Source of the DNA: Candidatus Latescibacterota bacterium | Lineage (GTDB): Bacteria > Latescibacterota > UBA2968 > GCA-2709665 | Assembly: GCA_965219455.1 (NCBI GenBank) | Contig: OZ244744.1 | Coordinates: forward strand, 704,001-768,000 | DNA length: 64,000 bases | Direction: 5' to 3' | In this document: one piece after another, positions 1 to 64,000 of the stretch | Numbering within the stretch: the stretch's first letter is position 1 | How the letters are laid out: the number at the start of each line of letters is the position of its first letter | Notes under the pieces: model-generated | The model's input: the letters and a program-made list of their open reading frames with translations, nothing else | Database searches by the model: none | Told to the model about the DNA's origin: nothing | Translations under genes and position numbers: made by a program

Positions 1-325
1 GATTCGACGTGAGAAACAGCGTTTTCCGGGTTGAACCCAACGCCAGCAGGTTACCGTCCGGTTCCCTGGCTTCCAGGTGTTCATATTTGGCGGGATCGTA
101 TTGCAGCGTCAGGCCGTATCCCTTCAGGTTTTTCGCCTGGGACAGCGAGAGACGCACCGTCAGAATCCCTTCTTCGGCAGCGCGATCGTCAACCCGCTCC
201 AGCTTGAGCGCCGCCAGCGCGTTCTCCCCGCCGGTAATGGTCAAACCCCGTGTCATGTCTCCGGCCAGCGCCGTTCCGGCCAATACGAACACCGCGCATA
301 TCGATGAAAAAAGACGATTCAACAT
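1..325 (-). CDS. 5' part of cohesin-like + FlgD-type protein (second copy of 4998-5807), cut by window edge
   Basis: 1-439 is nearly identical to 5483-5921 (offset 5482); ATG at 325 matches ATG at 5807 (MLNRLFSSIC...). Confidence 0.9.
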   Translation of the reverse strand, partial: MLNRLFSSICAVFVLAGTALAGDMTRGLTITGGENALAALKLERVDDRAAEEGILTVRLSLSQAKNLKGYGLTLQYDPAKYEHLEAREPDGNLLALGSTRKTLFLTSN

Positions 326-439
326 GGCTGCCTCCTTTTTCGGTTAACCTGCGGTTGTTACGGACGACCGTGACTCAAGCGTTTTCATGGGTCAGGCGCC
401 TCATTGTTGGAACGACGTGGCGGCAGCCTGCCCGGTCTC
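1..439. repeat. Direct repeat, copy 1 (copy 2 at 5483-5921)
   Basis: Aligned by eye; only two substitutions noticed (gaccg/gatcg, tcatgg/tcacgg); identity stops after cccggtctc. Confidence 0.95.
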
Positions 440-1597
440 GGAGGTCGCAAGATCCAACGCGATGCCGCGTGGGCTGAACAATCGTCTCGTGACGAGGTTT
501 TCGACGCCGCTTCCGTCCAGGTTGGACCGATGTATCCTCCCCGTTTCCCAATCGGTCCAGTACATCTTGCCGCCGGCCACGTCCAGTGCGATGCCCCATG
601 GGTCCACGATTCCCGTGGTGACGAGGGTTTCGACGTTGCTGCCGTCGAGGTTGGAACGCTGGATCTTATCCGCGTGGCGCCTTTCCCACTCGCCATAGTC
701 CGCCCAGTACATCTTGCCGCCTGACAAATCCAGCGCGATGCTCCATGGAGTCCCCAATCCTGTGGTGACGAGGTCTTCGACACCGCTGCCGTCGAGGTTG
801 GAACGCTGGATCTTATGCAATACCTGAACCGTCCAGTACATCTTGCCGCCGGCCGCGTCCAGCGCGATACCTCGTGGGGAAGAAAATCCGTCGTTCCGAG
901 TGACGAGGTCTTCGACACCGCTGCCGTCCAGGTTGGAACGCTGTATCTTATCCGTGGTCCAATCCGTCCAGTACATCTTGCCGCCGGCCACGTCCAGCGC
1001 GATGCCGCTTGGAGTCACCAATCCTGTGGTGACGAGGTCTTCGACACCGCTGCCGTCCAGGTTGGAACGCTGTATCTTATCCGTGTCCCGATCCGTCCAG
1101 TACATCTTGCCGCCGGCCACGTCCAAGGCGATGCCGTTTAGCGTGGTCAATCCTGAAGTGACGAGGTCCTCGACACCGCTGCCGTCCAGGTTGGAACGCT
1201 GTATCTTATCCGTGTCCCGATCCGTCCAGTACATCTTGTTCACATCCCCGGCGCCGTGCACAGTCACCTCTTTGCCGAAGTTCTCCGCAAAGATCAAAAA
1301 ATCCGCAAACCCGATCTCACCGTCATCGTTGAGATCGAACTGCGCGTCATATTCGACGTCACCCTGACTTAGTCCGAATTTTTCCGCGAACTTTACGAAA
1401 TCGCCAAAGCCGATCGTCCCGTCTCCGTCGAAGTCCGGAATAGACGCCGTATCGTCTCCGTTGGCGCTGATGGAGTTCATTGTAATCGCCTGGGTTGTTG
1501 TTCGCTCATCCTCAGCATTGGATCGCGTTGCGGCGTGGCACACGAATGCCAGCAGCGCAAGGGCGGCCAGGGACACCGTTCGTTTCGTGGAAGCCAT
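401..1597 (-). CDS. Secreted protein: signal peptide, EF-hand/dockerin-like pair, six YWTD (LDL-receptor class B) repeats
   Basis: PDFDGDGTIGFGDF...DLNDDGEIGFADF; six KMYWxD...IQRSNLDGS repeats with about 129 bp period; AGGAG upstream. Confidence 0.92.
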   Translation of the reverse strand: MASTKRTVSLAALALLAFVCHAATRSNAEDERTTTQAITMNSISANGDDTASIPDFDGDGTIGFGDFVKFAEKFGLSQGDVEYDAQFDLNDDGEIGFADFLIFAENFGKEVTVHGAGDVNKMYWTDRDTDKIQRSNLDGSGVEDLVTSGLTTLNGIALDVAGGKMYWTDRDTDKIQRSNLDGSGVEDLVTTGLVTPSGIALDVAGGKMYWTDWTTDKIQRSNLDGSGVEDLVTRNDGFSSPRGIALDAAGGKMYWTVQVLHKIQRSNLDGSGVEDLVTTGLGTPWSIALDLSGGKMYWADYGEWERRHADKIQRSNLDGSNVETLVTTGIVDPWGIALDVAGGKMYWTDWETGRIHRSNLDGSGVENLVTRRLFSPRGIALDLATSETGQAAATSFQQ

Positions 1598-1683
1598 CTG
1601 TCGAACTCCTCTCCTGTTGGCGCCGGATGCGCGAAACTGATCCTGATCAGGCGCCCGGGTTTCACCATCGAACGGCCCCGGGT

Positions 1684-1869
1684 TTACGTACCTAAAGCAT
1701 CGACAAACTTGAAGAAGTCCGCGTAATCCACCGTTCCGCTGCCTGTGACGCCGATCGTCCCCACGAGCCCACCGACGTTGTTGCTCCCTTCAGAGCCTAC
1801 CACCTTACCGGTCGCGTGGCCGGCGGCGATGCTGCCGACGTTGGCGCCCGAGACCGCAAGTACCCTCAC
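1684..1869 (-). pseudogene. Relic of a GLUG-motif protein joined to half an EF-hand/dockerin-like tag
   Basis: GSNNVGGLVG (GLUG-like) followed by GSGTVDYADFFKFVDALG; only 61 codons. Confidence 0.55.
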
Positions 1870-2083
1870 CGCGTCCGTTCTTCCTCCACGAAATAATCGA
1901 CGTCAGCCTGCGTAATCCGGATTGTTAAATTTCAATGGATTTCGATCGCATTTTCCGGCATAAAGTCTCTCTGGTTGACGATTCTGTTTTTTCGTTTGCA
2001 AATGTGGCCAAGGCAGGCTGACGATTATCCGGACATCGCGACTACGGGTCAGGTGCAGCCTGTTCCAATCGGATGCTGCCACC

Positions 2084-4840
2084 TTACGGACTAAATTGCG
2101 TTAGTACCCGTACGTCGCCGCGTTTGACTAAGACAATCCCGGTAAGACGGATACTCCCTCCCGCCCTGTGAACGGATCTTCCAACGACAACAAGGCCTTC
2201 ACCAGTGCTTAGGTGGCCTACCAGAATGGTTTGCCGTTCATTTACACAAAAAGTGTCCCGTCGAAATTCGAGACCAGCGCGGCAGATTGTGGCCTGATCA
2301 AGCAATCGCTGAGCCGCAGATCCTGTGGCATTTATCCAGGCATTAAGCGACGGGGTGCTTGGGACAGTATTGCCACCACTACCGCTTACCGTTATGCTCA
2401 CGCCAGCGGAGCAGTTGTTGTCGGTATCGGACTCCCCGGCCACCGCGTCTACACAGGCGCCGTAGTAGTAAGTCCCAGCACTCAAAGGCGCGTTCAGGCT
2501 GATGGACTCGGCGCTCGTGGCCGATGCCGCGAGTCCGTCGACGGTGTCTGTGCCCACTTCCGAGTCGTTACTTGAGATGGTTGCGTTGGTCGAACGGTAG
2601 TAGCGCAAGGTCGTCGCCGGAGACGAACCGATGCCCTGGTTGCGGACCGTCGCATCCAGATCGAACGATTGCCCGGTCGTTAACGTATTGTCGCTGACCG
2701 TTGGCGAGTCAACCATCAGATCAGGACTCCCACTTCCACCACCACCGCCGGCACCGGTCACTCTAATCGTGCCCGCAGTGACTCGCCCGCCCTCAATGCT
2801 GCAACCCTGGGCAGCAATACAGGTATATGTGGTTCCATCCTGTAGCTCCATTTGTCCACCATTCTGGAAGCTGAGAACTGTACGGCCTCCACTGCGGCTG
2901 ATACTTGCGCGACTGATTCGTCTGGGAAGAAAGAAGCCGGATGGATAATTGGGAAGCGACTCACCAACACCGTAGGTGTTACCACTACCGCCACCCCCAC
3001 CCCCGCCACCGGTTCCACTGCCTGGCGTCGTGCCGTCAACAATCGGAGACCACGGGTCCGGGGAACCGGTCTGGCACGAAGACGAGTTCCTGTATCGGTA
3101 CCGAAATTCGTAGGCCGTATTCGGCTCCAGGTTTGATGAGTAGATCCATGGACCCGCGTAGGTGGTGTTGGCTTCGTCCGACCGGTTACTGTATGTCACA
3201 CATATGTCGTTCCAACGACCTTGGGGCGTCTTTTCCCTCAATTGGAGATCATAGGCTCTGGTTTGTCCCGCCCGCCACGTGTCCAGAATGGCGAAATGCA
3301 GCGTATCAGCAGAAGCGCGCACGAATACTGGAGTCGAGAGATCAGAAAGCTCCCAATCCTGCTCTTCAATGGTGGTGCCATCGGCACAAGACAACCGTGC
3401 AGTGCCCGTGGTGGCTGCCGTGAAGGTCAGTTGGTTTGTACACCTGCCGCCGAGCCGCTCCGTATCGTCCCACGCTTGCACGAATTGGCCCGCATTCGCA
3501 CCCGTATTCGTGTATGTGTAACGTGCCCCGTGTCTCCGGAAGCCCGTAGTGGAACGGCCGGCAGACACGATATCCACTAACCACGTCTCCGCCCGAATTC
3601 GTTTGCCGACGGCCAGACGGTCAAAGGCACTCTGGTCTGCCGGGGCAAAGCCGGAGGATACCCGAGCGACGGTTACTGTCACTCCACGGGAGCAATTGTT
3701 CCGCGTGTCGCTCTCGCCGCTGACGTTATCAACGCACGCACCGTAGTAATACGTCCCGGCACTCGACGGCGCATTCAGGCTGATCGACTCGGCGCTCGCG
3801 CCCCCCGCCGACAGGCTGTTCACGCCGTCCGTGCCCACTTCCACGTCATTCGACGAGACCGTCGCGTTAGACGAACGATAACACCGCAAGGTCGTGGACC
3901 CAGACGAAGCATTGCCCCGATTGCGAACCGTGGCGCCCAACGTAAACGACTGCCCGGTCGTCAGCGTGTTGTCGTTGACCGAGGGCGATTCAACGATCAG
4001 ATCGGGGCTGCCGGACGGCGGGGCCGGTTCGACGGTACTTCCGAAATCGGCGGCAAATGCGAGAAAATCACCAAACCCGATCGCGCCGTCACCGTCCAGG
4101 TCGAACCGGGTATCGTACGTCCCATCGCCCTGTTGCGACCCGAATGCACCTGCGAAAGCCAGGAAGTCGGAGAATCCGACCGTTCCGTCGCCGTCGAAGT
4201 CGGGAGACGGTGTGGCGTTGAACGTGATCACGCTCGTGGTTTTGAGAGTGTCGATTCCCGATCGATCGCCCAACCGGACCGACTCGATCCCAATGGAAAA
4301 CCCCTTGCCCGTTACGTCTGAAACCGTCTCAAACTCGGCGCGCGCCAGAAATCCGGAGGGCGCCAATGATACGAGCGATATCCCACCAAAAGTTGTGCCC
4401 GTGGAACTATCCCCAAGTTTGGGTATTGCGCTGCCTTCGGCCGTACGAAAAGCAAGAAGTGAAGGATCAAAGTCGAATATGATTTCGAATCCAAACAGGA
4501 ACGTCCTCACGCCCGTTGCAAAAACCTCAACGGCAATCGTCGTTCCCTGTCCGGACACCGTGCCCGTGGTGACGCCGTCGTCCCTCTGGTTCCCGGCCCC
4601 GCCACTGGCGACCAGGTCCAGAGACAACACCGCGTTGGCGTTGCTGCCCAGGGCGATTTTTGCGCCGTGTACCGACATCGTGGCCTTGGCGTCCCCGTCA
4701 TTGGCATTGGTAACCAGCTCGCCGCCGGCAATCAGGTCCGAAGACAAAACCGCGTTTGCGCTTGACACGAGCAAAACCGCAGCGGAAACCACGAAAAACC
4801 CCAATGCAGCAATTAAGATAGTCCGACAAATCGGAGTCAT
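2084..4840 (-). CDS. Secreted modular protein: cohesin-like, EF-hand/dockerin-like pair, two CARDB domains, FnIII-like segment, Gly-rich linkers
   Basis: Signal peptide; PDFDGDGTVGFSDF; twice SPDLxVxSP...ATVRNxG...GTYYYGACVD...ESDTxNNCS; NLEPNTAYEFRYR. Confidence 0.88.
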   Translation of the reverse strand: MTPICRTILIAALGFFVVSAAVLLVSSANAVLSSDLIAGGELVTNANDGDAKATMSVHGAKIALGSNANAVLSLDLVASGGAGNQRDDGVTTGTVSGQGTTIAVEVFATGVRTFLFGFEIIFDFDPSLLAFRTAEGSAIPKLGDSSTGTTFGGISLVSLAPSGFLARAEFETVSDVTGKGFSIGIESVRLGDRSGIDTLKTTSVITFNATPSPDFDGDGTVGFSDFLAFAGAFGSQQGDGTYDTRFDLDGDGAIGFGDFLAFAADFGSTVEPAPPSGSPDLIVESPSVNDNTLTTGQSFTLGATVRNRGNASSGSTTLRCYRSSNATVSSNDVEVGTDGVNSLSAGGASAESISLNAPSSAGTYYYGACVDNVSGESDTRNNCSRGVTVTVARVSSGFAPADQSAFDRLAVGKRIRAETWLVDIVSAGRSTTGFRRHGARYTYTNTGANAGQFVQAWDDTERLGGRCTNQLTFTAATTGTARLSCADGTTIEEQDWELSDLSTPVFVRASADTLHFAILDTWRAGQTRAYDLQLREKTPQGRWNDICVTYSNRSDEANTTYAGPWIYSSNLEPNTAYEFRYRYRNSSSCQTGSPDPWSPIVDGTTPGSGTGGGGGGGGSGNTYGVGESLPNYPSGFFLPRRISRASISRSGGRTVLSFQNGGQMELQDGTTYTCIAAQGCSIEGGRVTAGTIRVTGAGGGGGSGSPDLMVDSPTVSDNTLTTGQSFDLDATVRNQGIGSSPATTLRYYRSTNATISSNDSEVGTDTVDGLAASATSAESISLNAPLSAGTYYYGACVDAVAGESDTDNNCSAGVSITVSGSGGNTVPSTPSLNAWINATGSAAQRLLDQATICRAGLEFRRDTFCVNERQTILVGHLSTGEGLVVVGRSVHRAGGSIRLTGIVLVKRGDVRVLTQFSP

Positions 4841-4997
4841 TGCAAAACCTCCCCTTTATCGACTTCGTATTGTGATTCTACGGTATGTTCAGCGCTCCGT
4901 ATGCGCCCCTCGGCACTCCCCCCAGGAGCAGCGCCGATACCTGTCGTGGTCAAGACGTTCGGGCGCATCGCCCGGATGGCGACATCTGCATATGGGC

Positions 4998-5807
4998 CTA
5001 TTTCAACAGCAACATCCGCCTGGACGCCGAGAATTCTCCGGCATGTATGCGGTACAGATAGACGCCGCTGGCCACGCGGCGGCCCAACGCGTCGGCGCCG
5101 TCCCACGTGGCCGTGAACGATCCCGCCTCCTTCGTCTCGTTCACCAGAACGCGCACCTCCTGTCCCAGCAGATTGTATATGGCCAGCCGGACCAGCCCCG
5201 CCTCGGGAAGCTGGTATCCGATTAACGTGGAGGGGTTGAACGGATTGGGCGCGTTCCGGTTCAGGCCGTACTGATCCGGCAGCGGCCGCAGGTTCCCGAT
5301 TTCAACGCGGGTCAGCATATCCACGGCGCCGTTTACGCCCACCAGCACGCTCTCGGAGACCTGAAAATCCGCCGCCGCCGGCGTGCCGCTCGTCTTGAAG
5401 ACAAGCTCCACGAGCATGCCCTCGCCGGTGGCGCCCTGACCGTCGACTCTCACCGCGCCGACGTTCAGATTTCCCGGCGTACGATTCGACGTGAGAAACA
5501 GCGTTTTCCGGGTTGAACCCAACGCCAGCAGGTTACCGTCCGGTTCCCTGGCTTCCAGGTGTTCATATTTGGCGGGATCGTATTGCAGCGTCAGGCCGTA
5601 TCCCTTCAGGTTTTTCGCCTGGGACAGCGAGAGACGCACCGTCAGAATCCCTTCTTCGGCAGCGCGATCGTCAACCCGCTCCAGCTTGAGCGCCGCCAGC
5701 GCGTTCTCCCCGCCGGTAATGGTCAAACCCCGTGTCATGTCTCCGGCCAGCGCCGTTCCGGCCAATACGAACACCGCGCATATCGATGAAAAAAGACGAT
5801 TCAACAT
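4998..5807 (-). CDS. Secreted cohesin-like domain + FlgD Ig-like (T9SS-type) C-terminal domain protein
   Basis: Signal peptide; LKGYGLTLQYDP...GEGMLVELVFK; NAPNPFNPST...WDG...VASGVYLYRI...RRMLLLK; AAGGAGG RBS. Confidence 0.88.
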   Translation of the reverse strand: MLNRLFSSICAVFVLAGTALAGDMTRGLTITGGENALAALKLERVDDRAAEEGILTVRLSLSQAKNLKGYGLTLQYDPAKYEHLEAREPDGNLLALGSTRKTLFLTSNRTPGNLNVGAVRVDGQGATGEGMLVELVFKTSGTPAAADFQVSESVLVGVNGAVDMLTRVEIGNLRPLPDQYGLNRNAPNPFNPSTLIGYQLPEAGLVRLAIYNLLGQEVRVLVNETKEAGSFTATWDGADALGRRVASGVYLYRIHAGEFSASRRMLLLK

Positions 5808-5921
5808 GGCTGCCTCCTTTTTCGGTTAACCTGCGGTTGTTACGGACGATCGTGACTCAAGCGTTTTCACGGGTCAGGCGCCTCATTGTTGGAACGACGT
5901 GGCGGCAGCCTGCCCGGTCTC
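5483..5921. repeat. Direct repeat, copy 2 (copy 1 at 1-439)
   Basis: Near identity with window start. Confidence 0.95.
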
Positions 5922-5974
5922 CTGGTTGGGCGCCGTCACCGGCAGCGCCGGAAGCGTGAACGACTGCCTCGGCG

Positions 5975-7918
5975 TCAGGGTGTTATTGTTGCCGACGTCG
6001 GAACCACCGAACCCTTCTCGGCCTCGACGTGCGCAGAACCCAACGCGATGCCTAATGGCCATCCCAATCCTGTGCTGAGGTCCTCGACGTCGCTGCCGTC
6101 GAGGTTGGAACGCTGGATCTTAGCCCTCGAATGCGTCCAGTACATTTTGCCGCCGGCCACGTCCAACGCGATACCTTTTGGCTCCCAGAATCCTGTGGTG
6201 ACGAGGTCTTCAACGCCGCTGCCGTCCAGGTTGGACCGCTGTATCTTTTCCGTGCCCGATTCCATTCGGTACATTTCCCTGCCCGAATCCGTCCAGTACA
6301 TTTTGCCGCCGGCCACGTCCAGCGCGATGCCTCGTGGGGTCCCCAATCCCGTGGTGACGAGGTTTTCAACACCGCTGCCGTCCAGGTTGGACCGCTGTAT
6401 CTTTTCCGTGCCGCTATCCACCCAGTACATTTTGCCGCCGGCCACGTCCAGCGTGATGCCTCGTGGGGTTTCCAATCCCGTGGTGACGAGGGTTTCAACG
6501 CCGCTGCCGTCCAGGTTGGACCGCTGTATCTTTTCCGTGCCCCAATCCGTCCAGTACATCTTACCGCCGGCCACGTCCAACGCGAAGCCTTGTGGGCGCT
6601 CCAATCCCGTGTTGACGAGGGTTTCGACGCCGCTGCCGTCGAGGTTGGACCGCTGTATCATATCCGCGACCGAATCCGTCCAGTACATTTTGCCGCCGGC
6701 TACGTCCAGCGCGATGCCGAACGGGGCCCCCGATCCGGTGGTGACGAGGGTTTCGACGCCACTGCCGTCGAGGTTGGACCGCTGAATTTTGCCCGTTTTC
6801 CAATCTGTCCAGTACATCCTGCTCACACCCCGAGCGCCTGGCGGGGTCACCGCGGCAACCGCTATACTAACGGCAGCGGAGCAGTTATTTCCGGTATCCG
6901 ATTCACCCGTCACCGCATCCACACAGGCCCCATAGTAATACGTTCCTGGCTCTGAAGGCGCCGTGAGGTCGATCGACTCGGCGCTGGCGCCGCCGGCCGC
7001 AAGTGCCCTCGCCGCATCCGTGCCGACTTGTTTATCGCTGGTGGAGACCGTCGCGTCGGTCGTGCGGTAGTAGCGCAACGTCGTTACGGCAGACGACCCG
7101 TTGCCCTGGTTGCGGACGGTGGCACCCAGCGTGAAGGTCGCGCCCGAAGCCACGTTTTTGTTGCCGACCGACGGCGATTGGACTACGAGATCAGGGCTAC
7201 CGCCGTTCCGTACGCCCGTTGACGGCGGCCCACCAAAACCCTCCGCAAAGAGCAGAAGGTCCACAAAATCGATCGAGCCATTGGAATTCAGATCGATCCC
7301 GGCATCGTACGTCTCATCGCCCTGCCGCGAGCCGAACACGCGTGCGAGAATCAGAAGGTCCGAGAATCCAACGAAGTCGTCGCCGTCGAAGTCGGGAGAA
7401 CGCGAGGCATTGAATCTGATCACGCTCGTGGTTATGAGTTCGTCGCTCGAAGTCATACTCTCGGCCAGCGTGACCGACCCGACGCCTATGGAAAACTCCG
7501 TGGCGGTTACGTCTGAAACCGTTTCAAATTCCGCCCGCGCCAAATAGCCTGACGACGCCAACGTGACCGGGTTGCGCGCCGCGAACTGGATGCCGATCGA
7601 GCCTTCCGGAGCCGTCAGGTAGAACGCGCTGTTTTCGGCCTTGACAAAGGACAGGACGGAAGCGTCAAATTCAAACTCGATGACCATACCCAGCAGAGAC
7701 GTCCTCACGCCCGTTGCGAAAATCTCAATGGCAATCGTCGTTCCCTGTCCGGAAACAACGCCGGACGTATTCCCGTCATCCGTCCGGTTGCCCGCCCCGC
7801 CGCCGGCGATGAGATCCAGCGACACCACGGCGTCCGCGTTGGGACCGGCTGACGTCTGCCCGGCAGACGCGAAGACCAGAATGGCAACTGCCAACCACAA
7901 ACGTTTCTTCGTAGTCAT
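5975..7918 (-). CDS. Secreted protein: cohesin-like, EF-hand/dockerin-like pair, CARDB, six YWTD repeats
   Basis: N-half homologous to 2084-4840, C-half homologous to 401-1597. Confidence 0.9.
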   Translation of the reverse strand: MTTKKRLWLAVAILVFASAGQTSAGPNADAVVSLDLIAGGGAGNRTDDGNTSGVVSGQGTTIAIEIFATGVRTSLLGMVIEFEFDASVLSFVKAENSAFYLTAPEGSIGIQFAARNPVTLASSGYLARAEFETVSDVTATEFSIGVGSVTLAESMTSSDELITTSVIRFNASRSPDFDGDDFVGFSDLLILARVFGSRQGDETYDAGIDLNSNGSIDFVDLLLFAEGFGGPPSTGVRNGGSPDLVVQSPSVGNKNVASGATFTLGATVRNQGNGSSAVTTLRYYRTTDATVSTSDKQVGTDAARALAAGGASAESIDLTAPSEPGTYYYGACVDAVTGESDTGNNCSAAVSIAVAAVTPPGARGVSRMYWTDWKTGKIQRSNLDGSGVETLVTTGSGAPFGIALDVAGGKMYWTDSVADMIQRSNLDGSGVETLVNTGLERPQGFALDVAGGKMYWTDWGTEKIQRSNLDGSGVETLVTTGLETPRGITLDVAGGKMYWVDSGTEKIQRSNLDGSGVENLVTTGLGTPRGIALDVAGGKMYWTDSGREMYRMESGTEKIQRSNLDGSGVEDLVTTGFWEPKGIALDVAGGKMYWTHSRAKIQRSNLDGSDVEDLSTGLGWPLGIALGSAHVEAEKGSVVPTSATITP

Positions 7919-8145
7919 CGGAGTACACCCTTTTCGTCAAGACGACCCGACACCGGACTTCGTCGCCGATATCGAACGGGCAACCCCCGGGCGGCCAGGG
8001 ACAACGTTCGTGCACGGGAAGCCATTTGTCGAACGCGTCTCCTTCCTGACGACTCGACCCTCACGCGTCTGTCCGATGTTTCCCTGAAATCGGATGGGGT
8101 GTGGTCTCACTGCAAAATTGCACACAGGTAACATTATTAGTATCA

Positions 8146-8174
8146 ATAATACCGTATGCTACACCGGGTTTCAA
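8146..8174 (-). promoter_or_regulatory. Sigma70-like promoter for the secreted-protein cluster
   Basis: TTGAAA-17 bp-TATTAT on minus strand in AT-rich intergenic DNA. Confidence 0.5.
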
Positions 8175-8588
8175 GAACGAAGGTTTGTCCTATCGTTCAA
8201 GTTTTGTTCCGTATTACTATTTCTTAAGTTCAGGACTGGAAAAACGGCCAGAATGTGGATTCATGCCCGACCTGACGGTGGCGGGGTATTGAACGTGACG
8301 GCGCTTGTCCTGATCGACGCACCGGTAATCCTGGCGGGGGACGCGGAGGGTAGACACGGCAAAGCAGGCAGACGCCGAAATGCACGTCAAGGCGCCCCAG
8401 ACCGCCGGTGGCCTGGCTCGGAGCAGGAGAGATTCTAGGCGCTCAATGAAGGAAGGAAAGTCGGGAAGAGAAAAGGGTCGAGGCGGGGGTGAGCGGCTTC
8501 GGCCCCTGTACTGGTTGTGCGATGAAATGGATGCGTCTGGCGGTTTTGGGCTGGATGGCTTCGTAATTCGAGTCGCTAAGCGGGTGGT

Positions 8589-11500
8589 TCAACGCCGCCA
8601 CGAGGCCGCATCCGGGATGCCGTGGCTGGTCAGGACCTCCAGTTCCGGTTCCGTCAGCCCGAGGGTGGCGGCAGGCCGCTTCGCCGCCGCCTCAGGCCAG
8701 TCCCGCAGGATGCCCCGAACGTCTCCAGTGGCGCGGTCCAGCAGGAGCGTGGCAGAGGGGTCCTCCCGGCCGTCCAGTATGGAAACGCCCTCGGGGCCCG
8801 AAAGCGCAATGCGCGCCAGCCTGCCGGGCCATTCTTCGTGTACCGGAAGTATGAAGGCGAAAGAGCCGCCCTTTGCGCCGCACCCGTACTCGGGCATGCC
8901 GAAAGGCAGGCTGAACAGGTTGTTGCCTCGGTCATCCTCGCCCGTGATCGTGTACGGACCGTCTATCCGCGCCAGGGAAGGCGTCGCGCTGACCACGAAA
9001 GCCGGTTCGAGAAAGAGTTCGTTGTTCTCGTTCAGACCACCCCAGACCAGCAGGCTTTTCGTGGCCGGGGCTTTGGCCGCCGCCAGCGGCGCGCCCTCGC
9101 CTCGAGCGCGGTGGGCAAGCGCCCTGGCAAACGAGTAATCGCTTATCCATTGGGGATCGCAGTACGTCATCAGATCGGACGTTGCGGGGCTCACCACCGA
9201 TTCGTTGAGGAAATCGTATCCCCACGCGCCGATGGCGCCGTCCTCGTAGGGATATTCCGGATCCGGACCGGCCGGGCCGCATCCCGGGGCGTGCGCCAGA
9301 TTGAGGTTGTGGCCGAGTTCGTGCGCAATGACGTTCCCGTCGAGGATGGAAAGACTTACAAATCCAGGCAATCTGGCTATTCCTCGCAGACCGCTTCGGC
9401 CCACGCTTCTGAAGATCGCCATATAATGGCCTTTCGCGCCTTCCATGGCGTAAATCAGGTCGGTTTCGGGCCCTAACTGTTGAGTGCTGTCGGAGGTGGG
9501 ATCCACGGAAGTCATTACCGGCTCATGAACCTTCAGTCGGAACTCGCGCACCGGCAGAATATCGCGGGTCAGCCGGAATAGATCGGATTCTGAGGACAGA
9601 CCCTCCGTCTGTGTCAGCACGGAACGGTCCGGGTTCTCTTCCCACAGAAACGGTACCAGCGTCAGATCAAAGGGCGGCACGGACCGCACGTGCAGCGTAT
9701 TGCGGCCACTCCGGGGGACGCGGGCGGCGATGCCCAGGGCCGCATCCAGGGTCTGGCCGGGGTCGATCTCGACCACCATCTCCAACCCCGGCGTCACAAC
9801 GGAGCCAGGCACCACCGCGTTGGCTGAATTCAACAGTGACGCCTCGTTGACCTGCCAGGGGATGCTCGTGGCCTGGCCCCCGATGTTCGCAGTGTGTACC
9901 TCGATCCCGTCCCTGTAGAAGGTCGCCCGCACGGGGGGCATGGTGGCATCGGCCTCTCTGTCCGCCGTGACGAACACGCGCAGCAGCGCTGGTTCGCCGG
10001 CAACCAGGGGCACGGGATATTCGAGCGACTGCGTCGCCTGCACCAGGTAGGCCGCTGCCTCGTCGGAACGGGCGCAGTTCGGCACGCGGGTGTATGAGAT
10101 TGCCCTCAACCAGTGCTGGAATCCGGCGTCCTGCGGTGAACACAGGAGTGTTTCCTGCAGTATCAATGTTTCAAGGGTGAGACCCGTAAGGGCGGCGGGC
10201 AGCGTGCCGGACAGGGCGCCGTTGAAGGCGAGGTTCAACGATGTGAGATTGGTGAGTTGTCCCAGTTCCGGCGGGATATTGCCTGTCAATTGGTTTGCAG
10301 ATAGATTCAGCTTCCGGAGATGGGTGAGTCGCCCCAGTTCCGGCGGGATATTGCCCGTCAACTGGTTTGTGGAGAGATACAGCTCCTGGAGGTCGGTGAG
10401 CTGTCCCAGATCCGGTGGGATGTTCCCGGTCAACTGGTTCTCGCGAAGGTTCAACCATTTGAGATTCGTGAGTCGTCCCAGTTCCGGCGGGATATTGCCT
10501 GTCAACTGGTTAGTGGTGACGTTCAACGATGTGAGTTTGGTGAGTTGACCGAGTTCCGTTGGGATGCTGCCCGTCAACTGGTTTGTGGATAGTCGCAGTC
10601 TTCTGAGGTTGGTGAGCCGCCCCATTTCCGGGGGTATCGCACCCGTTAGTGTGGTATTTATAATCAGTAACTCTTCGAGTTTCGTGAGTTGTCCCAGTTC
10701 CGCGGGTATGTTGCCGGTGAAGAAGTTATCGACAAGATACAGCTTTCTCAGATTGGTGAGTTGCCCCAGTTCCGGTGGAATTTCACCTGAGAGGTTATTG
10801 TACCATAGAACCAGGCTTTCCAAGTTTCTGAGTCCCCCCAGTTCCGAAGGGATCTCACCGTCCAGCGGGTTGCTATCAAGTACCAATGTTTTAAGGCTGG
10901 TGAGTCGCCCAAGTTCCGAGGGGATATTGCCACGCAACGGATTCGAGCTAAGGTTCAACACCGTGAGATTGGAGAGTTTCCACAGTTCGGCGGGTATCTC
11001 GCCTGTTAGCTTATTAGACGCGAGAATCAGGCTATCCAGATTGGCGAGCTGTCCCAGTTCGGGAGGAACGTTGCCCGATAACTCGTTTCCTGACAGATTC
11101 AGCCCTCTGAGATCGGAGAGTTGCCCGAGTTCCTTGGGTATGTTTCCGGTTAAGTGATTTGCGGACAGATCCAGTGTCGCGAGTCTGTTAAGCTGCTCGA
11201 GATCCACCGGGATCGTCCCTTGCAGGTTGTTCTCATTCAGTACCAATCCGGTCACGCGCCCGGCGGCGTCGGTGGTCACGCCGTGCCATGCGCCCAGGGG
11301 CGCGGTGCCCGTCCAGTTCGTCGCATTCTTCCAGTTACTCCCTTCCGTGCCCCTGTATAGGGCGACCAGGGAGTAATAGTCCGGGCGGACGTCGGCACAA
11401 CGGGCAACGTCGCTGTCCGGTATCCCGTTAAGCCACGTCTGGAATTCGGCAAGGGGGGGCGCGCAAAGCCGCGTACCGTCCAATTTCAGGGATTCGAGTC

Positions 11501-13036
11501 GCAGACGCGTGAGCCCCTTTTGCAATGGACCGGACAACGCGGCGTTGGAGGCGAGGTCCAGCGTCTTTAGGTAGGTCAATGCGCTTAGTGACAACGGAAG
11601 CAGCCCCTTCATGTTGTTGTCCCTCAGGTTCAAATCCGTCACGCGGCCGCTGTCATCGGTGGCGACGCCGAACCATTCCCCGAGGGGCGTCAGGGTCGAC
11701 CAGTTTTTTCTGTTCGTCCATTTCAGTCCGTTCGTCTGCCTGAAGAGCGCTATCAAAGCCTCCCGTTCCAGGTTAACGCAACGGGAAATTCCCTGTTTGT
11801 TCGGGACAATTTCGAGCCAGTCCTCGAATTCGGAGATCAGCGGCATACATACCCCCGTGCCACTCAAATAAAGATGATCCAACGCAAGCCTCGTGAATGA
11901 CTCGGGAATCGGGCCCGACAGGTTGGCGTTGCCCGTGAGAGCCAGTAGGGTAAGGCCGTCTAACTGTCCCAGTTCGGGCGGAATCGTCCCCGTCAACTGA
12001 TTATAACCGAGCCACAGCTCTACGAGTTTTGACAGATTGCCCAACTCAGAGGGTATCGTCCCCGTCAACTGGTTGCCTTCGAGGGTCAGATATTCCAACT
12101 TGGTGAGCTGTCCGAGTTCGGGCGGGATCTCGCCCTTCAACCCACAACGGGGAAGCCACAGCTGCCAGAGCCTGCTGAGTTTCGCAAGTTCGGATGGAAT
12201 CGTCCCCGTCAACTGATTATCCCCGAGCGCCAGAGATTCGAGTTTTGACAGACTGAGCAACTCAGAGGGTATCGTCCCCGTCAACTGATTGTCGCCAAGG
12301 GACAAATAGGTAAGATTGGATAACCGCCCCAGTTCCGCAGGAATCGTCCCCGTCAACTGATTATCCTCGAGCGCCAGAAATTCGAGTTTTGACAGATTGC
12401 CCAACTCAGAGGGTATCGTCCCCGTCAACTGGTTGTCGCCAAGGTACAACCTTCTGAGATTGGATAACCGCCCCAGTTCCGCAGGAATCTCACCTGACAA
12501 ACCGTTGCCCACACGGATACCATTTGATCCCTCGCCAACAGTGTCACCGCTGCTTGTTCTGACCGCGTAAATCTCCAACCTCGTCACCCGTCCGTTAGCG
12601 TCGGTGCTCACGCCGTACCATTCCCTCAGGGGTTTGTCGCTCAGCCAGTTCGTCTTGACCGCCAGTTCGCCCCATCCGTCGCGTTGTAGAATGCGACCAG
12701 TACTGCGCGGTCGTCAGCGGGTAACTCCTTGCCGAAGTTCTCAGCAAAGATCAGAAAGTCCGCAAACCCGATCTCGGCATCGCCGTTGAGATCAAACTGC
12801 GCGTCATATCCGACGTCACCCTGACTCAGGCCGAACTTTGCCGCAAACTTCACGAAGTCGCCAAAGCCAACCGTCCCGTCGCCGTCGAAGTCGGGAAGAG
12901 ACGAGCCGTTGTCCTCGACCGTGATGGCTTGCGTTGTCGCGCGGTCATCGTCTGTACCGGAACCGAAAGCCACGTGACACACGACCGCCAGGAACAGAAG
13001 GCCGGCACTGCACAGAGTTACAGTTCGCAATGGCAT
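8589..13036 (-). pseudogene. Secreted EF-hand/dockerin-like + LRR + metzincin (M66-like) protein, frameshifted near 12661
   Basis: 12641-13036 encodes signal peptide, EF-hand pair and the start of an LRR cap (LVAFYNATDGANW); the cap continues in another frame (VKTNWLSDKPLREWYGVSTDANGRV) into 8589-12611; 24-aa LxGxIPxELGxL repeats; HELGHNLNLAH and DLMTYC Met-turn. Confidence 0.88.
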
Positions 13037-13343
13037 TTTGTACTCTCCTGGTGATCGGTGTTGGCTGAACCCCTTTGACCCCTCAAGCAAAAAAACCTGG
13101 CCAGGGCATAATTCTTGTCTGCTCAGCTAATGGACAGTATTAATCCAAATGTACTACGTATCACTGACGCCAGTCAAGCCCGATAGTTTGTCTCAACGTT
13201 CGCTATTTGTCCCCGTTTCCACTATTTTGCGCCATGACCGCATTTGCCGCTGGGCGCGGCGCTCAATTGGGGACGAGACACGCCGGGGTCAGCCGGGTGA
13301 CGAATCTGAGTACAGCCTCCTGACCAACGTCAAGGAATATCCC

Positions 13344-13379
13344 TTGACTTATATGTATAATTTATGCATATTATAGCAT
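13344..13379 (+). promoter_or_regulatory. vapBC promoter/operator
   Basis: TTGACT-17 bp-CATATT with repeated ATG(C/T)ATA motifs directly upstream of vapB. Confidence 0.45.
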
Positions 13380-13577
13380 ATGAGAACGACGCTCAATATA
13401 GACGATGCCCTGCTGAACCAGGCATCCGCTTTAACCGGTATCAAACAGAAAACCGCCCTGGTCAGGCTTGGCCTCAAAGCCCTGATCGCCCGCGAGAGCA
13501 GCAAGAGGCTCGCGGAACTCGAAGGCACGGAAAAAAGCCTGCTGCCAGTCCAGAGGCGGCGTCCCGAAAACCCGTAG
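13380..13577 (+). CDS. vapB: VapB-family antitoxin
   Basis: MRTTLNIDDALL...KTALVRLGLKALIARES, immediately upstream of a PIN gene. Confidence 0.9.
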   Translation: MRTTLNIDDALLNQASALTGIKQKTALVRLGLKALIARESSKRLAELEGTEKSLLPVQRRRPENP

Positions 13578-13579
13578 CC

Positions 13580-13942
13580 ATGGTCCTTGTCGATACGCCA
13601 ATATGGTTCTCGTTCCTTCGCACAGGGAATAGACGATTGCGGGCGCTCCTGCGCGAAGCAAAGGTCGCATGCCATCCGTTGATCGTGGGAGAACTGGCCT
13701 GCGGGAAGTTGGACAACAAGACGGACTTTCTCACGTTGCTTCAAACGCTTCCGCAGGCGTCCACGGCCAGCCAGCGGGAAGTCCTGCATTTTATCGATCA
13801 CCATCAGCTATCCGGCGCGGGAATCGGCTTGATCGACGCGCACCTGATGGCTTCCGCCAGGTTGACGGACCTGCTGTTGTGGACTTCAGAGGGTAATTTG
13901 CGGGCGGCCGCCGGTCGACTGGGAATCGCTTACCGATATTGA
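13580..13942 (+). CDS. vapC: VapC PIN-domain toxin
   Basis: MVLVDTPIW...HPLIVGELACG...GIGLIDAHL...LWT; ATG 2 bp after the vapB stop. Confidence 0.9.
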   Translation: MVLVDTPIWFSFLRTGNRRLRALLREAKVACHPLIVGELACGKLDNKTDFLTLLQTLPQASTASQREVLHFIDHHQLSGAGIGLIDAHLMASARLTDLLLWTSEGNLRAAAGRLGIAYRY

Positions 13943-13985
13943 GGTCAGCGTCCGGAGCGCGTCATTTCTTTATCGAGAGGAGAAA

Positions 13986-14492
13986 GTGTCAATGATCAGA
14001 TACCTCGCCCCGGCACTGGCGGTGTTCTACCTGCTGAGTGCAGCCAACTCGGAAACACACGCCCAGATCGCCTTCCGCGCAGGCGGCGGACTCTATGTCG
14101 AAGACAAAGAACCCGGCTGGCACGGATCCATCATCCTGCCGTTCGGCAGCAAACCCGCCGGGGTGATGCTCGCCGGCGAGTACTACGAAAAAGATGGTGT
14201 GATTACCGTGCCGCTATCCATCAGGGGGCTCTACAAAATCCCCCTGGGAGGCAAGTTCCGCATTTACGGCGGCGGCGGAAGCGGTCTGATATACACGAAA
14301 GAGGAATCGGATACCGAACTCATCGACCTGTCGTCCACGAAATTGCTTTTTACCGCCGTGGCGGGTGTGAACATCAAATGGCTGGGTCCGTTTAGATTCT
14401 TTGTAGAAACCACCATGGACCGGGGCGTAGCCGACGACGGGGAAAACAAATACGGTGCAAAGGCCGGCATCTCTCTCACGCTCATCGACTGA
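13986..14492 (+). CDS. Outer-membrane beta-barrel protein (OmpA/OmpW-like)
   Basis: Signal peptide, alternating hydrophobic strands, IYGGGGSG, terminal AKAGISL; GAGGAG RBS. Confidence 0.7.
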   Translation: MSMIRYLAPALAVFYLLSAANSETHAQIAFRAGGGLYVEDKEPGWHGSIILPFGSKPAGVMLAGEYYEKDGVITVPLSIRGLYKIPLGGKFRIYGGGGSGLIYTKEESDTELIDLSSTKLLFTAVAGVNIKWLGPFRFFVETTMDRGVADDGENKYGAKAGISLTLID

Positions 14493-14604
14493 GAGGCGGC
14501 ACCTTTCGAGAATGGCGATTCGTCCGAATTATTACGTAATTATTTACGTATTATAATATATATTTTATATTTAAATTACTTTATATGACGGCAGACATGC
14601 TCCA

Positions 14605-14874
14605 TTGTCAACCGTCGGTCAGGCTTCTATCCCAATTCGTCCGATGCTGAAATTTCAACTCCATATTCTCATGGCCGAAAAGGGTCCTGACAGGCCTTAC
14701 AGGATCTCGGAAATCGCCAGGTTGACGGGGCTTCAGGCCAACACCGTATCCGCCATCTTCAACAACCGGGCCAGACGGATCGATCTGGCCACCATCGAAT
14801 CTCTCTGCCAGGCGCTGGATTGCACGCCCGGCGATCTCTTCCAATACAAACCGGAACCAGACGCAACTGACTGA
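14605..14874 (+). CDS. XRE/Cro-C1 (HTH_26-like) regulator; start may be ATG 14644
   Basis: ISEIARLTGLQANTVSAIFNN...IDLATIESLCQALDCTPGDLFQY. Confidence 0.85.
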   Translation: MSTVGQASIPIRPMLKFQLHILMAEKGPDRPYRISEIARLTGLQANTVSAIFNNRARRIDLATIESLCQALDCTPGDLFQYKPEPDATD

Positions 14875-14901
14875 ATCCCCACCACAAGGAGACGTGCCAC
14901 C

Positions 14902-16044
14902 ATGAAAATTACCGCGGTCAAGACCTTTCTCGTCACTTACAGCAACCGTCCGAGGGCGCTCATCAAGGTGGAAACCGACGAGGGCCTCTACGGATGGGGC
15001 GAAGCCTATTCCGTCGGGCCTGACCTCTCCATCGAACCCATTGTTAACTACGTCGCCACGTGGTTCGTGGGTGAAGATCCCCGCCGAATCGAATACCTGA
15101 TGATGAAGACCCACCAGCAGTTCCGTTTTCCCGCGGGCGGCACCGGCCTGGCCGCCATATCCGGCATCGAACACGCGCTGTGGGACATCAGCGGCAAAGC
15201 AGCCAACGTACCCGTCTACATGCTTCTGGGCGGCAACCTGCGAGACCGCGTCTGGGTCTACCAGAGCTGCGGCGGGCCGACAGGAGCAGCCGCGGCTGAG
15301 GGGGCGCAACGGTTGAATGCCAAATGGGGGTTTACGGCGTTCAAGACCAGTCCCTTCCTGTTGAATCCCGACGCCAACCGATGGGGACGGGTATGCGCAG
15401 CAGCAGCCGAATACTTCGAAGACCTGCGAAAGCATACGCCCGACGACTGGGAATTCGCGTTCGATCCGCACGCCAAGATCTTCGAACCCGTCAGAGCCCT
15501 GCAACTCGCCAATGCCTTGGCCCCCTACGATCCCCTGTTCTACGAAGAGCCCCTCAGACCGGAACACATCCCCGCCTGGGAACAGTTGCGCAGCCAGATG
15601 CTGGTGCCGCTGGCAACAGGGGAATCCCTGTACGCACGCTTTGAATTCCTGAATCTCATCGCCGCAAGGGCAGCCGACATCATCCAGCCCGACGTCTGCG
15701 TATGCGGGGGCCTCCTCGAAATGCGAAAAATCGCCGCTATCGCCGAAGCCCATTACGTCACCATCGCGCCGCACAACCCGATGGGGCCGATCGCAACGGC
15801 GGTCAACGTGCACTTCGCCGCCGCAACGCATAACTTCAAGATCCTGGAATACGTCATCCCCGTGGGCTCTCGATGGATGGAGTACGTCCCGGACCCCTAC
15901 CTGCCGGTCGACGGATACCTGGAACTCAGAGACCGACCGGGCCTGGGCATCGAGGTAAACGAAGACGCGCTTACCGATGAAGAGGTCCCCCACTGGCAGC
16001 GCACGGCGCCCGTCCGACCCGACGGCTCCACGGGATATATATAA
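14902..16044 (+). CDS. Mandelate racemase/galactonate dehydratase-like enolase-superfamily enzyme
   Basis: MKITAVKT, ETDEGLYGWGE, ALWDISGK, EEP, ATGE, IIQPD, APHNPMGP. Confidence 0.92.
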   Translation: MKITAVKTFLVTYSNRPRALIKVETDEGLYGWGEAYSVGPDLSIEPIVNYVATWFVGEDPRRIEYLMMKTHQQFRFPAGGTGLAAISGIEHALWDISGKAANVPVYMLLGGNLRDRVWVYQSCGGPTGAAAAEGAQRLNAKWGFTAFKTSPFLLNPDANRWGRVCAAAAEYFEDLRKHTPDDWEFAFDPHAKIFEPVRALQLANALAPYDPLFYEEPLRPEHIPAWEQLRSQMLVPLATGESLYARFEFLNLIAARAADIIQPDVCVCGGLLEMRKIAAIAEAHYVTIAPHNPMGPIATAVNVHFAAATHNFKILEYVIPVGSRWMEYVPDPYLPVDGYLELRDRPGLGIEVNEDALTDEEVPHWQRTAPVRPDGSTGYI

Positions 16045-16130
16045 AATCAGCCATCAGCGTACAGCTGTCAGCTTAAACCGGTTAGCGATAAGGCCTTGCG
16101 ATATCAACAAGCATTTTGTGCGCCACGACG

Positions 16131-16157
16131 AGGGCAACCACGAGGGTTGCCCCTACA
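16131..16157 (-). repeat. REP-like palindrome GTAGGGGCAACCCTCGTGGTTGCCCT
   Basis: One-mismatch copy at 30773-30798 in opposite orientation; GTAG-led hairpin. Confidence 0.7.
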
Positions 16158-16382
16158 AGACCAGCGACGTCGCGAAAGGTTTTGTGGCCCCTCGCTATTC
16201 GCCTTTCCCTCCATCTAAGCCAAGGCCACTCTGCCGAAATCCCTTGCAATTGCCTTAGGCAGGTGGTACCATCAACGTCGTAGTTTAGCAGTCCGTTGAT
16301 AGGCCTTTCGTTCACCGTATCAGCCGGGCGTCGAGAATTGGACGTCCCCGGGCGCCTGCCAACTGCATTTGGAGTGACTGAA

Positions 16383-17564
16383 TTGTCCAACCTGCACACC
16401 ACGCTGTGGGCCTACCCGTGGGACCTGGCCGACGGCGAGCCACAAGCCATCGCAACACGGCTCAGGGACGAAATCGGCCTGGACGGAATCAGCCTGGCCT
16501 CGGCGTACCACACCTTTGAAATGCTGCGCCCCCATTCACCGGACAAGGTGCTCCTCCAGATCCCGCAAGCCGCCGTCTATTTCCAGCCCGACGCGGTCCT
16601 GTATGCCGACACGCCCATACAGCCCCACGTCAGCCCGCTGATGGGCGACGACAATTGGTACGCGCATGCCGCCCGGGCCGCGGCCGGCGCCGGCCTGGAA
16701 CTCATCGCGTGGACGGTCTTTCTTCACAACTCCTACCAGGCCGGCCGCCATCCCGAATGCGCTGAAGTCACCTGCACCGGCGACGTCAGCACTTCCCGGC
16801 TCTGCCCGGCCAATCCGGGGGTCCGCGCCTTTGCCGCGGCGCTGGCCAAAGACCTGGCGACGAATTACGGAATCGCCCTCCTTGAATGCGAGTCCCTCTC
16901 TTACGGCGGATTCGGACATACCCACTACCACGTCAAACACGGCGTCGATCTGGGGCGGGGCGGCCGTATGCTACTCTCCCTCTGCTTCTGCGACGCCTGT
17001 CAAACGCAGGCGAAAGAGAAAGGCCTGGATCCGGGCGCCCTTTCACAGGCCGTGGAATCCAGGCTGCGCCAGACCCTGACATCGGGTATTGTCCCTGCGG
17101 AATCTCCCGAGGAGCTCATCGCCACGGTGCCGCAACTCGATCCATTCGTCCGGATGCGCGACGAGGGGGTCGCGAGCCTGCTGGAAGAGGTCAAGGCCGC
17201 CGCCGGGGTTCCTGTCTCTTTCATCTTTATGGGAGACCGGCACGGCGCTGGCATACACCGTTCACGCCTCGCGGAGATCGCGGATTATGCGGAAACGCTC
17301 GCCTATACACCCGACGCCGACCGCATTCAAGCGACCATCTCCGACATTGTACCCGACCTGAAGAACCCGCAGCAACTCGTGGTCGGCCTTCAGGCCTACC
17401 CTCCCGCTTCCCCGGACGTCGAGACACTCGGGGCAGGCGTCGAGCGCGCGCTGGGCCTGGGCATCCGTCGCTTTTCGTTCTACAATTACGGCATTATGCC
17501 GGAAGCCAATCTGGCCTGGATCAGACAGTGTATCGGCGATGCCCGCCGTGCGTGCGCTTCGTGA
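16383..17564 (+). CDS. Uncharacterised glycoside-hydrolase-like TIM-barrel protein
   Basis: LWAYPWDL...LASAYH...AWTVFLHN...LCPANP...CFCDAC...FYNYG; start uncertain (TTG 16383 after GGAG). Confidence 0.65.
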   Translation: MSNLHTTLWAYPWDLADGEPQAIATRLRDEIGLDGISLASAYHTFEMLRPHSPDKVLLQIPQAAVYFQPDAVLYADTPIQPHVSPLMGDDNWYAHAARAAAGAGLELIAWTVFLHNSYQAGRHPECAEVTCTGDVSTSRLCPANPGVRAFAAALAKDLATNYGIALLECESLSYGGFGHTHYHVKHGVDLGRGGRMLLSLCFCDACQTQAKEKGLDPGALSQAVESRLRQTLTSGIVPAESPEELIATVPQLDPFVRMRDEGVASLLEEVKAAAGVPVSFIFMGDRHGAGIHRSRLAEIADYAETLAYTPDADRIQATISDIVPDLKNPQQLVVGLQAYPPASPDVETLGAGVERALGLGIRRFSFYNYGIMPEANLAWIRQCIGDARRACAS

Positions 17565-17572
17565 CGGTCGCA

Positions 17573-18661
17573 ATGGAAACGCTGGCATTCGCCTCATCTC
17601 TCCTTTGCCTGGTCTATGTAATCGTCGCGGGCGCCATCCGCAGCGGCCTGGGTCAATTGTCGGCGGGCCGGAACGCCGAAAGCCCCGACGTCACGGTCGT
17701 CGTTCCGGCCCGCAACGAAGCGCATCACATCGAAGCGTGCCTCGCGGCCCTTGCCGAACAGACCTATCCGGGCGAACACACCGAAGTCATCGTCGTCGAC
17801 GACCGGTCAACCGACGACACGGCCTGCCGGGCGCTTGCGTGGACGCATCGGGTCCCCGGTCTCAAAGTCGTGCGCGCAGCCGGCGGGCCGTTCGCCTGCG
17901 CGAAAAAAAACGCCCTGCACCTGGGCATCCACTCCGGCGCCGGTGAAATCATCCTCACCACCGATGCCGACTGCATCCCCTCCCCAGACTGGATCACTTC
18001 CACCGTCCGCGCCTTCGATCCTGATGTCGGCATGGTCGCCGGGTACGCGCCTCTGATCCCGCAAAGTGGGCTCCTATCCCGACTGCTTGCCCTGCAGAGC
18101 CTTGTGGTTTCCGCACTTGCAGCAGGCAGCATGGGTCTGGGTTTTCCGCTGACCTGTTCCGGGCGGAATCTGGCCTACCGCAGGTCGGCCTTCCTCGATG
18201 CCGGCGGTTTCGAACCCATCGGTCATATCCGCGGCGGGGACGACGTCCTGCTGATGCGGCGCATCGCCTCCGGGACCGCCTGGCGCATTCGATTCAATCC
18301 GTACGCCAGCGTGGGTTCATACCCGCACACCGACGGCCTTTACCGCCGCCAGACGCGCTACCAGTCCAAAACCGTTTACTACGGAAATTCGGTCTTGCCT
18401 GTCGCTTTAAGTATATATATATTCCACTTGATTCTTGCCGCCGGGCCCCTTCTGGCCTGGCAGCAGCCGGCGTTCCGGTTCTCCTTCGGCCTGATGGCCA
18501 CGGCAAAAATACTCGCCGACTGGCTGCTTCTGTACGGAGCGGCCCGCCTTTTCAACGCACGCCAACTCCTGAAACTGTTTCCAATCCTGGAATTGCTCGC
18601 CGTGCCCTATATCGTCGTATTCTGCGCCGTGGGCGCGCTGACCCCCTCCCGCTGGAAATAA
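17573..18661 (+). CDS. Family 2 glycosyltransferase with TM helices
   Basis: VVVPARNE, DDRSTD, KKNAL, TTDADC, GGDD, RQTRY; ATG 17573 is the likely start within the longer ORF. Confidence 0.9.
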   Translation: METLAFASSLLCLVYVIVAGAIRSGLGQLSAGRNAESPDVTVVVPARNEAHHIEACLAALAEQTYPGEHTEVIVVDDRSTDDTACRALAWTHRVPGLKVVRAAGGPFACAKKNALHLGIHSGAGEIILTTDADCIPSPDWITSTVRAFDPDVGMVAGYAPLIPQSGLLSRLLALQSLVVSALAAGSMGLGFPLTCSGRNLAYRRSAFLDAGGFEPIGHIRGGDDVLLMRRIASGTAWRIRFNPYASVGSYPHTDGLYRRQTRYQSKTVYYGNSVLPVALSIYIFHLILAAGPLLAWQQPAFRFSFGLMATAKILADWLLLYGAARLFNARQLLKLFPILELLAVPYIVVFCAVGALTPSRWK

Positions 18662-18664
18662 ACA

Positions 18665-19723
18665 ATGCTCTCACTCAGGTTACTGCCTAAAACGGTGGCG
18701 CGTTACCACCGGTCTCTCACGTTCCGGCGGGTCTGGAACGTGGCCAAAGTGGTTACCTCCTACATCCTCTCCCGCCTTGCCAAACGCGATATCCGCATGG
18801 GCCGTCCCTTCATCCTGATGCTGGAGCCCACCAACCTCTGCAATCTCAAATGTCCGCTTTGTCCATCGGGCAACGGGGGGTTGACCAGGCCGCGCGGGAC
18901 CATGGAATACGAAGCCTTCAAGCGGATCTTTGAGGAACAGGCGAAAGACCTCCTGCTCCTGATGCTGTGGAACCAGGGCGAACCCTTTATCAACAAGCGG
19001 CTGACCGACATGATCCGCCTTGCCAGGGCGCACAATGTCCCCACCATCACCAGCACCAACGTCCACTACATCCGAAGCCGAAGCGATGCCGAAGATATCG
19101 TCACTTCCGGTCTGGACGAAATCGTGGTCTCCCTGGACGGGGTGACCCCGGAATCCTACGTCAAATACCGCGTCGGGGGCAACTTCGACCGGGTCCTTGA
19201 TGGAATCCGCCTTCTCAGCGCGGCGAAGAAAACCCTCAATGCGGACCATCCCGTCATCCACCTGCAGTTTATCATTTTCAAACACAACGAGACCGAAATC
19301 GACGCCGCCCGGAACCTCGCGCGGGAACTGGGCGTGGACCGGCTTTCGCTTAAAACGGCCCAGGTCTATACCGATGACGAAGCGGAAGCGTACCTTCCTG
19401 AAGACGAATCCTACAGCCGCTACCGTTACGATGCGGACCAACTTACCATGAACGGCAAGATTACCAATTCCTGCAGGCACCTCTGGTACAGTACAGTCGT
19501 CAACTGGGATGGGGCCGTGTCACCGTGTTGTTTCGACAAAGACGTGCATTACGGCCTGGGGAATACACTTGAAAGCCCGGACTTTGACGGCATCTGGTCG
19601 GGCGAGGCGTATACCGGCTTCAGAAACGCCATCCTCAAGGACCGGTCAGCGGTACCCATATGCAACAACTGTTCAGAAGGCATCAAGGGCATGTTTTACG
19701 ATATCGAAGAGGTGAAACATTAG
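18665..19723 (+). CDS. Radical SAM protein with SPASM domain
   Basis: CNLKCPLC; QGEP; C-terminal C...DGAVSPCC...CNNC. Confidence 0.92.
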   Translation: MLSLRLLPKTVARYHRSLTFRRVWNVAKVVTSYILSRLAKRDIRMGRPFILMLEPTNLCNLKCPLCPSGNGGLTRPRGTMEYEAFKRIFEEQAKDLLLLMLWNQGEPFINKRLTDMIRLARAHNVPTITSTNVHYIRSRSDAEDIVTSGLDEIVVSLDGVTPESYVKYRVGGNFDRVLDGIRLLSAAKKTLNADHPVIHLQFIIFKHNETEIDAARNLARELGVDRLSLKTAQVYTDDEAEAYLPEDESYSRYRYDADQLTMNGKITNSCRHLWYSTVVNWDGAVSPCCFDKDVHYGLGNTLESPDFDGIWSGEAYTGFRNAILKDRSAVPICNNCSEGIKGMFYDIEEVKH

Positions 19724-19867
19724 AAAGGGCACCCCGCCGCGGGATTGGAGTCCGAATCCCGGCACTCCGCGTGCCTCGCATCCGCCCACTGCCGCCGTCC
19801 TGACCCCCAAGCGCTTTCCGACGTTTCTCGTCGTTCAGTTTCCAACCGCTTCCGACCCCGGATATCC

Positions 19868-21124
19868 GTGTTGACCTCCCTGATCGATGCGTTCCTGCTG
19901 ATTTCAACGGCAATCTACAGCGGCGGCGCCGTGGCGTTTCTGATGGGGCTGCGTCGAAAGAGCCGCCCCGCTCACACCCACTCGCGGCCGTTAGTCTCGG
20001 TTGTGGTTGCGGCGAGGAACGAAGCGGACTATATCGCCGATTGCCTCACGGGGTTGACGAAACAGACCTATCCGGCCGACCGATACGAAGTCCTGGTCGT
20101 CGACGACGGTTCCACGGACCAGACGCCGCTTATCTCGGCCCGATTTGCCGCCGGGCATTCCCAGGTCCGAAGCATTGAAGTCACGGACGCCTTTCAGCAC
20201 ATGGCCGCAAAAAAACGGCCCCTTTCCGAGGGTATCCGGGCCGCGCGAGGCGGCATCATTCTAACCACCGACGCGGACTGCGCCGTGCCTGCCACCTGGA
20301 TTGCCGGCATGGTCTCGCAACTGGAGACTGGCGCGGACGTCGTCATCGGGTTTTCGCAGGTCAAGACCGCCCGGGACCGGCTGACGCCGGTGGAACGGTT
20401 GCAGGCATTCGACTTTCTCGCCCTCATGTCCGCTTCGGCCGGCGCCGCCAACCTGGCAATGCCGCTGGCCGCGACCGGCCAGAATCTGGGCTACCGGAAG
20501 GCGCTTTTCGATCGGGTTAACGGATTCGAGAAGATCGCCCGTCGCCCGTCCGGCGACGACGTACTCCTGCTTCAGTTGTTTCGCCGGGCCGGCGCGAAGG
20601 TCGTATTTGCAGACCATCCCGACACCTTCGTCAGCACACGGCGCGCCGAATCCATGGCCGGTTTCTGGACCCAGCGGCGCCGATGGGCGTCGAACGCCCG
20701 AAACATGGTGACGCTCAATCCCGTCTTCTTCGTCTATCTCGCGAACGTCTTTCTGCTCAACCTTCTCATACCCGCCGGTTTGATCCTGGGTGCGGGTCAA
20801 GGAGCCTGGGGCCTGCCGCTGGCATGTTTGGCAGTCAAGGCGCTGGCGGACCTGGGCGTGGTTTGGAAAGGCGCCCGCCTCTTCGGCCGGACCGACCTCC
20901 TCCCGGTGTTGCCTGCGTGGGAACTTCTGCAGATTCCATACGCGGTTCTGGTGGGGTTGTTCGGAACGTTCGGGAGTTTCGTCTGGAAAGACAGAACCCA
21001 CCGGGCGCGCCAGGTGGGAACATTGAAGGACGGCTTCTTTTCCAAATCGGAATTTCGTGTCCGGCGAGAGGCTGACGTCGGTCTCCCGGACAGGCCGGTG
21101 AAGACGCGCCAGGCGCGTACGTAA
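19868..21124 (+). CDS. Family 2 glycosyltransferase with TM helices
   Basis: VVVAARNE, DDGSTD, TTDADC, SGDD, QRRRW; start uncertain. Confidence 0.9.
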   Translation: MLTSLIDAFLLISTAIYSGGAVAFLMGLRRKSRPAHTHSRPLVSVVVAARNEADYIADCLTGLTKQTYPADRYEVLVVDDGSTDQTPLISARFAAGHSQVRSIEVTDAFQHMAAKKRPLSEGIRAARGGIILTTDADCAVPATWIAGMVSQLETGADVVIGFSQVKTARDRLTPVERLQAFDFLALMSASAGAANLAMPLAATGQNLGYRKALFDRVNGFEKIARRPSGDDVLLLQLFRRAGAKVVFADHPDTFVSTRRAESMAGFWTQRRRWASNARNMVTLNPVFFVYLANVFLLNLLIPAGLILGAGQGAWGLPLACLAVKALADLGVVWKGARLFGRTDLLPVLPAWELLQIPYAVLVGLFGTFGSFVWKDRTHRARQVGTLKDGFFSKSEFRVRREADVGLPDRPVKTRQART

Positions 21125-21207
21125 GCCGGGCATCCCACGCATTCGAAACTATCGGGTGCTTCCCGAGGCACCGGTCTCCGGTGAGCCCGAACCCCGACTT
21201 CTGCATT

Positions 21208-22359
21208 ATGGATTCTTTCACACACCCGCGCCGATGGGTACTCACGCTCCTCAGTCTCGCGCTCTGCGCGGGCGCCGCATGCGCCCAGCGCCCCCGAGCA
21301 AGGGATCTCGGTATCCGCATCGGCACGCTCCCGCCGGGCCCATATAACGCCATTACGGACGTCTCCGGCGTCAATGTGGGCCACGTCACCCTAATTAGCG
21401 GCGAGGGGAAACTGGTTGTCGGAAAGGGCCCGGTCCGCACCGGTGTCACCGCCGTAGTGCCCCACCCCGACGACGTCTATCTGAACCAGGTCTTCGCCGC
21501 GGCCGAAGCGCTCAACGGAAACGGCGAGATGACCGGCATGGAGTGGATCAACGAACGGGGTCTGCTGGAGGTGCCGGTGATCCTCACCAACACCCTCAGC
21601 GTCGGCGAGGCGTACAACGGGGCTGTCGCCTACATGCTCAGACAGGACGTGGGACGGGTGCCGCTGCCCGTTGTGGCCGAATGTTACGACGGCGGCCTCA
21701 ACGATATCGCGGGCCGCCACGTAAAAGAGGAACATGTCATCCGGGCGATCGAATCCGCAACGGACGGCCCGGTTGCCGAAGGATCGGTGGGCGCGGGCAC
21801 GGGGATGCGGGCTTACGGCTTCAAGGCCGGCGTGGGCACGGCGTCACGTGTACTTTCCAGCGCGCAGGGCGCCTACACCCTTGGCGTGCTTGTTGTTGCA
21901 AACTGCGGCCGGCGTCCCAACCTGGTCATCGACGGGGTTCCCGTGGGCAGGCATCTGCCAGTTGCGCCCCGTCCGCCTGCCCGCGATGGCTCTATCGTCA
22001 TTCTGGTCGCCACGGACGCGCCGCTGATCCCCATTCAGCTTCGCCGGCTCTGCAAACGGTCCGCGCTCGGGGTGAGCCGCACCGGCACCTTCTCGAGAAC
22101 CAGCAGCGGCGACCTGGTTCTCGCATTCTCCACCGCCCGCCGCATCCCCCGGGACGCGTCGATGGTGGATACGGTTCAAACACTGCGTGACCACCGCCTG
22201 AACCCGCTCCTGCAGGCCACCGTCGAGGCCACCGAGGAAGCCATCGTCAACGCGCTGTGCGCCGCGGACACGATGACGGGCCGGGACAACAGGACCCTAC
22301 CGGGCCTGCCCCTGGACCGGCTTGTCGACATAATGAAACAACACAACCGCATCGAGTGA
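21208..22359 (+). CDS. DmpA/P1 (S58) family aminopeptidase with signal peptide
   Basis: NAITDVSGVNVGH, RTGVT, NGNGE, EGSVGAGTG, DGS cleavage motif, ATEEAIVNAL. Confidence 0.92.
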   Translation: MDSFTHPRRWVLTLLSLALCAGAACAQRPRARDLGIRIGTLPPGPYNAITDVSGVNVGHVTLISGEGKLVVGKGPVRTGVTAVVPHPDDVYLNQVFAAAEALNGNGEMTGMEWINERGLLEVPVILTNTLSVGEAYNGAVAYMLRQDVGRVPLPVVAECYDGGLNDIAGRHVKEEHVIRAIESATDGPVAEGSVGAGTGMRAYGFKAGVGTASRVLSSAQGAYTLGVLVVANCGRRPNLVIDGVPVGRHLPVAPRPPARDGSIVILVATDAPLIPIQLRRLCKRSALGVSRTGTFSRTSSGDLVLAFSTARRIPRDASMVDTVQTLRDHRLNPLLQATVEATEEAIVNALCAADTMTGRDNRTLPGLPLDRLVDIMKQHNRIE

Positions 22360-22418
22360 ATCGGGTGGCTCACACAACGCCTTCGCCCGGTCTCTGAATC
22401 CTTATTCCAGGTTTCGCA

Positions 22419-23873
22419 ATGCCCAACCTTTCCATCATCCTCGGTCTCTCGGCCTACATCCTGCTAACCCTTGGGGTCGGGCTTTACGCCGGTCGGCGGG
22501 TAAAGGGCTCGGCCGACTTCATCGTTGCCGGCCGGAGGCTGGGCATCTTGCTGGCCACCGGCACCTTGGCGGCCACCTGGTTCGGGGGCGGCATCGTCAT
22601 CGGTGCCGCAAGCGAGGCTTACAAAAAGGGTTTTCTGGGCGTTATCGCCGATCCGTTCGGCGCCGCCCTGTGTCTTTTTCTCGCGGGGCTTTTTTACGTC
22701 AGGGTCATGCGCCGGATGGGCCTGACGACCATCGCAGGCTTTTTTGAAAGTCGCTTCGGGCGATCGGCGGGTGCGGTGGCGGCTCTGTGTACCATTCCCG
22801 CGTATCTCGGATGGGTGGCGTCCCTCATGGTCGCCTTCGGCCGGGTCATCCAATCGCTCACCGGTCTTGACCCAACCCTGGGCATCTGTATCGGCGCCGC
22901 GATCGTACTCGTCTACACCACCGCGGGTGGCATGTGGGCCGTCACGCTCACGGACTTCATCCAGGTTGCCGTTTTGACGGTGGGTCTACTGGTCATCACG
23001 CCGCTGCTGCTGAACGACATGGGCGGATGGTCGGCCATCAGCGCCCGGCTCCCTGAAGACCGGTTTTACCTCTATCCCCGGAACGCCGGTCCGCCCGGCT
23101 GGTTCGCCTACGCCCGGGACTGGCTGGTCATCGGCCTGGGCAATCTGGCGGGGCAGGATCTGGTCCAGCGCAGCCTAGCGAGCAAGAATGAATCCGTCGC
23201 CCAGAACAGCGCCTACCTTGCCGGCACGCTCTACCTCACCGTCGGGCTGCTTCCGGTCTTTCTCGGCATCGCCGGAACCCTCATCTTTCCCGACCTTGGC
23301 GATCCGGACATGATCATGATGCGCCTGGGCATGAAATATCTCTCGCCTCTGGCAATGGCCGTCTTTCTCGGCGCGCTCGTTTCCGCACTGATGAGCAGCG
23401 CGGACAGCGCACTGCTCGCTCCGGCCAGCGTTATCGGATGGGACCTGGTCCGTTACGTCCGCCCGGACGCCGACGAACGGTTCGTCCTCCGGATCTGCCG
23501 CATCAGCGTACCGATTCTCGGCCTGATATCCGTCTACCTCGCACTGGCGCACAATACGGTCTATTCGCTGATGGTGAATTCATGGTCGATCCTGCTGGCC
23601 ACCCTCTTTGTGCCGCTCACCGCGGGCATCTGGTGGTCTCGAGCCAATCTGCCCGGCGCGCTTGCGGCCATGGTTTCGGGCTTCATCGCGTGGATCTGCC
23701 TCATCTATCTCACGCCGGATCTACCGGCAGACCTGCTGGCCGTACCGGTCGCTCTGCTCTTTCTGGTCGTTCTCAGCCTGAAAACGAAACACTCGTTTCC
23801 CTCGAGACCGCTCGCGGATACCGCCGGACACCCCGTTCCGCTCGAGAACCGCCTTGGCCTCAGACGCCGGTAA
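22419..23873 (+). CDS. Sodium:solute symporter family protein
   Basis: DFIVAGRRL, GGMWAVTLTDFIQ, ALMSSADS; many TM segments. Confidence 0.93.
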   Translation: MPNLSIILGLSAYILLTLGVGLYAGRRVKGSADFIVAGRRLGILLATGTLAATWFGGGIVIGAASEAYKKGFLGVIADPFGAALCLFLAGLFYVRVMRRMGLTTIAGFFESRFGRSAGAVAALCTIPAYLGWVASLMVAFGRVIQSLTGLDPTLGICIGAAIVLVYTTAGGMWAVTLTDFIQVAVLTVGLLVITPLLLNDMGGWSAISARLPEDRFYLYPRNAGPPGWFAYARDWLVIGLGNLAGQDLVQRSLASKNESVAQNSAYLAGTLYLTVGLLPVFLGIAGTLIFPDLGDPDMIMMRLGMKYLSPLAMAVFLGALVSALMSSADSALLAPASVIGWDLVRYVRPDADERFVLRICRISVPILGLISVYLALAHNTVYSLMVNSWSILLATLFVPLTAGIWWSRANLPGALAAMVSGFIAWICLIYLTPDLPADLLAVPVALLFLVVLSLKTKHSFPSRPLADTAGHPVPLENRLGLRRR

Positions 23874-23876
23874 CAG

Positions 23877-24653
23877 CTACGACCGTCGCCCGTCGCGGTC
23901 CTGCACCCGCGTGACGAGACCCGCGAAGAAACCCGCGCCGAATCCGTTGTCAATGTTCACAACCACCACGCCTGGCGCGCAGGAATTCAACGTCCCCAGC
24001 AGCGCGGCCAGTCCACCGAAACTGGCGCCGTAACCCACGCTGGTCGGCACCGCAATCACCGGGACATCCACCAACCCGCCCACCACCGAAGGCAGCGCGC
24101 CCTCCATTCCCGCCACCACCACAATCGCCGCAGCCTGGTCGATCTGTTCACGATGGGCGAACAACCGGTGAATCCCCGCCACACCCACGTCGTACAGCTT
24201 CCCAACCCGACTTCCCATCGCCTCCGCTGTTACCACGGCCTCTTCGGCAACCGGCAAATCGGATGTTCCCGCTGAAATGACCAGGATCTCTCCAGCCGTC
24301 GCGATACTGCCCAAATCGCTTCCGCGTATCAATAACGTCCGCGCCACCGGGTTGTAGTCCACGCCGCGCAAGGCCGAACGCACGGCGTCAGCCTGGGCTC
24401 CGTCGGCCCGCGTTGCCAGAAGCGTGGATCCCGCGTCCGAAATGCGGCGCGCGATTTCCACCACCTGTTCCGTGGTCTTGCCCTGGCAGAAGATCACCTC
24501 GGGGAAACCCTGCCGCAAAGCCCGATGATGATCCACGTGCGCGAACCCCAGATCTTCAAACGGCAGCTTCTTCAGACGTTCCATCGCAGTGTCGACATCC
24601 AGTTTGCTTTCGCGAACCGCCTCCAGCACATGCCGGATCTGCTCAGGCGTCAC
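23877..24653 (-). CDS. larB: Nickel-pincer cofactor biosynthesis protein LarB
   Basis: DHHRALRQGFPEV, AGTSDLPVAEEA, DVGVAGIHRL, VPTSVGYG, VVNIDNGFGA. Confidence 0.93.
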   Translation of the reverse strand: MTPEQIRHVLEAVRESKLDVDTAMERLKKLPFEDLGFAHVDHHRALRQGFPEVIFCQGKTTEQVVEIARRISDAGSTLLATRADGAQADAVRSALRGVDYNPVARTLLIRGSDLGSIATAGEILVISAGTSDLPVAEEAVVTAEAMGSRVGKLYDVGVAGIHRLFAHREQIDQAAAIVVVAGMEGALPSVVGGLVDVPVIAVPTSVGYGASFGGLAALLGTLNSCAPGVVVVNIDNGFGAGFFAGLVTRVQDRDGRRS

Positions 24654-25647
24654 CGGACACCTCCTCCGCCTTGCGACCAACGGCGTTCAATATGCCTTCG
24701 ACAGCCTCCGGGTCGTCCTCCGTCATCAGCGCGCGCCGGAACGCCGCAGCGCCATCGACGCCCTTGATATACGCGGCAAAATGCCTTCTCATCTCACGAA
24801 CCCCCGCGGGCAGCCCTTTGTTTTCCACCGAGAGGCGCAGGTGCCGGATGGCCATTCCCACGCGTTCGCGGGCCGACGGCGGCGCCAGCAGGTCGCCTGT
24901 CGCCAGAAAGTGCTCGATCCGTCCGAACAGCCATGGGTCTCCAATCGCCCATCGGCCCACCATGACCAGGTCACATCCCGTCTGTTCCATCATGTCCCGC
25001 GCGTCCAGCGGGTTCCTGACGTCGCCGTTGCCGATTACGGGAATCGAAACGGCTTCGGACACTTCGCGGATCACATCCCAATCCGCCTTACCCGAAAACC
25101 CCGCTTTTCGTGTCCGGCCGTGTACGGCGATCGCCGCGGCGCCCATGTCTTGCGCAAGGAGCGCAACTTCCGACGCCCTTGTACCGTCTTCCCAACCGCT
25201 GCGGATCTTCAGGGTAACGGGAATGGACACCGCCTGCGCCATCGCCGAAACGATCCTGCCCAGCCGCGACGGATCCTTCAGCAGGGCCGCGCCCGCACGC
25301 CGGTTTACGATCTTCTTCACGGGACAACCGCAATTGATATCCAGCATATCCGGATTGCGTTCGGCGGCCACGCGCGCGCCTTCGGCCATTTCGTCGGGTT
25401 CGGACCCGAATATCTGCACGGAAATAGGATGCTCGTCCGCCTCGAAATCCAGGTAACGGCTCGAGCGCTCGCTGCCGTCGGCCAGTCCGCGGGCGCTCAC
25501 CATTTCCGTTACTGCGAGACCCGCGCCCTGCTCCCGGCACAGCAACCTGAACGACCGATCCGTCACGCCAGCCAGCGGCGCGAGCACGGTCGACCCGGGG
25601 ATCGCCGTTTTGCCAACGTATACCATATCAGGGCTCCGCGTGTTCAT
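24643..25647 (-). CDS. dusB: tRNA-dihydrouridine synthase DusB
   Basis: LAPLAGVTD, TEMVS, DINCGCP, KIRSGW, HGRT, GNGD, VMVGR. Confidence 0.93.
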   Translation of the reverse strand: MNTRSPDMVYVGKTAIPGSTVLAPLAGVTDRSFRLLCREQGAGLAVTEMVSARGLADGSERSSRYLDFEADEHPISVQIFGSEPDEMAEGARVAAERNPDMLDINCGCPVKKIVNRRAGAALLKDPSRLGRIVSAMAQAVSIPVTLKIRSGWEDGTRASEVALLAQDMGAAAIAVHGRTRKAGFSGKADWDVIREVSEAVSIPVIGNGDVRNPLDARDMMEQTGCDLVMVGRWAIGDPWLFGRIEHFLATGDLLAPPSARERVGMAIRHLRLSVENKGLPAGVREMRRHFAAYIKGVDGAAAFRRALMTEDDPEAVEGILNAVGRKAEEVSGDA

Positions 25648-26468
25648 TCCACGGATGCAATCAATCGTCTAACCTTCTCCGCCCCGACCCGGGCGACCTC
25701 TCGAGCGTCCTGCCGCCACAGGGTTTCATTGAACAACTCGAGAGATACAGGACCGGAGAAGCCTCGGGATGCCAGCATCCGCAGCATGTTTTCCAGGTTC
25801 AGAATCCCATCGCCGGGATACACCCGGTCTCCGTCCGTAAGCGTCTCCCTTCGGCGGTCGGTTCGAGGCGCATCGTCAATATGGAAAATCGCCACCTGCG
25901 CTCCCGGGACCTTCAGGATATCCTCGTCCCGCCCGCCGCCGCGATAGATATGAAACGCGTCCATCACAACCGTGGTTTCGGGATGATCCGCCAGGGCCAC
26001 GATCTCCATCAGCGTATCCACGTTATTCACGTGCGCGACAAAACCCAGGAACTCGAGAGCCGGCAGACACCCGACCTCTCCACCCAGTTCCATCAACCGG
26101 TAGAACCGGTCTGCCACCCGGTTCAGATCCACCTGCCCGCGAGCAGGCCCGGCGATGACGCGGGGCGCCCCGACGGCCACGCCCTGTTCCATCAGCCGCC
26201 GGGCTTCGCCGAGAAGCTCGGTTTCGAAAACCCGATCGGTCGCGTCCATCCACCCGGAAAAGTGAACCAAATCGGGCACGGCGAGATTGTAGTCATCGAG
26301 CACCTGTCTGAGCTCGGACAGCCTCCCGCCGCCCTGTTCCCACTCCGTCAGGTCTTCGTTCCACAACTCAACCGAGTCATAACCCGCTTCGCCCGCCGCC
26401 CGGATCTTCTCGATAATGGATGCGGGCCGAATCGTACTGGTATTGAAACACAATTCAAACCGGGCCAT
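25644..26468 (-). CDS. Sugar phosphate isomerase/epimerase (TIM barrel)
   Basis: AGYDSVELW, ALEFLGF, DAFH, HIDD, PGDG, SLELFN. Confidence 0.88.
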   Translation of the reverse strand: MARFELCFNTSTIRPASIIEKIRAAGEAGYDSVELWNEDLTEWEQGGGRLSELRQVLDDYNLAVPDLVHFSGWMDATDRVFETELLGEARRLMEQGVAVGAPRVIAGPARGQVDLNRVADRFYRLMELGGEVGCLPALEFLGFVAHVNNVDTLMEIVALADHPETTVVMDAFHIYRGGGRDEDILKVPGAQVAIFHIDDAPRTDRRRETLTDGDRVYPGDGILNLENMLRMLASRGFSGPVSLELFNETLWRQDAREVARVGAEKVRRLIASVE

Positions 26469-27129
26469 CCTGTCCTCCAGTTTCGCAAATCGCGTTCAGC
26501 ACGCACTGCCCGCACATGGGTCTCGGCAGGCAGACGCGCTTGCCGAGCGCCACGATCAGGGCATGATACTCGTTGTAGACGACCGTGTCCGCTGGCAACG
26601 CGGCCTCGAACCTGCGCTGTACATCATGGTAATCGAGCGCCCGGTCGATCAGTCCCAGACGCCCGAAAACACGCCGCGTATATGCATCCACCACAAAACT
26701 CGGCTTATCGAGCGCATAGAGCAGAATGCAGTCCGCGGTCTCAGGTCCAATGCCCTGTACCGCCAGCAGTTCCTCGCGCAGACGCCCGGTGGGCGCATCC
26801 TTCATCCGGACAACGTCCGCGCCGTACCTGCCAACGAAAAACGCCAGGAACGCCTTCAGCCGCCTCGTTTTTACGCGGAAGGTCCCGGCGGAGCGGATGA
26901 GGGTTTCCATTTCGCAGGCGGGCATATCCAGCATGGTCCGGGCATCGAGCGCCCCGGCGGCCTTGAGCCTTCCCATCGCCCGTTCCACGTTCGTCCAGGC
27001 TGTATTCTGCGTTAATATGGCCCCGACCATCGTTTCGAACGGGGTCTCCGCCGGCCACCAGCCCTGTGGTCCGAAGGCATCCAACAACCGGTCAAAAACC
27101 GGAAGAATCCTGTTCCGTCCGGAGGCCAT
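26455..27129 (-). CDS. Endonuclease III-like HhH-GPD DNA glycosylase with FeS motif
   Basis: GAILTQNTAW, GIGPETAD, VVDAYT, HALIV, C-x5-C-x2-C-x5-C. Confidence 0.9.
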   Translation of the reverse strand: MASGRNRILPVFDRLLDAFGPQGWWPAETPFETMVGAILTQNTAWTNVERAMGRLKAAGALDARTMLDMPACEMETLIRSAGTFRVKTRRLKAFLAFFVGRYGADVVRMKDAPTGRLREELLAVQGIGPETADCILLYALDKPSFVVDAYTRRVFGRLGLIDRALDYHDVQRRFEAALPADTVVYNEYHALIVALGKRVCLPRPMCGQCVLNAICETGGQDGPV

Positions 27130-27232
27130 AGTAGGCTGAAATCTAACGAATCGACGGATGATGAGCAACCCCTATTCAATTCGAAGGGATGTGCCCGCGC
27201 CATGTCTCGTAAGCCGTCCGCCGGTAGTCTCG

Positions 27233-27276
27233 AAAAACAGAAAAGCGCCCGGACCGTCCTCGCCCGAGCGCCTTTT
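27233..27276 (-). terminator. Intrinsic terminator after the 42-aa ORF
   Basis: Minus strand GGCGCUCGGGC-loop-GUCCGGGCGCU then UUUCUGUUUUU. Confidence 0.7.
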
Positions 27277-27296
27277 CAGCAGACAGTTCGTATGTA

Positions 27297-27425
27297 TCAA
27301 TTCGGGTGGATGTAAAGTTTCTTCCATAGCTGAATGACCCTCAACTGGTGCCGCACCCAGCAGTATCGTTTCAAGATTTCGATGACCTTCAGACGCAACG
27401 CAAATTCACGCAGATCAATGGACAT
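27297..27425 (-). CDS. Small basic protein, 42 aa, not in the ORF track (MSIDLREFALRLKVIEILKRYCWVRHQLRVIQLWKKLYIHPN)
   Basis: GGAAGGAGG RBS, promoter-like TTGACT-17 bp-TATATA at 27489-27461, terminator downstream. Confidence 0.7.
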   Translation of the reverse strand: MSIDLREFALRLKVIEILKRYCWVRHQLRVIQLWKKLYIHPN

Positions 27426-27624
27426 TCCGGCCTCCTTCCCAATGCAAATCGTCTCTGTCATATATAAGGATACTGCGGTCGAAAGTCAAGCCGCTCCGGC
27501 GGCGGCGCGTGAAACCTCGGATTGACATTCGCTACCGGCCTTTCCACTTTACACGACTTCTGCGGCAGCCTATATTGAACGACTCTTTAGTTCCATAACT
27601 CAGGTCCCTTCGTGGAGATACACA

Positions 27625-28386
27625 ATGTCTGAAATCAGCCTGAAAGACAAACTGAACGCCGGTGAGGTTGTCCTGGGTCCCTTCGTCAACCTCGCTTCCG
27701 GCGCGCTCATCGAAATCGCCGCGTACGCCGGCTTTGACTTCGTCATCCTGGATACCGAACACGGCCCGCTGGACATCGAGACCACCGAGAATCTCTGCCG
27801 CGTGGCAAAAGGCGCAGGTATTTCCCCCATCGTGCGCGTCCGGGAAAACGACCCGCCCCAGGTGCTCAGAGCGCTGGACATCGGCCCGGAGGGCGTCCAG
27901 GTCCCGCAGATACGCACCCGATCGGACGCTGAATCCCTCGTCGCGGCGGCAAAATACGCGCCACTCGGGATGCGGGGCGTCTCGCCCTACACCCGCGCGG
28001 CGCGGTACTTTTCGGAAGGCGGCCGGATCTTCGAGCGGCTGAACCGGGAATCCATGGTGCTGATCCACGTGGAAGGCGTGGATGGCCTGGAGAACCTGGA
28101 TGCCATCATCGCCGTGCCCGGCCTGGACGTCGTCTTCCTCGGTCCGTACGACCTTTCCCAGTCACTGGGCATACCGGGCCAGGTGAATGACGCCCGGGTG
28201 GTGGACCGGATGCGGGAGGCCACGGTGCGGATCAATCGGGCAGGACTCACCGTGGGCACCTTCGCGGACAGCCCCGACGCGGCCAGACGCTGGATCGACG
28301 CCGGTGTGCGATATATCGCCCTGTCGGTGGACACGGGCATCTACCTTCACGGCTGCCGCGATATGGTCAACAGCGTAAGAGGCTGA
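27625..28386 (+). CDS. HpcH/HpaI aldolase family protein
   Basis: GFDFVILDTEHG, LDIG, YAPLGMRG, FLGPYDLSQSLG. Confidence 0.92.
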   Translation: MSEISLKDKLNAGEVVLGPFVNLASGALIEIAAYAGFDFVILDTEHGPLDIETTENLCRVAKGAGISPIVRVRENDPPQVLRALDIGPEGVQVPQIRTRSDAESLVAAAKYAPLGMRGVSPYTRAARYFSEGGRIFERLNRESMVLIHVEGVDGLENLDAIIAVPGLDVVFLGPYDLSQSLGIPGQVNDARVVDRMREATVRINRAGLTVGTFADSPDAARRWIDAGVRYIALSVDTGIYLHGCRDMVNSVRG

Positions 28387-28440
28387 GCGCCGAGCGTGGC
28401 AGAAGCCCGCGGCGTCGAAAAAACCGCGAAAATCAAGACC

Positions 28441-28484
28441 GAATCAAAAAGAGCGCCTCACTTGGGAGGCGCTCTTTTTGATTC
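28441..28484. terminator. Bidirectional terminator between convergent genes
   Basis: Perfect 19-bp inverted repeat GAATCAAAAAGAGCGCCTC-6 nt-GAGGCGCTCTTTTTGATTC. Confidence 0.88.
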
Positions 28485-28565
28485 AAATCCACACAAAGCA
28501 AATACGCCAACGCCAATCACAGACTTCGTTCGGCCCCCCCCCCCATACCCGTAGGGGGAAAGGGG

Positions 28566-29984
28566 CTACTCTTCCGGCCAGCCGTCGGGTATTTCGTTGG
28601 CGGTGAGGGCGGCCTGGATCGCGGCAGCCGCATTGCCGGTAACCCAGCCGCTCCAATGGTCGGATTTGGCGCCCAGCCACCAGAGAGCAGCGTCGTTCGT
28701 ACCGGCCTCCGGGTTATCGTGCCGCCAGCGGGCGATTTCTATGTAGAGGTTGATATCGAGGCTCCAGGCCCGCAGCATCTCGACGACGTCCGGGGCCCTG
28801 GCCGGGAGACTGGAATGTACCGCAATCAGGATGGTTGCGTCCTCGTAGGCGCACGCCTTGTCAGTAGCCCAGCACTCGTCGCTGTACTCCGGCTCCTTGA
28901 GGCGTACCAGGTCCAGGAACAACGCCGGATCGTTGGTGCCCCACTGGTAGCCGAGCCAGGGCTCGCGTTTCTCGTAGGCACTGTAAAGGTCGGCGTCCAG
29001 GGCGTCGGCATCCTCGGGGGCGACGATTTGTACGTGGTCGGACAGGCCATAGCCTTCAATCTGGGCCGCATTGATCTCCGCGCAGTCCCAGGTGCTAACG
29101 CACGACATCAGGCGCGCCTTGCCTTCTGACTCCTCGGTCGCGAACAGGCTTTTGAAACGGTCTTCTTTGAGATCTTCTACGCTGTCCAGATCGGGATACT
29201 GCTCCTGGAGATACGCGGGAATGACAAACGCCGACTGCCAGTCGCTGCCAAGACTTGGGCCCACGTTGATCGCTTCCCCGGCGGCTTGAGATTCCGCCCA
29301 GCCTTTGTTCTGGTTGGGCAGCCAAACCTCCATGAAAACATGGGTGTCGCCTCTGCGCAGGCTATCAAACAGAGGCAGCGTGGAGCCGGCGATAAAATCG
29401 GTAGGATAGCCGTAGCCCTTCTCCACGATATACTGGGCAATGCGGTTCTGCAACTGGGCGCTGGCCCAGTCCAGTTCGCTGAAAACGATGGTTTCTTTAG
29501 GCTCTGGCTCTTCAATGACCTCCAGCGCAGATGAGCCTGTCACGCGAGCCTTCCCTCCGATGGGCAAGTCCAGCAACACCTTGTAACCCGCGTTAATCGG
29601 AATGCTGGACCATGTACCGATCCGGGCCTCATCCTTCGAGGCGCGCGCCCGATAATAACCCGTTAGATTGTCCCCCGAAAGCTTCAGTTCTGCCTGGCCG
29701 TTCTCATCGGTTGAAATCGACGCGTCGGCGAACTCCGTGTAATCTGCCGCCCGTCCGGCAATAGACCGTGCGAAATCTACGGATGCACCGGTTACGGGGG
29801 CGCCATCCTGAGACAGGGTGAACATCACGACCGCCTGTAAGGCATCTTGCTGCCCGGCCAGTTTACTCAGCGGCTGTGTGACCTCACCGTCTGTCTCTGC
29901 CTCCTGAAACTGCATCACGCGCTCACCTCCACAACTCCAAATCACACATGTGGCGAGCGCGATCACAACGATACGTATCGACAT
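28566..29984 (-). CDS. Lipoprotein: Ig-like N-domain + ProX/OpuAC glycine-betaine-binding domain
   Basis: Lipobox-like WSC; DWASAQ, MEVWLPN, AFVIP, CVSTWDC, PWLGYQW. Confidence 0.85.
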   Translation of the reverse strand: MSIRIVVIALATCVIWSCGGERVMQFQEAETDGEVTQPLSKLAGQQDALQAVVMFTLSQDGAPVTGASVDFARSIAGRAADYTEFADASISTDENGQAELKLSGDNLTGYYRARASKDEARIGTWSSIPINAGYKVLLDLPIGGKARVTGSSALEVIEEPEPKETIVFSELDWASAQLQNRIAQYIVEKGYGYPTDFIAGSTLPLFDSLRRGDTHVFMEVWLPNQNKGWAESQAAGEAINVGPSLGSDWQSAFVIPAYLQEQYPDLDSVEDLKEDRFKSLFATEESEGKARLMSCVSTWDCAEINAAQIEGYGLSDHVQIVAPEDADALDADLYSAYEKREPWLGYQWGTNDPALFLDLVRLKEPEYSDECWATDKACAYEDATILIAVHSSLPARAPDVVEMLRAWSLDINLYIEIARWRHDNPEAGTNDAALWWLGAKSDHWSGWVTGNAAAAIQAALTANEIPDGWPEE

Positions 29985-30072
29985 AACATCCTCCTTATGT
30001 TGGGAGATACAACGGGAACTTGCAGTCGTGGAAATACAGCTGACCTCCCTTCCTTCCTGTGAAAGTGAGACC

Positions 30073-30478
30073 TGGAGTTATCCGGATTGGTGGACGGTTT
30101 AGGCCTTGGGTGTCAAGCCCATGATTGATGGTACTCTTCGTAGGCCACAGGTGAGGGTCAATCCAACGCTTCATCCCTGCAATGTGAATGGTACCACCCC
30201 TCGATGTATTCGATGATTGCCCGCTGCGCGCGTCGGATTGTGTAAGAGCAGCCTCGGTCCGGCACCTGGCATTCTACGGTTGCGAAGAAACCTGCGCGCA
30301 AGGCGGTTGCTAAAGCAGTCGCCGACCGATCTCCCCTGGAGAAACGTACACCGACCTCTTTGCAGCGCAGTCCGAAGGAAAGAGACGTGTACTGCGAGCC
30401 CTGATCGGAATTATGCATAACGTATGTGGGGCGACGCCACCCGCTCCCGCCGCTTGAAGCCAACGCAGCCGGTCGCAT
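30073..30478 (-). mobile_element. IS3-family remnant (right end and degenerate transposase 3' part)
   Basis: HNSDQGSQYTS, FFATVEC, IIEYIEGWY; minus-strand end AACCGTCCACCAATCCGGATAACTCCA. Confidence 0.8.
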
Positions 30479-30772
30479 TGGCCGGGCCGTAGAAGTTCAT
30501 CGGCATCACAGGACTTCAGTGGCTGTGTTGGGATTTAATTACAATACAAATATAACGGAAAAGTTTCCGTTTGGTAGTGGGGTAGTTTCGATTAAAAACT
30601 GCATAATGGTGGTATGTTGGAGAAAACACCGTTTTTTCGTTCTTCAGTGAGATTGGCTCCGGCGAGGCTGATTTCGGGCTTGAGCTAAAGGCACCGATGG
30701 CGGTAAGAGCACATGTACATCGCCCGGCTGAATCCACGGATGGGCGCAAACCAGTAGTTTGACCGATCCGCC

Positions 30773-30798
30773 GTAGGGGCAACCCTTGTGGTTGCCCT
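30773..30798 (+). repeat. REP-like palindrome GTAGGGGCAACCCTTGTGGTTGCCCT
   Basis: Matches 16131-16157. Confidence 0.7.
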
Positions 30799-30832
30799 GG
30801 TTTGGGTGGCGGCCTGGCCCGAGAATCCGGCC

Positions 30833-31249
30833 CTAAACCGGTTTCTTGCGGGCCTGTGCAGACAATTTCCTCTCCTGCTCTATCTCCCAGAGTTCGTCCG
30901 ACTTGTCCAACCCGTCCAGGGATTCCATCATCGCTGTGTTCGCCTCTTCCTCAAAGTTTTCGGCCTGTTCGTGCTCCCCGGCCTCCCACTTGTCCGCCGC
31001 AGCCTCCCAGGCTTTAGCTGTATTCTGCGCTTCAAGACAACCCCTCGCAAGGGCTCCCTGAGATTCCAATTCCGCAAGACGCCTGGTGAATTGGCCTTCC
31101 CGCTTTGAATGATCGGCTGCCGCCCGCGCTGCGATTTCCCGCCACGTGACCGCTTCCGATCTGGCCTTCTTGACCGCCGCCAAGTCCGCCGCCGCTGACG
31201 TACGCCCCTTCACCTGGACGTTCCCGTAATTGTTTTTCTCTCCCGTCAT
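30833..31249 (-). CDS. Hypothetical helical/coiled-coil protein
   Basis: GGGGAGG RBS, Ala/Glu-rich, co-oriented with upstream ORFs. Confidence 0.65.
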   Translation of the reverse strand: MTGEKNNYGNVQVKGRTSAAADLAAVKKARSEAVTWREIAARAAADHSKREGQFTRRLAELESQGALARGCLEAQNTAKAWEAAADKWEAGEHEQAENFEEEANTAMMESLDGLDKSDELWEIEQERKLSAQARKKPV

Positions 31250-31276
31250 GCCTTGCCTCCCCAGGCGCGAAAACCC

Positions 31277-31903
31277 CTATTCGGCTTCCCAATCGGCGAA
31301 ACGCAAAGCGGCCTTTATATTGTTGTCTACATTGACCCACACATGAAAGCGCTTCTCCGGGGCAGCCGCGAGAAACACATCCTCGGGGATCCTGTCTTTC
31401 TTTAAACGAATCTTCTCCATTGGGTGCCAACCGGGAACCACGACATCAATCCAGCCCTGGTTGCGATTGGCGGCCGCCACCCTCACCAGCGTCTTCGACA
31501 GCCTGAAGCTGTTCGCCTTCTCCGCGCTGTATGCCCACTCAGGAACGTCAAGGACAAATTCAACAGGGACGCCTCTTTGCCTGCGATCAAACCAGTACGT
31601 AAAATCAGAAAGATCCTCCGGCACATCCTGCCTGTAACTCTCCCGTGACCCACTCGCGGGCGTCTCGCAGCCGGACCGACGCAAAAAGCAAACCGAAAAA
31701 TCATCCAGCGATACACACACATCCGGAACGACACGATCAAGAGCAGCCAATGCACCCGGGCATTTCTCACAATGCCACGCAATACCGTTCTTTATGTGGT
31801 GCTCCGTAATTCCGAATACTACTCTGCGCAGGTTCACGTCTAACGACCTCCACCCTTTGCGCCAGGACCAAAACGCCGATCCTGGAATTATCGTCGCCGA
31901 CAT
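31277..31903 (-). CDS. Hypothetical phage-like two-domain protein
   Basis: ITEHHIKNG...CPGALA...WFD...PVEF.L and VVVPGWHP...RFH.WVN...F.DWE motifs recalled from phage hypothetical proteins. Confidence 0.6.
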   Translation of the reverse strand: MSATIIPGSAFWSWRKGWRSLDVNLRRVVFGITEHHIKNGIAWHCEKCPGALAALDRVVPDVCVSLDDFSVCFLRRSGCETPASGSRESYRQDVPEDLSDFTYWFDRRQRGVPVEFVLDVPEWAYSAEKANSFRLSKTLVRVAAANRNQGWIDVVVPGWHPMEKIRLKKDRIPEDVFLAAAPEKRFHVWVNVDNNIKAALRFADWEAE

Positions 31904-31939
31904 CGGCGATCATCCTGTGCCGGCGCCTCGCGGCAACTC

Positions 31940-32611
31940 CTATTCGAATATCTGAGAATAATCTGCGGGCGGCTTCGAACCCCGCAACCGCCTCACATCT
32001 GCCTCGCGCCACGGCCTTCTTCCACTTCTGTTTGCCAACGCCAATGAAGAAATATTGCCAGGCAGATAGTAGACATCCGTAATCTCTACTTCATCGCGTT
32101 GCTCATCTTCATTACTAATCTCAAAATGAGGTGGGTGACCAGTGACAATTCTGAGAAAATCGCCGACCGCGCGGTTGATTTGGGTCTCATCGACCGTAGC
32201 GCTCATCAAATCCTGATCTTTCATCCAGTTTTCAGGACTATCATTTGTGCGAATGAAGAACGCCCGACCCCGCCGTTTGGAGCGATCAACCAATGGCACG
32301 TCAGGTCGGCCGGCATCCCCACGCACGGCACCCTTCGGGATTATCAAAACGGCGTCCTGCTCGAATTCTTCTCCGAAACGCTTCATCCTCTGCGTAAACT
32401 GGTAGAGGGAACGTGGATCTCCACGCCATCCATTGTTGACCACGAAAAAGAAACGGTCTCGCGTTACCTCACCGCCCTCAAAATAGGATCCGCTTAAAGC
32501 CGCCATTTCATAGACACCGGCAGTAAGCTTTACTCGCAGGCTGGCATTCCTTTGAGCGTTTTCCTTCCGGGTGTATTTCCGCCCTTTTGCGTCGCCTTCG
32601 TACTTTCGGAA
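31940..32611 (-). pseudogene. Phage SAM-lyase-like protein lacking its normal 5' end
   Basis: Frame stays open upstream of ATG 32506: FRKYEG...YTRKENAQRNASLRVKL...GSYFEG...FFVVN...FGEEFEQDAVLIIPKG. Confidence 0.6.
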
Positions 32612-33029
32612 GGGCCTCTCGCGCCTGTGTCGCGAACGTCTCGGGCGATGATCCTTCCTTCATCGGAATCATTCGGTGACGGGATCCCCCGGACATTGCG
32701 TAAAATGTGATCTGCGTCGGTATCTTGTGCTCGGTCAGTATAACGGCGTGAGGCTTGAAGGATTGCCGATAGGCCTTGTCGTCCGCCGCAATCTGTTCCG
32801 CACGGGTTATCTCGATAGAATCATTGATCACTTCGGCATCCACGTCGAGGCCCCGGGCAAGCTCGACCCGCAGATTCTCGGCCATTTTGACCTGCCCCGC
32901 GCATATCTGGTCTAATCTCCGACATCCTTTGGCGATATTGGCATATCCCATACGTCGGGCAAGTTCACCGCGGGTGATAGTGAGATCCTGCGTACGCTTG
33001 CGGATCAACCGCGCCAATGACAGATCCAA
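32508..33029 (-). CDS. HTH-domain protein, probably truncated near 32610
   Basis: TRGELARRMGYANIAKGCRRL; the tail after REALP overlaps the SAM-lyase-like frame; TTG start after GGGAGG. Confidence 0.65.
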   Translation of the reverse strand: MDLSLARLIRKRTQDLTITRGELARRMGYANIAKGCRRLDQICAGQVKMAENLRVELARGLDVDAEVINDSIEITRAEQIAADDKAYRQSFKPHAVILTEHKIPTQITFYAMSGGSRHRMIPMKEGSSPETFATQAREALPKVRRRRKRAEIHPEGKRSKECQPASKAYCRCL

Positions 33030-33166
33030 AAAAATCCACCTCCCTTTCTTGTAGGATCACACAAAGTGACTTCCCGTTTCCGGGTTGCGGGTAGGGTGTG
33101 GTTGAGAACCGGTTTTCGGTCACGTTTCCTACTCGCATTCCTTTGTACCTTCCATTGTAACTCACG

Positions 33167-33378
33167 TCAGTTCACGTCAGATTGATCGTCAGTCGTCTTG
33201 CCGAAATTGCCCGCGAATGTCAGGAAATCGGTGAAATCGACGTCTCCATCCCCGTCGAAGTCACCTATTAACCCGCTCGATGTCCCGCCACTTCCGCCCG
33301 GTTCCATTTCGGACGACCACCGCAAGAGTCCACTGTCCTCCCGGGTTTCCACAATCCCGTTGCCTTTGATATCAACAT
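33167..33378 (-). pseudogene. Relic of an EF-hand/dockerin-like tagged gene
   Basis: GDFDGDGDVDFTDFLTFAGNFGK; the AAAGGAGG-preceded ATG is in a different frame. Confidence 0.6.
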
Positions 33379-33451
33379 CGCGTCAACCTCCTTTGTGCGT
33401 TTGGATCTGATTTCGGCGTTCCGCGGGACCCAGCCTGTCAGCATCGCTCAT

Positions 33452-36235
33452 TCAGAACCCGAGTTGCCCGCCGCCCGGCTTTGCGCGGCACTCCTCGGCG
33501 AGTGCACGGCCGATACGTTCGGGGTCCTTGAGAAAATTCAGGATCTTCGCACGTTCGCGCACGTTTGCGAAATCCGCTGGCGTGAGTTTGTCCAATGCGA
33601 GTGTCTCCTGCGGCGCTTCGCAACCGTAGAAGAACCTGAAAGCCCGTTCGATTCGCGGCCGATCCATAAAGAAGAACTCAACGCGAAACAGGAAACGACG
33701 AGCGGCGGCCGGATCGATCGCTTCACGCCGGTTCGTGGTACACGCGAACGGAAGCGGGTGCCGCTCCATCTGGCTGAGTAATTCGTTGACCATGCTCGTC
33801 TCCCACGAGCGAACGGCCTGTTGCCGGTCCATGAGGAGTGAATCGACCTCGTCGAAGACAAGGAATGATTGGGTCTCCACCGCTTCGGAAAACGCCGCGG
33901 CCATCTGCTGCTCTGTCTGTCCGAGCCACTTACTGAGGAGATCCGAAGCCCGCTTGGGCAGCAGATCCATTCCCATCCGTTCGGCAATGTACCCCACATA
34001 AGCTGTTTTGCCCGTTCCGGGCGGGCCATACAGGAATAGCGCGAAACGCCGTGCGTCCATGGCAGCGATCCTCTCGGCCAAATCCTCTAGATCCGCATCC
34101 GCGTGGACCAAGGCCGGTACGTATCGGGAGATCGGCTTGCTGTCGGATGCACTCACACCGTAGCGCAGTTTCGCCTTCTGGGCGATGTTGCGCCGGATGG
34201 TCCCTGCATTCCCATTCGCCATCGCAGCCTGACGCGTGGCCATAGCCAACTGTCTCGGCGTAACTTTCCTGTCGCGCGCCAGGTCCACTGCCAGTTGGCT
34301 CGCTTCGGCCTCCGGAATGCCGTCCTTGCTAAGGATGCCCGTGAATATGCGCTTCCGTGCCACAACGGACATGTGGCGAAACTCGATCGCGTGCATCATC
34401 CGGTCGATGAAAAACGGCAGGAAGATCCGGTAGTAGTCAATGGAGTTACAGGCCCAGATGATCGGAACCGGATTCTCTTCGAGGACCCTGTTCAGCCAAT
34501 GTTTCTCCACGCATTCGAAGTCCTCCATTTCGTCGAAGAAAACCACGACGCCTGGTTCGTGGGCGAGAGCTTCCAGCGCATAGTCGAGTGCCTCCGTGCG
34601 CGATACGGTACGCCGAGACTTCGGACCTACCTCATTGGCGCCAACGGCGTACAAGCGCGCGCCCAACTCGCCACAGAGCGTGCGAGCGAATTCGGTCTTT
34701 CCTGTACCAGGGGGTCCGTACAAGAGGATATTGATTCCCTTCTTCCTGCTGTCTGTTATCGAAGCAAGGGTCTTTCTGGCGTCTTCGGCATCCTTTTCGA
34801 GATACGAGAATGCCTCCCACGGAAGTTCCGCCTGTACCGGCGGTCCCAGCCTCGGTCGTGCGTACTGGGTGGTGATGTTTCGCTCGAGTTGCTCGCAGTA
34901 ACGGTATACGTCGGCTTCCGACCCCCCCACGAGGCGGGTCGTTTCGATGGCCTTTGAGAGGATGCCTGGGGTGCACTCCAGTTCGTCCACGAGTCGACGG
35001 GCGCATACAGAGGCGTCAACACCCTTGATCCCACTCTCAGCCAGTATTCGATGCAAAATGCCGGTCTGACGCGTCGGGCCGTGAGCGGTAAACCTGACGA
35101 CATGCGTAAAACGCCGCATCATACTTTCGTCAAGGTCATCCAGACTGTTCACGGTGTATAACACCGGAACGGAATTTTCCTCAATCAGCCGGTGATTGGC
35201 GAGGCGGGCGCCGCTGCTGGACTCAAGCGTATCCTCAGCCTCGTCGCACAGTATTGCGGCGTCGGACAAGGACCGAAGCAGAGTTTGCGCCATGCGCAGC
35301 CGGTTGCGGTAGTCGGCCCGCCGGTCGTGGGCGGTATTGCACGATTCTTTGTCGAAAATTCCGTAGGAACTCATAGTGAAGAGTCTCATGCCGGCCGCTT
35401 TCGCAACGGTCCTGGCGAATTCGGTTTTTCCGGTGCCCGGCCGGCCAAACAACAAAATGTTCACACCGCGTGCAGGTGCGCCTTCATGCCGCCTGCGCGA
35501 TGTCTCCGAAAGCACTCGGTGAATGTCTTCACGTTCGGATACGTGTGTGAAGTCGTCCAGTCGCAGCCTCGCTCTGCTGGGTTTTCCGACCAGTCGCGCC
35601 GTCAACTCGTCCATGTTTCGTACGGGCGGATGCCACACTTCCCAGAACCACGTATGGATGAGGTCATCGGGGTCATTGCATTCGTTCAGCCGGTGGACCA
35701 TCTCCGGAACTACTATGCCCTTCTCGGCCAGTTCCCGTATGCCCTTGTGGATCTCGCGCCCGTGTCGATTCAGAACTATCTCCCATATGTCCATTGGATA
35801 TGAACACAAACCATCAAGTGTCCTGCATAAATTTTCAACGATGTGGCAATGATTGAAACAGTGCGCAAATTCGAGCAAGGATGCCGCAGAGGCACCCAAT
35901 GAGAATCGTCGGACGACAATTCGTGTGGCGGATTGCTCCGGGCATCTTGGAGGCCGTACGTGTGTGTTTTTTTCAAGGGCAATTACTGCCCGCTTTAGAT
36001 ATCCAATGGCACCCTCTCCGTTATCCTTCTTTCGTACAAGATCGCGGGTAGCCAAGAATTCCAATCGAGCCTCGTCTTGGCTCAACCACTCCAGAAGTGC
36101 GGGCCGGATGCTTCGGTTGTCCAGGGCAACTCGCAACGCATTCCTTGTGTAAATGCGCGCGAGGTACAGTCTGTATTCATTCATGCTCGAATATTTCCAG
36201 TGATCAATCAACAGGCGACGGAGGAATCGGTCCAT
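33452..36235 (-). CDS. ATPase with three tandem AAA+ modules
   Basis: Walker A GRPGTGKT, GPPGTGKT, GPPGTGKT; Walker B ILCDEAE, VFFDEME, LVFDEVD; GGGAGG RBS. Confidence 0.9.
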   Translation of the reverse strand: MDRFLRRLLIDHWKYSSMNEYRLYLARIYTRNALRVALDNRSIRPALLEWLSQDEARLEFLATRDLVRKKDNGEGAIGYLKRAVIALEKNTHVRPPRCPEQSATRIVVRRFSLGASAASLLEFAHCFNHCHIVENLCRTLDGLCSYPMDIWEIVLNRHGREIHKGIRELAEKGIVVPEMVHRLNECNDPDDLIHTWFWEVWHPPVRNMDELTARLVGKPSRARLRLDDFTHVSEREDIHRVLSETSRRRHEGAPARGVNILLFGRPGTGKTEFARTVAKAAGMRLFTMSSYGIFDKESCNTAHDRRADYRNRLRMAQTLLRSLSDAAILCDEAEDTLESSSGARLANHRLIEENSVPVLYTVNSLDDLDESMMRRFTHVVRFTAHGPTRQTGILHRILAESGIKGVDASVCARRLVDELECTPGILSKAIETTRLVGGSEADVYRYCEQLERNITTQYARPRLGPPVQAELPWEAFSYLEKDAEDARKTLASITDSRKKGINILLYGPPGTGKTEFARTLCGELGARLYAVGANEVGPKSRRTVSRTEALDYALEALAHEPGVVVFFDEMEDFECVEKHWLNRVLEENPVPIIWACNSIDYYRIFLPFFIDRMMHAIEFRHMSVVARKRIFTGILSKDGIPEAEASQLAVDLARDRKVTPRQLAMATRQAAMANGNAGTIRRNIAQKAKLRYGVSASDSKPISRYVPALVHADADLEDLAERIAAMDARRFALFLYGPPGTGKTAYVGYIAERMGMDLLPKRASDLLSKWLGQTEQQMAAAFSEAVETQSFLVFDEVDSLLMDRQQAVRSWETSMVNELLSQMERHPLPFACTTNRREAIDPAAARRFLFRVEFFFMDRPRIERAFRFFYGCEAPQETLALDKLTPADFANVRERAKILNFLKDPERIGRALAEECRAKPGGGQLGF

Positions 36236-36317
36236 AGTCTGTAATACCTCCCGTCGATTACACCCCTGTTCGAATCAGACCGGCAGTTTCTACGAACCAC
36301 CCCGTTTAAACGGATAT

Positions 36318-36351
36318 AAAAAAGAGGCGCATTCACAATTGAACACGCCTC
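36318..36351 (-). terminator. Intrinsic terminator between WYL and AAA genes
   Basis: Minus strand GAGGCGUGUUCA-AUUG-UGAAUGCGCCUC (two G-U pairs) then UUUUUU. Confidence 0.75.
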
Positions 36352-36364
36352 AAGTTAAACTGCA

Positions 36365-36387
36365 TATACGACGAAACAGGTCGTATA
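36365..36387. promoter_or_regulatory. Probable WYL-regulator binding palindrome
   Basis: TATACGAC-7 bp-GTCGTATA, 3 bp after the WYL stop and upstream of a -10-like TTAACT. Confidence 0.65.
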
Positions 36388-36390
36388 AAA

Positions 36391-37353
36391 TCAGGTTTTC
36401 TTGTAAAAACTCAGATTTTTTTCAATTTCGTCGATAATCTCCTCGCGCAGGGACGCCGGCGCCAGGACTTCCGCGCTGGCGCCGTGGCTGAGAATCCACG
36501 ACTTGATTTCATAGAGACCGCCTGCTTCAAAGGAAAGGATGATCCGGCCGTCGTCGAGTTCCTCGATCTCCTGCGAGGGATGCCATATACGCTGCTTGAT
36601 ATACGGCGCTTGGGATGCCGAGAAGCGGACGCTGACCGCGATGGGAGATTCCAGTACGACACCGAATGCCTGGTGAAGTTGCTCTTCAATATCGGAATCA
36701 ACGAATTCTTTGAAAGACTGGGACGTGACTTCGAGTTCCTGAATCCGCTCAGCGGCCAGAGTCAGGAGATTGTCGTAATTCGGATTTCGGCAGAGGAGAT
36801 ATACGCCATCGTAGTGGTACAAGAATCTGAAGGGCATGATGGAATACGTCTTGCTTTGTCCGGTTGCGATCGCACGGTAGGTCACGTTGCAGATTCGTCG
36901 TTCCGTGATTGCGCGATGCGCATTTTGAAATATCTTTGGCGTGACTTGTGCCTTCTGCCCGCGTATGTGCGGGTGATATGCGGCCTGTTCCAGGAATGCC
37001 CCCATCTTTTCCGGCAGCGTGGCCCGGATCCTGTTCAGCGTTTTCTGAAACTCGTCTTTGAATGGCGTTCCTTCCAGGATGCCGCAGATATAGGTCAGGG
37101 CGATGAGTTCGCCGACGGGGAAGTTCAGCGGCGGCATCTCTTTGTCGTGAATGAGTTTCCACTGGTTCTGGCGCCCCTGCTTTTCCGAATATATCGTGAA
37201 GCCAGCGTCGCCCAGGTTGTCAAGATCTCGCTCTATTGTCCGCCGTGTTACCCCGAATTTTCCTACGAGATCCTGGATTGTCGCTCCATAAGTCCGCGAC
37301 ATGAGTTCTCTTAGTATGTCCAGTTGACGGACGATTTGCCTGGTGTCAGACAT
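36391..37353 (-). CDS. wHTH-WYL-WCX transcriptional regulator (PafB/YafY-like)
   Basis: FGVTRRTIERDL; Y...PFRFLY..DGVYL; ERI; WHPSQ; WILSHG...EVLAPASLRE. Confidence 0.93.
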   Translation of the reverse strand: MSDTRQIVRQLDILRELMSRTYGATIQDLVGKFGVTRRTIERDLDNLGDAGFTIYSEKQGRQNQWKLIHDKEMPPLNFPVGELIALTYICGILEGTPFKDEFQKTLNRIRATLPEKMGAFLEQAAYHPHIRGQKAQVTPKIFQNAHRAITERRICNVTYRAIATGQSKTYSIMPFRFLYHYDGVYLLCRNPNYDNLLTLAAERIQELEVTSQSFKEFVDSDIEEQLHQAFGVVLESPIAVSVRFSASQAPYIKQRIWHPSQEIEELDDGRIILSFEAGGLYEIKSWILSHGASAEVLAPASLREEIIDEIEKNLSFYKKT

Positions 37354-37445
37354 GGATGTCAACCTGAGTTGAGGTTAATCGTGGTGGCGTTTTATGCGTG
37401 TGCAATGTTGCCGGGATGCTACCACCCTTAATGGTACCCGCCACG

Positions 37446-37481
37446 AAAAAAAGGCGACCCGATCCCGAATCGCCCTTTTTT
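37446..37481 (-). terminator. Terminator after dksA
   Basis: Minus strand GGCGAUUCG-GGAU-CGGGUCGCC then U7. Confidence 0.8.
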
Positions 37482-37500
37482 GATTTCATTTCGCCCCGCC

Positions 37501-37935
37501 TTATAAATCGTCGTCGCTGCTCATCGGCAGGTCCTCGGCGGATATTACTCTCCGTCTTGGCCGGTCGATGATTTGAGGATTTCGTTCGCGTTCCTGCTGA
37601 ACCTGCATGGTATACCGCGCCGTGGGGATGGCTTCCAGCCGGAGTTCGCCGATCAACTCCCCGGACACCTCGCAGATACCGTACGTGCCATTTTCGATCT
37701 TGCCCAGGGCATGGTCGATCTCTGCAAATTCCCGCCTTTCGTTATTGCCCAGGGCAGCCATCAACTCCAGAGCAATCGCGTTTCCCGCCATATCGAACGG
37801 ATCCGCCGAGCGGTCTCTCCTCAGTTCGTTGATATCTGCATCTTCCAGGAGGGTGTGCTTCAACAGGTCCTTTTTTCTATCCAGCAACAGCTTCTTGTAA
37901 AACGCCAGCCTTTCAGGAGTCAGTATCTCAGTCAT
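37501..37935 (-). CDS. dksA: DksA/TraR family RNA polymerase-binding protein
   Basis: DPFDMA coiled-coil tip; ALGKIENGTYGICE; RLEAIPTA; GGGAGG RBS before ATG 37935. Confidence 0.85.
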   Translation of the reverse strand: MTEILTPERLAFYKKLLLDRKKDLLKHTLLEDADINELRRDRSADPFDMAGNAIALELMAALGNNERREFAEIDHALGKIENGTYGICEVSGELIGELRLEAIPTARYTMQVQQERERNPQIIDRPRRRVISAEDLPMSSDDDL

Positions 37936-38242
37936 GTTCACTTTTTGCCTCCCCGGCGCCGAATTTGTTTCCCTAAACCGCACCCGATATCGACAATCCG
38001 TAACGATGTTGCTACCATTCTACCGAAGTTGCACCCGAATCGCCGCAACTTTTCTCATCGGATCCGATCCAAACCATACGGGTCGAATTTTTCGGAAAAA
38101 ATTTATCGTTCCGAATGTCGAAAGTCAAGACCCAATTTTTAAAAATTTGCAGAAAATTCACCGCCCACAAAAACACCGGGGAGCTATCCGATTTTGATCG
38201 CGCAACATGTGCCTGTAATGGAAATTTTGCGAAGGGAAATTG

Positions 38243-38932
38243 TCAAGCCCTTCCTTGTGACGGGCACAGCGCGCCCACGCCGCAGCCCTCACAATCCGGC
38301 TTCCTGGCGCTGCATATCGCCCGTCCGTGATGAATGAACAGATGCGGCAAATCCACCCAGTCTTTCCTCGGTACCAGCGCGATCAGATCCTGCTCGATTT
38401 TGACCGGGTCCTGACGCCGGGTCAGACCCAATCGATTGGAAATCCGGCGCACGTGCGTATCCACCACGACGCCAGCGGCGATGCCGAACGCGTTGCCCAA
38501 AACGACATTGGCTGTCTTTCTTCCAACGCCGTCCAACGCCACCAGTTCATCCATGGATCGCGGTACCTCGCCGCCGTGGATATCGACCAGCGCCTGGCAG
38601 CAGCCCTGGATGTTTCGCGCTTTGTTGCGAAAGAACCCCGTCGAACGGATCAGGTCTTCCAATTCCTCCAGCGGCGCGTTGGCAAAATCCGCGGCCGTCG
38701 GACACCGCTCGAAAAGGCCGGGCGTCACCATATTGACCCGTTCGTCCGTACACTGCGCCGAAAGAATCGTGGCGATTAACAACTGAAGCGGATTCCCATA
38801 GGTCAGCGAACACTCGACGCCGGGATAGACGCCCCTCAGCTTTGTGATAATCTCCCGCGTCCGCGAACGCCTCAGGTCCAGATTTTCGTCAGGCCCCATC
38901 ATCCCTCGATTCCTGATCTGCGTTGCGATCAC
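38243..38932 (-). CDS. nth: Endonuclease III
   Basis: LLIATILSAQCTD, GFFRNKA, GVGRKTANVVL, VDTHV, C-x6-C-x2-C-x5-C. Confidence 0.95.
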   Translation of the reverse strand: MIATQIRNRGMMGPDENLDLRRSRTREIITKLRGVYPGVECSLTYGNPLQLLIATILSAQCTDERVNMVTPGLFERCPTAADFANAPLEELEDLIRSTGFFRNKARNIQGCCQALVDIHGGEVPRSMDELVALDGVGRKTANVVLGNAFGIAAGVVVDTHVRRISNRLGLTRRQDPVKIEQDLIALVPRKDWVDLPHLFIHHGRAICSARKPDCEGCGVGALCPSQGRA

Positions 38933-39717
38933 CAGGGACGCACCACCGGAACAGGCTGCTCCAGACCGTCAGCCCGGATGTTTTCTCCATTCACCCACCG
39001 GGAGCGATCCGACGCCAGAAACACGACCACGTCCGCGACGTCTTCGGGCGAGCCGAGTCCGCCCATGGGAAATCCGTTCTTCTCGTAAGCGGCGTACGCC
39101 TCCGGTTTTTCTTGACGCAAATTGTCCCACCCGCCCCCTTCAAAGATAATCGATCCCGGTGATACCACGTTCACCCGGATCCGGTCATGCACCAGTTCAA
39201 GCGCCATGGGTTCGGCCATGAAGATCTGGGCGGCCTTGGACGCGCCGTACTGCACCGCGCCGCTCAACTGCGGTATCCATCCGGAGATGGAGGAAATGAA
39301 CACCACCGACCCTCCGCCGCGCGCCCGCATATGAGGGACCGCGAGGCGCGTCAATCGAACCCCCTGGAACACGTTCTTGTCGAAGGTCTCCATCCAATCC
39401 TCGTCGGTCGAATCCATCAGCCTGTCGCCGGATCGGCCGCCCACGTTGTTGATCAGAATATCGATCCCGCCAAGTTGCGCGACCGCTTCGTGCACAAACC
39501 GCTCAGCGTCGTCAGGATTCTGCACGTCGGCCTGAATGGCGGCAACGCGGACACCGAGCGCTCCAATCTGCTCGGACGCCTCTGCGAGCGTCTCCTCACG
39601 CCGTGCGCAGATGGCAATGTCGCACCCTTCCCTGGCCAGACCGATTGCCGTTGCGAGACCGATTCCGCGATTCGCGCCGGTCACAAGCGCGATTTTTCCC
39701 TTCAGATGCATATCCAT
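38929..39717 (-). CDS. Short-chain dehydrogenase/reductase
   Basis: TGANRGIG, NNVG, YGASK, VSPG. Confidence 0.93.
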   Translation of the reverse strand: MDMHLKGKIALVTGANRGIGLATAIGLAREGCDIAICARREETLAEASEQIGALGVRVAAIQADVQNPDDAERFVHEAVAQLGGIDILINNVGGRSGDRLMDSTDEDWMETFDKNVFQGVRLTRLAVPHMRARGGGSVVFISSISGWIPQLSGAVQYGASKAAQIFMAEPMALELVHDRIRVNVVSPGSIIFEGGGWDNLRQEKPEAYAAYEKNGFPMGGLGSPEDVADVVVFLASDRSRWVNGENIRADGLEQPVPVVRPW

Positions 39718-39845
39718 TTAGACCTCCTTTGACTCCGCTTTTTTGAACATATCCATATAAATATACACTCTTATCTACGCCCATTGAGTCACATCGCCCA
39801 CGAGAAAGGGAAAAGTTTTACGCCGCTCAGACCCCGCGGACCTGG

Positions 39846-40045
39846 CTCAGCCGTCCACAATTCGCCGGCGACCGCCCTGCAGCCGATCCAGTTCCTCCAG
39901 GCATCGGGGCCTGCGCTTGTTGTGCTGTCTCAAGGCGGCCAGGTACTCTTCCCATTCCCCCTTGCGACCTGAACGGGTGAGTACATCTCTAACTTTGCGC
40001 AGATACGGAACCGCCTCCTGGTACGCCCTGGGCTTTACTCGGGCG
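39846..40045 (-). pseudogene. Diverged duplicate of the 3' end of the SWIM gene (42001-42200)
   Basis: VKPRAYQEAVPYLR...RRRIVDG occurs in both places with scattered substitutions. Confidence 0.88.
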
Positions 40046-40088
40046 AACCAATCCGCCAGGCGGCACCAGGCCCCCGGCAACCTCCCTG

Positions 40089-40250
40089 GCAGCCCGTTGA
40101 AAAAGCCCATCCGGTCTGCGTCCGGCCCTTGTGACCGAATGACGGCGTTGCGCTCCCTCCCCGAATCCAGGGATTCGCGTCGGTCGCGCGCCTTGTCTTC
40201 GGCCACAATGACTCGGCCTCGCCTGCAGAGCGACTTTTCCAACGGACTGC
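40089..40250. mobile_element. MITE-like element, copy 1
   Basis: Ends GCAGCCCGTTGAAAAAGCC and GACTTTTCCAACGGACTGC form imperfect inverted repeats; same ends at 45513-45622. Confidence 0.65.
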
Positions 40251-41803
40251 TACAGCAGCGACCGGCGCGGTTTCGGATGCGGTGCCATGTAGGGACCGCC
40301 GCTGCTGACGTCGGCGATCTCGTCGCCGCGCCAGCGAAAGGTCACCGTCTCCTCTTCGGCGGACTTGTCCCGCGACAGCTCCTCCTCCTCGTACTCGGGA
40401 ACAGCGAAGCGCAGCTCGCTGGTCGTAGCCCCTTCACCCTGCGCCACCACCACGAACCCGTTCTCCAACGTTGCCTCGACAGGCCGCCCGTCGACGGTCA
40501 CCGAGCAGGTCCCCTCATCGGCCCAGCCCGGGAAACGCAGCCGCAGCTCCTTTCCGGTTCGGTTGACCACGGTGACCCGGCCCCCGTTTTCGTCGCGCTC
40601 CGCCTGCACCCCCACCTCCGGCAGCTCGCGGTCGAAGTGGAAGTTGACGCGGACGATCTCTCCCTCGACGTCGACGGTCCGGGTCCAGAGCTCGATAAGG
40701 CTGTGCAGGGCAGCGGCGGTGAAATCGGTGACGCAGGTCTGGCCGCTGACGTGGCCTACCGAGCCGCCGATGGCTCCCACGAAACGGTTGGGGAGGTCGC
40801 GGTAGCAGTCGCGGGAGTCGGCTGCTTCGGCAGGCCGGATCGGAACCGGTTCCCGCACCTGCGCCGGGAACAGCCGGGCCCGCGCGATGCGCTCGGCATC
40901 GTCGAGCAGTCCGGGGTCGGCGAACAGGTCCCATAGCAACAGGGCGATGTGGGCGATGTCTCCCGCCGAGGCGATGTCGCCGCCATAGCGGTCGCCGATG
41001 TCGTGGGTGACGAACCCTGAGCGAGTGATCATCCCGGATACGGCCTCCCGGTAGGTCTTGTATATCAGCTCCTGGCGTTCGCGCGAACCCTGGAGCACCG
41101 CCAGCATCAGCAGGCCGCGGAGAGTGTTTAGGTACGAGTGGGTGTGGTGGCCGCAGCCCCCGGCGAGGCTGCCGTCTGCGTTCACCAGGTGTCCGAAGTG
41201 GAAATCGGCCAAGCGCTCCGCTTCCTCGAGGGCGGCCGGCTCGCGGGTGGCCGCGTGGAAACAGAGCAGGCCCTCGATGGCGCGGCCGTGGGTGTAGGCC
41301 GGGGCGGCGCTGTTGCCGTGCTTTGCCCGCACAGGTCCGCCGTCGAACGAGAACCTCCACTCCATCAGGTCCCGGCTGGCGCGGCTCATCCCCTCGATCG
41401 CCCGGTTGCCCCACTCGGCGGCGCGGCCGCTGCCGCGGCATTCGACAAGCAGTCCGACGGACAGCATGGTCTCGCGGTAGGAGTGGATGTACCAGGTCGC
41501 CGGGTCCCGGGGGTCGACGTCCTCGAGGAAGATGCCGCTGGCGTTGTCGGACAGGCGCCGGCTGTTCTCCAGCATCGCCGCTTCCATCTCCACGGGGACC
41601 TCGAAGCCGGCTGCGCGCTCGAGCCGCAGCATTGTGTTCCACCAGCGTCCGACGTTGTGGCCGGTGCAGTATGGCCGAAACTGGTACATGGCGCCCAGCT
41701 CCCCGTCGACGGCCATGTGCCAGTACGGCAGGTAGCCGTCGTCGCGCGACAGACTGCCGAGGAGGTTGCGGCCGGACAGCAGCAGACGGTCCTCGACGTT
41801 CAT
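40250..41803 (-). CDS. Hypothetical protein, possibly GH127-like (alpha/alpha barrel + beta sandwich)
   Basis: HNVGRW, THGRAIEGL, HTHSYL, LRLRFPGWA; high-GC codon pattern; start uncertain. Confidence 0.6.
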   Translation of the reverse strand: MNVEDRLLLSGRNLLGSLSRDDGYLPYWHMAVDGELGAMYQFRPYCTGHNVGRWWNTMLRLERAAGFEVPVEMEAAMLENSRRLSDNASGIFLEDVDPRDPATWYIHSYRETMLSVGLLVECRGSGRAAEWGNRAIEGMSRASRDLMEWRFSFDGGPVRAKHGNSAAPAYTHGRAIEGLLCFHAATREPAALEEAERLADFHFGHLVNADGSLAGGCGHHTHSYLNTLRGLLMLAVLQGSRERQELIYKTYREAVSGMITRSGFVTHDIGDRYGGDIASAGDIAHIALLLWDLFADPGLLDDAERIARARLFPAQVREPVPIRPAEAADSRDCYRDLPNRFVGAIGGSVGHVSGQTCVTDFTAAALHSLIELWTRTVDVEGEIVRVNFHFDRELPEVGVQAERDENGGRVTVVNRTGKELRLRFPGWADEGTCSVTVDGRPVEATLENGFVVVAQGEGATTSELRFAVPEYEEEELSRDKSAEEETVTFRWRGDEIADVSSGGPYMAPHPKPRRSLL

Positions 41804-42001
41804 CGGGTGTGGTCGACTCCAAACTTGATCGATCGCTCCGGGCGGAGCAGGACATGCTGACGAAATGCTCCAAGTAATGCTCCGGCGGCTTCCGCACTCC
41901 ATTCGTCCGCCATAGCGGATGTTCTCCTTAACTGTCTTTGTGGCTTCGTGTGAAATATGCGTTGGTGGAAGCCCGACGTAATACTTGGGCAAGGTCCAGG
42001 C

Positions 42002-44002
42002 TCAGCCGTCAACAATTCGCCTGCGACCACCCTCAAGCCGGTCCAATTGCTCCAGGCACCGGGGCCTGCGCTTGTTCTGCTGTCTCAAGGCGGCGAGGTA
42101 CTCTTGCCACTCCCCCTCGCGACCTGACCTGGTGAGTACATCTCTGACCTGGCGCAGATATGGAACCGCCTCCTGGTACGCCCTCGGCTTTACCAGTGCG
42201 ATCTGCTGCTCCGCCAATTCCTTCCAGATTGCCACCGCCCGGTCGGGATGAGTCGACGCGATGGCGTCGGCCACCTCGTCGTCGAGGGAGACGTCATACG
42301 TCCAGAACGCACCTCTTGTCCGGCTGGTATGGTCGTACCACTTCACAACCTCATTCGGCTTCTTCTCGGCAATGGCCAGGCGGATCAACTCGTCGACCAT
42401 AGGCGCCTTCTTTTTGCCGGGCGGCGCGGGCATTTCGACTTCCGGAGCGGGCAGGGGCCATTCCATCTCCGGGTCGCTCTTGCGTTTCCTGGTGCTGCGA
42501 GGGCGCAGGCCGGTTTGCAGATAGTGCCGGCCCCACGCCTCGACGCCCTCGCCAACGCCCAGCCCGCGGGCGGCTTTGCACAAAGCCTGAAAATCCTCCG
42601 CGCCGGGTCTGGCGAAAAACTCCTCCGCCTGTATGGCCAGCCCGGCGAGTGGATTGCCGCTGCGCAGGTTGATTGTCTGCAGTTGCTCTCGAAGCGCAGC
42701 GTGCAGGCCTGCAAACCGGTCGGGATTCGCCTCAAGCCCCTGCCTGCACCAGTGCCGCGCTTCGTCCCACGCGCGCTCGGCCATCAGGCGATCCACCAGG
42801 CGATTGTAACTGAAGGTGATGGGGGCTTCGCGCTTGCACAGAGGAATAATCTCGTTCCGCCTGCCAGCCTTTTCCAGGGCGTGAATGAGCCAGTCGGCGA
42901 TCAGATCCCGCTTATAGTCACGCGAAAGCTCATCATCTCGGGGAGGTTGCCCGCGGGCGTCGAGACGCTGCGTTAAGCGGTCACAAACCGCAGACCAATC
43001 GTTTTTCACATAGTCTTTATCCGAGAAGTTTTCCAATCCGTGGTAGCAAAGTTCGTACTCGTCTGCCAGGGCCATGTCCAGGACCCATTCGATCCGGTCC
43101 GCGGGCGACATGGAAGTCGTATCCAGGGTCTCGAAAAGAACGTCGAGACAGGCGCCGATCGCTTCGCTTGACTCTCCCTCGTGCTCGTACTCCAGCGCCC
43201 GGCTGCCCGCGGCCAGTAGTTCCGGTCCCAATCGCACCGCCGCGTCAACCTGTCCGGCCGCCACCAGCGCCTGAAGCATTGCTTTGAGGCGCTCTGTACT
43301 GGCCGATTGGAACCCGTAATCGTCACTATCCCATACGGGTTCTGCCAGGGCTGCGATCTCGGAGCGTATCTTTTTCAGCACTTTGTGCGTCTGCCCCGAC
43401 GTCAGGTTGCGCCTGTCCTCAAGCGACCGGTGCACCTCGTCGTGCGTTTCGGCGAGTTCCAGCAGCAGGTCCACAAGTTCGGCCCGAGTATGCTCCTGCA
43501 GGTACGTACGCAAAGAAGAACTCCGGGATTGCCCGGTCCCGATGCTTTCGGAAAGTGTCTCGCCGGGCTCCTCTTCCAGGTCCTCCCCGTCGAATTCCAG
43601 CGGCTCCTCGGAGGTTTCCGTGATTGCGTCCAACTCCTCAAGCCGCGGGTCGTCTGCCTCAACCGGGCCGACGGCGGTTCCGGCCTTCGCCATCTCCAGA
43701 TATTCAACCACAACGGCCACCGCGTGTTTGCACGTCGTCCAGTAGGGACAGGTACATTCGGATATCAGGTCCTTGCTTCCCTCGATGCTCACCCGGGTGG
43801 CGTAGCGATCACTACCGGACACCCAGGCGACCAGGGCCCCGTCTTCGGCGCGTTTCAATTCCTGGACAGCCCCTTTTCTCGCATAGGACCGACCCCGGGC
43901 AACGATTCGATTGCCGGCCCATTCCTCCAGGTCTTCCCACGTGAGTTCCGAAAAGGGATCAGTGGGCTTTTCGGGTTTGGTCTTCTTCATTCGCGGAGCC
44001 AT
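42002..44002 (-). CDS. SWIM zinc-finger domain protein
   Basis: RGRSY...VSGSDRY...CTCPYWTTCKHAVA; helical C-terminus. Confidence 0.9.
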   Translation of the reverse strand: MAPRMKKTKPEKPTDPFSELTWEDLEEWAGNRIVARGRSYARKGAVQELKRAEDGALVAWVSGSDRYATRVSIEGSKDLISECTCPYWTTCKHAVAVVVEYLEMAKAGTAVGPVEADDPRLEELDAITETSEEPLEFDGEDLEEEPGETLSESIGTGQSRSSSLRTYLQEHTRAELVDLLLELAETHDEVHRSLEDRRNLTSGQTHKVLKKIRSEIAALAEPVWDSDDYGFQSASTERLKAMLQALVAAGQVDAAVRLGPELLAAGSRALEYEHEGESSEAIGACLDVLFETLDTTSMSPADRIEWVLDMALADEYELCYHGLENFSDKDYVKNDWSAVCDRLTQRLDARGQPPRDDELSRDYKRDLIADWLIHALEKAGRRNEIIPLCKREAPITFSYNRLVDRLMAERAWDEARHWCRQGLEANPDRFAGLHAALREQLQTINLRSGNPLAGLAIQAEEFFARPGAEDFQALCKAARGLGVGEGVEAWGRHYLQTGLRPRSTRKRKSDPEMEWPLPAPEVEMPAPPGKKKAPMVDELIRLAIAEKKPNEVVKWYDHTSRTRGAFWTYDVSLDDEVADAIASTHPDRAVAIWKELAEQQIALVKPRAYQEAVPYLRQVRDVLTRSGREGEWQEYLAALRQQNKRRPRCLEQLDRLEGGRRRIVDG

Positions 44003-44214
44003 CTCGTTCGGTTACTCCTTTCAAAAAAAGGGACTTATATACTTATCTTGACAGGTTGATAACTGCTGTACTCGGCATTGAAATTTTCCCTCGGCCTACC
44101 TCGCCTTTTGCCCATTACCTTCAACAATATTTCAACATTTCGGCTTGACAAGATAAATTCTATCCGGTACTTTTACGGAGAAGACATCCAATTGACAACC
44201 ACGGGAGTACGCAA

Positions 44215-44454
44215 ATGTACGGAGAAAACACCTCATGGAGTAATGTGCTCAAGATGAATACACCTACTCTTGTTGCACTTGCGGCTATTCTCATCACAAT
44301 GTTCAGTCTCAAAGCTGATATTCATAGTCTCAAAGCCGATATTCGAGAACTAAGACAAGATATCGACCGAAAACTTGAAAGAATAGATGCCCGCCTGGAT
44401 TCCTTCGGAGAACGTATCACCGCAAACAAGACAAGACTCGACACCTTGGATTAA
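44215..44454 (+). CDS. Small TM + coiled-coil protein
   Basis: TTGACA-17 bp-TACTTT (44145-44173), GGGAG RBS, SLKADIHSLKADI heptads, hairpin at 44480-44513. Confidence 0.7.
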   Translation: MYGENTSWSNVLKMNTPTLVALAAILITMFSLKADIHSLKADIRELRQDIDRKLERIDARLDSFGERITANKTRLDTLD

Positions 44455-44738
44455 CCCGATCTCCCGTAACACCATCAACAGCCTGCCTGAATCCCAAATC
44501 GGCAGGCTTTATTATTCCTCCTCCCTTCAACTATCCAAGCCTTCAAGGTATGTCCGGTAACCATTGTCCCCCCTATCTACGTTGCTGTCAACGTACTGTC
44601 TCGGAACCCATGCCAACTCCCCCTTGTAATGTTTCAACTTGACAAGGCGTATATTTTCCCTTGACACAGGCCACCGTTAGGTTAGATTTCTACTGTAACT
44701 GGTCACGACCGCAAACCTGATTTAATAAAGATATATAA

Positions 44739-45227
44739 ATGCGTATCCTGAGTTGGCTTCTTGAAATATTGGATACCGTCGCCAAATGGCTTTCATCAAA
44801 AAGCAAAGAAAATGAAAAAAGAGAGTCAATTTGGAGCGTAACTGAAAGTGACAGAAGACGATTCGCGTACTTATCTGTATTCTCATTTTTCCTGTCATTA
44901 ATCGTTGTATCCTATTATGAAATTTGGCACACAAATTTCGGTACGCTACATAAAACAACCCACATCATTCAAAATATCGGAACCATTGGTGTCTCTTGCG
45001 TGACACTCGCATTCTTCTTACTGGAAGGAGTGGAGGTTATGAGCCTGCTATTGGGGAATGCCAGAGAACTGGTTGAACGTAGAAAGGCAGACCGAGAAAG
45101 AAAAGACCTTGAAAAAGCTGTTCAGAAGTTTATTGAAAGAGTGGAAGAAAAATTCGGAACGGAACAACCTGTTTCCATTGAAGATATTAGAAATACCGCA
45201 CAAGAAATAACCTCGCAAGAGCGATAA
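44739..45227 (+). CDS. Hypothetical two-TM membrane protein with charged C-tail
   Basis: TTGACA-16 bp-TAGATT (44661-44688); two hydrophobic stretches; hairpin at 45263-45288. Confidence 0.7.
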   Translation: MRILSWLLEILDTVAKWLSSKSKENEKRESIWSVTESDRRRFAYLSVFSFFLSLIVVSYYEIWHTNFGTLHKTTHIIQNIGTIGVSCVTLAFFLLEGVEVMSLLLGNARELVERRKADRERKDLEKAVQKFIERVEEKFGTEQPVSIEDIRNTAQEITSQER

Positions 45228-45512
45228 GCCCTTTCTCTCATATTCCCTTCAGCATACCTACCGCCTGCCAGTATCACTATTGGCAGGCTTTGTTGTTCCG
45301 CCTACCGTTCCCTTCCCTTCCTGCTACGCTCCAGAAAGCGCTCTGTGCGCTCCTGTAAGCACGCAGGATCGACTTTCTCGCCCTTCTCCGTGTTCCTTCT
45401 TTGTCCCTAACTCATTGACAAGCTTCTGAATCGTCTCAGTAGTGCTTTTGTCAAACTCCCCCTCCCACACACTGATCGTCTCATCATCTGGAAATGTCCT
45501 CTGCGGGCCTTT

Positions 45513-45622
45513 GCAGCCCGTTGAAAAAGCCCATCCGGGCTACCTGCCTGTGCGTACGCACGCAGACAGGCGTGCGGCTCTCGTGGCCGAATTACTGCGT
45601 TGCGACTTTATCAACGGACTGT
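45513..45622. mobile_element. MITE-like element, copy 2
   Basis: GCAGCCCGTTGAAAAAGCCCATCCGG ... GCGACTTTATCAACGGACTG; internal palindrome CCTGCCTGTGCGTACGCACGCAGACAGG. Confidence 0.6.
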
Positions 45623-45741
45623 CAGGTCCCATCCGCCTGACGATGCAAAGCACCGGATCCAGACGCGGTAGAGCCCGGAAGAACGTTTAACTGGACGATC
45701 ATCAACGTACGCTTGAGAACCATTAACACCCGGCAGTGCCC

Positions 45742-46878
45742 TTACAGACTTGCCGAGAAGGCCCGCAACGTCGACACCTTCTTTATACCGAGAAGTCGGA
45801 AGGACTCGGAAAACGAAGTCCGCCCTCCCAGCGTACTGGTCACCAAGGCGCCACCAAACCGCCGACCTACACGCGCCTTGAGCGTTGGATGGAAACTGCC
45901 GCCACTTTTCCGTTCGATGTTCCTTATTCGATCCAATTCCCGGCCGTAGGCTGACCCAAGCTCTTCACGGTCCAGTGCACCGACGTCGTGAAGCCGGCGA
46001 ATTACGACCAACGTGCTGACTTTGAACTCGCGAGCAAGGCGATTGAGCTGATTTGGTAGTTCCTCGCTCTCACGGTAACGCTCAAGCAAGGACGCAAGTG
46101 GCACAAGAAGCTCGGCGGCGACGCGGTTGCACCAACCCTCTACGTCGTGGACCGGCACGGAAACAGCGTCAACGTCGGAGAGCGCCGACTCACCGAGCCA
46201 GACGTGCGCGAGTTCGTGAGCCAGCGTGAAAATTTGAGCCGCCCTGGTGTCGGCGCCGTTAATGAAGACGAGCGGTGCAAGATCGTCGCTCAGGGCGAAG
46301 CCCCGAAATTCTTCGGGGTCGAGCCTGCGGTGGGTGTTGTTACCAACGATCCCGCTTGTCATAATCAATACGCCCAGCGCATCGGCCTGCTCAATAAAGC
46401 GCCTTAGTGCCTCGGTCCAGGTACGTAGACTGCGCCGCTCCTCGACGTCGAAACCCAGTTCGGCTCTAATCTCTCTCGCAGTCGTCTCAACGTCGTTTCG
46501 CGTTGTAGCGGAACCCACAAACGCCAGCGGATCTTCTCCCTCGATACGTGCAAAGTCGCGGTACCAATCCTGGCGCTGCAAACAGAGATAGACTGTATCC
46601 AACAGTTCCACACTGGGCCGTCCGACGAACTCATTGCCGATCGTTCGCATGTCAGGTATAGGGACCGGTTCATCAAGCGGCTCCGAAAGGAAGAAAGAAC
46701 CGATCGGGGCATGGGTGGCGCGGGCGAGATTCTCCAATTGCTTGAGCGTCGGCTGTCGTTCACCGCTCTCCCACTCAGAATACTTGGGAAATCGCTTTAC
46801 GAGAGCATCTACGGGAATGCCCGCGCGCTCCCGCGCCCAGCGAAATAACTCCGGTTTGACATTGACCCGCAGTGTCAT
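45742..46878 (-). CDS. XRE-HTH + ImmA/IrrE metallopeptidase
   Basis: WARERAG...WESGERQPTLKQL; FRGFAL; FTLAHELAHVWL; CNRVAAELL; AAGGAG before ATG 46878. Confidence 0.92.
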   Translation of the reverse strand: MTLRVNVKPELFRWARERAGIPVDALVKRFPKYSEWESGERQPTLKQLENLARATHAPIGSFFLSEPLDEPVPIPDMRTIGNEFVGRPSVELLDTVYLCLQRQDWYRDFARIEGEDPLAFVGSATTRNDVETTAREIRAELGFDVEERRSLRTWTEALRRFIEQADALGVLIMTSGIVGNNTHRRLDPEEFRGFALSDDLAPLVFINGADTRAAQIFTLAHELAHVWLGESALSDVDAVSVPVHDVEGWCNRVAAELLVPLASLLERYRESEELPNQLNRLAREFKVSTLVVIRRLHDVGALDREELGSAYGRELDRIRNIERKSGGSFHPTLKARVGRRFGGALVTSTLGGRTSFSESFRLLGIKKVSTLRAFSASL

Positions 46879-46997
46879 TGGAGACTCCTTAATACCTGAA
46901 TGGCGGCAACACGAACGCCGAGCGACCGGAACGTCGAGAAAACTGTAAGGGCACAACTGCCCCGTTTCATCGAACGACGCCGTGTGGGTTGAATCGC

Positions 46998-49900
46998 TCA
47001 CACGTTATTCTTCTCACCCTCCGGCTCAATGCCAATCCAGCATAGGAGTTCTATATCCTCCAGCTGGATCGGCGGAAGCGGCGCCGGCGGCGAGGTCGGT
47101 TCGAGACCGGTTTCTAGTATTCGGTCGATCACGTAACCGGCGAGCGCCACTCCCGCGTATTCATCAGAATTGAACCAGCCACGAAGCATAATCTCCTCAC
47201 GCCGAGGCCAAGGTGATTCTAGAATGTCCAGGGCACGGTTAATACGTTCGTGAGGCAGATCCGGTGGCTGATTGGCGCGGATGAATTCGGCCACACGATG
47301 ATTTAAGGGCCGAACAGCCGGCTGCAAGTTGGCGGGATCGGTTTCGCGCATCCAACTGGCCAGGATGTCCTGCTGCGCGACTTCCCAGAAATCGTAGACG
47401 CGTTCCTGAAAGTCCTCGGGTTGCCAGAGGGGTGTGTTTTCGTCGCATTCAATGAACCGAAGGCACGTACCAAGCTCGCGGACGATAAAGTCGTGGTCGG
47501 TCCTGGGTTGCCAATCGGCGTCGGCAGATATGAAACGCAGGTATGTACGTTCATACTCTGTTTCTTTTCCAATGACCGCACAGAAGAACACGCCGCGGCG
47601 CGTACTCTTTATCATTCCCGACCCTATCTTCCACGGCAATCGCACAATGCGATCCCTGTTGGCGTCGAGTGCACGTCGCAGAGTTTGCCGATACTCCTCG
47701 CCGGTCTGGGCGGCGCCGGCACTGCCTCCGCGTTCAAAGATGGTCGCATCCTCTCTCATCAATTTCTCAATTTCTTCTCGAGTTTCAGTGAAAACCTGCT
47801 CTCCGTGCGCACCGCCTTCTATTGGGGCTGCGACACCGACACTCGCCGCCGCCATCGCGAGTTTGCCCAGAATGCGTTGTTCAAGATTCAATAACTGATC
47901 GAGGCGGTCAACCGGAAAGATCGTCCGGAGGAATACACGGTCGTGTGGACTACCGATCCGGTCGATACGTCCGTGGCGTTGTACGAGCCGCATCGGATTC
48001 CACGGCATGTCGTAATTGATGATGTGGCGGCACTGCTGCAAGTTAACGCCCTCGGCAAGCACGTCCGTAGCAATCATTACGTCGTAAAGATCTGCATCTT
48101 TACCGGCCGGCGCTTCCATTGATACAGGCGCAAATCCGTGTACCGCGTGCTGGCGAGAAGGCTCGTCCAAATCCCCCGAACCGCTCACAGCGACGATTCG
48201 ATTTTGGTATGGGCCGAGTTCGTGGCACCTGGCGACTTCACACTTCAGATAATCTCTAATCCAAGAGACGGTATCTTCAAAGAAAGAATATATAATAACC
48301 TTGCGCTTCTGCGACTCGTCCACGTCGCTTGAAGCCTCACGCTCTGCCTGTTCAACCACGTCAACGAGCGCGTCCGTCAACGCCCTTAGTTTGGGATCGC
48401 TTTCCGGTGCGATCGCACGCGCATCTTCAGCAAGACTGCGGAGAATGCCCCTGTCGCGCTTCACGGCTTGTCGCAGGCGACCGACATCGTAACGCGACGC
48501 ATCGCTTCGCTCGTCCGTCGCTTCGAGAAGATCCTCAAAAACGGTTTCATCGTCTCCTGAGATCTCTCGCAAAAATGCCGTCGTGACGAAGTATCCGGCA
48601 TCAAGGGAATCGAGAAAGACGTCGTGCTCGTCGGCCATCTTGTCAACAGTTTTACGGAACGCGAACGCCGAGGATTCGAACCGCTTCAGCAAGCCAGAGC
48701 GAAGAAGCCCAACCATCGCGCGAGCACGAGCATCTTCTTCCGCGTCGCCACCATCTCGCAGATAGGCTTCGGGCATATACCTTGCGAATGTGAGAGCACC
48801 TTCTTCATCCGAATCAAGCGCTTCTTCCAATCGGTCAAAAAAACCAGGCATCCTGTCTTCAAGCTCGTATCGGACACTGATCGCTGTGGGATGAGGAAAA
48901 ACGATGGGCTGCGGTCTGCCGTCTGGACCGGAAATGGTGTCTCCTGCGTAGTACTTCTTTACGAATTGGCGAGTCCTTTTCACGGTTGTAGCATCGATGA
49001 TTGGATATAGCACATCGGGGCTAAGGCTGGACGGGTCCGTACGCATTGCTTCTTCAAAGCGTTCCCGAATTGATAGAATGCCCCGGTCAGCAAGATGCGC
49101 GTCCTGACGAAGAAAGAACCGGATGAGATGGTAGAGATCCCAGAGGGAATTGTTGACTGGAGTTGCGGTGAGGAGGAGAAGGTCGCGCTTTTGTCCGAAA
49201 AGCAGCCAGCGCAATGCAGCGGCTCGTGTTGGCGCGTCCGGATTCCGATAATTGTGGGCTTCGTCGACGATGACAAGCTGATATTCTCTCAACGACCGCT
49301 GGAGGTGCTGCTGATCGGCGTTTGGACGGTGTCTATTCCTTAACTGGATATCTCCGGCCAGTTGTTCGAACGAAAGACATTCGACGAAGAGTTGGTAAGT
49401 ATTGATAAATCTTTTCCAGGTCGTGTCGCGCAGCGATGCCGGGCAAATCAACAAGGCGCGTTGGCGCCGTTCCTGATATCGCTGCAGAATCTCGCCGGCG
49501 ATGAAGGTCTTGCCTAAACCCACTTCGTCAGCGACAATGACACCGCCGGTTTCACGCATCAAGCGGAGTGCGCGAGCAACTCCATGTTTCTGAAAACTCG
49601 TCAGGGGGAGATTTTCATCGCTCTCGACATCGTCCTCGACCTCATCACCGTAGAGTTGCCAAAGTACGCGAACGAAAACATCCCACGGTGGTCGCGGTTG
49701 AAACACGACTTCGAACATTCCTACCAGGTCGTAGGGTTCCGCTTCGTCCCACAGTTCATTGAACCAATTCCTGGCTTTAGCGACGATGGGACCATCGAAG
49801 CGACCCAAGTTCAATTCAAGGTTTTGCGTAAGACCCGCTCCGGTCAGGTTGGAAGAACCGGCAATGATTCCCCTCGGTCCGCCAGAGGCTTCATCGGGCG

Positions 49901-50369
49901 ACGAGAAGATATATGCTTTTGCATGCAGAAATGCCTTCTCGTAACGCCTGACTTCCATGTTTCCGGCCCGAAGTGACTGGATGAGCTTGGACAGTGCTGT
50001 GCCGCTTGTTCTATTGAATGGCAGGCGATCGCGGTCTCGCTGCAGGCCCTCCGTCAGGTTTCGCAAGCCTGTCTCAACGCAACGCCTTTTGTACCCGTCT
50101 CGCGTCTCGTCAAGCCGTTTCCGGTATTCCAAAGCGCCCGTAGATAAATCCGCGCCAAGCAACAGGCGCACCTCAGGGATGGAGTGAAGGTGATCCGCGA
50201 TGTGTGCGAATCCGGTCGGACTAAAAAAAGCGGTCGCGATGTTGACTTGATCGGGTGTGCCGGCAGTTTCTGTCTTGCCAATCTCATCCGCAACGCCCAG
50301 CAGTGCCGCTAACGCATTCGCAAGCGTGTTGCCATCACGGTTGTCAATAAACGCGTGTTCCCGGGTCAC
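46998..50369 (-). CDS. PLD-nuclease + SNF2-family helicase
   Basis: HAKAY...GSSNLT...NLELN; ADEVGLGKT, DEAH, TATP, EGVNLQ, QRHGRIDR. Confidence 0.92.
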   Translation of the reverse strand: MTREHAFIDNRDGNTLANALAALLGVADEIGKTETAGTPDQVNIATAFFSPTGFAHIADHLHSIPEVRLLLGADLSTGALEYRKRLDETRDGYKRRCVETGLRNLTEGLQRDRDRLPFNRTSGTALSKLIQSLRAGNMEVRRYEKAFLHAKAYIFSSPDEASGGPRGIIAGSSNLTGAGLTQNLELNLGRFDGPIVAKARNWFNELWDEAEPYDLVGMFEVVFQPRPPWDVFVRVLWQLYGDEVEDDVESDENLPLTSFQKHGVARALRLMRETGGVIVADEVGLGKTFIAGEILQRYQERRQRALLICPASLRDTTWKRFINTYQLFVECLSFEQLAGDIQLRNRHRPNADQQHLQRSLREYQLVIVDEAHNYRNPDAPTRAAALRWLLFGQKRDLLLLTATPVNNSLWDLYHLIRFFLRQDAHLADRGILSIRERFEEAMRTDPSSLSPDVLYPIIDATTVKRTRQFVKKYYAGDTISGPDGRPQPIVFPHPTAISVRYELEDRMPGFFDRLEEALDSDEEGALTFARYMPEAYLRDGGDAEEDARARAMVGLLRSGLLKRFESSAFAFRKTVDKMADEHDVFLDSLDAGYFVTTAFLREISGDDETVFEDLLEATDERSDASRYDVGRLRQAVKRDRGILRSLAEDARAIAPESDPKLRALTDALVDVVEQAEREASSDVDESQKRKVIIYSFFEDTVSWIRDYLKCEVARCHELGPYQNRIVAVSGSGDLDEPSRQHAVHGFAPVSMEAPAGKDADLYDVMIATDVLAEGVNLQQCRHIINYDMPWNPMRLVQRHGRIDRIGSPHDRVFLRTIFPVDRLDQLLNLEQRILGKLAMAAASVGVAAPIEGGAHGEQVFTETREEIEKLMREDATIFERGGSAGAAQTGEEYRQTLRRALDANRDRIVRLPWKIGSGMIKSTRRGVFFCAVIGKETEYERTYLRFISADADWQPRTDHDFIVRELGTCLRFIECDENTPLWQPEDFQERVYDFWEVAQQDILASWMRETDPANLQPAVRPLNHRVAEFIRANQPPDLPHERINRALDILESPWPRREEIMLRGWFNSDEYAGVALAGYVIDRILETGLEPTSPPAPLPPIQLEDIELLCWIGIEPEGEKNNV

Positions 50370-50466
50370 AGCAGAGTCTCCAGAAAAAATCCAGCTTTCT
50401 CATCACGTCGCCACATTTCAAGGGGTGTCACACACCCCATGCCGTTCAAATCAACGGTGGATGGCT

Positions 50467-51873
50467 TTATAATTCCGTCGAGGTATTCCCCGTGTCCGCC
50501 AAGAATTCCCGTAACTGCTTCAGTTTTTCCAACAGTTCGTCAAAAGTCACGACTTCAACGTCCTTAGAATTACGGCGGAAGAGCTCGAAGGATTTCCTTT
50601 GATCTTTCTCGGACGGCGTAGTCCCTATTACTAAGCAGCAATTAACCGAATACGATTCAATATCGTCGATGTTGCTATTGTGCTTTATCTGGGCAATTTG
50701 ACTTTGAAATTGATATTTCTGATCAAGAGTCTGTGCGATTGATGCAGAGAGATCATTCGTTGGAGGGTAAACCCCTTCTCGGTACCGATTCTTTCTGATA
50801 AGCTTTGTCTGGGGCTTCTTAATCTCAATGATCGCTGTGTTATCTGTAAGACTGTTTTTAACTAGAAAATCAGCAATCTTGTCCCCTGATCCCGACAACT
50901 TGCGCCCGCCGACGGAAGCCTGATCTTGTACTTTTATTATCGGATAACCGAATACCAAACCTAATATGAACGGATTCTCGTTGAATAGTATTTGCCAGCT
51001 GGATTCACTTGCATTTCGCTTGGCCATTCCTTCATAGCGTTTAATGAATCGTTCTAAGGTAACCAGCTCGATTTCACCTTGAAGCTTTGCCAGTTTCTCC
51101 GGCTTTCCATCTGCAATAGCGCGCGAATTGTGTTCGATTGCTTTAAGCAACGCCTCTTGGTCTTCTTCTTGAAGAGCAGCATTTTCTCCTTGGGCAGCTG
51201 CTGCGAATAACTCGCGCAGTGGATGTCGTCCGCGCTTAATAGGTCGTTCTCGACTTCCAATCGTCTTCGCCACTATGTTGTAGGCAGTATTCTCCTTGAC
51301 AGTAAGCGCGGCATCCTGAGTGTGAGCTGTAATCCTGTTTAGACTTTTTCTAACCTCTTCGAAAACAGCATGTGCAATGGAAATGGTCTTGTCATGCTGT
51401 TTAACACGGGTCGGTATGGATTTTACGATTACGATTTCTTGGCAGTCTGTAAGATCCTCGATAGCTTCCACAAGAAATCTATACTCATATTTAAAGCCCA
51501 ACCCGAGTCGGAAATCTTTCTTAAAGCCGGCGGGCAGATGAGTAAGCAAATGCTGTATCCCATTTTCGGAGATTTCTTCCACGCGAGGCAGTGGAAATCC
51601 ATCTAAACTGATCCTCCTTATCTTTCGGTGCGCCGGCTTAAACTTGCCTAGCTCGCTGCCTGGCGCACGAGTTGGTGTGACGCTAATTGATCCGTCGAGA
51701 TTATTGAATTCCATCAACTTAATAGTAAACTCAGCGCCTTTGCCTTCGCTCGCTGGCTGCTGAAATGGTGGCTCCCGGGGAACATAGAACACCTCAAAGC
51801 ATTCGCAAGACGTCTGCTCTATTACTAGATCCCCAAGCTTGAAGCCTTTCGCCAGTAAATCACGTATTGACAT
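50467..51873 (-). CDS. sduA: Shedu anti-phage nuclease SduA (DUF4263)
   Basis: ESSWQILFNENPFIL, IADFL, IIEIKKP, Q..DQ, LVIG, TFDELL; lower GC than neighbours. Confidence 0.9.
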   Translation of the reverse strand: MSIRDLLAKGFKLGDLVIEQTSCECFEVFYVPREPPFQQPASEGKGAEFTIKLMEFNNLDGSISVTPTRAPGSELGKFKPAHRKIRRISLDGFPLPRVEEISENGIQHLLTHLPAGFKKDFRLGLGFKYEYRFLVEAIEDLTDCQEIVIVKSIPTRVKQHDKTISIAHAVFEEVRKSLNRITAHTQDAALTVKENTAYNIVAKTIGSRERPIKRGRHPLRELFAAAAQGENAALQEEDQEALLKAIEHNSRAIADGKPEKLAKLQGEIELVTLERFIKRYEGMAKRNASESSWQILFNENPFILGLVFGYPIIKVQDQASVGGRKLSGSGDKIADFLVKNSLTDNTAIIEIKKPQTKLIRKNRYREGVYPPTNDLSASIAQTLDQKYQFQSQIAQIKHNSNIDDIESYSVNCCLVIGTTPSEKDQRKSFELFRRNSKDVEVVTFDELLEKLKQLREFLADTGNTSTEL

Positions 51874-52365
51874 AAACCGACCTTATCCCTTCGATTGTCA
51901 TTGACTCGGACATTGATGTAGACGCAACCATTCCCCCTCGGAGTAAGTTCCATCTCCGACAAGGCTTGGTGACTTGCCACGAAGTTGCAAACGATCACAC
52001 AAAGTCGACTCAAAGAAACCCGATCGTCTGGATAAGCGTAGTTTCCGTCCGAACGTACGAATCAAGAGGGTACTGCCTTTGCGTCGAACTGCTCGTGTCT
52101 CCGCCATTGGACGGCAATCGACACCGCCAGCGCATTCGACGTTCTATTTGCGAACCAGTTTGACACCGTCGTCAGAATTGAGAGTGTGTCCGCCGTAAGC
52201 TACTCCCTCGTGAAGGCGATGTAATCCGACCAATAGGCAAAACCGGGATTGGCTACTCTGGACTGCTTGACACATTCCGACTCGGTAATCTCGTCACCAG
52301 AACTTTATCCTTCAAACAGAACCGCTAGCGCGCCCGACGAGACGCCAAAGGTTCGCCATCGACGC

Positions 52366-55300
52366 TTAGCGCCGTTTGTGGCTCCTCAATGCTTGGAAGT
52401 GGCGTCGCACTCCGTCGAGACGCGCCTGATAGTCCCATCCTTCGTGGAAGGTCTCGAAGATATGAACGAGTTGGGATTCGCTCAAACCGTACAGATGGGC
52501 GACCACGGCGTCCAACTCGTGGATCATGTCCTCCTTCTCATCGGCGCCGAGGGGACCCCAGTCGACCCCTACGGCTTGTGCCCAGTCAGCGAACCTCCCG
52601 TCAGGGCAGGCAAGACGACCCGCTAGTTGCACGGCACACTGCCAAAGTGTGCTCTTGCGGTCGGGACGAGGAATTGGAAACGGGTTGATAATGAAAAAGT
52701 TGAGATTTACCTCAACAAAGCGCCGTGCATACCAATCAAGAGGGATGGATGATAGGATACCTAGCAAAAACGCCTTATCCTGTTCGTCCCCACGTGGCCA
52801 GAGGAAATATGGCGCAGCGTTTGTGATAAACACATCCGATGGAACGAGGGCTACCCGGACCGTTCTGGAGTCGGTGGCTCTAGCGACGTTTCTAAAAGCT
52901 ATTCTTGGAATGAAACAGGCAAGGGTCTTTCGATTGCGCAAATAATGAGGTAGAAACTCACTATGAGCGCTGTCGCGCCTTCTGTTGCCAGACTTTAGGC
53001 GCTTGGATTGAAGCCACTGGATCACCGGTTTTGGATCCGCCCATGCGTAGTAGGTGCCCGTGTCCGGAATCCACAGATCGAAGGACTCGCCTTTGTAAAC
53101 AGGCCAGTATCCGTCCGGGCAATCCTCGCTACTCAGGTCCATAAGGTTTTTTTGGTTGGTTGCATCAAGCTCCCGGTCCGGCCGAGCTCTCCAGTGTGGC
53201 TCCATATCTAGGTCGAGCCGCGGATGCTTTCGAAGTTGTACGAATATCTCTATTGATTCGTCGTTCGGTAACAGTGGCAGCGAGGCACTGTCATTCCAGT
53301 TGCGCACCTCCGTATTGTAGAACGCGGCAGTCTCTTTGACGACTCCATCGTCGAAACCGGCTTTAGTCGAATAAGGACCGTGCAATCGGATGGATTTTTT
53401 CCACGGTGTACCGCGCACACTAGACACAAGACCAATCGAGTATTGTGGATGTACGTCTGGGAATACCCAATGCCGGTTATTGACCAACGTGGTCACATTG
53501 ACGGACGCGGAGCCACCTAGAAGGGCACGCCGGAAGTCTGCGGATCCTTTTGCGGCAAGCGCACCACGTGGAAGAACGACCCCAATCCTTCCTTTTTCGG
53601 GTACTGTCAGGTGCCAGAACCTCCAGCAAAACGCCTTGTAAAGGTCGGGATCTCCTGTGCTCATACCACTATAGTTGCCACTCACCAGTGCTTTGCGCAT
53701 ATGTTCACACTCCGCCAATTCCTCCTCATAGAGCGACACGAGGTCAGGGCGTTCTTGACGTAGCCTTTCCTGCTCCAACACTTGCCTGCGTTGCGAAAGG
53801 GATCGCAGACCTGGGAAATGGCGAGTCCAGAAGGACCTTTCTTCTGCCCTTTGCTCCTGCCACGGCGGGTTGCCGAGGATCACATCGAAACCATGCCTTT
53901 CGCGAAGGAAGACTTCCGGAAAAGCCACGGGAAAGTGGAGAGCCTCTAGGGCATCCAGATCTCGTCGCGCTGTGCGTACACTCTCCAGAGCAGACGCGTT
54001 GTCCGCGATCTGTTCCCAAGTCTCAAGGGGGAAACGTGTAACCGCTGGGTCGTGGGAAATGTACCGCGCTACAAGTAAATCGCAAAGCGCTCTTGTGTTC
54101 CGGATGGCCTCTTTGGCTTCGATTACCGCATCTCGCGCAGCCGAGATGTCATCCAGAGACGCGTCGTTAAGATTGGCAAGCCTCGTCAGTGGCTTAGCGG
54201 CTCGTCCGAGCAAGGCATCTGCATCGAGAAAAGCAAGTATATTCTGAATCCCCGGATCGTCAGCAGTATATTCCTGATACCTCTGCCTTATTTCATCGAG
54301 CGTGCCAATACCGACAAGTGAGTTGCCCTGAACCAGATTGTGATCCAAAAAGGAGAGGGGCAATCCGGGTACGAAGGTGTGAATCCACACAGCCAGCCGC
54401 CCAAGTTGCACCGAAAGTCTGTTTAGATCGACGCCATAGATGCAGCGTCGAGCGATCAGGCGCCGCAACAACTGACCGTCCTCGATCGTCGTGCTTTCCC
54501 CAAGATCTCCTAGCTCTCGGATCGCAACCGTTTTTAGATCCGCGAGTTCACGGCGAACCCCGGGCAAATTGCGGGAAGCCATATACCCAGCCATGCGTTT
54601 CTCAATGTGGTCAATCGCCCCAATGAGGAAATGGCCCGAACCCATCGCGATATCCGCTACGCGAAAGTCGAAGAATGCCTTGGCTGCGTTCGCGTCATCC
54701 ATCTCATCAAGGCGCTTAAGATGATCGGCAAGGGCGGGCTCCAACGCCCCATTCAGCAAATGTTCTACAGCGAAGGGCTTGGTGTAGTAACTTCCAGAAG
54801 ATTTGCGAGCGCCCGACCGGTTGTGCAGATACGTTTCGCCGGTCGATACGTTAGGTTCCTCCATTTGGCTCACAGGCGCATACACGAATTCGCCCTTTTT
54901 CTTCTTTAGGACAAGATCGCATTCGGCAACTGCCAACTCCGATTCGAGGAGGCCTTCGTAAATTGTGCCGAATTCGCGCACACCCAGCGAGCGAAAGTCG
55001 ACAGGTCCTGGAACACCCTCCGATGTCTCGATCACCATCAGATGACGAAGTGCGCTCTCGAACCTCTCATTCGGTAGAGTAAGGGTAGCGAGTTCCGCTC
55101 CTGTCGGCGACACGGCGATGTCACTGTCGAAGAGGCCCCCGTTGTAGGCTGGTACCCCCCATTCTGTATTACCATGGGCAATCGCCTCCCAAAGCAGATT
55201 CGTTTCCTGCCAGTGGGCACTTCCAGATGCAATCGGCGTTTCAGTTGCGACGGCATTGGCGAGTTCCTGCGCTTTTTGCTTCAGCGACCGACGCCGATAT

Positions 55301-56433
55301 GCGTCATTGAACCGATAGGGCAGCAGATCGCGGTCTTCCGCGTACGCGATGAATAGCAATCGAAAGAGCACTGTCAGTGCCATTTCGTACGTGACGTGAA
55401 GATCCTGTGGCCGAGGTTGTTCGATGCCCCGAGCGTCTGCAATACCCCGGGCAAGTTCTGGGACCACGTGGTCGTAAATTCGCTCCCGAAGCCGCTCTGC
55501 CAGATCCCCTGCGAAGCGCTGGGATCCTTCCATGGCCTGTCGCAAGCTACCGTCCGGAGTAAGTGCCTCAGCAGAATAGAGCAGCCAGAGATATGCGAGG
55601 TGTGCTTCAGCGAGTAACGAAGGTTGACACTCTATATAGGTTTCTGTTCGTCCGCGACGACCGACCCCGGCGTGAACATCAGTAGCGTAAAGGCGAATAC
55701 GGCTGCCGTGAGTTAGCACGACCCAAGGCAGATTCTCATCGTCAGCCTTTTTCAGGGCGTAGCTTATAGGCGACAGGCTGTTAAACCGTTCGGAGCCGGC
55801 TTCCGCCGCCTCGCTTTCCCGCAACATAACGGCGAGCGCGGTGCGACGGTCGCCGCTGCGCAGAAGACTGGTCAGATTGTCAAGTGGCTCCACCGAGAAG
55901 CCAAGGCCATTCAGCAACTCCCCGTCTCGCTTGTTCAGTACCCCGGCGGCCTTGTGCGCCGCCTCGGACCAGTCCTGGCGCTCCGGTACGCCCCGCTCCA
56001 ACTCGTGAAGGGCGAGCAACCCTTCGTTATTGAGACCCGGAAGGGCCGTTTCCAACGACGGAAGGGCTTGCGACAAGAACAGAAGCGCCGCGTGTCTATC
56101 CGGCTGGGCTAGGGCCTCACGGCATAGGCGTTCAACCTGGCCGATCTCCATTTCGGGATATACCGGCGGTGACTCTCCGGTAGGGCCACACAATGTGGCC
56201 CTACCGGAATGCAGTACTACAAGAAGCACGGGAGCCGCACGCCCGCCCTTCCGGGTCTTCCAACAGGCGACTATTGCCGCGCGAGCGGACGGCTTTGCCG
56301 CCACTGCAACCGCAACCTCAATGGCATTCGAACCGTTGCCGACGAACAGTCCAGCGGGCTGAAGCCCGGACTTCACATCGGTCGACCACGGTCGTGAAAT
56401 TATATTGGTAAGAAACTCGATTTCTACGGACAT
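52366..56433 (-). CDS. Eco57I-like (type IIG/PglX-like) N6-adenine DNA methyltransferase with TRD
   Basis: RLLFIAYAEDR, YNGGLF, GSYYT, DIAMGSGHFL, YGVD, GNPPW, FRNVARATDSRT. Confidence 0.92.
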   Translation of the reverse strand: MSVEIEFLTNIISRPWSTDVKSGLQPAGLFVGNGSNAIEVAVAVAAKPSARAAIVACWKTRKGGRAAPVLLVVLHSGRATLCGPTGESPPVYPEMEIGQVERLCREALAQPDRHAALLFLSQALPSLETALPGLNNEGLLALHELERGVPERQDWSEAAHKAAGVLNKRDGELLNGLGFSVEPLDNLTSLLRSGDRRTALAVMLRESEAAEAGSERFNSLSPISYALKKADDENLPWVVLTHGSRIRLYATDVHAGVGRRGRTETYIECQPSLLAEAHLAYLWLLYSAEALTPDGSLRQAMEGSQRFAGDLAERLRERIYDHVVPELARGIADARGIEQPRPQDLHVTYEMALTVLFRLLFIAYAEDRDLLPYRFNDAYRRRSLKQKAQELANAVATETPIASGSAHWQETNLLWEAIAHGNTEWGVPAYNGGLFDSDIAVSPTGAELATLTLPNERFESALRHLMVIETSEGVPGPVDFRSLGVREFGTIYEGLLESELAVAECDLVLKKKKGEFVYAPVSQMEEPNVSTGETYLHNRSGARKSSGSYYTKPFAVEHLLNGALEPALADHLKRLDEMDDANAAKAFFDFRVADIAMGSGHFLIGAIDHIEKRMAGYMASRNLPGVRRELADLKTVAIRELGDLGESTTIEDGQLLRRLIARRCIYGVDLNRLSVQLGRLAVWIHTFVPGLPLSFLDHNLVQGNSLVGIGTLDEIRQRYQEYTADDPGIQNILAFLDADALLGRAAKPLTRLANLNDASLDDISAARDAVIEAKEAIRNTRALCDLLVARYISHDPAVTRFPLETWEQIADNASALESVRTARRDLDALEALHFPVAFPEVFLRERHGFDVILGNPPWQEQRAEERSFWTRHFPGLRSLSQRRQVLEQERLRQERPDLVSLYEEELAECEHMRKALVSGNYSGMSTGDPDLYKAFCWRFWHLTVPEKGRIGVVLPRGALAAKGSADFRRALLGGSASVNVTTLVNNRHWVFPDVHPQYSIGLVSSVRGTPWKKSIRLHGPYSTKAGFDDGVVKETAAFYNTEVRNWNDSASLPLLPNDESIEIFVQLRKHPRLDLDMEPHWRARPDRELDATNQKNLMDLSSEDCPDGYWPVYKGESFDLWIPDTGTYYAWADPKPVIQWLQSKRLKSGNRRRDSAHSEFLPHYLRNRKTLACFIPRIAFRNVARATDSRTVRVALVPSDVFITNAAPYFLWPRGDEQDKAFLLGILSSIPLDWYARRFVEVNLNFFIINPFPIPRPDRKSTLWQCAVQLAGRLACPDGRFADWAQAVGVDWGPLGADEKEDMIHELDAVVAHLYGLSESQLVHIFETFHEGWDYQARLDGVRRHFQALRSHKRR

Positions 56434-57640
56434 AATTTTCCGATTGCCCTCGTCTATTTCTCGTTGTGAGCAGTGTACCGTTAGTCGTTAAGTTCCGCCA
56501 GATATTTACCGAAATTTAACACTCCACTTGACTCGAATATACTCTTCCAGATATCGTCCATCTCGATCTGACCGCGAGCGTTGAGGACATGGATTGCGTA
56601 TAGATGCTCGGTCTTCAGGGCACATATCTCGCTCAATTCTGAGGCTGTCCTCCAATTGTCACTGAATGCGTCTGGGCGGTCGTGGACCGGCTTCTCAACT
56701 GCGCTATTGCCAACAAATATGCCCTTGTATTTCTTTTGTCTTTTGGTGCGTCCGCGATCGATCCACTCCAATAGCTGTTTCCTGCCATCCTCGCCAAACT
56801 GATCCCGTCGGGTACTCTTAATTTCAAGGACACCCTCGTATGTCTTATCGCCCACTTTAACAACCAGCCAGCCGTCCTCTTTTCCCTTTTCTTTTGGATC
56901 CTCCACGTCAGCGCCCAAACTGCGCAGGGTGTCTCTTACTATCGGTTCAAGCGCGTATTCTTTCTCATATAGCAGCTTAAGACATTCTCGACAATTCGTT
57001 CTCTCGAAATTTGCCAATTCCAGATTATTGTTCAACGCAGAAAGCTCTGTCTCAATTCTCGTGATATCATCGTCAACTTTGTCTTGTCCCGGGGCCATAT
57101 ACTCGCTTAGCCACTTTGGCTCCGGCAGGTCTGTTTCGATTCCGATGCACGAAAGCATCAACTGTATGGTCTCTTCCTCTGAAACGGATAGTTCAGGAAG
57201 AAATACCAACGGACCGAACTCATTGTCGTCGTAAAACAAATGGAGTGTGAATGCGAGTGCGTATTTGTATCGGTTTCTGCAGAAGACATCTCGTCTGAGT
57301 TCAAACTTGCCTTGCGCGGACTGTTTGACGTATTTACCAATCGTTTCGTAGTCTAATTCCGCCCGAAACAGTGAGTAATTCCATTTGGAAAATCTCGCGA
57401 TATATTCAGAATACTGTTCGCTTCGATAGTCGAATAAATGGGTTATCGTGTCACCTGCATTAGAATCCCACATAAATTTCACGCCAGTCCACTCCAAGAA
57501 TGGAGCGGCGTCTTGTTGCTCTCCTACGTTCACGTTGTTCCCTTGATTCTGCGGAGAATCGACTAGCGAAGTATTAAACCGCGGGTCTCCGACTACGAAG
57601 ATCGATCCGCCGTTTATGAGAATATCGATGGTACCACTAA

Positions 57641-59321
57641 CCCCAATTATTCACAAAAAAGGTAGTTTCCTTACCCAAGTCATTGTATTATATTATGGTT
57701 AGGCGAATAACCATACAACAATGAACTGGGAGGAAACTACCGTGGAAGTTCAAGATAGTCAACTCGCACTTCCTTTCGCAAGTGTTTCGGGCAAACCGGT
57801 AGAAGCCGTCTTCGATGGCGGTGTGCTCACCAGCGATATCGGGTTGATGCTGCTCCGAGAGGTGGCGTCCAAAATCGGCATCCTGTCTCGGATCGTCGAG
57901 GCGTTAACGGACCGTCGGCATCCAAGTTATGTGGATCACACGATGATGGACCTGATCAGCCAGCGTGTCTTTCAGATCGCGTGCGCGTATGAAGATGCGA
58001 ACGATTGCAATGCGTTGCGCGAGGACCCTGCGTTCAAGGCGGCCTGTGATCGGTTGCCGATATCAGGGGCGCCGTTGGCCAGCCAACCCACGATGAGTCG
58101 ATTGGAAAACGGGATTCGTCGCAGGGACTTATATCGTATTGCCGAGGCCCTTGTGGACGGATTTATCGCGTCCTACGATAGGCCTCCCGACGCGGTCGTT
58201 CTGGATATCGATGACACCGATGACGAGGTTCACGGCAAGCAACAGTTGTCGTTGTTCAATGGCTATTACGATGAACGCTGTTACATGCCCTTGCACATTT
58301 ATGAAGGCCGGACAGGAAGACTGATCACGACGCTGCTGCGTCCGGGCGCCCGTCCTACCGGCAAACAGATTGTCAGCATTCTTAAGCGACTGGTGAAAAT
58401 CCTTCGTGAGGCGTGGCCGGACGTGCGACTCTTTTTGCGTGGCGATGGCCATTTTTCCTGTCCTGAGGTCCACGACTTTTGCGACGAGCAAGACGTGTAT
58501 TTTGTGCTGGGACAGACGGGCAATGCCAGGCTTGCACAACGGGGACACGCGTTGATCGAGCAGGCAAAGGCCCAGTATCGGGAAACCGGACAGCCCGTGC
58601 AGTTATTTACCTGTTTCGCTTACCAGGCACATACCTGGGCCGTGCCAAGACGCATCATCTACAAAGCTGAAATCACCGCTTCCGGACAAGCCAATACACG
58701 CTTTGTCGTGACCAACCTGAAAAGTAGCCAGCCCTCATTCATCTACAAAACCGTCTATAGCGCGCGCGGCAGGATGGAAAACTTCATCAAGAATCACAAA
58801 ACCTTCCTCCATTCCGATCGTACCTCCTGCCACACCTTCGAAGCCAATCACTTCCGTCTCTTCCTGCATAGTGCCGCTTATGTCTTGATGCATACCCTTA
58901 CCGAAAAAGGACTCCGGGCTACCCAGTGGACGCACGCCCAGTTTAATACCATTCAGAATCGCATTCTCAAAGTCGCCGGGCGAGTGTCCGAACTCAAGAC
59001 CAAAATCAAACTCCATTTGCCAACATCATTTCCCTTGAAACACCTTTATGACACCATCCTCTGTAATTTGGCAAAGGCATATCCATAACGCCGTTTCACG
59101 CCGGCCGATCCATCCCTTTCTCATCGCCACAAAGTAAGACCAAGGCATCCGTCTGTCCTTTCCAACCACAAATCAAAGAACTCGACACCCCTCAATGCTG
59201 ACGGCACATCCAAAATTACTCATCATCGCGTCACCAACACGTCATTCGGATATTTTCCCTTCTACAGATCACTTTCTATTTCCAAAAACACTGTTCCGTT
59301 CAGTTTCATGAATTAGTCAGG
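57641..59321 (+). mobile_element. Complete IS1380-family element, 1681 bp
   Basis: Imperfect IRs CCCCAATTATTCACAAAA / CCTGACTAATTCATGAAA; 4-bp CTAA duplication at 57637-57640 and 59322-59325. Confidence 0.93.
57721..59088 (+). CDS. IS1380-family DDE transposase
   Basis: FDGGVLTSD, YEDANDC, SQPTMSRLEN, LDIDDT, HGKQQ, RGDGHF, YSARGRMENFIK. Confidence 0.95.
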   Translation: MNWEETTVEVQDSQLALPFASVSGKPVEAVFDGGVLTSDIGLMLLREVASKIGILSRIVEALTDRRHPSYVDHTMMDLISQRVFQIACAYEDANDCNALREDPAFKAACDRLPISGAPLASQPTMSRLENGIRRRDLYRIAEALVDGFIASYDRPPDAVVLDIDDTDDEVHGKQQLSLFNGYYDERCYMPLHIYEGRTGRLITTLLRPGARPTGKQIVSILKRLVKILREAWPDVRLFLRGDGHFSCPEVHDFCDEQDVYFVLGQTGNARLAQRGHALIEQAKAQYRETGQPVQLFTCFAYQAHTWAVPRRIIYKAEITASGQANTRFVVTNLKSSQPSFIYKTVYSARGRMENFIKNHKTFLHSDRTSCHTFEANHFRLFLHSAAYVLMHTLTEKGLRATQWTHAQFNTIQNRILKVAGRVSELKTKIKLHLPTSFPLKHLYDTILCNLAKAYP

Positions 59322-59901
59322 CTAAAATCGAGGAGAGTACGGAATCGAATCCACGCGACTTTTTCGCATTCGTCAATACTGGTAAGAGGTAAAAGGTTGA
59401 AAATCACCATGTCGTAGTCACGTATGTTTCGGATCTGTGCGAGTTGGGACCAGTGGAAGCAGTCAATCTGAAGATCCGTAGTCGTACGTTCGAAACCCTT
59501 AGCCCCGAAAATTATGACTTTTCGTTTGCGTGAAGCCATTATAAACGTGCCCCTCTATTAATACAAGATACCATCCAGTTTCCTGTGAATGGTGCACAGC
59601 CCCAGACCGCTCAGCTATCCAGTCAGGCGGACATAAATTCGATCAATTTGAACTTGGGACGGATCCCAAATGGGATCATATCAAAACGTTTCTCAATTGC
59701 AAGTCTGTCGTTTTTCTAAAAATAGCCCGTACGTCCACGATCTACTTCGCGAAGAACCCGGCGTCCTCGCTAACGCGGGATTTTAGCGCGGCTATTGATG
59801 AGTCGGAGTCCGATTCTCCGGTTTCGTTGTCGCGCCACAGAATCTACATCAGCCCGATCAAAGAAACCCGACCACCGTAATTCCCGTCGCCATCGAAAAG
59901 G

Positions 59902-59920
59902 TGTCGCAAATTGCGACAGT
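59902..59920. repeat. TGTCGCAAATTGCGACAGT palindrome, copy 1
   Basis: 7-3-7 inverted repeat; identical 19-mer at 63702-63720. Confidence 0.85.
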
Positions 59921-59964
59921 AACTTGGCCATACGTGGCGAAATGGGAGGGCACTCTTGTTTTGC

Positions 59965-61155
59965 CTACGATGACGACACCGTGGTTGCTCTTTCTCTCGC
60001 TTCCCCCGCCACAGCGACGATGTAGTCAGCGGCTCTGGTTAATTCCTGTCGGCGCAAAAACAGTTGCGTACCGGTCGGATTGACCAGTCCAGCATCCACC
60101 AGCAGGCCGTGTCTACCCCCATGATCTATCGACTGTGTCTTGATAAACTCAGCCAAGGGCTTCCAAGAGCCATGTTCTATAATGCATCGTCTATAACATT
60201 CTGCCAAGACGCGAATAAAGCCGACGTTGTAGGCAAACGTGGCGATACGAAACTTTGGGATCTCGTCGTCATCTATCGTCCCCGACACGAGGCCACCGTA
60301 TTCCTCTCTAGCGGCGGGCATGAATTCGTCGGCCCAGACGCGGCAACGCTCGTACAGGCTATCGATATCTATAATGTAGGTTGCATTCAGTTCCCGGCTG
60401 ATCCGCTTTCCATAGCCGACCTCAAGGTTCTTCAATATTGCGGCAAGCTGATTGACAGCCAGCAGATGATGGCTCGACGCGGCAACTGAGGATCGCTCGA
60501 ATTCGACTCTTCCACCGAACAAGCGGCTATTCTTGGCGAGGCGAACCGCCGTGCGATTGAAAGCATCTCGTTGATCGAACCTCGTAACGGTATGACCCTC
60601 AATGCGCTTGTTTTTCGATGCGTCGACGAACATCTGACGTAACGTCTTAATGTCGTCTTCTGCGTATAGAACTATGGTCATCGACGCGTTTCTCAGGGAC
60701 TCGAGTTTGTGCGCCTGTGTCTCGCCGGGCGTACTCGACAGATCGGCGAGAACGTCCTGAATGGCCCTTCGGCGGTGCTGGCCGTCGAAGATTTTCATTG
60801 TGTTGACACGGTTCGTGAGGATACGTAATTCACCGAAGTTCGGGTTGCCCGGCTCGTCGGTATCGTCCGTGTAAGGGTTGAATACCACCGCACTGGGGGC
60901 TATCCCAAGCAACAACGACCCCAACTGCCAATTGTCATGTTCTTCCAAGTATGTCTTGATTGCTCTCGCGTGACTTGGGGTAAGCCTCCGGTTCGCTTCT
61001 CTCACTACGTTGTCCTCCACACGCTGTGGCAACAGGCCATCAAGCGTTTCCAAATCGAGTGAGAAGTAATACACGTCTCGGCCTCCTTGCCGAAACCGAT
61101 GGGACGGAACCCGCAGGCTGTATTGGTTTTCCATTGGACCGATTTTTAGCGCCAT
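59965..61155 (-). CDS. DGQHR/DndB-like (ParB-fold) protein
   Basis: FRQGGR, ANRRL, IFDGQHRRRAI, QMFVD. Confidence 0.9.
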   Translation of the reverse strand: MALKIGPMENQYSLRVPSHRFRQGGRDVYYFSLDLETLDGLLPQRVEDNVVREANRRLTPSHARAIKTYLEEHDNWQLGSLLLGIAPSAVVFNPYTDDTDEPGNPNFGELRILTNRVNTMKIFDGQHRRRAIQDVLADLSSTPGETQAHKLESLRNASMTIVLYAEDDIKTLRQMFVDASKNKRIEGHTVTRFDQRDAFNRTAVRLAKNSRLFGGRVEFERSSVAASSHHLLAVNQLAAILKNLEVGYGKRISRELNATYIIDIDSLYERCRVWADEFMPAAREEYGGLVSGTIDDDEIPKFRIATFAYNVGFIRVLAECYRRCIIEHGSWKPLAEFIKTQSIDHGGRHGLLVDAGLVNPTGTQLFLRRQELTRAADYIVAVAGEARERATTVSSS

Positions 61156-61202
61156 CGTAAATCTCCATTATGATTCTCGCCTAACCACAATCCTGCTACT
61201 CT

Positions 61203-62783
61203 CTATCGGGATGTTTGTATCTCTGCCAGCTGTACGATGTAGTCGATCGCATCCAAAACGAGACTTTGACGAGCCTCAGGTGAAGTACCACCGGGAGCGA
61301 CAACCCCGGCATCAATCAACAAGGAGCCTTTGGTGACGCCCGGCTCAAGTGATACGCCACCCAGGAATTCAGCTAACGGCATCAAATCGGCTCCATCTCT
61401 TGTCCACTCATAGTAGCAGCCAGCCAGAATTCGTATAACTGTTGCGTTATAGGCCATCGTGGTTGTGCGTTTTTCGGGGATTTCGGAATTATCTATCTCT
61501 CCCGCCATGAGGTCGTTGTACTCGCTTCTTGCGGTTGGCATGAAGTCGTCTGCCCATGTCCAGCACCGGTCGTACAGCGAGTCCAGATCCAGCATGTATT
61601 CATCATTCCTTTCTTTTCTGACGCGGCCCTTATAACCAACTTCGAGCGTTTTCAGTGTCATCGCCAACTGATTAATGGCAATGATCTTTTGGCTGCTCCT
61701 GGGGACGGATGAACGCTCCATTTCGACCCTGTCGGCGAATAGATCGCTATTTCCCGCAATCCACAATGCAGCCAAATTGAACGCGTCTCTCTGGTCAAAT
61801 CTGGTTACTGTGTTTCGCTCAATGGCTCTGGTTTGCGCCGCATCCGCGAACATCTGCCGTAAGGCTTTAATATTGTCCTCGACATAGACCATCACCGGCA
61901 ACGAAGATTCTCTCAATGCCGAGAGTTTCTCGGCATAGCGCATGTTGTGTGAAAGTTCGAAAAGGACATCTTTAATTGCCCGCCGTCGGTGCTGTCCGTC
62001 AAACATCTTCATGCTCGCAAAAGCATCAGTCCGAATTCGTAACTCGCCTACTGAACTGATTTCATTTGGCTCTTCCAAATACGAGCGAAAATCGACAGCC
62101 TTCGGAGATATACCCAGCAATAGCGTTCCGAGTAACCAATCGTCGCGGGTTTCCAGATATTTCTGAATTTTCTTTGCATGACTTGGTGTCAGTGGACGGT
62201 TAGCGTCTTTGACGACTCTATCGTCCACACGGTCGGGCAGCTGTTTGTCCAAGGTCTCGAGATCAAGAACGAACGCATATACGTCCCGTCCACCCTGCCG
62301 AAACCTGTGGGCGGAAGTCACAAGTGGCATTAACTCGCGCCTGATCGTCTCAATCGCTTGACACTTTGCGGACTCATTGATCGCAGTAAGTACCTTTGCG
62401 ATATCCGTCAGGCGTTCACATACGTTCTCTACCTCCAGGTCTTCGAGTCCTGGATGTGCTGCGTCGTTACGCGCCTTGGCAATCCTATATAGAGTGTCCC
62501 AAGGCTTTTTGACTCGTTCAAGCACACCAGAAAATGCGTCATTCCAATATCTTTTCACAAGTGGGTAGAAGTCGGTGATGTCTATTGCCTCATCAACTGT
62601 GCGGCCTGTACTCAAGTTCTCCTCGAACTGGTTGTACCGATCATCACGCAGAGCGGCACGTATATGGTCGTCCACGGTGCCACCACGTACACGCTTAAGG
62701 CAGCGGACGATGAATGGTCTCATCGCGTCGCGATATATGTCTAGCGCATCAGTCAGAGCCTTACGATTGGGCCGTCCAGTCAT
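61203..62783 (-). CDS. Swt1-like HEPN domain fused to DGQHR/DndB-like domain
   Basis: ALDIYRDAMRPFI...WNDAF...RNDAAH (Rx4H); then FRQGGR, ANRPL, MFDGQHRRRAI; GGAGG before ATG 62783. Confidence 0.88.
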   Translation of the reverse strand: MTGRPNRKALTDALDIYRDAMRPFIVRCLKRVRGGTVDDHIRAALRDDRYNQFEENLSTGRTVDEAIDITDFYPLVKRYWNDAFSGVLERVKKPWDTLYRIAKARNDAAHPGLEDLEVENVCERLTDIAKVLTAINESAKCQAIETIRRELMPLVTSAHRFRQGGRDVYAFVLDLETLDKQLPDRVDDRVVKDANRPLTPSHAKKIQKYLETRDDWLLGTLLLGISPKAVDFRSYLEEPNEISSVGELRIRTDAFASMKMFDGQHRRRAIKDVLFELSHNMRYAEKLSALRESSLPVMVYVEDNIKALRQMFADAAQTRAIERNTVTRFDQRDAFNLAALWIAGNSDLFADRVEMERSSVPRSSQKIIAINQLAMTLKTLEVGYKGRVRKERNDEYMLDLDSLYDRCWTWADDFMPTARSEYNDLMAGEIDNSEIPEKRTTTMAYNATVIRILAGCYYEWTRDGADLMPLAEFLGGVSLEPGVTKGSLLIDAGVVAPGGTSPEARQSLVLDAIDYIVQLAEIQTSR

Positions 62784-62895
62784 CTCGCACCTCCAGGTTG
62801 AGAATCTCCCACAGTGATGACAAATCACACATTTCACTCGAACCAGCCAGAAAACATACCGATTCTGGCAAACATCCGATGCGGCGGTTATTTCT

Positions 62896-62925
62896 AATTT
62901 AACGTTTTACATTGTCTGTTGTCAA
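62896..62925 (-). promoter_or_regulatory. Sigma70-like promoter for the DGQHR pair
   Basis: TTGACA-18 bp-TAAATT in an AT-rich region. Confidence 0.5.
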
Positions 62926-63347
62926 GAAAAAAATTCAAGATTCAATATTATTAATTTTATTGTCGAGAATATAAAGGGGTACATCATTCATCCGACTTCG
63001 TGGTCTCCTCCGGGCCTGTTGGATTCCTTGGGGACGATTGTTATTCACTCGTTGTGCGAAACTATGCGTCATACGAGTTTACCGAAACCCTGTACAATGT
63101 CAGTCTGCTCCGAATGCCCAAACGCGGCAGGGGTGTTCTACCTCGTCAACTGCATCTGAACGCGATCTTAGCTGAAACGGAGATTCGACGGGATAGGACA
63201 CATTTCGGTCCTTATACATATTGAATATGATGTCCGTCTCCGATTACAAACGAAAAGGCTTGTCGCTTTTGCCGACAAACCCTTACCGATTTCCGAATAA
63301 CTATTTGAATATATTACACCTAAAGTCTAGCCCCGGCCAATCCCCTC

Positions 63348-63533
63348 CTACCTGAGTACGCTCTCATCGTTCCCATCACCGCTTTCTTCAAGGTAAAGAG
63401 TCGTGGCCTCTTTGAGGTTTTCCAACGCTTCCTTCGGGGAAGTGCCCTGGCTTACCGTACCCAATGCCGGACAATCGGCAACATACAAATCATCCTCTTT
63501 TGTGATCACCGCGGTTAAATTTCTCGCTGCCAT
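63348..63533 (-). CDS. hicB: HicB-family antitoxin-like protein, no hicA seen adjacent
   Basis: AVITKEDDLYVADCPALGTVSQGTSPKEALENLKEA..LYLE; GGAGG RBS. Confidence 0.85.
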   Translation of the reverse strand: MAARNLTAVITKEDDLYVADCPALGTVSQGTSPKEALENLKEATTLYLEESGDGNDESVLR

Positions 63534-63701
63534 TGGATCCTCCTGGAGAATCATTCGTCGTAACAAAATCCGGCAAATCCACGAAAAATACTGCATTTGG
63601 TGACTGTTTATCGCCCTCATTGCGAATATATCATACCGGTCAGCAGTGTGCAATCAGTTTTGTAGACTTGGACACCCTCATCGCAACTGACGGTGAGCAA
63701 C

Positions 63702-63720
63702 TGTCGCAAATTGCGACAGT
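63702..63720. repeat. TGTCGCAAATTGCGACAGT palindrome, copy 2
   Basis: Identical to 59902-59920, same orientation. Confidence 0.85.
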
Positions 63721-63803
63721 GACAGGGTTTCGGGTTTCCCTTTGTGTCTTTGTGTCTTCGTGTGAGAAAAGCCACCGGTTACTACGAATGGGTGAGGTGA
63801 CCG

Positions 63804-64000
63804 TTATCGCCCCATCTCCGCGTCTGCAGCCTTACGCTTTTCGAAAAATGCCCGAACGCTTATAAGCTGCTTCGCGAAGGACGCCGCATCCTCGCCATCA
63901 CTGAATTCGAGCGCCGATACCGCTGATTTGAATTCCTCATCGCCCGGATCGTCGTCCCCCGACAGAATCTTGTTCAGGCCGATGTAACCCTCGATCATGG
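63804..64000 (-). CDS. 3' end of a hypothetical gene entering from beyond the window
   Basis: Open frame to the window edge with protein-like composition. Confidence 0.5.
   Translation of the reverse strand, partial: MIEGYIGLNKILSGDDDPGDEEFKSAVSALEFSDGEDAASFAKQLISVRAFFEKRKAADAEMGR

Follow-up and report, generated by a model that had tools for sequence, protein, structure and literature searches.

The closest described relatives of the gene pair analysed here are DndB and DpdB, which belong to a family whose DGQHR pentapeptide has been described as nearly invariant (PMC4619093). DndB, the regulator of the DndABCDE phosphorothioation system, has been described as an ATP-modulated repressor (PMC10853773, PMC12065111), and a DndB-like protein has been reported to bind ATP and GTP (bioRxiv 10.1101/2025.10.10.680097). 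Among other ParB-fold NTPases, the DUF262 domains of SspE and GmrSD combine sensing with NTPase function; in the DUF262-containing systems Dazbog and Menshen (Millman et al. 2022) defence depends on the ParB-fold NTPase, which is regarded as the probable sensor, and Menshen has in addition effectors that can be swapped (PMC10952713, PMC12065111). PD-T4-2 (Vassallo et al. 2022), a validated anti-phage system, is listed under DUF262 (a ParB-fold NTPase) as well as under HEPN (PMC10952713). Finally, Table 1 of Anantharaman et al. (2013) contains a Swt1-family HEPN domain fused to ParB ('Saro_3948') that is classed as 'mostly active', and HEPN-DUF499 proteins of the Ava_2192 type are stated in the same paper to sit in R-M-like operons (PMC3710099).

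The locus that we compare with these systems is found in a 64,000-nt stretch of DNA (hereafter 'the window'; contig OZ244744.1, positions 704,001 to 768,000) from a Candidatus Latescibacterota bacterium. On the minus strand, gene A (61203..62783, 526 aa) encodes a HEPN-DGQHR fusion and gene B (59965..61155, 396 aa) a HEPN-less DGQHR paralogue, the stop codons being included in the coordinates. The open reading frames agree with the original prediction of tandem paralogues 47 bp apart: the spacer (61156..61202, minus strand) comprises 47 nt and holds a GGAG 7 nt upstream of the ATG start codon of B, and the two proteins share 54% identity in an alignment of 371 residues (E 4e-135). Spacers of ~29–57 nt, as judged by ORF coordinates, separate the genes in seven other loci in which both gene ends are unambiguous, and the best 120 relatives have median lengths of 525 aa for A and 388 aa for B. 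As the start of gene A we prefer the ATG at 62783 over the GTG at 62837, which is formally possible as the start of a longer ORF, since 27 homologues begin at the position equivalent to the former and GGAGG is located 6 nt upstream of it. A weak promoter-like site (TTGACA-18-TAAATT; 62896..62925, minus strand; 10/12 matches) lies ~110 nt 5' of gene A and a weak terminator-like hairpin (59902..59918, minus strand; 7-pair stem and T-rich tail) 47 nt past the stop codon of B; in the region as a whole, neither promoter-like sites (7, versus a shuffle mean of 5.6) nor terminator-like hairpins (8, versus 4.9) are counted as exceeding shuffled sequence. One 285-nt contig of a single metatranscriptome run, the library of which may contain DNA, is identical to positions 60547–60831 within B, the rest being uncovered.

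The N-terminal domain of A (residues 1–153; 62325..62783, minus strand) matches the Pfam family HEPN_Swt1 (PF18731; E 5.4e-9; 36.8 bits versus a cut-off of 27.5) over positions 2–115 of the 115 in the profile. Translation places its Rx4H motif, RNDAAH, at R105–H110 (62454..62471, minus strand); R105, N106 and H110 are invariant in the alignment of gene A relatives, and RNxxxH occurs in 120/120 of the best of these. The domain is modelled with pLDDT values of ~86–94 across residues 10–150, and the best folds returned by VIA-align for residues 4–153 are the HEPN domains of the AbiF/AbiD (Abi2) group (PbAbiF, 8vz6_B; Z-score 8.7, r.m.s.d. 3.3, 141 aligned residues) and of yeast Swt1 (C-domain, 4pqz_A; Z-score 8.7, r.m.s.d. 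3.1, 123 aligned residues), both of which have partner domains other than that of A; further HEPN chains, e.g. Csm6, AF_0298 and sacsin, appear in the same list. For helical bundles, VIA-align Z-scores below ~13 may be nothing unusual, and we thus use the fold match as a supplement to the sequence evidence and not as evidence standing alone. Taking profile, Rx4-6H motif and helical fold together, A is a carrier of a HEPN domain of the Swt1/Abi2 clade, and the original prediction of a Swt1-like N-terminal domain with an intact RNDAAH motif is borne out. AbiF is a dimer bound to a non-coding RNA (8vz6), whereas a search of the present locus for a non-coding RNA or repeat array of this kind yielded just one trivial 8-nt repeat (63740–63763), which we attribute to chance, as we do a sub-threshold miRNA match.

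The remainder of A (residues 154–526; 61206..62324, minus strand) consists of the DGQHR/DndB (ParB-fold) domain and a C-terminal helical region. The DGQHR motif is located at D262–R266 in A (61986..62000, minus strand) and at D124–R128 in B (60772..60786, minus strand), both positions having been checked by translation. Pfam family PF14072 (DndB; cut-off 29.1 bits) is matched by A with 138 bits (E 5.1e-40) and by B, which has no second Pfam domain, with 130 bits (E 1.2e-37), and the NCBIfam model TIGR03187 (DGQHR; cut-off 58.85) with 106.6 and 95.9 bits, respectively. DGQHR is found in 120/120 of the best relatives of either protein; FDGQHRRRA is invariant in the alignment of gene A relatives, as are DGQHR and all nucleotide-binding signatures of B in that of gene B relatives. 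By homology, then, both are DGQHR proteins of the DndB branch, with the ParB/Srx fold and intact nucleotide-binding signatures. The PF14072/TIGR03187 domain, the ParB/Srx fold and the invariant DGQHR are common to the pair and DndB/DpdB; A and B differ in that they form a paralogue pair, one member of which has an N-terminal HEPN domain, and in that they score far below the cut-offs of the equivalog models for DndB (TIGR03233; 62.3 and 51.5 bits versus 328) and DpdB (NF041060; 30 and 22.4 bits versus 300).

For residues 164–321 of A, the nearest solved folds are (i) SspE (6jiv_A; Z-score 7.1, r.m.s.d. 3.4, 128 aligned residues), (ii) DndI (9jfl_A; Z-score 5.9, r.m.s.d. 3.8, 122 aligned residues) and (iii) BrxU (7p9k_A; Z-score 5.4, r.m.s.d. 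3.7, 119 aligned residues), all with Z-scores in the range which VIA-align calls common, and the DGQHR part of the monomer model is of no more than moderate confidence (pLDDT ~45–75). These matches come from VIA-align at the level of domains: the profile of A, searched against PDB sequences, gave no match at E up to 1, Foldseek with the whole A model gave none against the PDB at E up to 0.001, and the ESM Atlas returned DndB-type clusters and nothing new. GmrSD, BrxU, SspE and DndI act as dimers in which an NTPase sensor is coupled to an effector; they are, however, homodimers whose effector, a DUF1524/HNH DNase, forms the C-terminal part of each polypeptide, whereas the pair has an N-terminal HEPN domain as putative effector and a paralogue as predicted partner. 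Neither DUF1524 nor GmrSD_N has a Pfam match in A or B, which places the type IV resemblance at the level of the fold.

That dndCDE are absent from the window had been noted before, and this absence extends to the genome, a single contig of 5,844,228 bp that is 100% complete by markers. DndC (TIGR03183) and DndD (TIGR03185) have no match in it, and neither has DndE (PF08870), for which the result is weak as a positive control of the same search also gave no signal. The 18 kb past the window edge, where dnd genes governed by the pair would have counted against the original prediction, encode PolX and metabolic genes; dndC, dndD and dndE are found neither there nor in the window, and the two DndB-family matches of the whole genome are A and B themselves. 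The comparison with described systems that had been suggested gave a similar picture: the protein models of PADLOC v2.0 match A and B as weak DndB (73 and 66 bits) and DpdB alone at E up to 0.1, those for PD-T4-2, Dzb and Nsn having no match at this level, so that the pair was unrecognised as a distinct system by this 2023 database and has no validated relative to anchor a role in defence. These searches support the view that A and B make up a unit of their own which does not depend on dnd genes.

The two-gene architecture is indeed encountered elsewhere, with a first-type gene followed by a second-type gene on one strand in 11/11 other loci, from several phyla. When the lists of the best 120 relatives of A and of B are compared, 51 longest contigs are equal in size, and 44 of these measure 10 kb or more; such equality serves here as a proxy for A and B residing on the same contig. 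Within a locus the paralogues are 41–57% identical, and across the 11 loci A–A and B–B identities co-vary with a Mantel r of 0.88, a value reached in 1/5000 permutations. In a quickly searched tree, (i) the HEPN-fused rows, 31 in all, group as a single clade (SH-aLRT 99), (ii) the first genes of HEPN-less pairs are the sister group of this clade (SH-aLRT 92), (iii) B rows, second genes of HEPN-less pairs and C-terminally fused forms constitute the other clade (SH-aLRT 87), and (iv) the two paralogue clades are jointly supported at 97, with single-copy relatives outside. As far as alignments and tree can tell, the pair is an old, co-inherited unit which arose from one duplication and acquired one HEPN-fused clade.

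Variation around this core is informative. Two loci retain both paralogues, the first without HEPN, next to a conserved SF1 helicase, and in two further loci HEPN and helicase are both present; the four helicases adjoining the pairs are 54–56% identical, and a search of the window's genome, made without a positive control, gave no match to them at E up to 1e-5. The existence of this sister subtype suggests that HEPN is an effector which can be exchanged while the sensor core of two paralogues stays the same, and the retention of both paralogues where HEPN is missing suggests that B does more than neutralise HEPN. Some B-like relatives have C-terminal Mrr_N or HARE-HTH domains and others weak KorB/ParB-HTH similarity, whereas the B of the window has no HTH extension. 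The HEPN module is, moreover, 38–50% identical to the N-terminus of HEPN-DUF499 proteins of ~1100 aa, which account for 23/23 matches among longer proteins; A–B fusions are absent there, so that Rosetta-stone support for an A–B partnership is lacking, an absence that is weak evidence.

Prediction of the A:B complex, which had been recommended as a check, yields an ipSAE of 0.76 (0.77, 0.75 and 0.76 in three runs) versus 0.00 for the best of three controls, at least 91% of the contacts agreeing between runs and the partner pLDDT being at least 79; the ipSAE mark, which 116 of 157 solved complexes attain as against 2 of 215 mismatched pairs, is a rough guide here, where our own alignments were used. 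The predicted dimer is pseudo-symmetric; its interface is made up of the DGQHR and C-terminal regions and does not include HEPN. Residues 491–511 of A, which lie in this predicted interface, contain PG..[ST]P in 115/120 A and 1/120 B relatives, and residues 356–371 of B, likewise in the predicted interface, RRQE in 114/120 B and 1/120 A relatives. The model thus supports heterodimerisation of A and B through their DGQHR domains; given that the solved structures of the DUF262 relatives SspE and BrxU are dimeric and that A is a paralogue of B, the score may reflect no more than a homodimer mode common to the family. The predicted position of HEPN outside the interface would agree with the HEPN-less paralogue holding HEPN in a monomeric state, and B may accordingly act to restrain HEPN dimerisation.

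The original prediction had the pair heading a defence island. The island is real, and the pair is located at its edge: the window encodes a type IIG R-M system (1007.7 bits), Shedu SduA (495 bits), an HKD-SNF2 helicase with an M78 peptidase, a PDC-S62-like gene, a WYL regulator and an IetA-like triple AAA ATPase, and an insertion sequence (DDE_Tnp_1_4, 57721–59088) and a 350-aa ORF lie between these and the pair. Clear terminal repeats were not found around 57400–59500. The 350-aa ORF and the 77-aa and 101-aa ORFs which also flank the pair have no counterpart in six loci (L004–L009) and match no family above threshold, and we therefore leave them out of the system. The pair has transposases next to it in the window as well as in three other loci (L004, L038 and L056), and G+C is 0.49–0.52 at the pair versus 0.58–0.64 in the first 30 kb of the window. 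PADLOC matches lie within 6.5 kb of the pair in 9/11 other loci (the exceptions being L007 and L056), several of them being generic ATPase, helicase or TnpB domains and the counts being raw ones; neighbouring genes differ at every locus examined. The full pair is present in 3/168 genomes of the phylum, in 0/14 other genomes of the genus and in 4/401 of a second class sample. Patchy occurrence, neighbouring transposases and the lower G+C all speak for horizontal mobility. Among clusters at 90% identity, 946 match A and 898 match B, in each case of 8000 candidates scored and with the paralogue and more distant DGQHR proteins included; one record bears the NCBI name 'DGQHR domain-containing protein'. 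A scan of metagenome contigs gave one locus, and the 40 pattern matches on IMG/VR viral contigs include no relative, a result which does not argue for absence from phages.

In view of these findings, the pair is most likely a putative anti-phage or anti-plasmid defence system. More specifically, it may be a bicistronic conflict module of the defence type, self-contained and able to move horizontally, in which an NTP-gated heterodimer serves as sensor and HEPN as effector, a reading to which we give an even chance. The A:B heterodimer would then act as a switch under NTP control and bind the DNA of an invader, possibly in a modified form, much as the DUF262 domains, to which it is related, do in SspE and GmrSD/BrxU. 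Since the active site of a HEPN RNase is assembled from two HEPN domains, a single A:B heterodimer would be inert; upon a trigger, at least two heterodimers would assemble, juxtapose two HEPN domains and thereby switch on RNA cleavage, resulting in growth arrest or abortive infection. Against this it may be said that HEPN domains can bind RNA instead of cleaving it. In the sister subtype, HEPN would be swapped out and an SF1 helicase would stand beside the constant two-paralogue core.

A toxin-antitoxin or addiction module, in which a HEPN RNase toxin (A) is sequestered by its paralogue (B) as antitoxin and the function is to stabilise a mobile element instead of sensing invaders, would account for the two-gene operon with the putative toxin first, for the adjoining insertion sequences and for the tight heterodimer that is predicted, and HEPN toxins are frequent in toxin-antitoxin systems (PMC3710099). 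We consider it unlikely, however, since B is full-length with its nucleotide-binding signatures invariant, unlike a simple neutraliser, since HEPN lies outside the predicted interface, since B-like proteins gain DNA-binding HTH domains, and since a partnership that persists at two loci devoid of HEPN is not one for neutralising HEPN. Nor does the pair resemble HEPN-MNT toxin-antitoxin systems in its partner, which is a DGQHR paralogue here and an MNT antitoxin there, no MNT having been found in the flanks. The earlier idea of a sensing switch with a HEPN-less restrainer is supported in part: restraint by B would be consistent with the predicted dimer and its HEPN outside the interface, and a purely toxin-antitoxin version is weakened by the HEPN-less loci.

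SspE and GmrSD/BrxU read PT- or glc-hmC-DNA. By analogy, the DGQHR pair may read modified phage DNA and then fire HEPN or recruit the helicase, a type IV-like mode which narrows our main reading and does not oppose it. It would suit the nearest folds of A, and Mrr_N and HARE-HTH, as found in B-like relatives, are domains linked to recognition of modified DNA (PMC10853773), while the DUF262 of Dazbog has been suggested to recognise methylated DNA (PMC10952713). Nevertheless, the pair encodes neither DUF1524/HNH nor another DNase according to Pfam, the window's B is without an HTH extension and the structural Z-scores are of the common range, so that we judge this narrower version improbable. 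Still further from what we would expect is a DndB-like transcriptional or nucleoid regulator pair with housekeeping or regulatory duties, e.g. for the type IIG R-M system, whose HEPN would be an RNA- or nucleotide-binding module. PF14072 is the sole strong family of the core, and DndB itself has been described as a repressor. The neighbours, however, vary from locus to locus, the distribution is patchy, the genome gives no match to DndC, DndD or DndE, the DndB equivalog scores fall far short of the cut-off, and the catalytic RNxxxH is invariant, which together make such a role highly improbable.

As to what is new, the original prediction of a new module stands in part. For the paralogue pair we found no description in the literature, in which subscription journals and supplements (Additional file 1 of PMC3710099, and those of PMC10853773) could hold one. 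The HEPN-ParB fusion, on the other hand, was listed in 2013, and PD-T4-2 sets a precedent, which justifies the caveat made at the time that other DGQHR-containing systems might already cover the pair. 'Saro_3948' has the architecture of gene A, the two being likened by domain architecture alone, and its one-line catalogue entry mentions no HEPN-less paralogue, operon, heterodimer or helicase subtype (PMC3710099). PD-T4-2 has in common with the pair the logic of a ParB-fold NTPase with a HEPN effector; it differs in its DUF262 (DGQQR branch) and its HEPN family (PF18735), and the part of the source available describes no paralogue pair (PMC10952713). Menshen is similar in its swappable effectors; it and Dazbog belong to another ParB branch and have other partners, those of Menshen being an ABC ATPase and an effector (PMC10952713, PMC12065111). 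We tentatively propose, with somewhat less than even confidence, that the pair represents an undescribed defence family: an obligate heterodimer of DGQHR paralogues forming an asymmetric, nucleotide-gated DNA sensor with interchangeable HEPN RNase or SF1 helicase effectors, in which HEPN, present as a single copy in each heterodimer, would be silent until a trigger causes heterodimers to assemble.

A growing number of defence systems, as exemplified by SspE, GmrSD/BrxU, Menshen, Dazbog and PD-T4-2, appear to use ParB-fold NTPases as sensors, and in few of them is it understood how the binding of a nucleotide is relayed to the effector. The pair offers a compact two-gene case of this coupling and, as its effector needs dimerisation yet occurs once per apparent paralogue heterodimer, a directly testable rule of activation, in a family that is common in environmental bacteria.

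ORF calling in the window yields two tandem reading frames, both encoded by the minus strand: gene A (61203–62783; 526 residues) and, after a spacer of 47 nt, gene B (59965–61155; 396 residues), which is preceded by a GGAG 7 nt before its ATG. For gene A, the ATG at 62783 is preferred over the formal alternative, a GTG at 62837, since 27 homologues begin at this position and a GGAGG is located 6 nt upstream of it. A combines an N-terminal Swt1-like HEPN domain (Pfam PF18731; E 5.4e-9, 36.8 bits vs a cut-off of 27.5) with a subsequent DndB domain (PF14072; E 5.1e-40), B exhibits PF14072 alone (E 1.2e-37), and both exceed the cut-off of 58.85 bits of the NCBIfam DGQHR domain model (A, 106.6 bits; B, 95.9 bits). 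The two proteins share 54% identity over 371 residues, and translation places the RNDAAH motif of A at 62454–62471 and the DGQHR motifs of A and B at 61986–62000 and 60772–60786 (all minus strand). The original prediction of two tandem genes is hence borne out in every particular: coordinates, spacer, domains, motifs and paralogy were all verified.

DGQHR is present in 120/120 best relatives of A and 120/120 best relatives of B, and RNxxxH in 120/120 of the former. The C-terminal signature PG..[ST]P is found in 115/120 relatives of A and 1/120 of B, and the signature RRQE, conversely, in 114/120 relatives of B and 1/120 of A; judged by sequence, neither paralogue looks degenerated. Three of 29 B orthologues (P0125, P0151 and P0195 in alignment A2) possess an acidic tail ending in D-V-P-W or D-V-A-W, which resembles the acidic C-terminal tips by which SSB-type proteins recruit partners. 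A promoter-like site (62925–62896) and a terminator-like hairpin (59918–59902) flank both genes, although such sites are no commoner than in shuffles. A stretch of gene B (60547–60831) was detected as a single identical 285-nt contig in one sponge metatranscriptome run, and is complete in several 2025 runs, among which may be those used for the assembly.

Among 8000 candidates scored, relatives at E up to 0.001 comprise 946 clusters for A and 898 for B, with the paralogue and remoter DGQHR proteins included in each count; median lengths of the top 120 are 525 and 388 residues, respectively. We examined 11 other loci (L004–L009 from assemblies of Nitrospinota, Dehalococcoidia and Chloroflexota, two from the window's own phylum, one on a metagenome contig, and two from a class sample). 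In all 11, the A-like gene precedes the B-like gene on the same strand, with a spacer of ∼29–57 nt wherever both gene ends are unambiguous; in L005, B was found intact by family search. Wider co-occurrence was gauged by proxy: 51 ‘longest contig’ values recur in both top-120 lists. Across the 11 loci, pairwise identity between first genes correlates with that between second genes (Mantel r 0.88; 1/5000 permutations as high), and the paralogues within one locus are 41–57% identical. The two genes are conserved and inherited together as a unit. In a quick maximum likelihood tree (99 rows, LG+G4, SH-aLRT only, six distant outgroup rows not falling on one side), all 31 HEPN-fused sequences constitute one clade (SH-aLRT 99), whose sister group is made up of the first genes from two pairs that lack HEPN (92); B sequences, second genes of HEPN-less pairs and C-terminally extended forms constitute one group (87), and the A-type and B-type clades join at 97, with single-copy relatives outside. 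This topology suggests a single ancient duplication, with HEPN gained (or lost) once. Three single-copy relatives branching outside the duplicated pair (L058:8325–9491, L059:8562–9749, and one at a contig end, L060) are 41–43% identical to the core of A, and the one in L059 neighbours a 674-residue protein with a TatD DNase domain.

The full pair occurs in 3/168 genomes of the window's phylum, 0/14 other genomes of its genus, and 4/401 genomes in a sample of the class to which L005 belongs (with HEPN missing in one of these four). This patchy distribution indicates horizontal movement; transposases adjoin the pair in the window and in loci L004, L038 and L056. At least one PADLOC match (E up to 1e-8) is located within 6.5 kb of the pair in 9/11 other loci (a raw count), and none in L007 and L056. 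Neighbours from specific candidate families are HEC-02B (L004; 482 bits), PDC-S15 (L006), a PD-T4-4_A-like ATPase (L009), PDC-S32 (L036; 182 bits) and PDC-M44B (L037; 212 bits), the remainder being generic domains or the conserved helicase described below.

The window represents bases 704001–768000 of one 5.84-Mb contig. Genome-wide, A and B are the only DndB-family genes, and DndC, DndD and DndE yield no match (the DndE negative being weak, as its control rang nowhere), so that the lack of dndCDE first described for the window probably extends to the whole genome. G+C is 0.49–0.52 at the pair vs 0.58–0.64 over the first 30 kb of the window. Upstream of the pair, a small ORF (63348–63653, minus strand) with weak similarity to DUF7387 (E 0.0011) and HicB-like proteins (E 0.12) is followed by a terminator-like hairpin (63284–63254); past the edge of the window come a small HicB-like ORF, a 246-residue ORF without known family, PolX and metabolic genes. 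On the other side, an insertion sequence with an intact DDE_Tnp_1_4 transposase (57721–59088, plus strand; 513 bits), for which a search of 57400–59500 revealed no clear terminal inverted repeats, separates the pair from the rest of the island. A 350-residue ORF (56481–57533, minus strand) comes next; it matches nothing in Pfam or PADLOC even at E up to 1, and a search of the six loci L004–L009 revealed no counterpart. Directly downstream, a dense minus-strand defence island (33452–56433) comprises a type IIG R-M gene (52366–56433), Shedu (50467–51873), an HKD-SNF2 helicase (46998–50369) beside an M78 peptidase (45742–47001), a PDC-S62-like gene (42002–44002), a WYL-WCX regulator (36391–37362), and a 927-residue IetA-like protein with three AAA modules (33452–36235).

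The AF2 model of A has a mean pLDDT of 69.9 (∼86–94 over HEPN, moderate elsewhere). In VIA-align searches, where Z values of this size may arise frequently, above all between helical bundles, residues 4–153 match PbAbiF (8vz6_B; Z 8.7, r.m.s.d. 3.3, 141 aligned) and the yeast Swt1 C-domain (4pqz_A; Z 8.7, r.m.s.d. 3.1, 123 aligned), followed by Csm6 and other HEPN chains, and residues 164–321 match SspE (6jiv_A; Z 7.1, r.m.s.d. 3.4, 128 aligned), DndI (9jfl_A; Z 5.9), BrxU (7p9k_A; Z 5.4) and PadC (6ryk_B; Z 5.2). These predicted fold matches corroborate the profile matches and are no proof by themselves. The predicted A:B complex attains an ipSAE of 0.76 (runs 0.77, 0.75, 0.76; best of three controls 0.00), a mark reached in calibration by 116/157 solved complexes and 2/215 mismatched pairs (counts that apply approximately here, since our own alignments served as input). 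The runs have at least 91% of contacts in common, with partner pLDDT of at least 79. The interface is pseudo-symmetric (A 157–174, 205–222, 289–318 and 491–511 vs B 17–34, 65–82, 153–182 and 356–371) and takes in both paralogue-specific tails, with HEPN outside. Since the solved structures of DUF262 relatives are dimers, and A is a paralogue of B, this result may reflect a family-wide dimer mode rather than one specific for A:B.

Residues 2–152 of A are 38–50% identical to the N-terminus of ∼1100-residue HEPN-DUF499 proteins from many genomes, which, by sequence, makes the HEPN module a shared cassette; the listing in PMC3710099 has this architecture as Ava_2192-type, in R-M-like operons. Two genera of the phylum to which the window belongs frequently encode such proteins; those of loci L035 (5854–9183, minus strand) and L013–L027 are 46–50% identical to the module of A, and in L035 an AAA_15/AAA_21 ATPase follows (4182–5795, minus strand). 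The first gene is devoid of HEPN in L009 and L038, where a divergently oriented 755-residue SF1/UvrD-like helicase gene is adjacent (L009:5610–7877 and L038:1053–3320, minus strand), and in L005 and L008 an orthologue of 764 or 773 residues follows B (L005:10840–13134 and L008:10876–13197, plus strand), the two genes overlapping in L008. Identity among these four helicases is 54–56%; their first ∼200 residues match no family, and a search of the window's genome at E up to 1e-5 yielded no match to the helicase. Among B-like representatives, C-terminal Mrr_N (P0244), HARE-HTH (P0257) and weak KorB/ParB-HTH similarity (P0242) point to DNA as the probable ligand; P0241, P0256 and P0265 have C-terminal extensions of 120–310 residues with no family above threshold.

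Classification as DndB or DpdB proper was rejected, because the equivalog scores are too low (DndB: A 62 and B 51 bits vs a cut-off of 328; DpdB: A 30 and B 22 bits vs 300; NCBIfam) and linkage to dndC, dndD or dndE was not found. Likewise, PADLOC does not recognise A or B as a PD-T4-2, Dazbog or Menshen protein, and a GmrSD-type enzyme is rejected since the pair lacks DUF1524. Table 1 of PMC3710099 lists, under Swt1-like HEPN, ‘ParB (Saro_3948), mostly active’, so that the fusion architecture of A is already catalogued there, and PD-T4-2, as outlined in PMC10952713, already represents ParB-fold plus HEPN defence. For the paralogue pair, no description was found in the literature searched, which comprised the main texts of freely accessible papers.

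The computations establish the domain content, the conservation of the pairing and the prediction of a heterodimer; the further steps are inferred. Since a HEPN active site is built from two HEPN domains, a single A:B heterodimer would be silent; upon a trigger, heterodimers would assemble and pair two HEPN domains, and the RNase activity thus released would stop growth. By analogy with SspE and GmrSD, whose DUF262 domain serves as NTPase and sensor (PMC10952713, PMC12065111), and with a DndB-like protein reported to bind ATP/GTP (bioRxiv 10.1101/2025.10.10.680097), the DGQHR heterodimer may sense the DNA of invaders under NTP gating. That a subtype with the helicase and no HEPN exists speaks for B as a probable partner in sensing, and against a role as antitoxin alone. 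As a candidate defence system the pair is well supported, and its predicted heterodimeric sensor is unusual.
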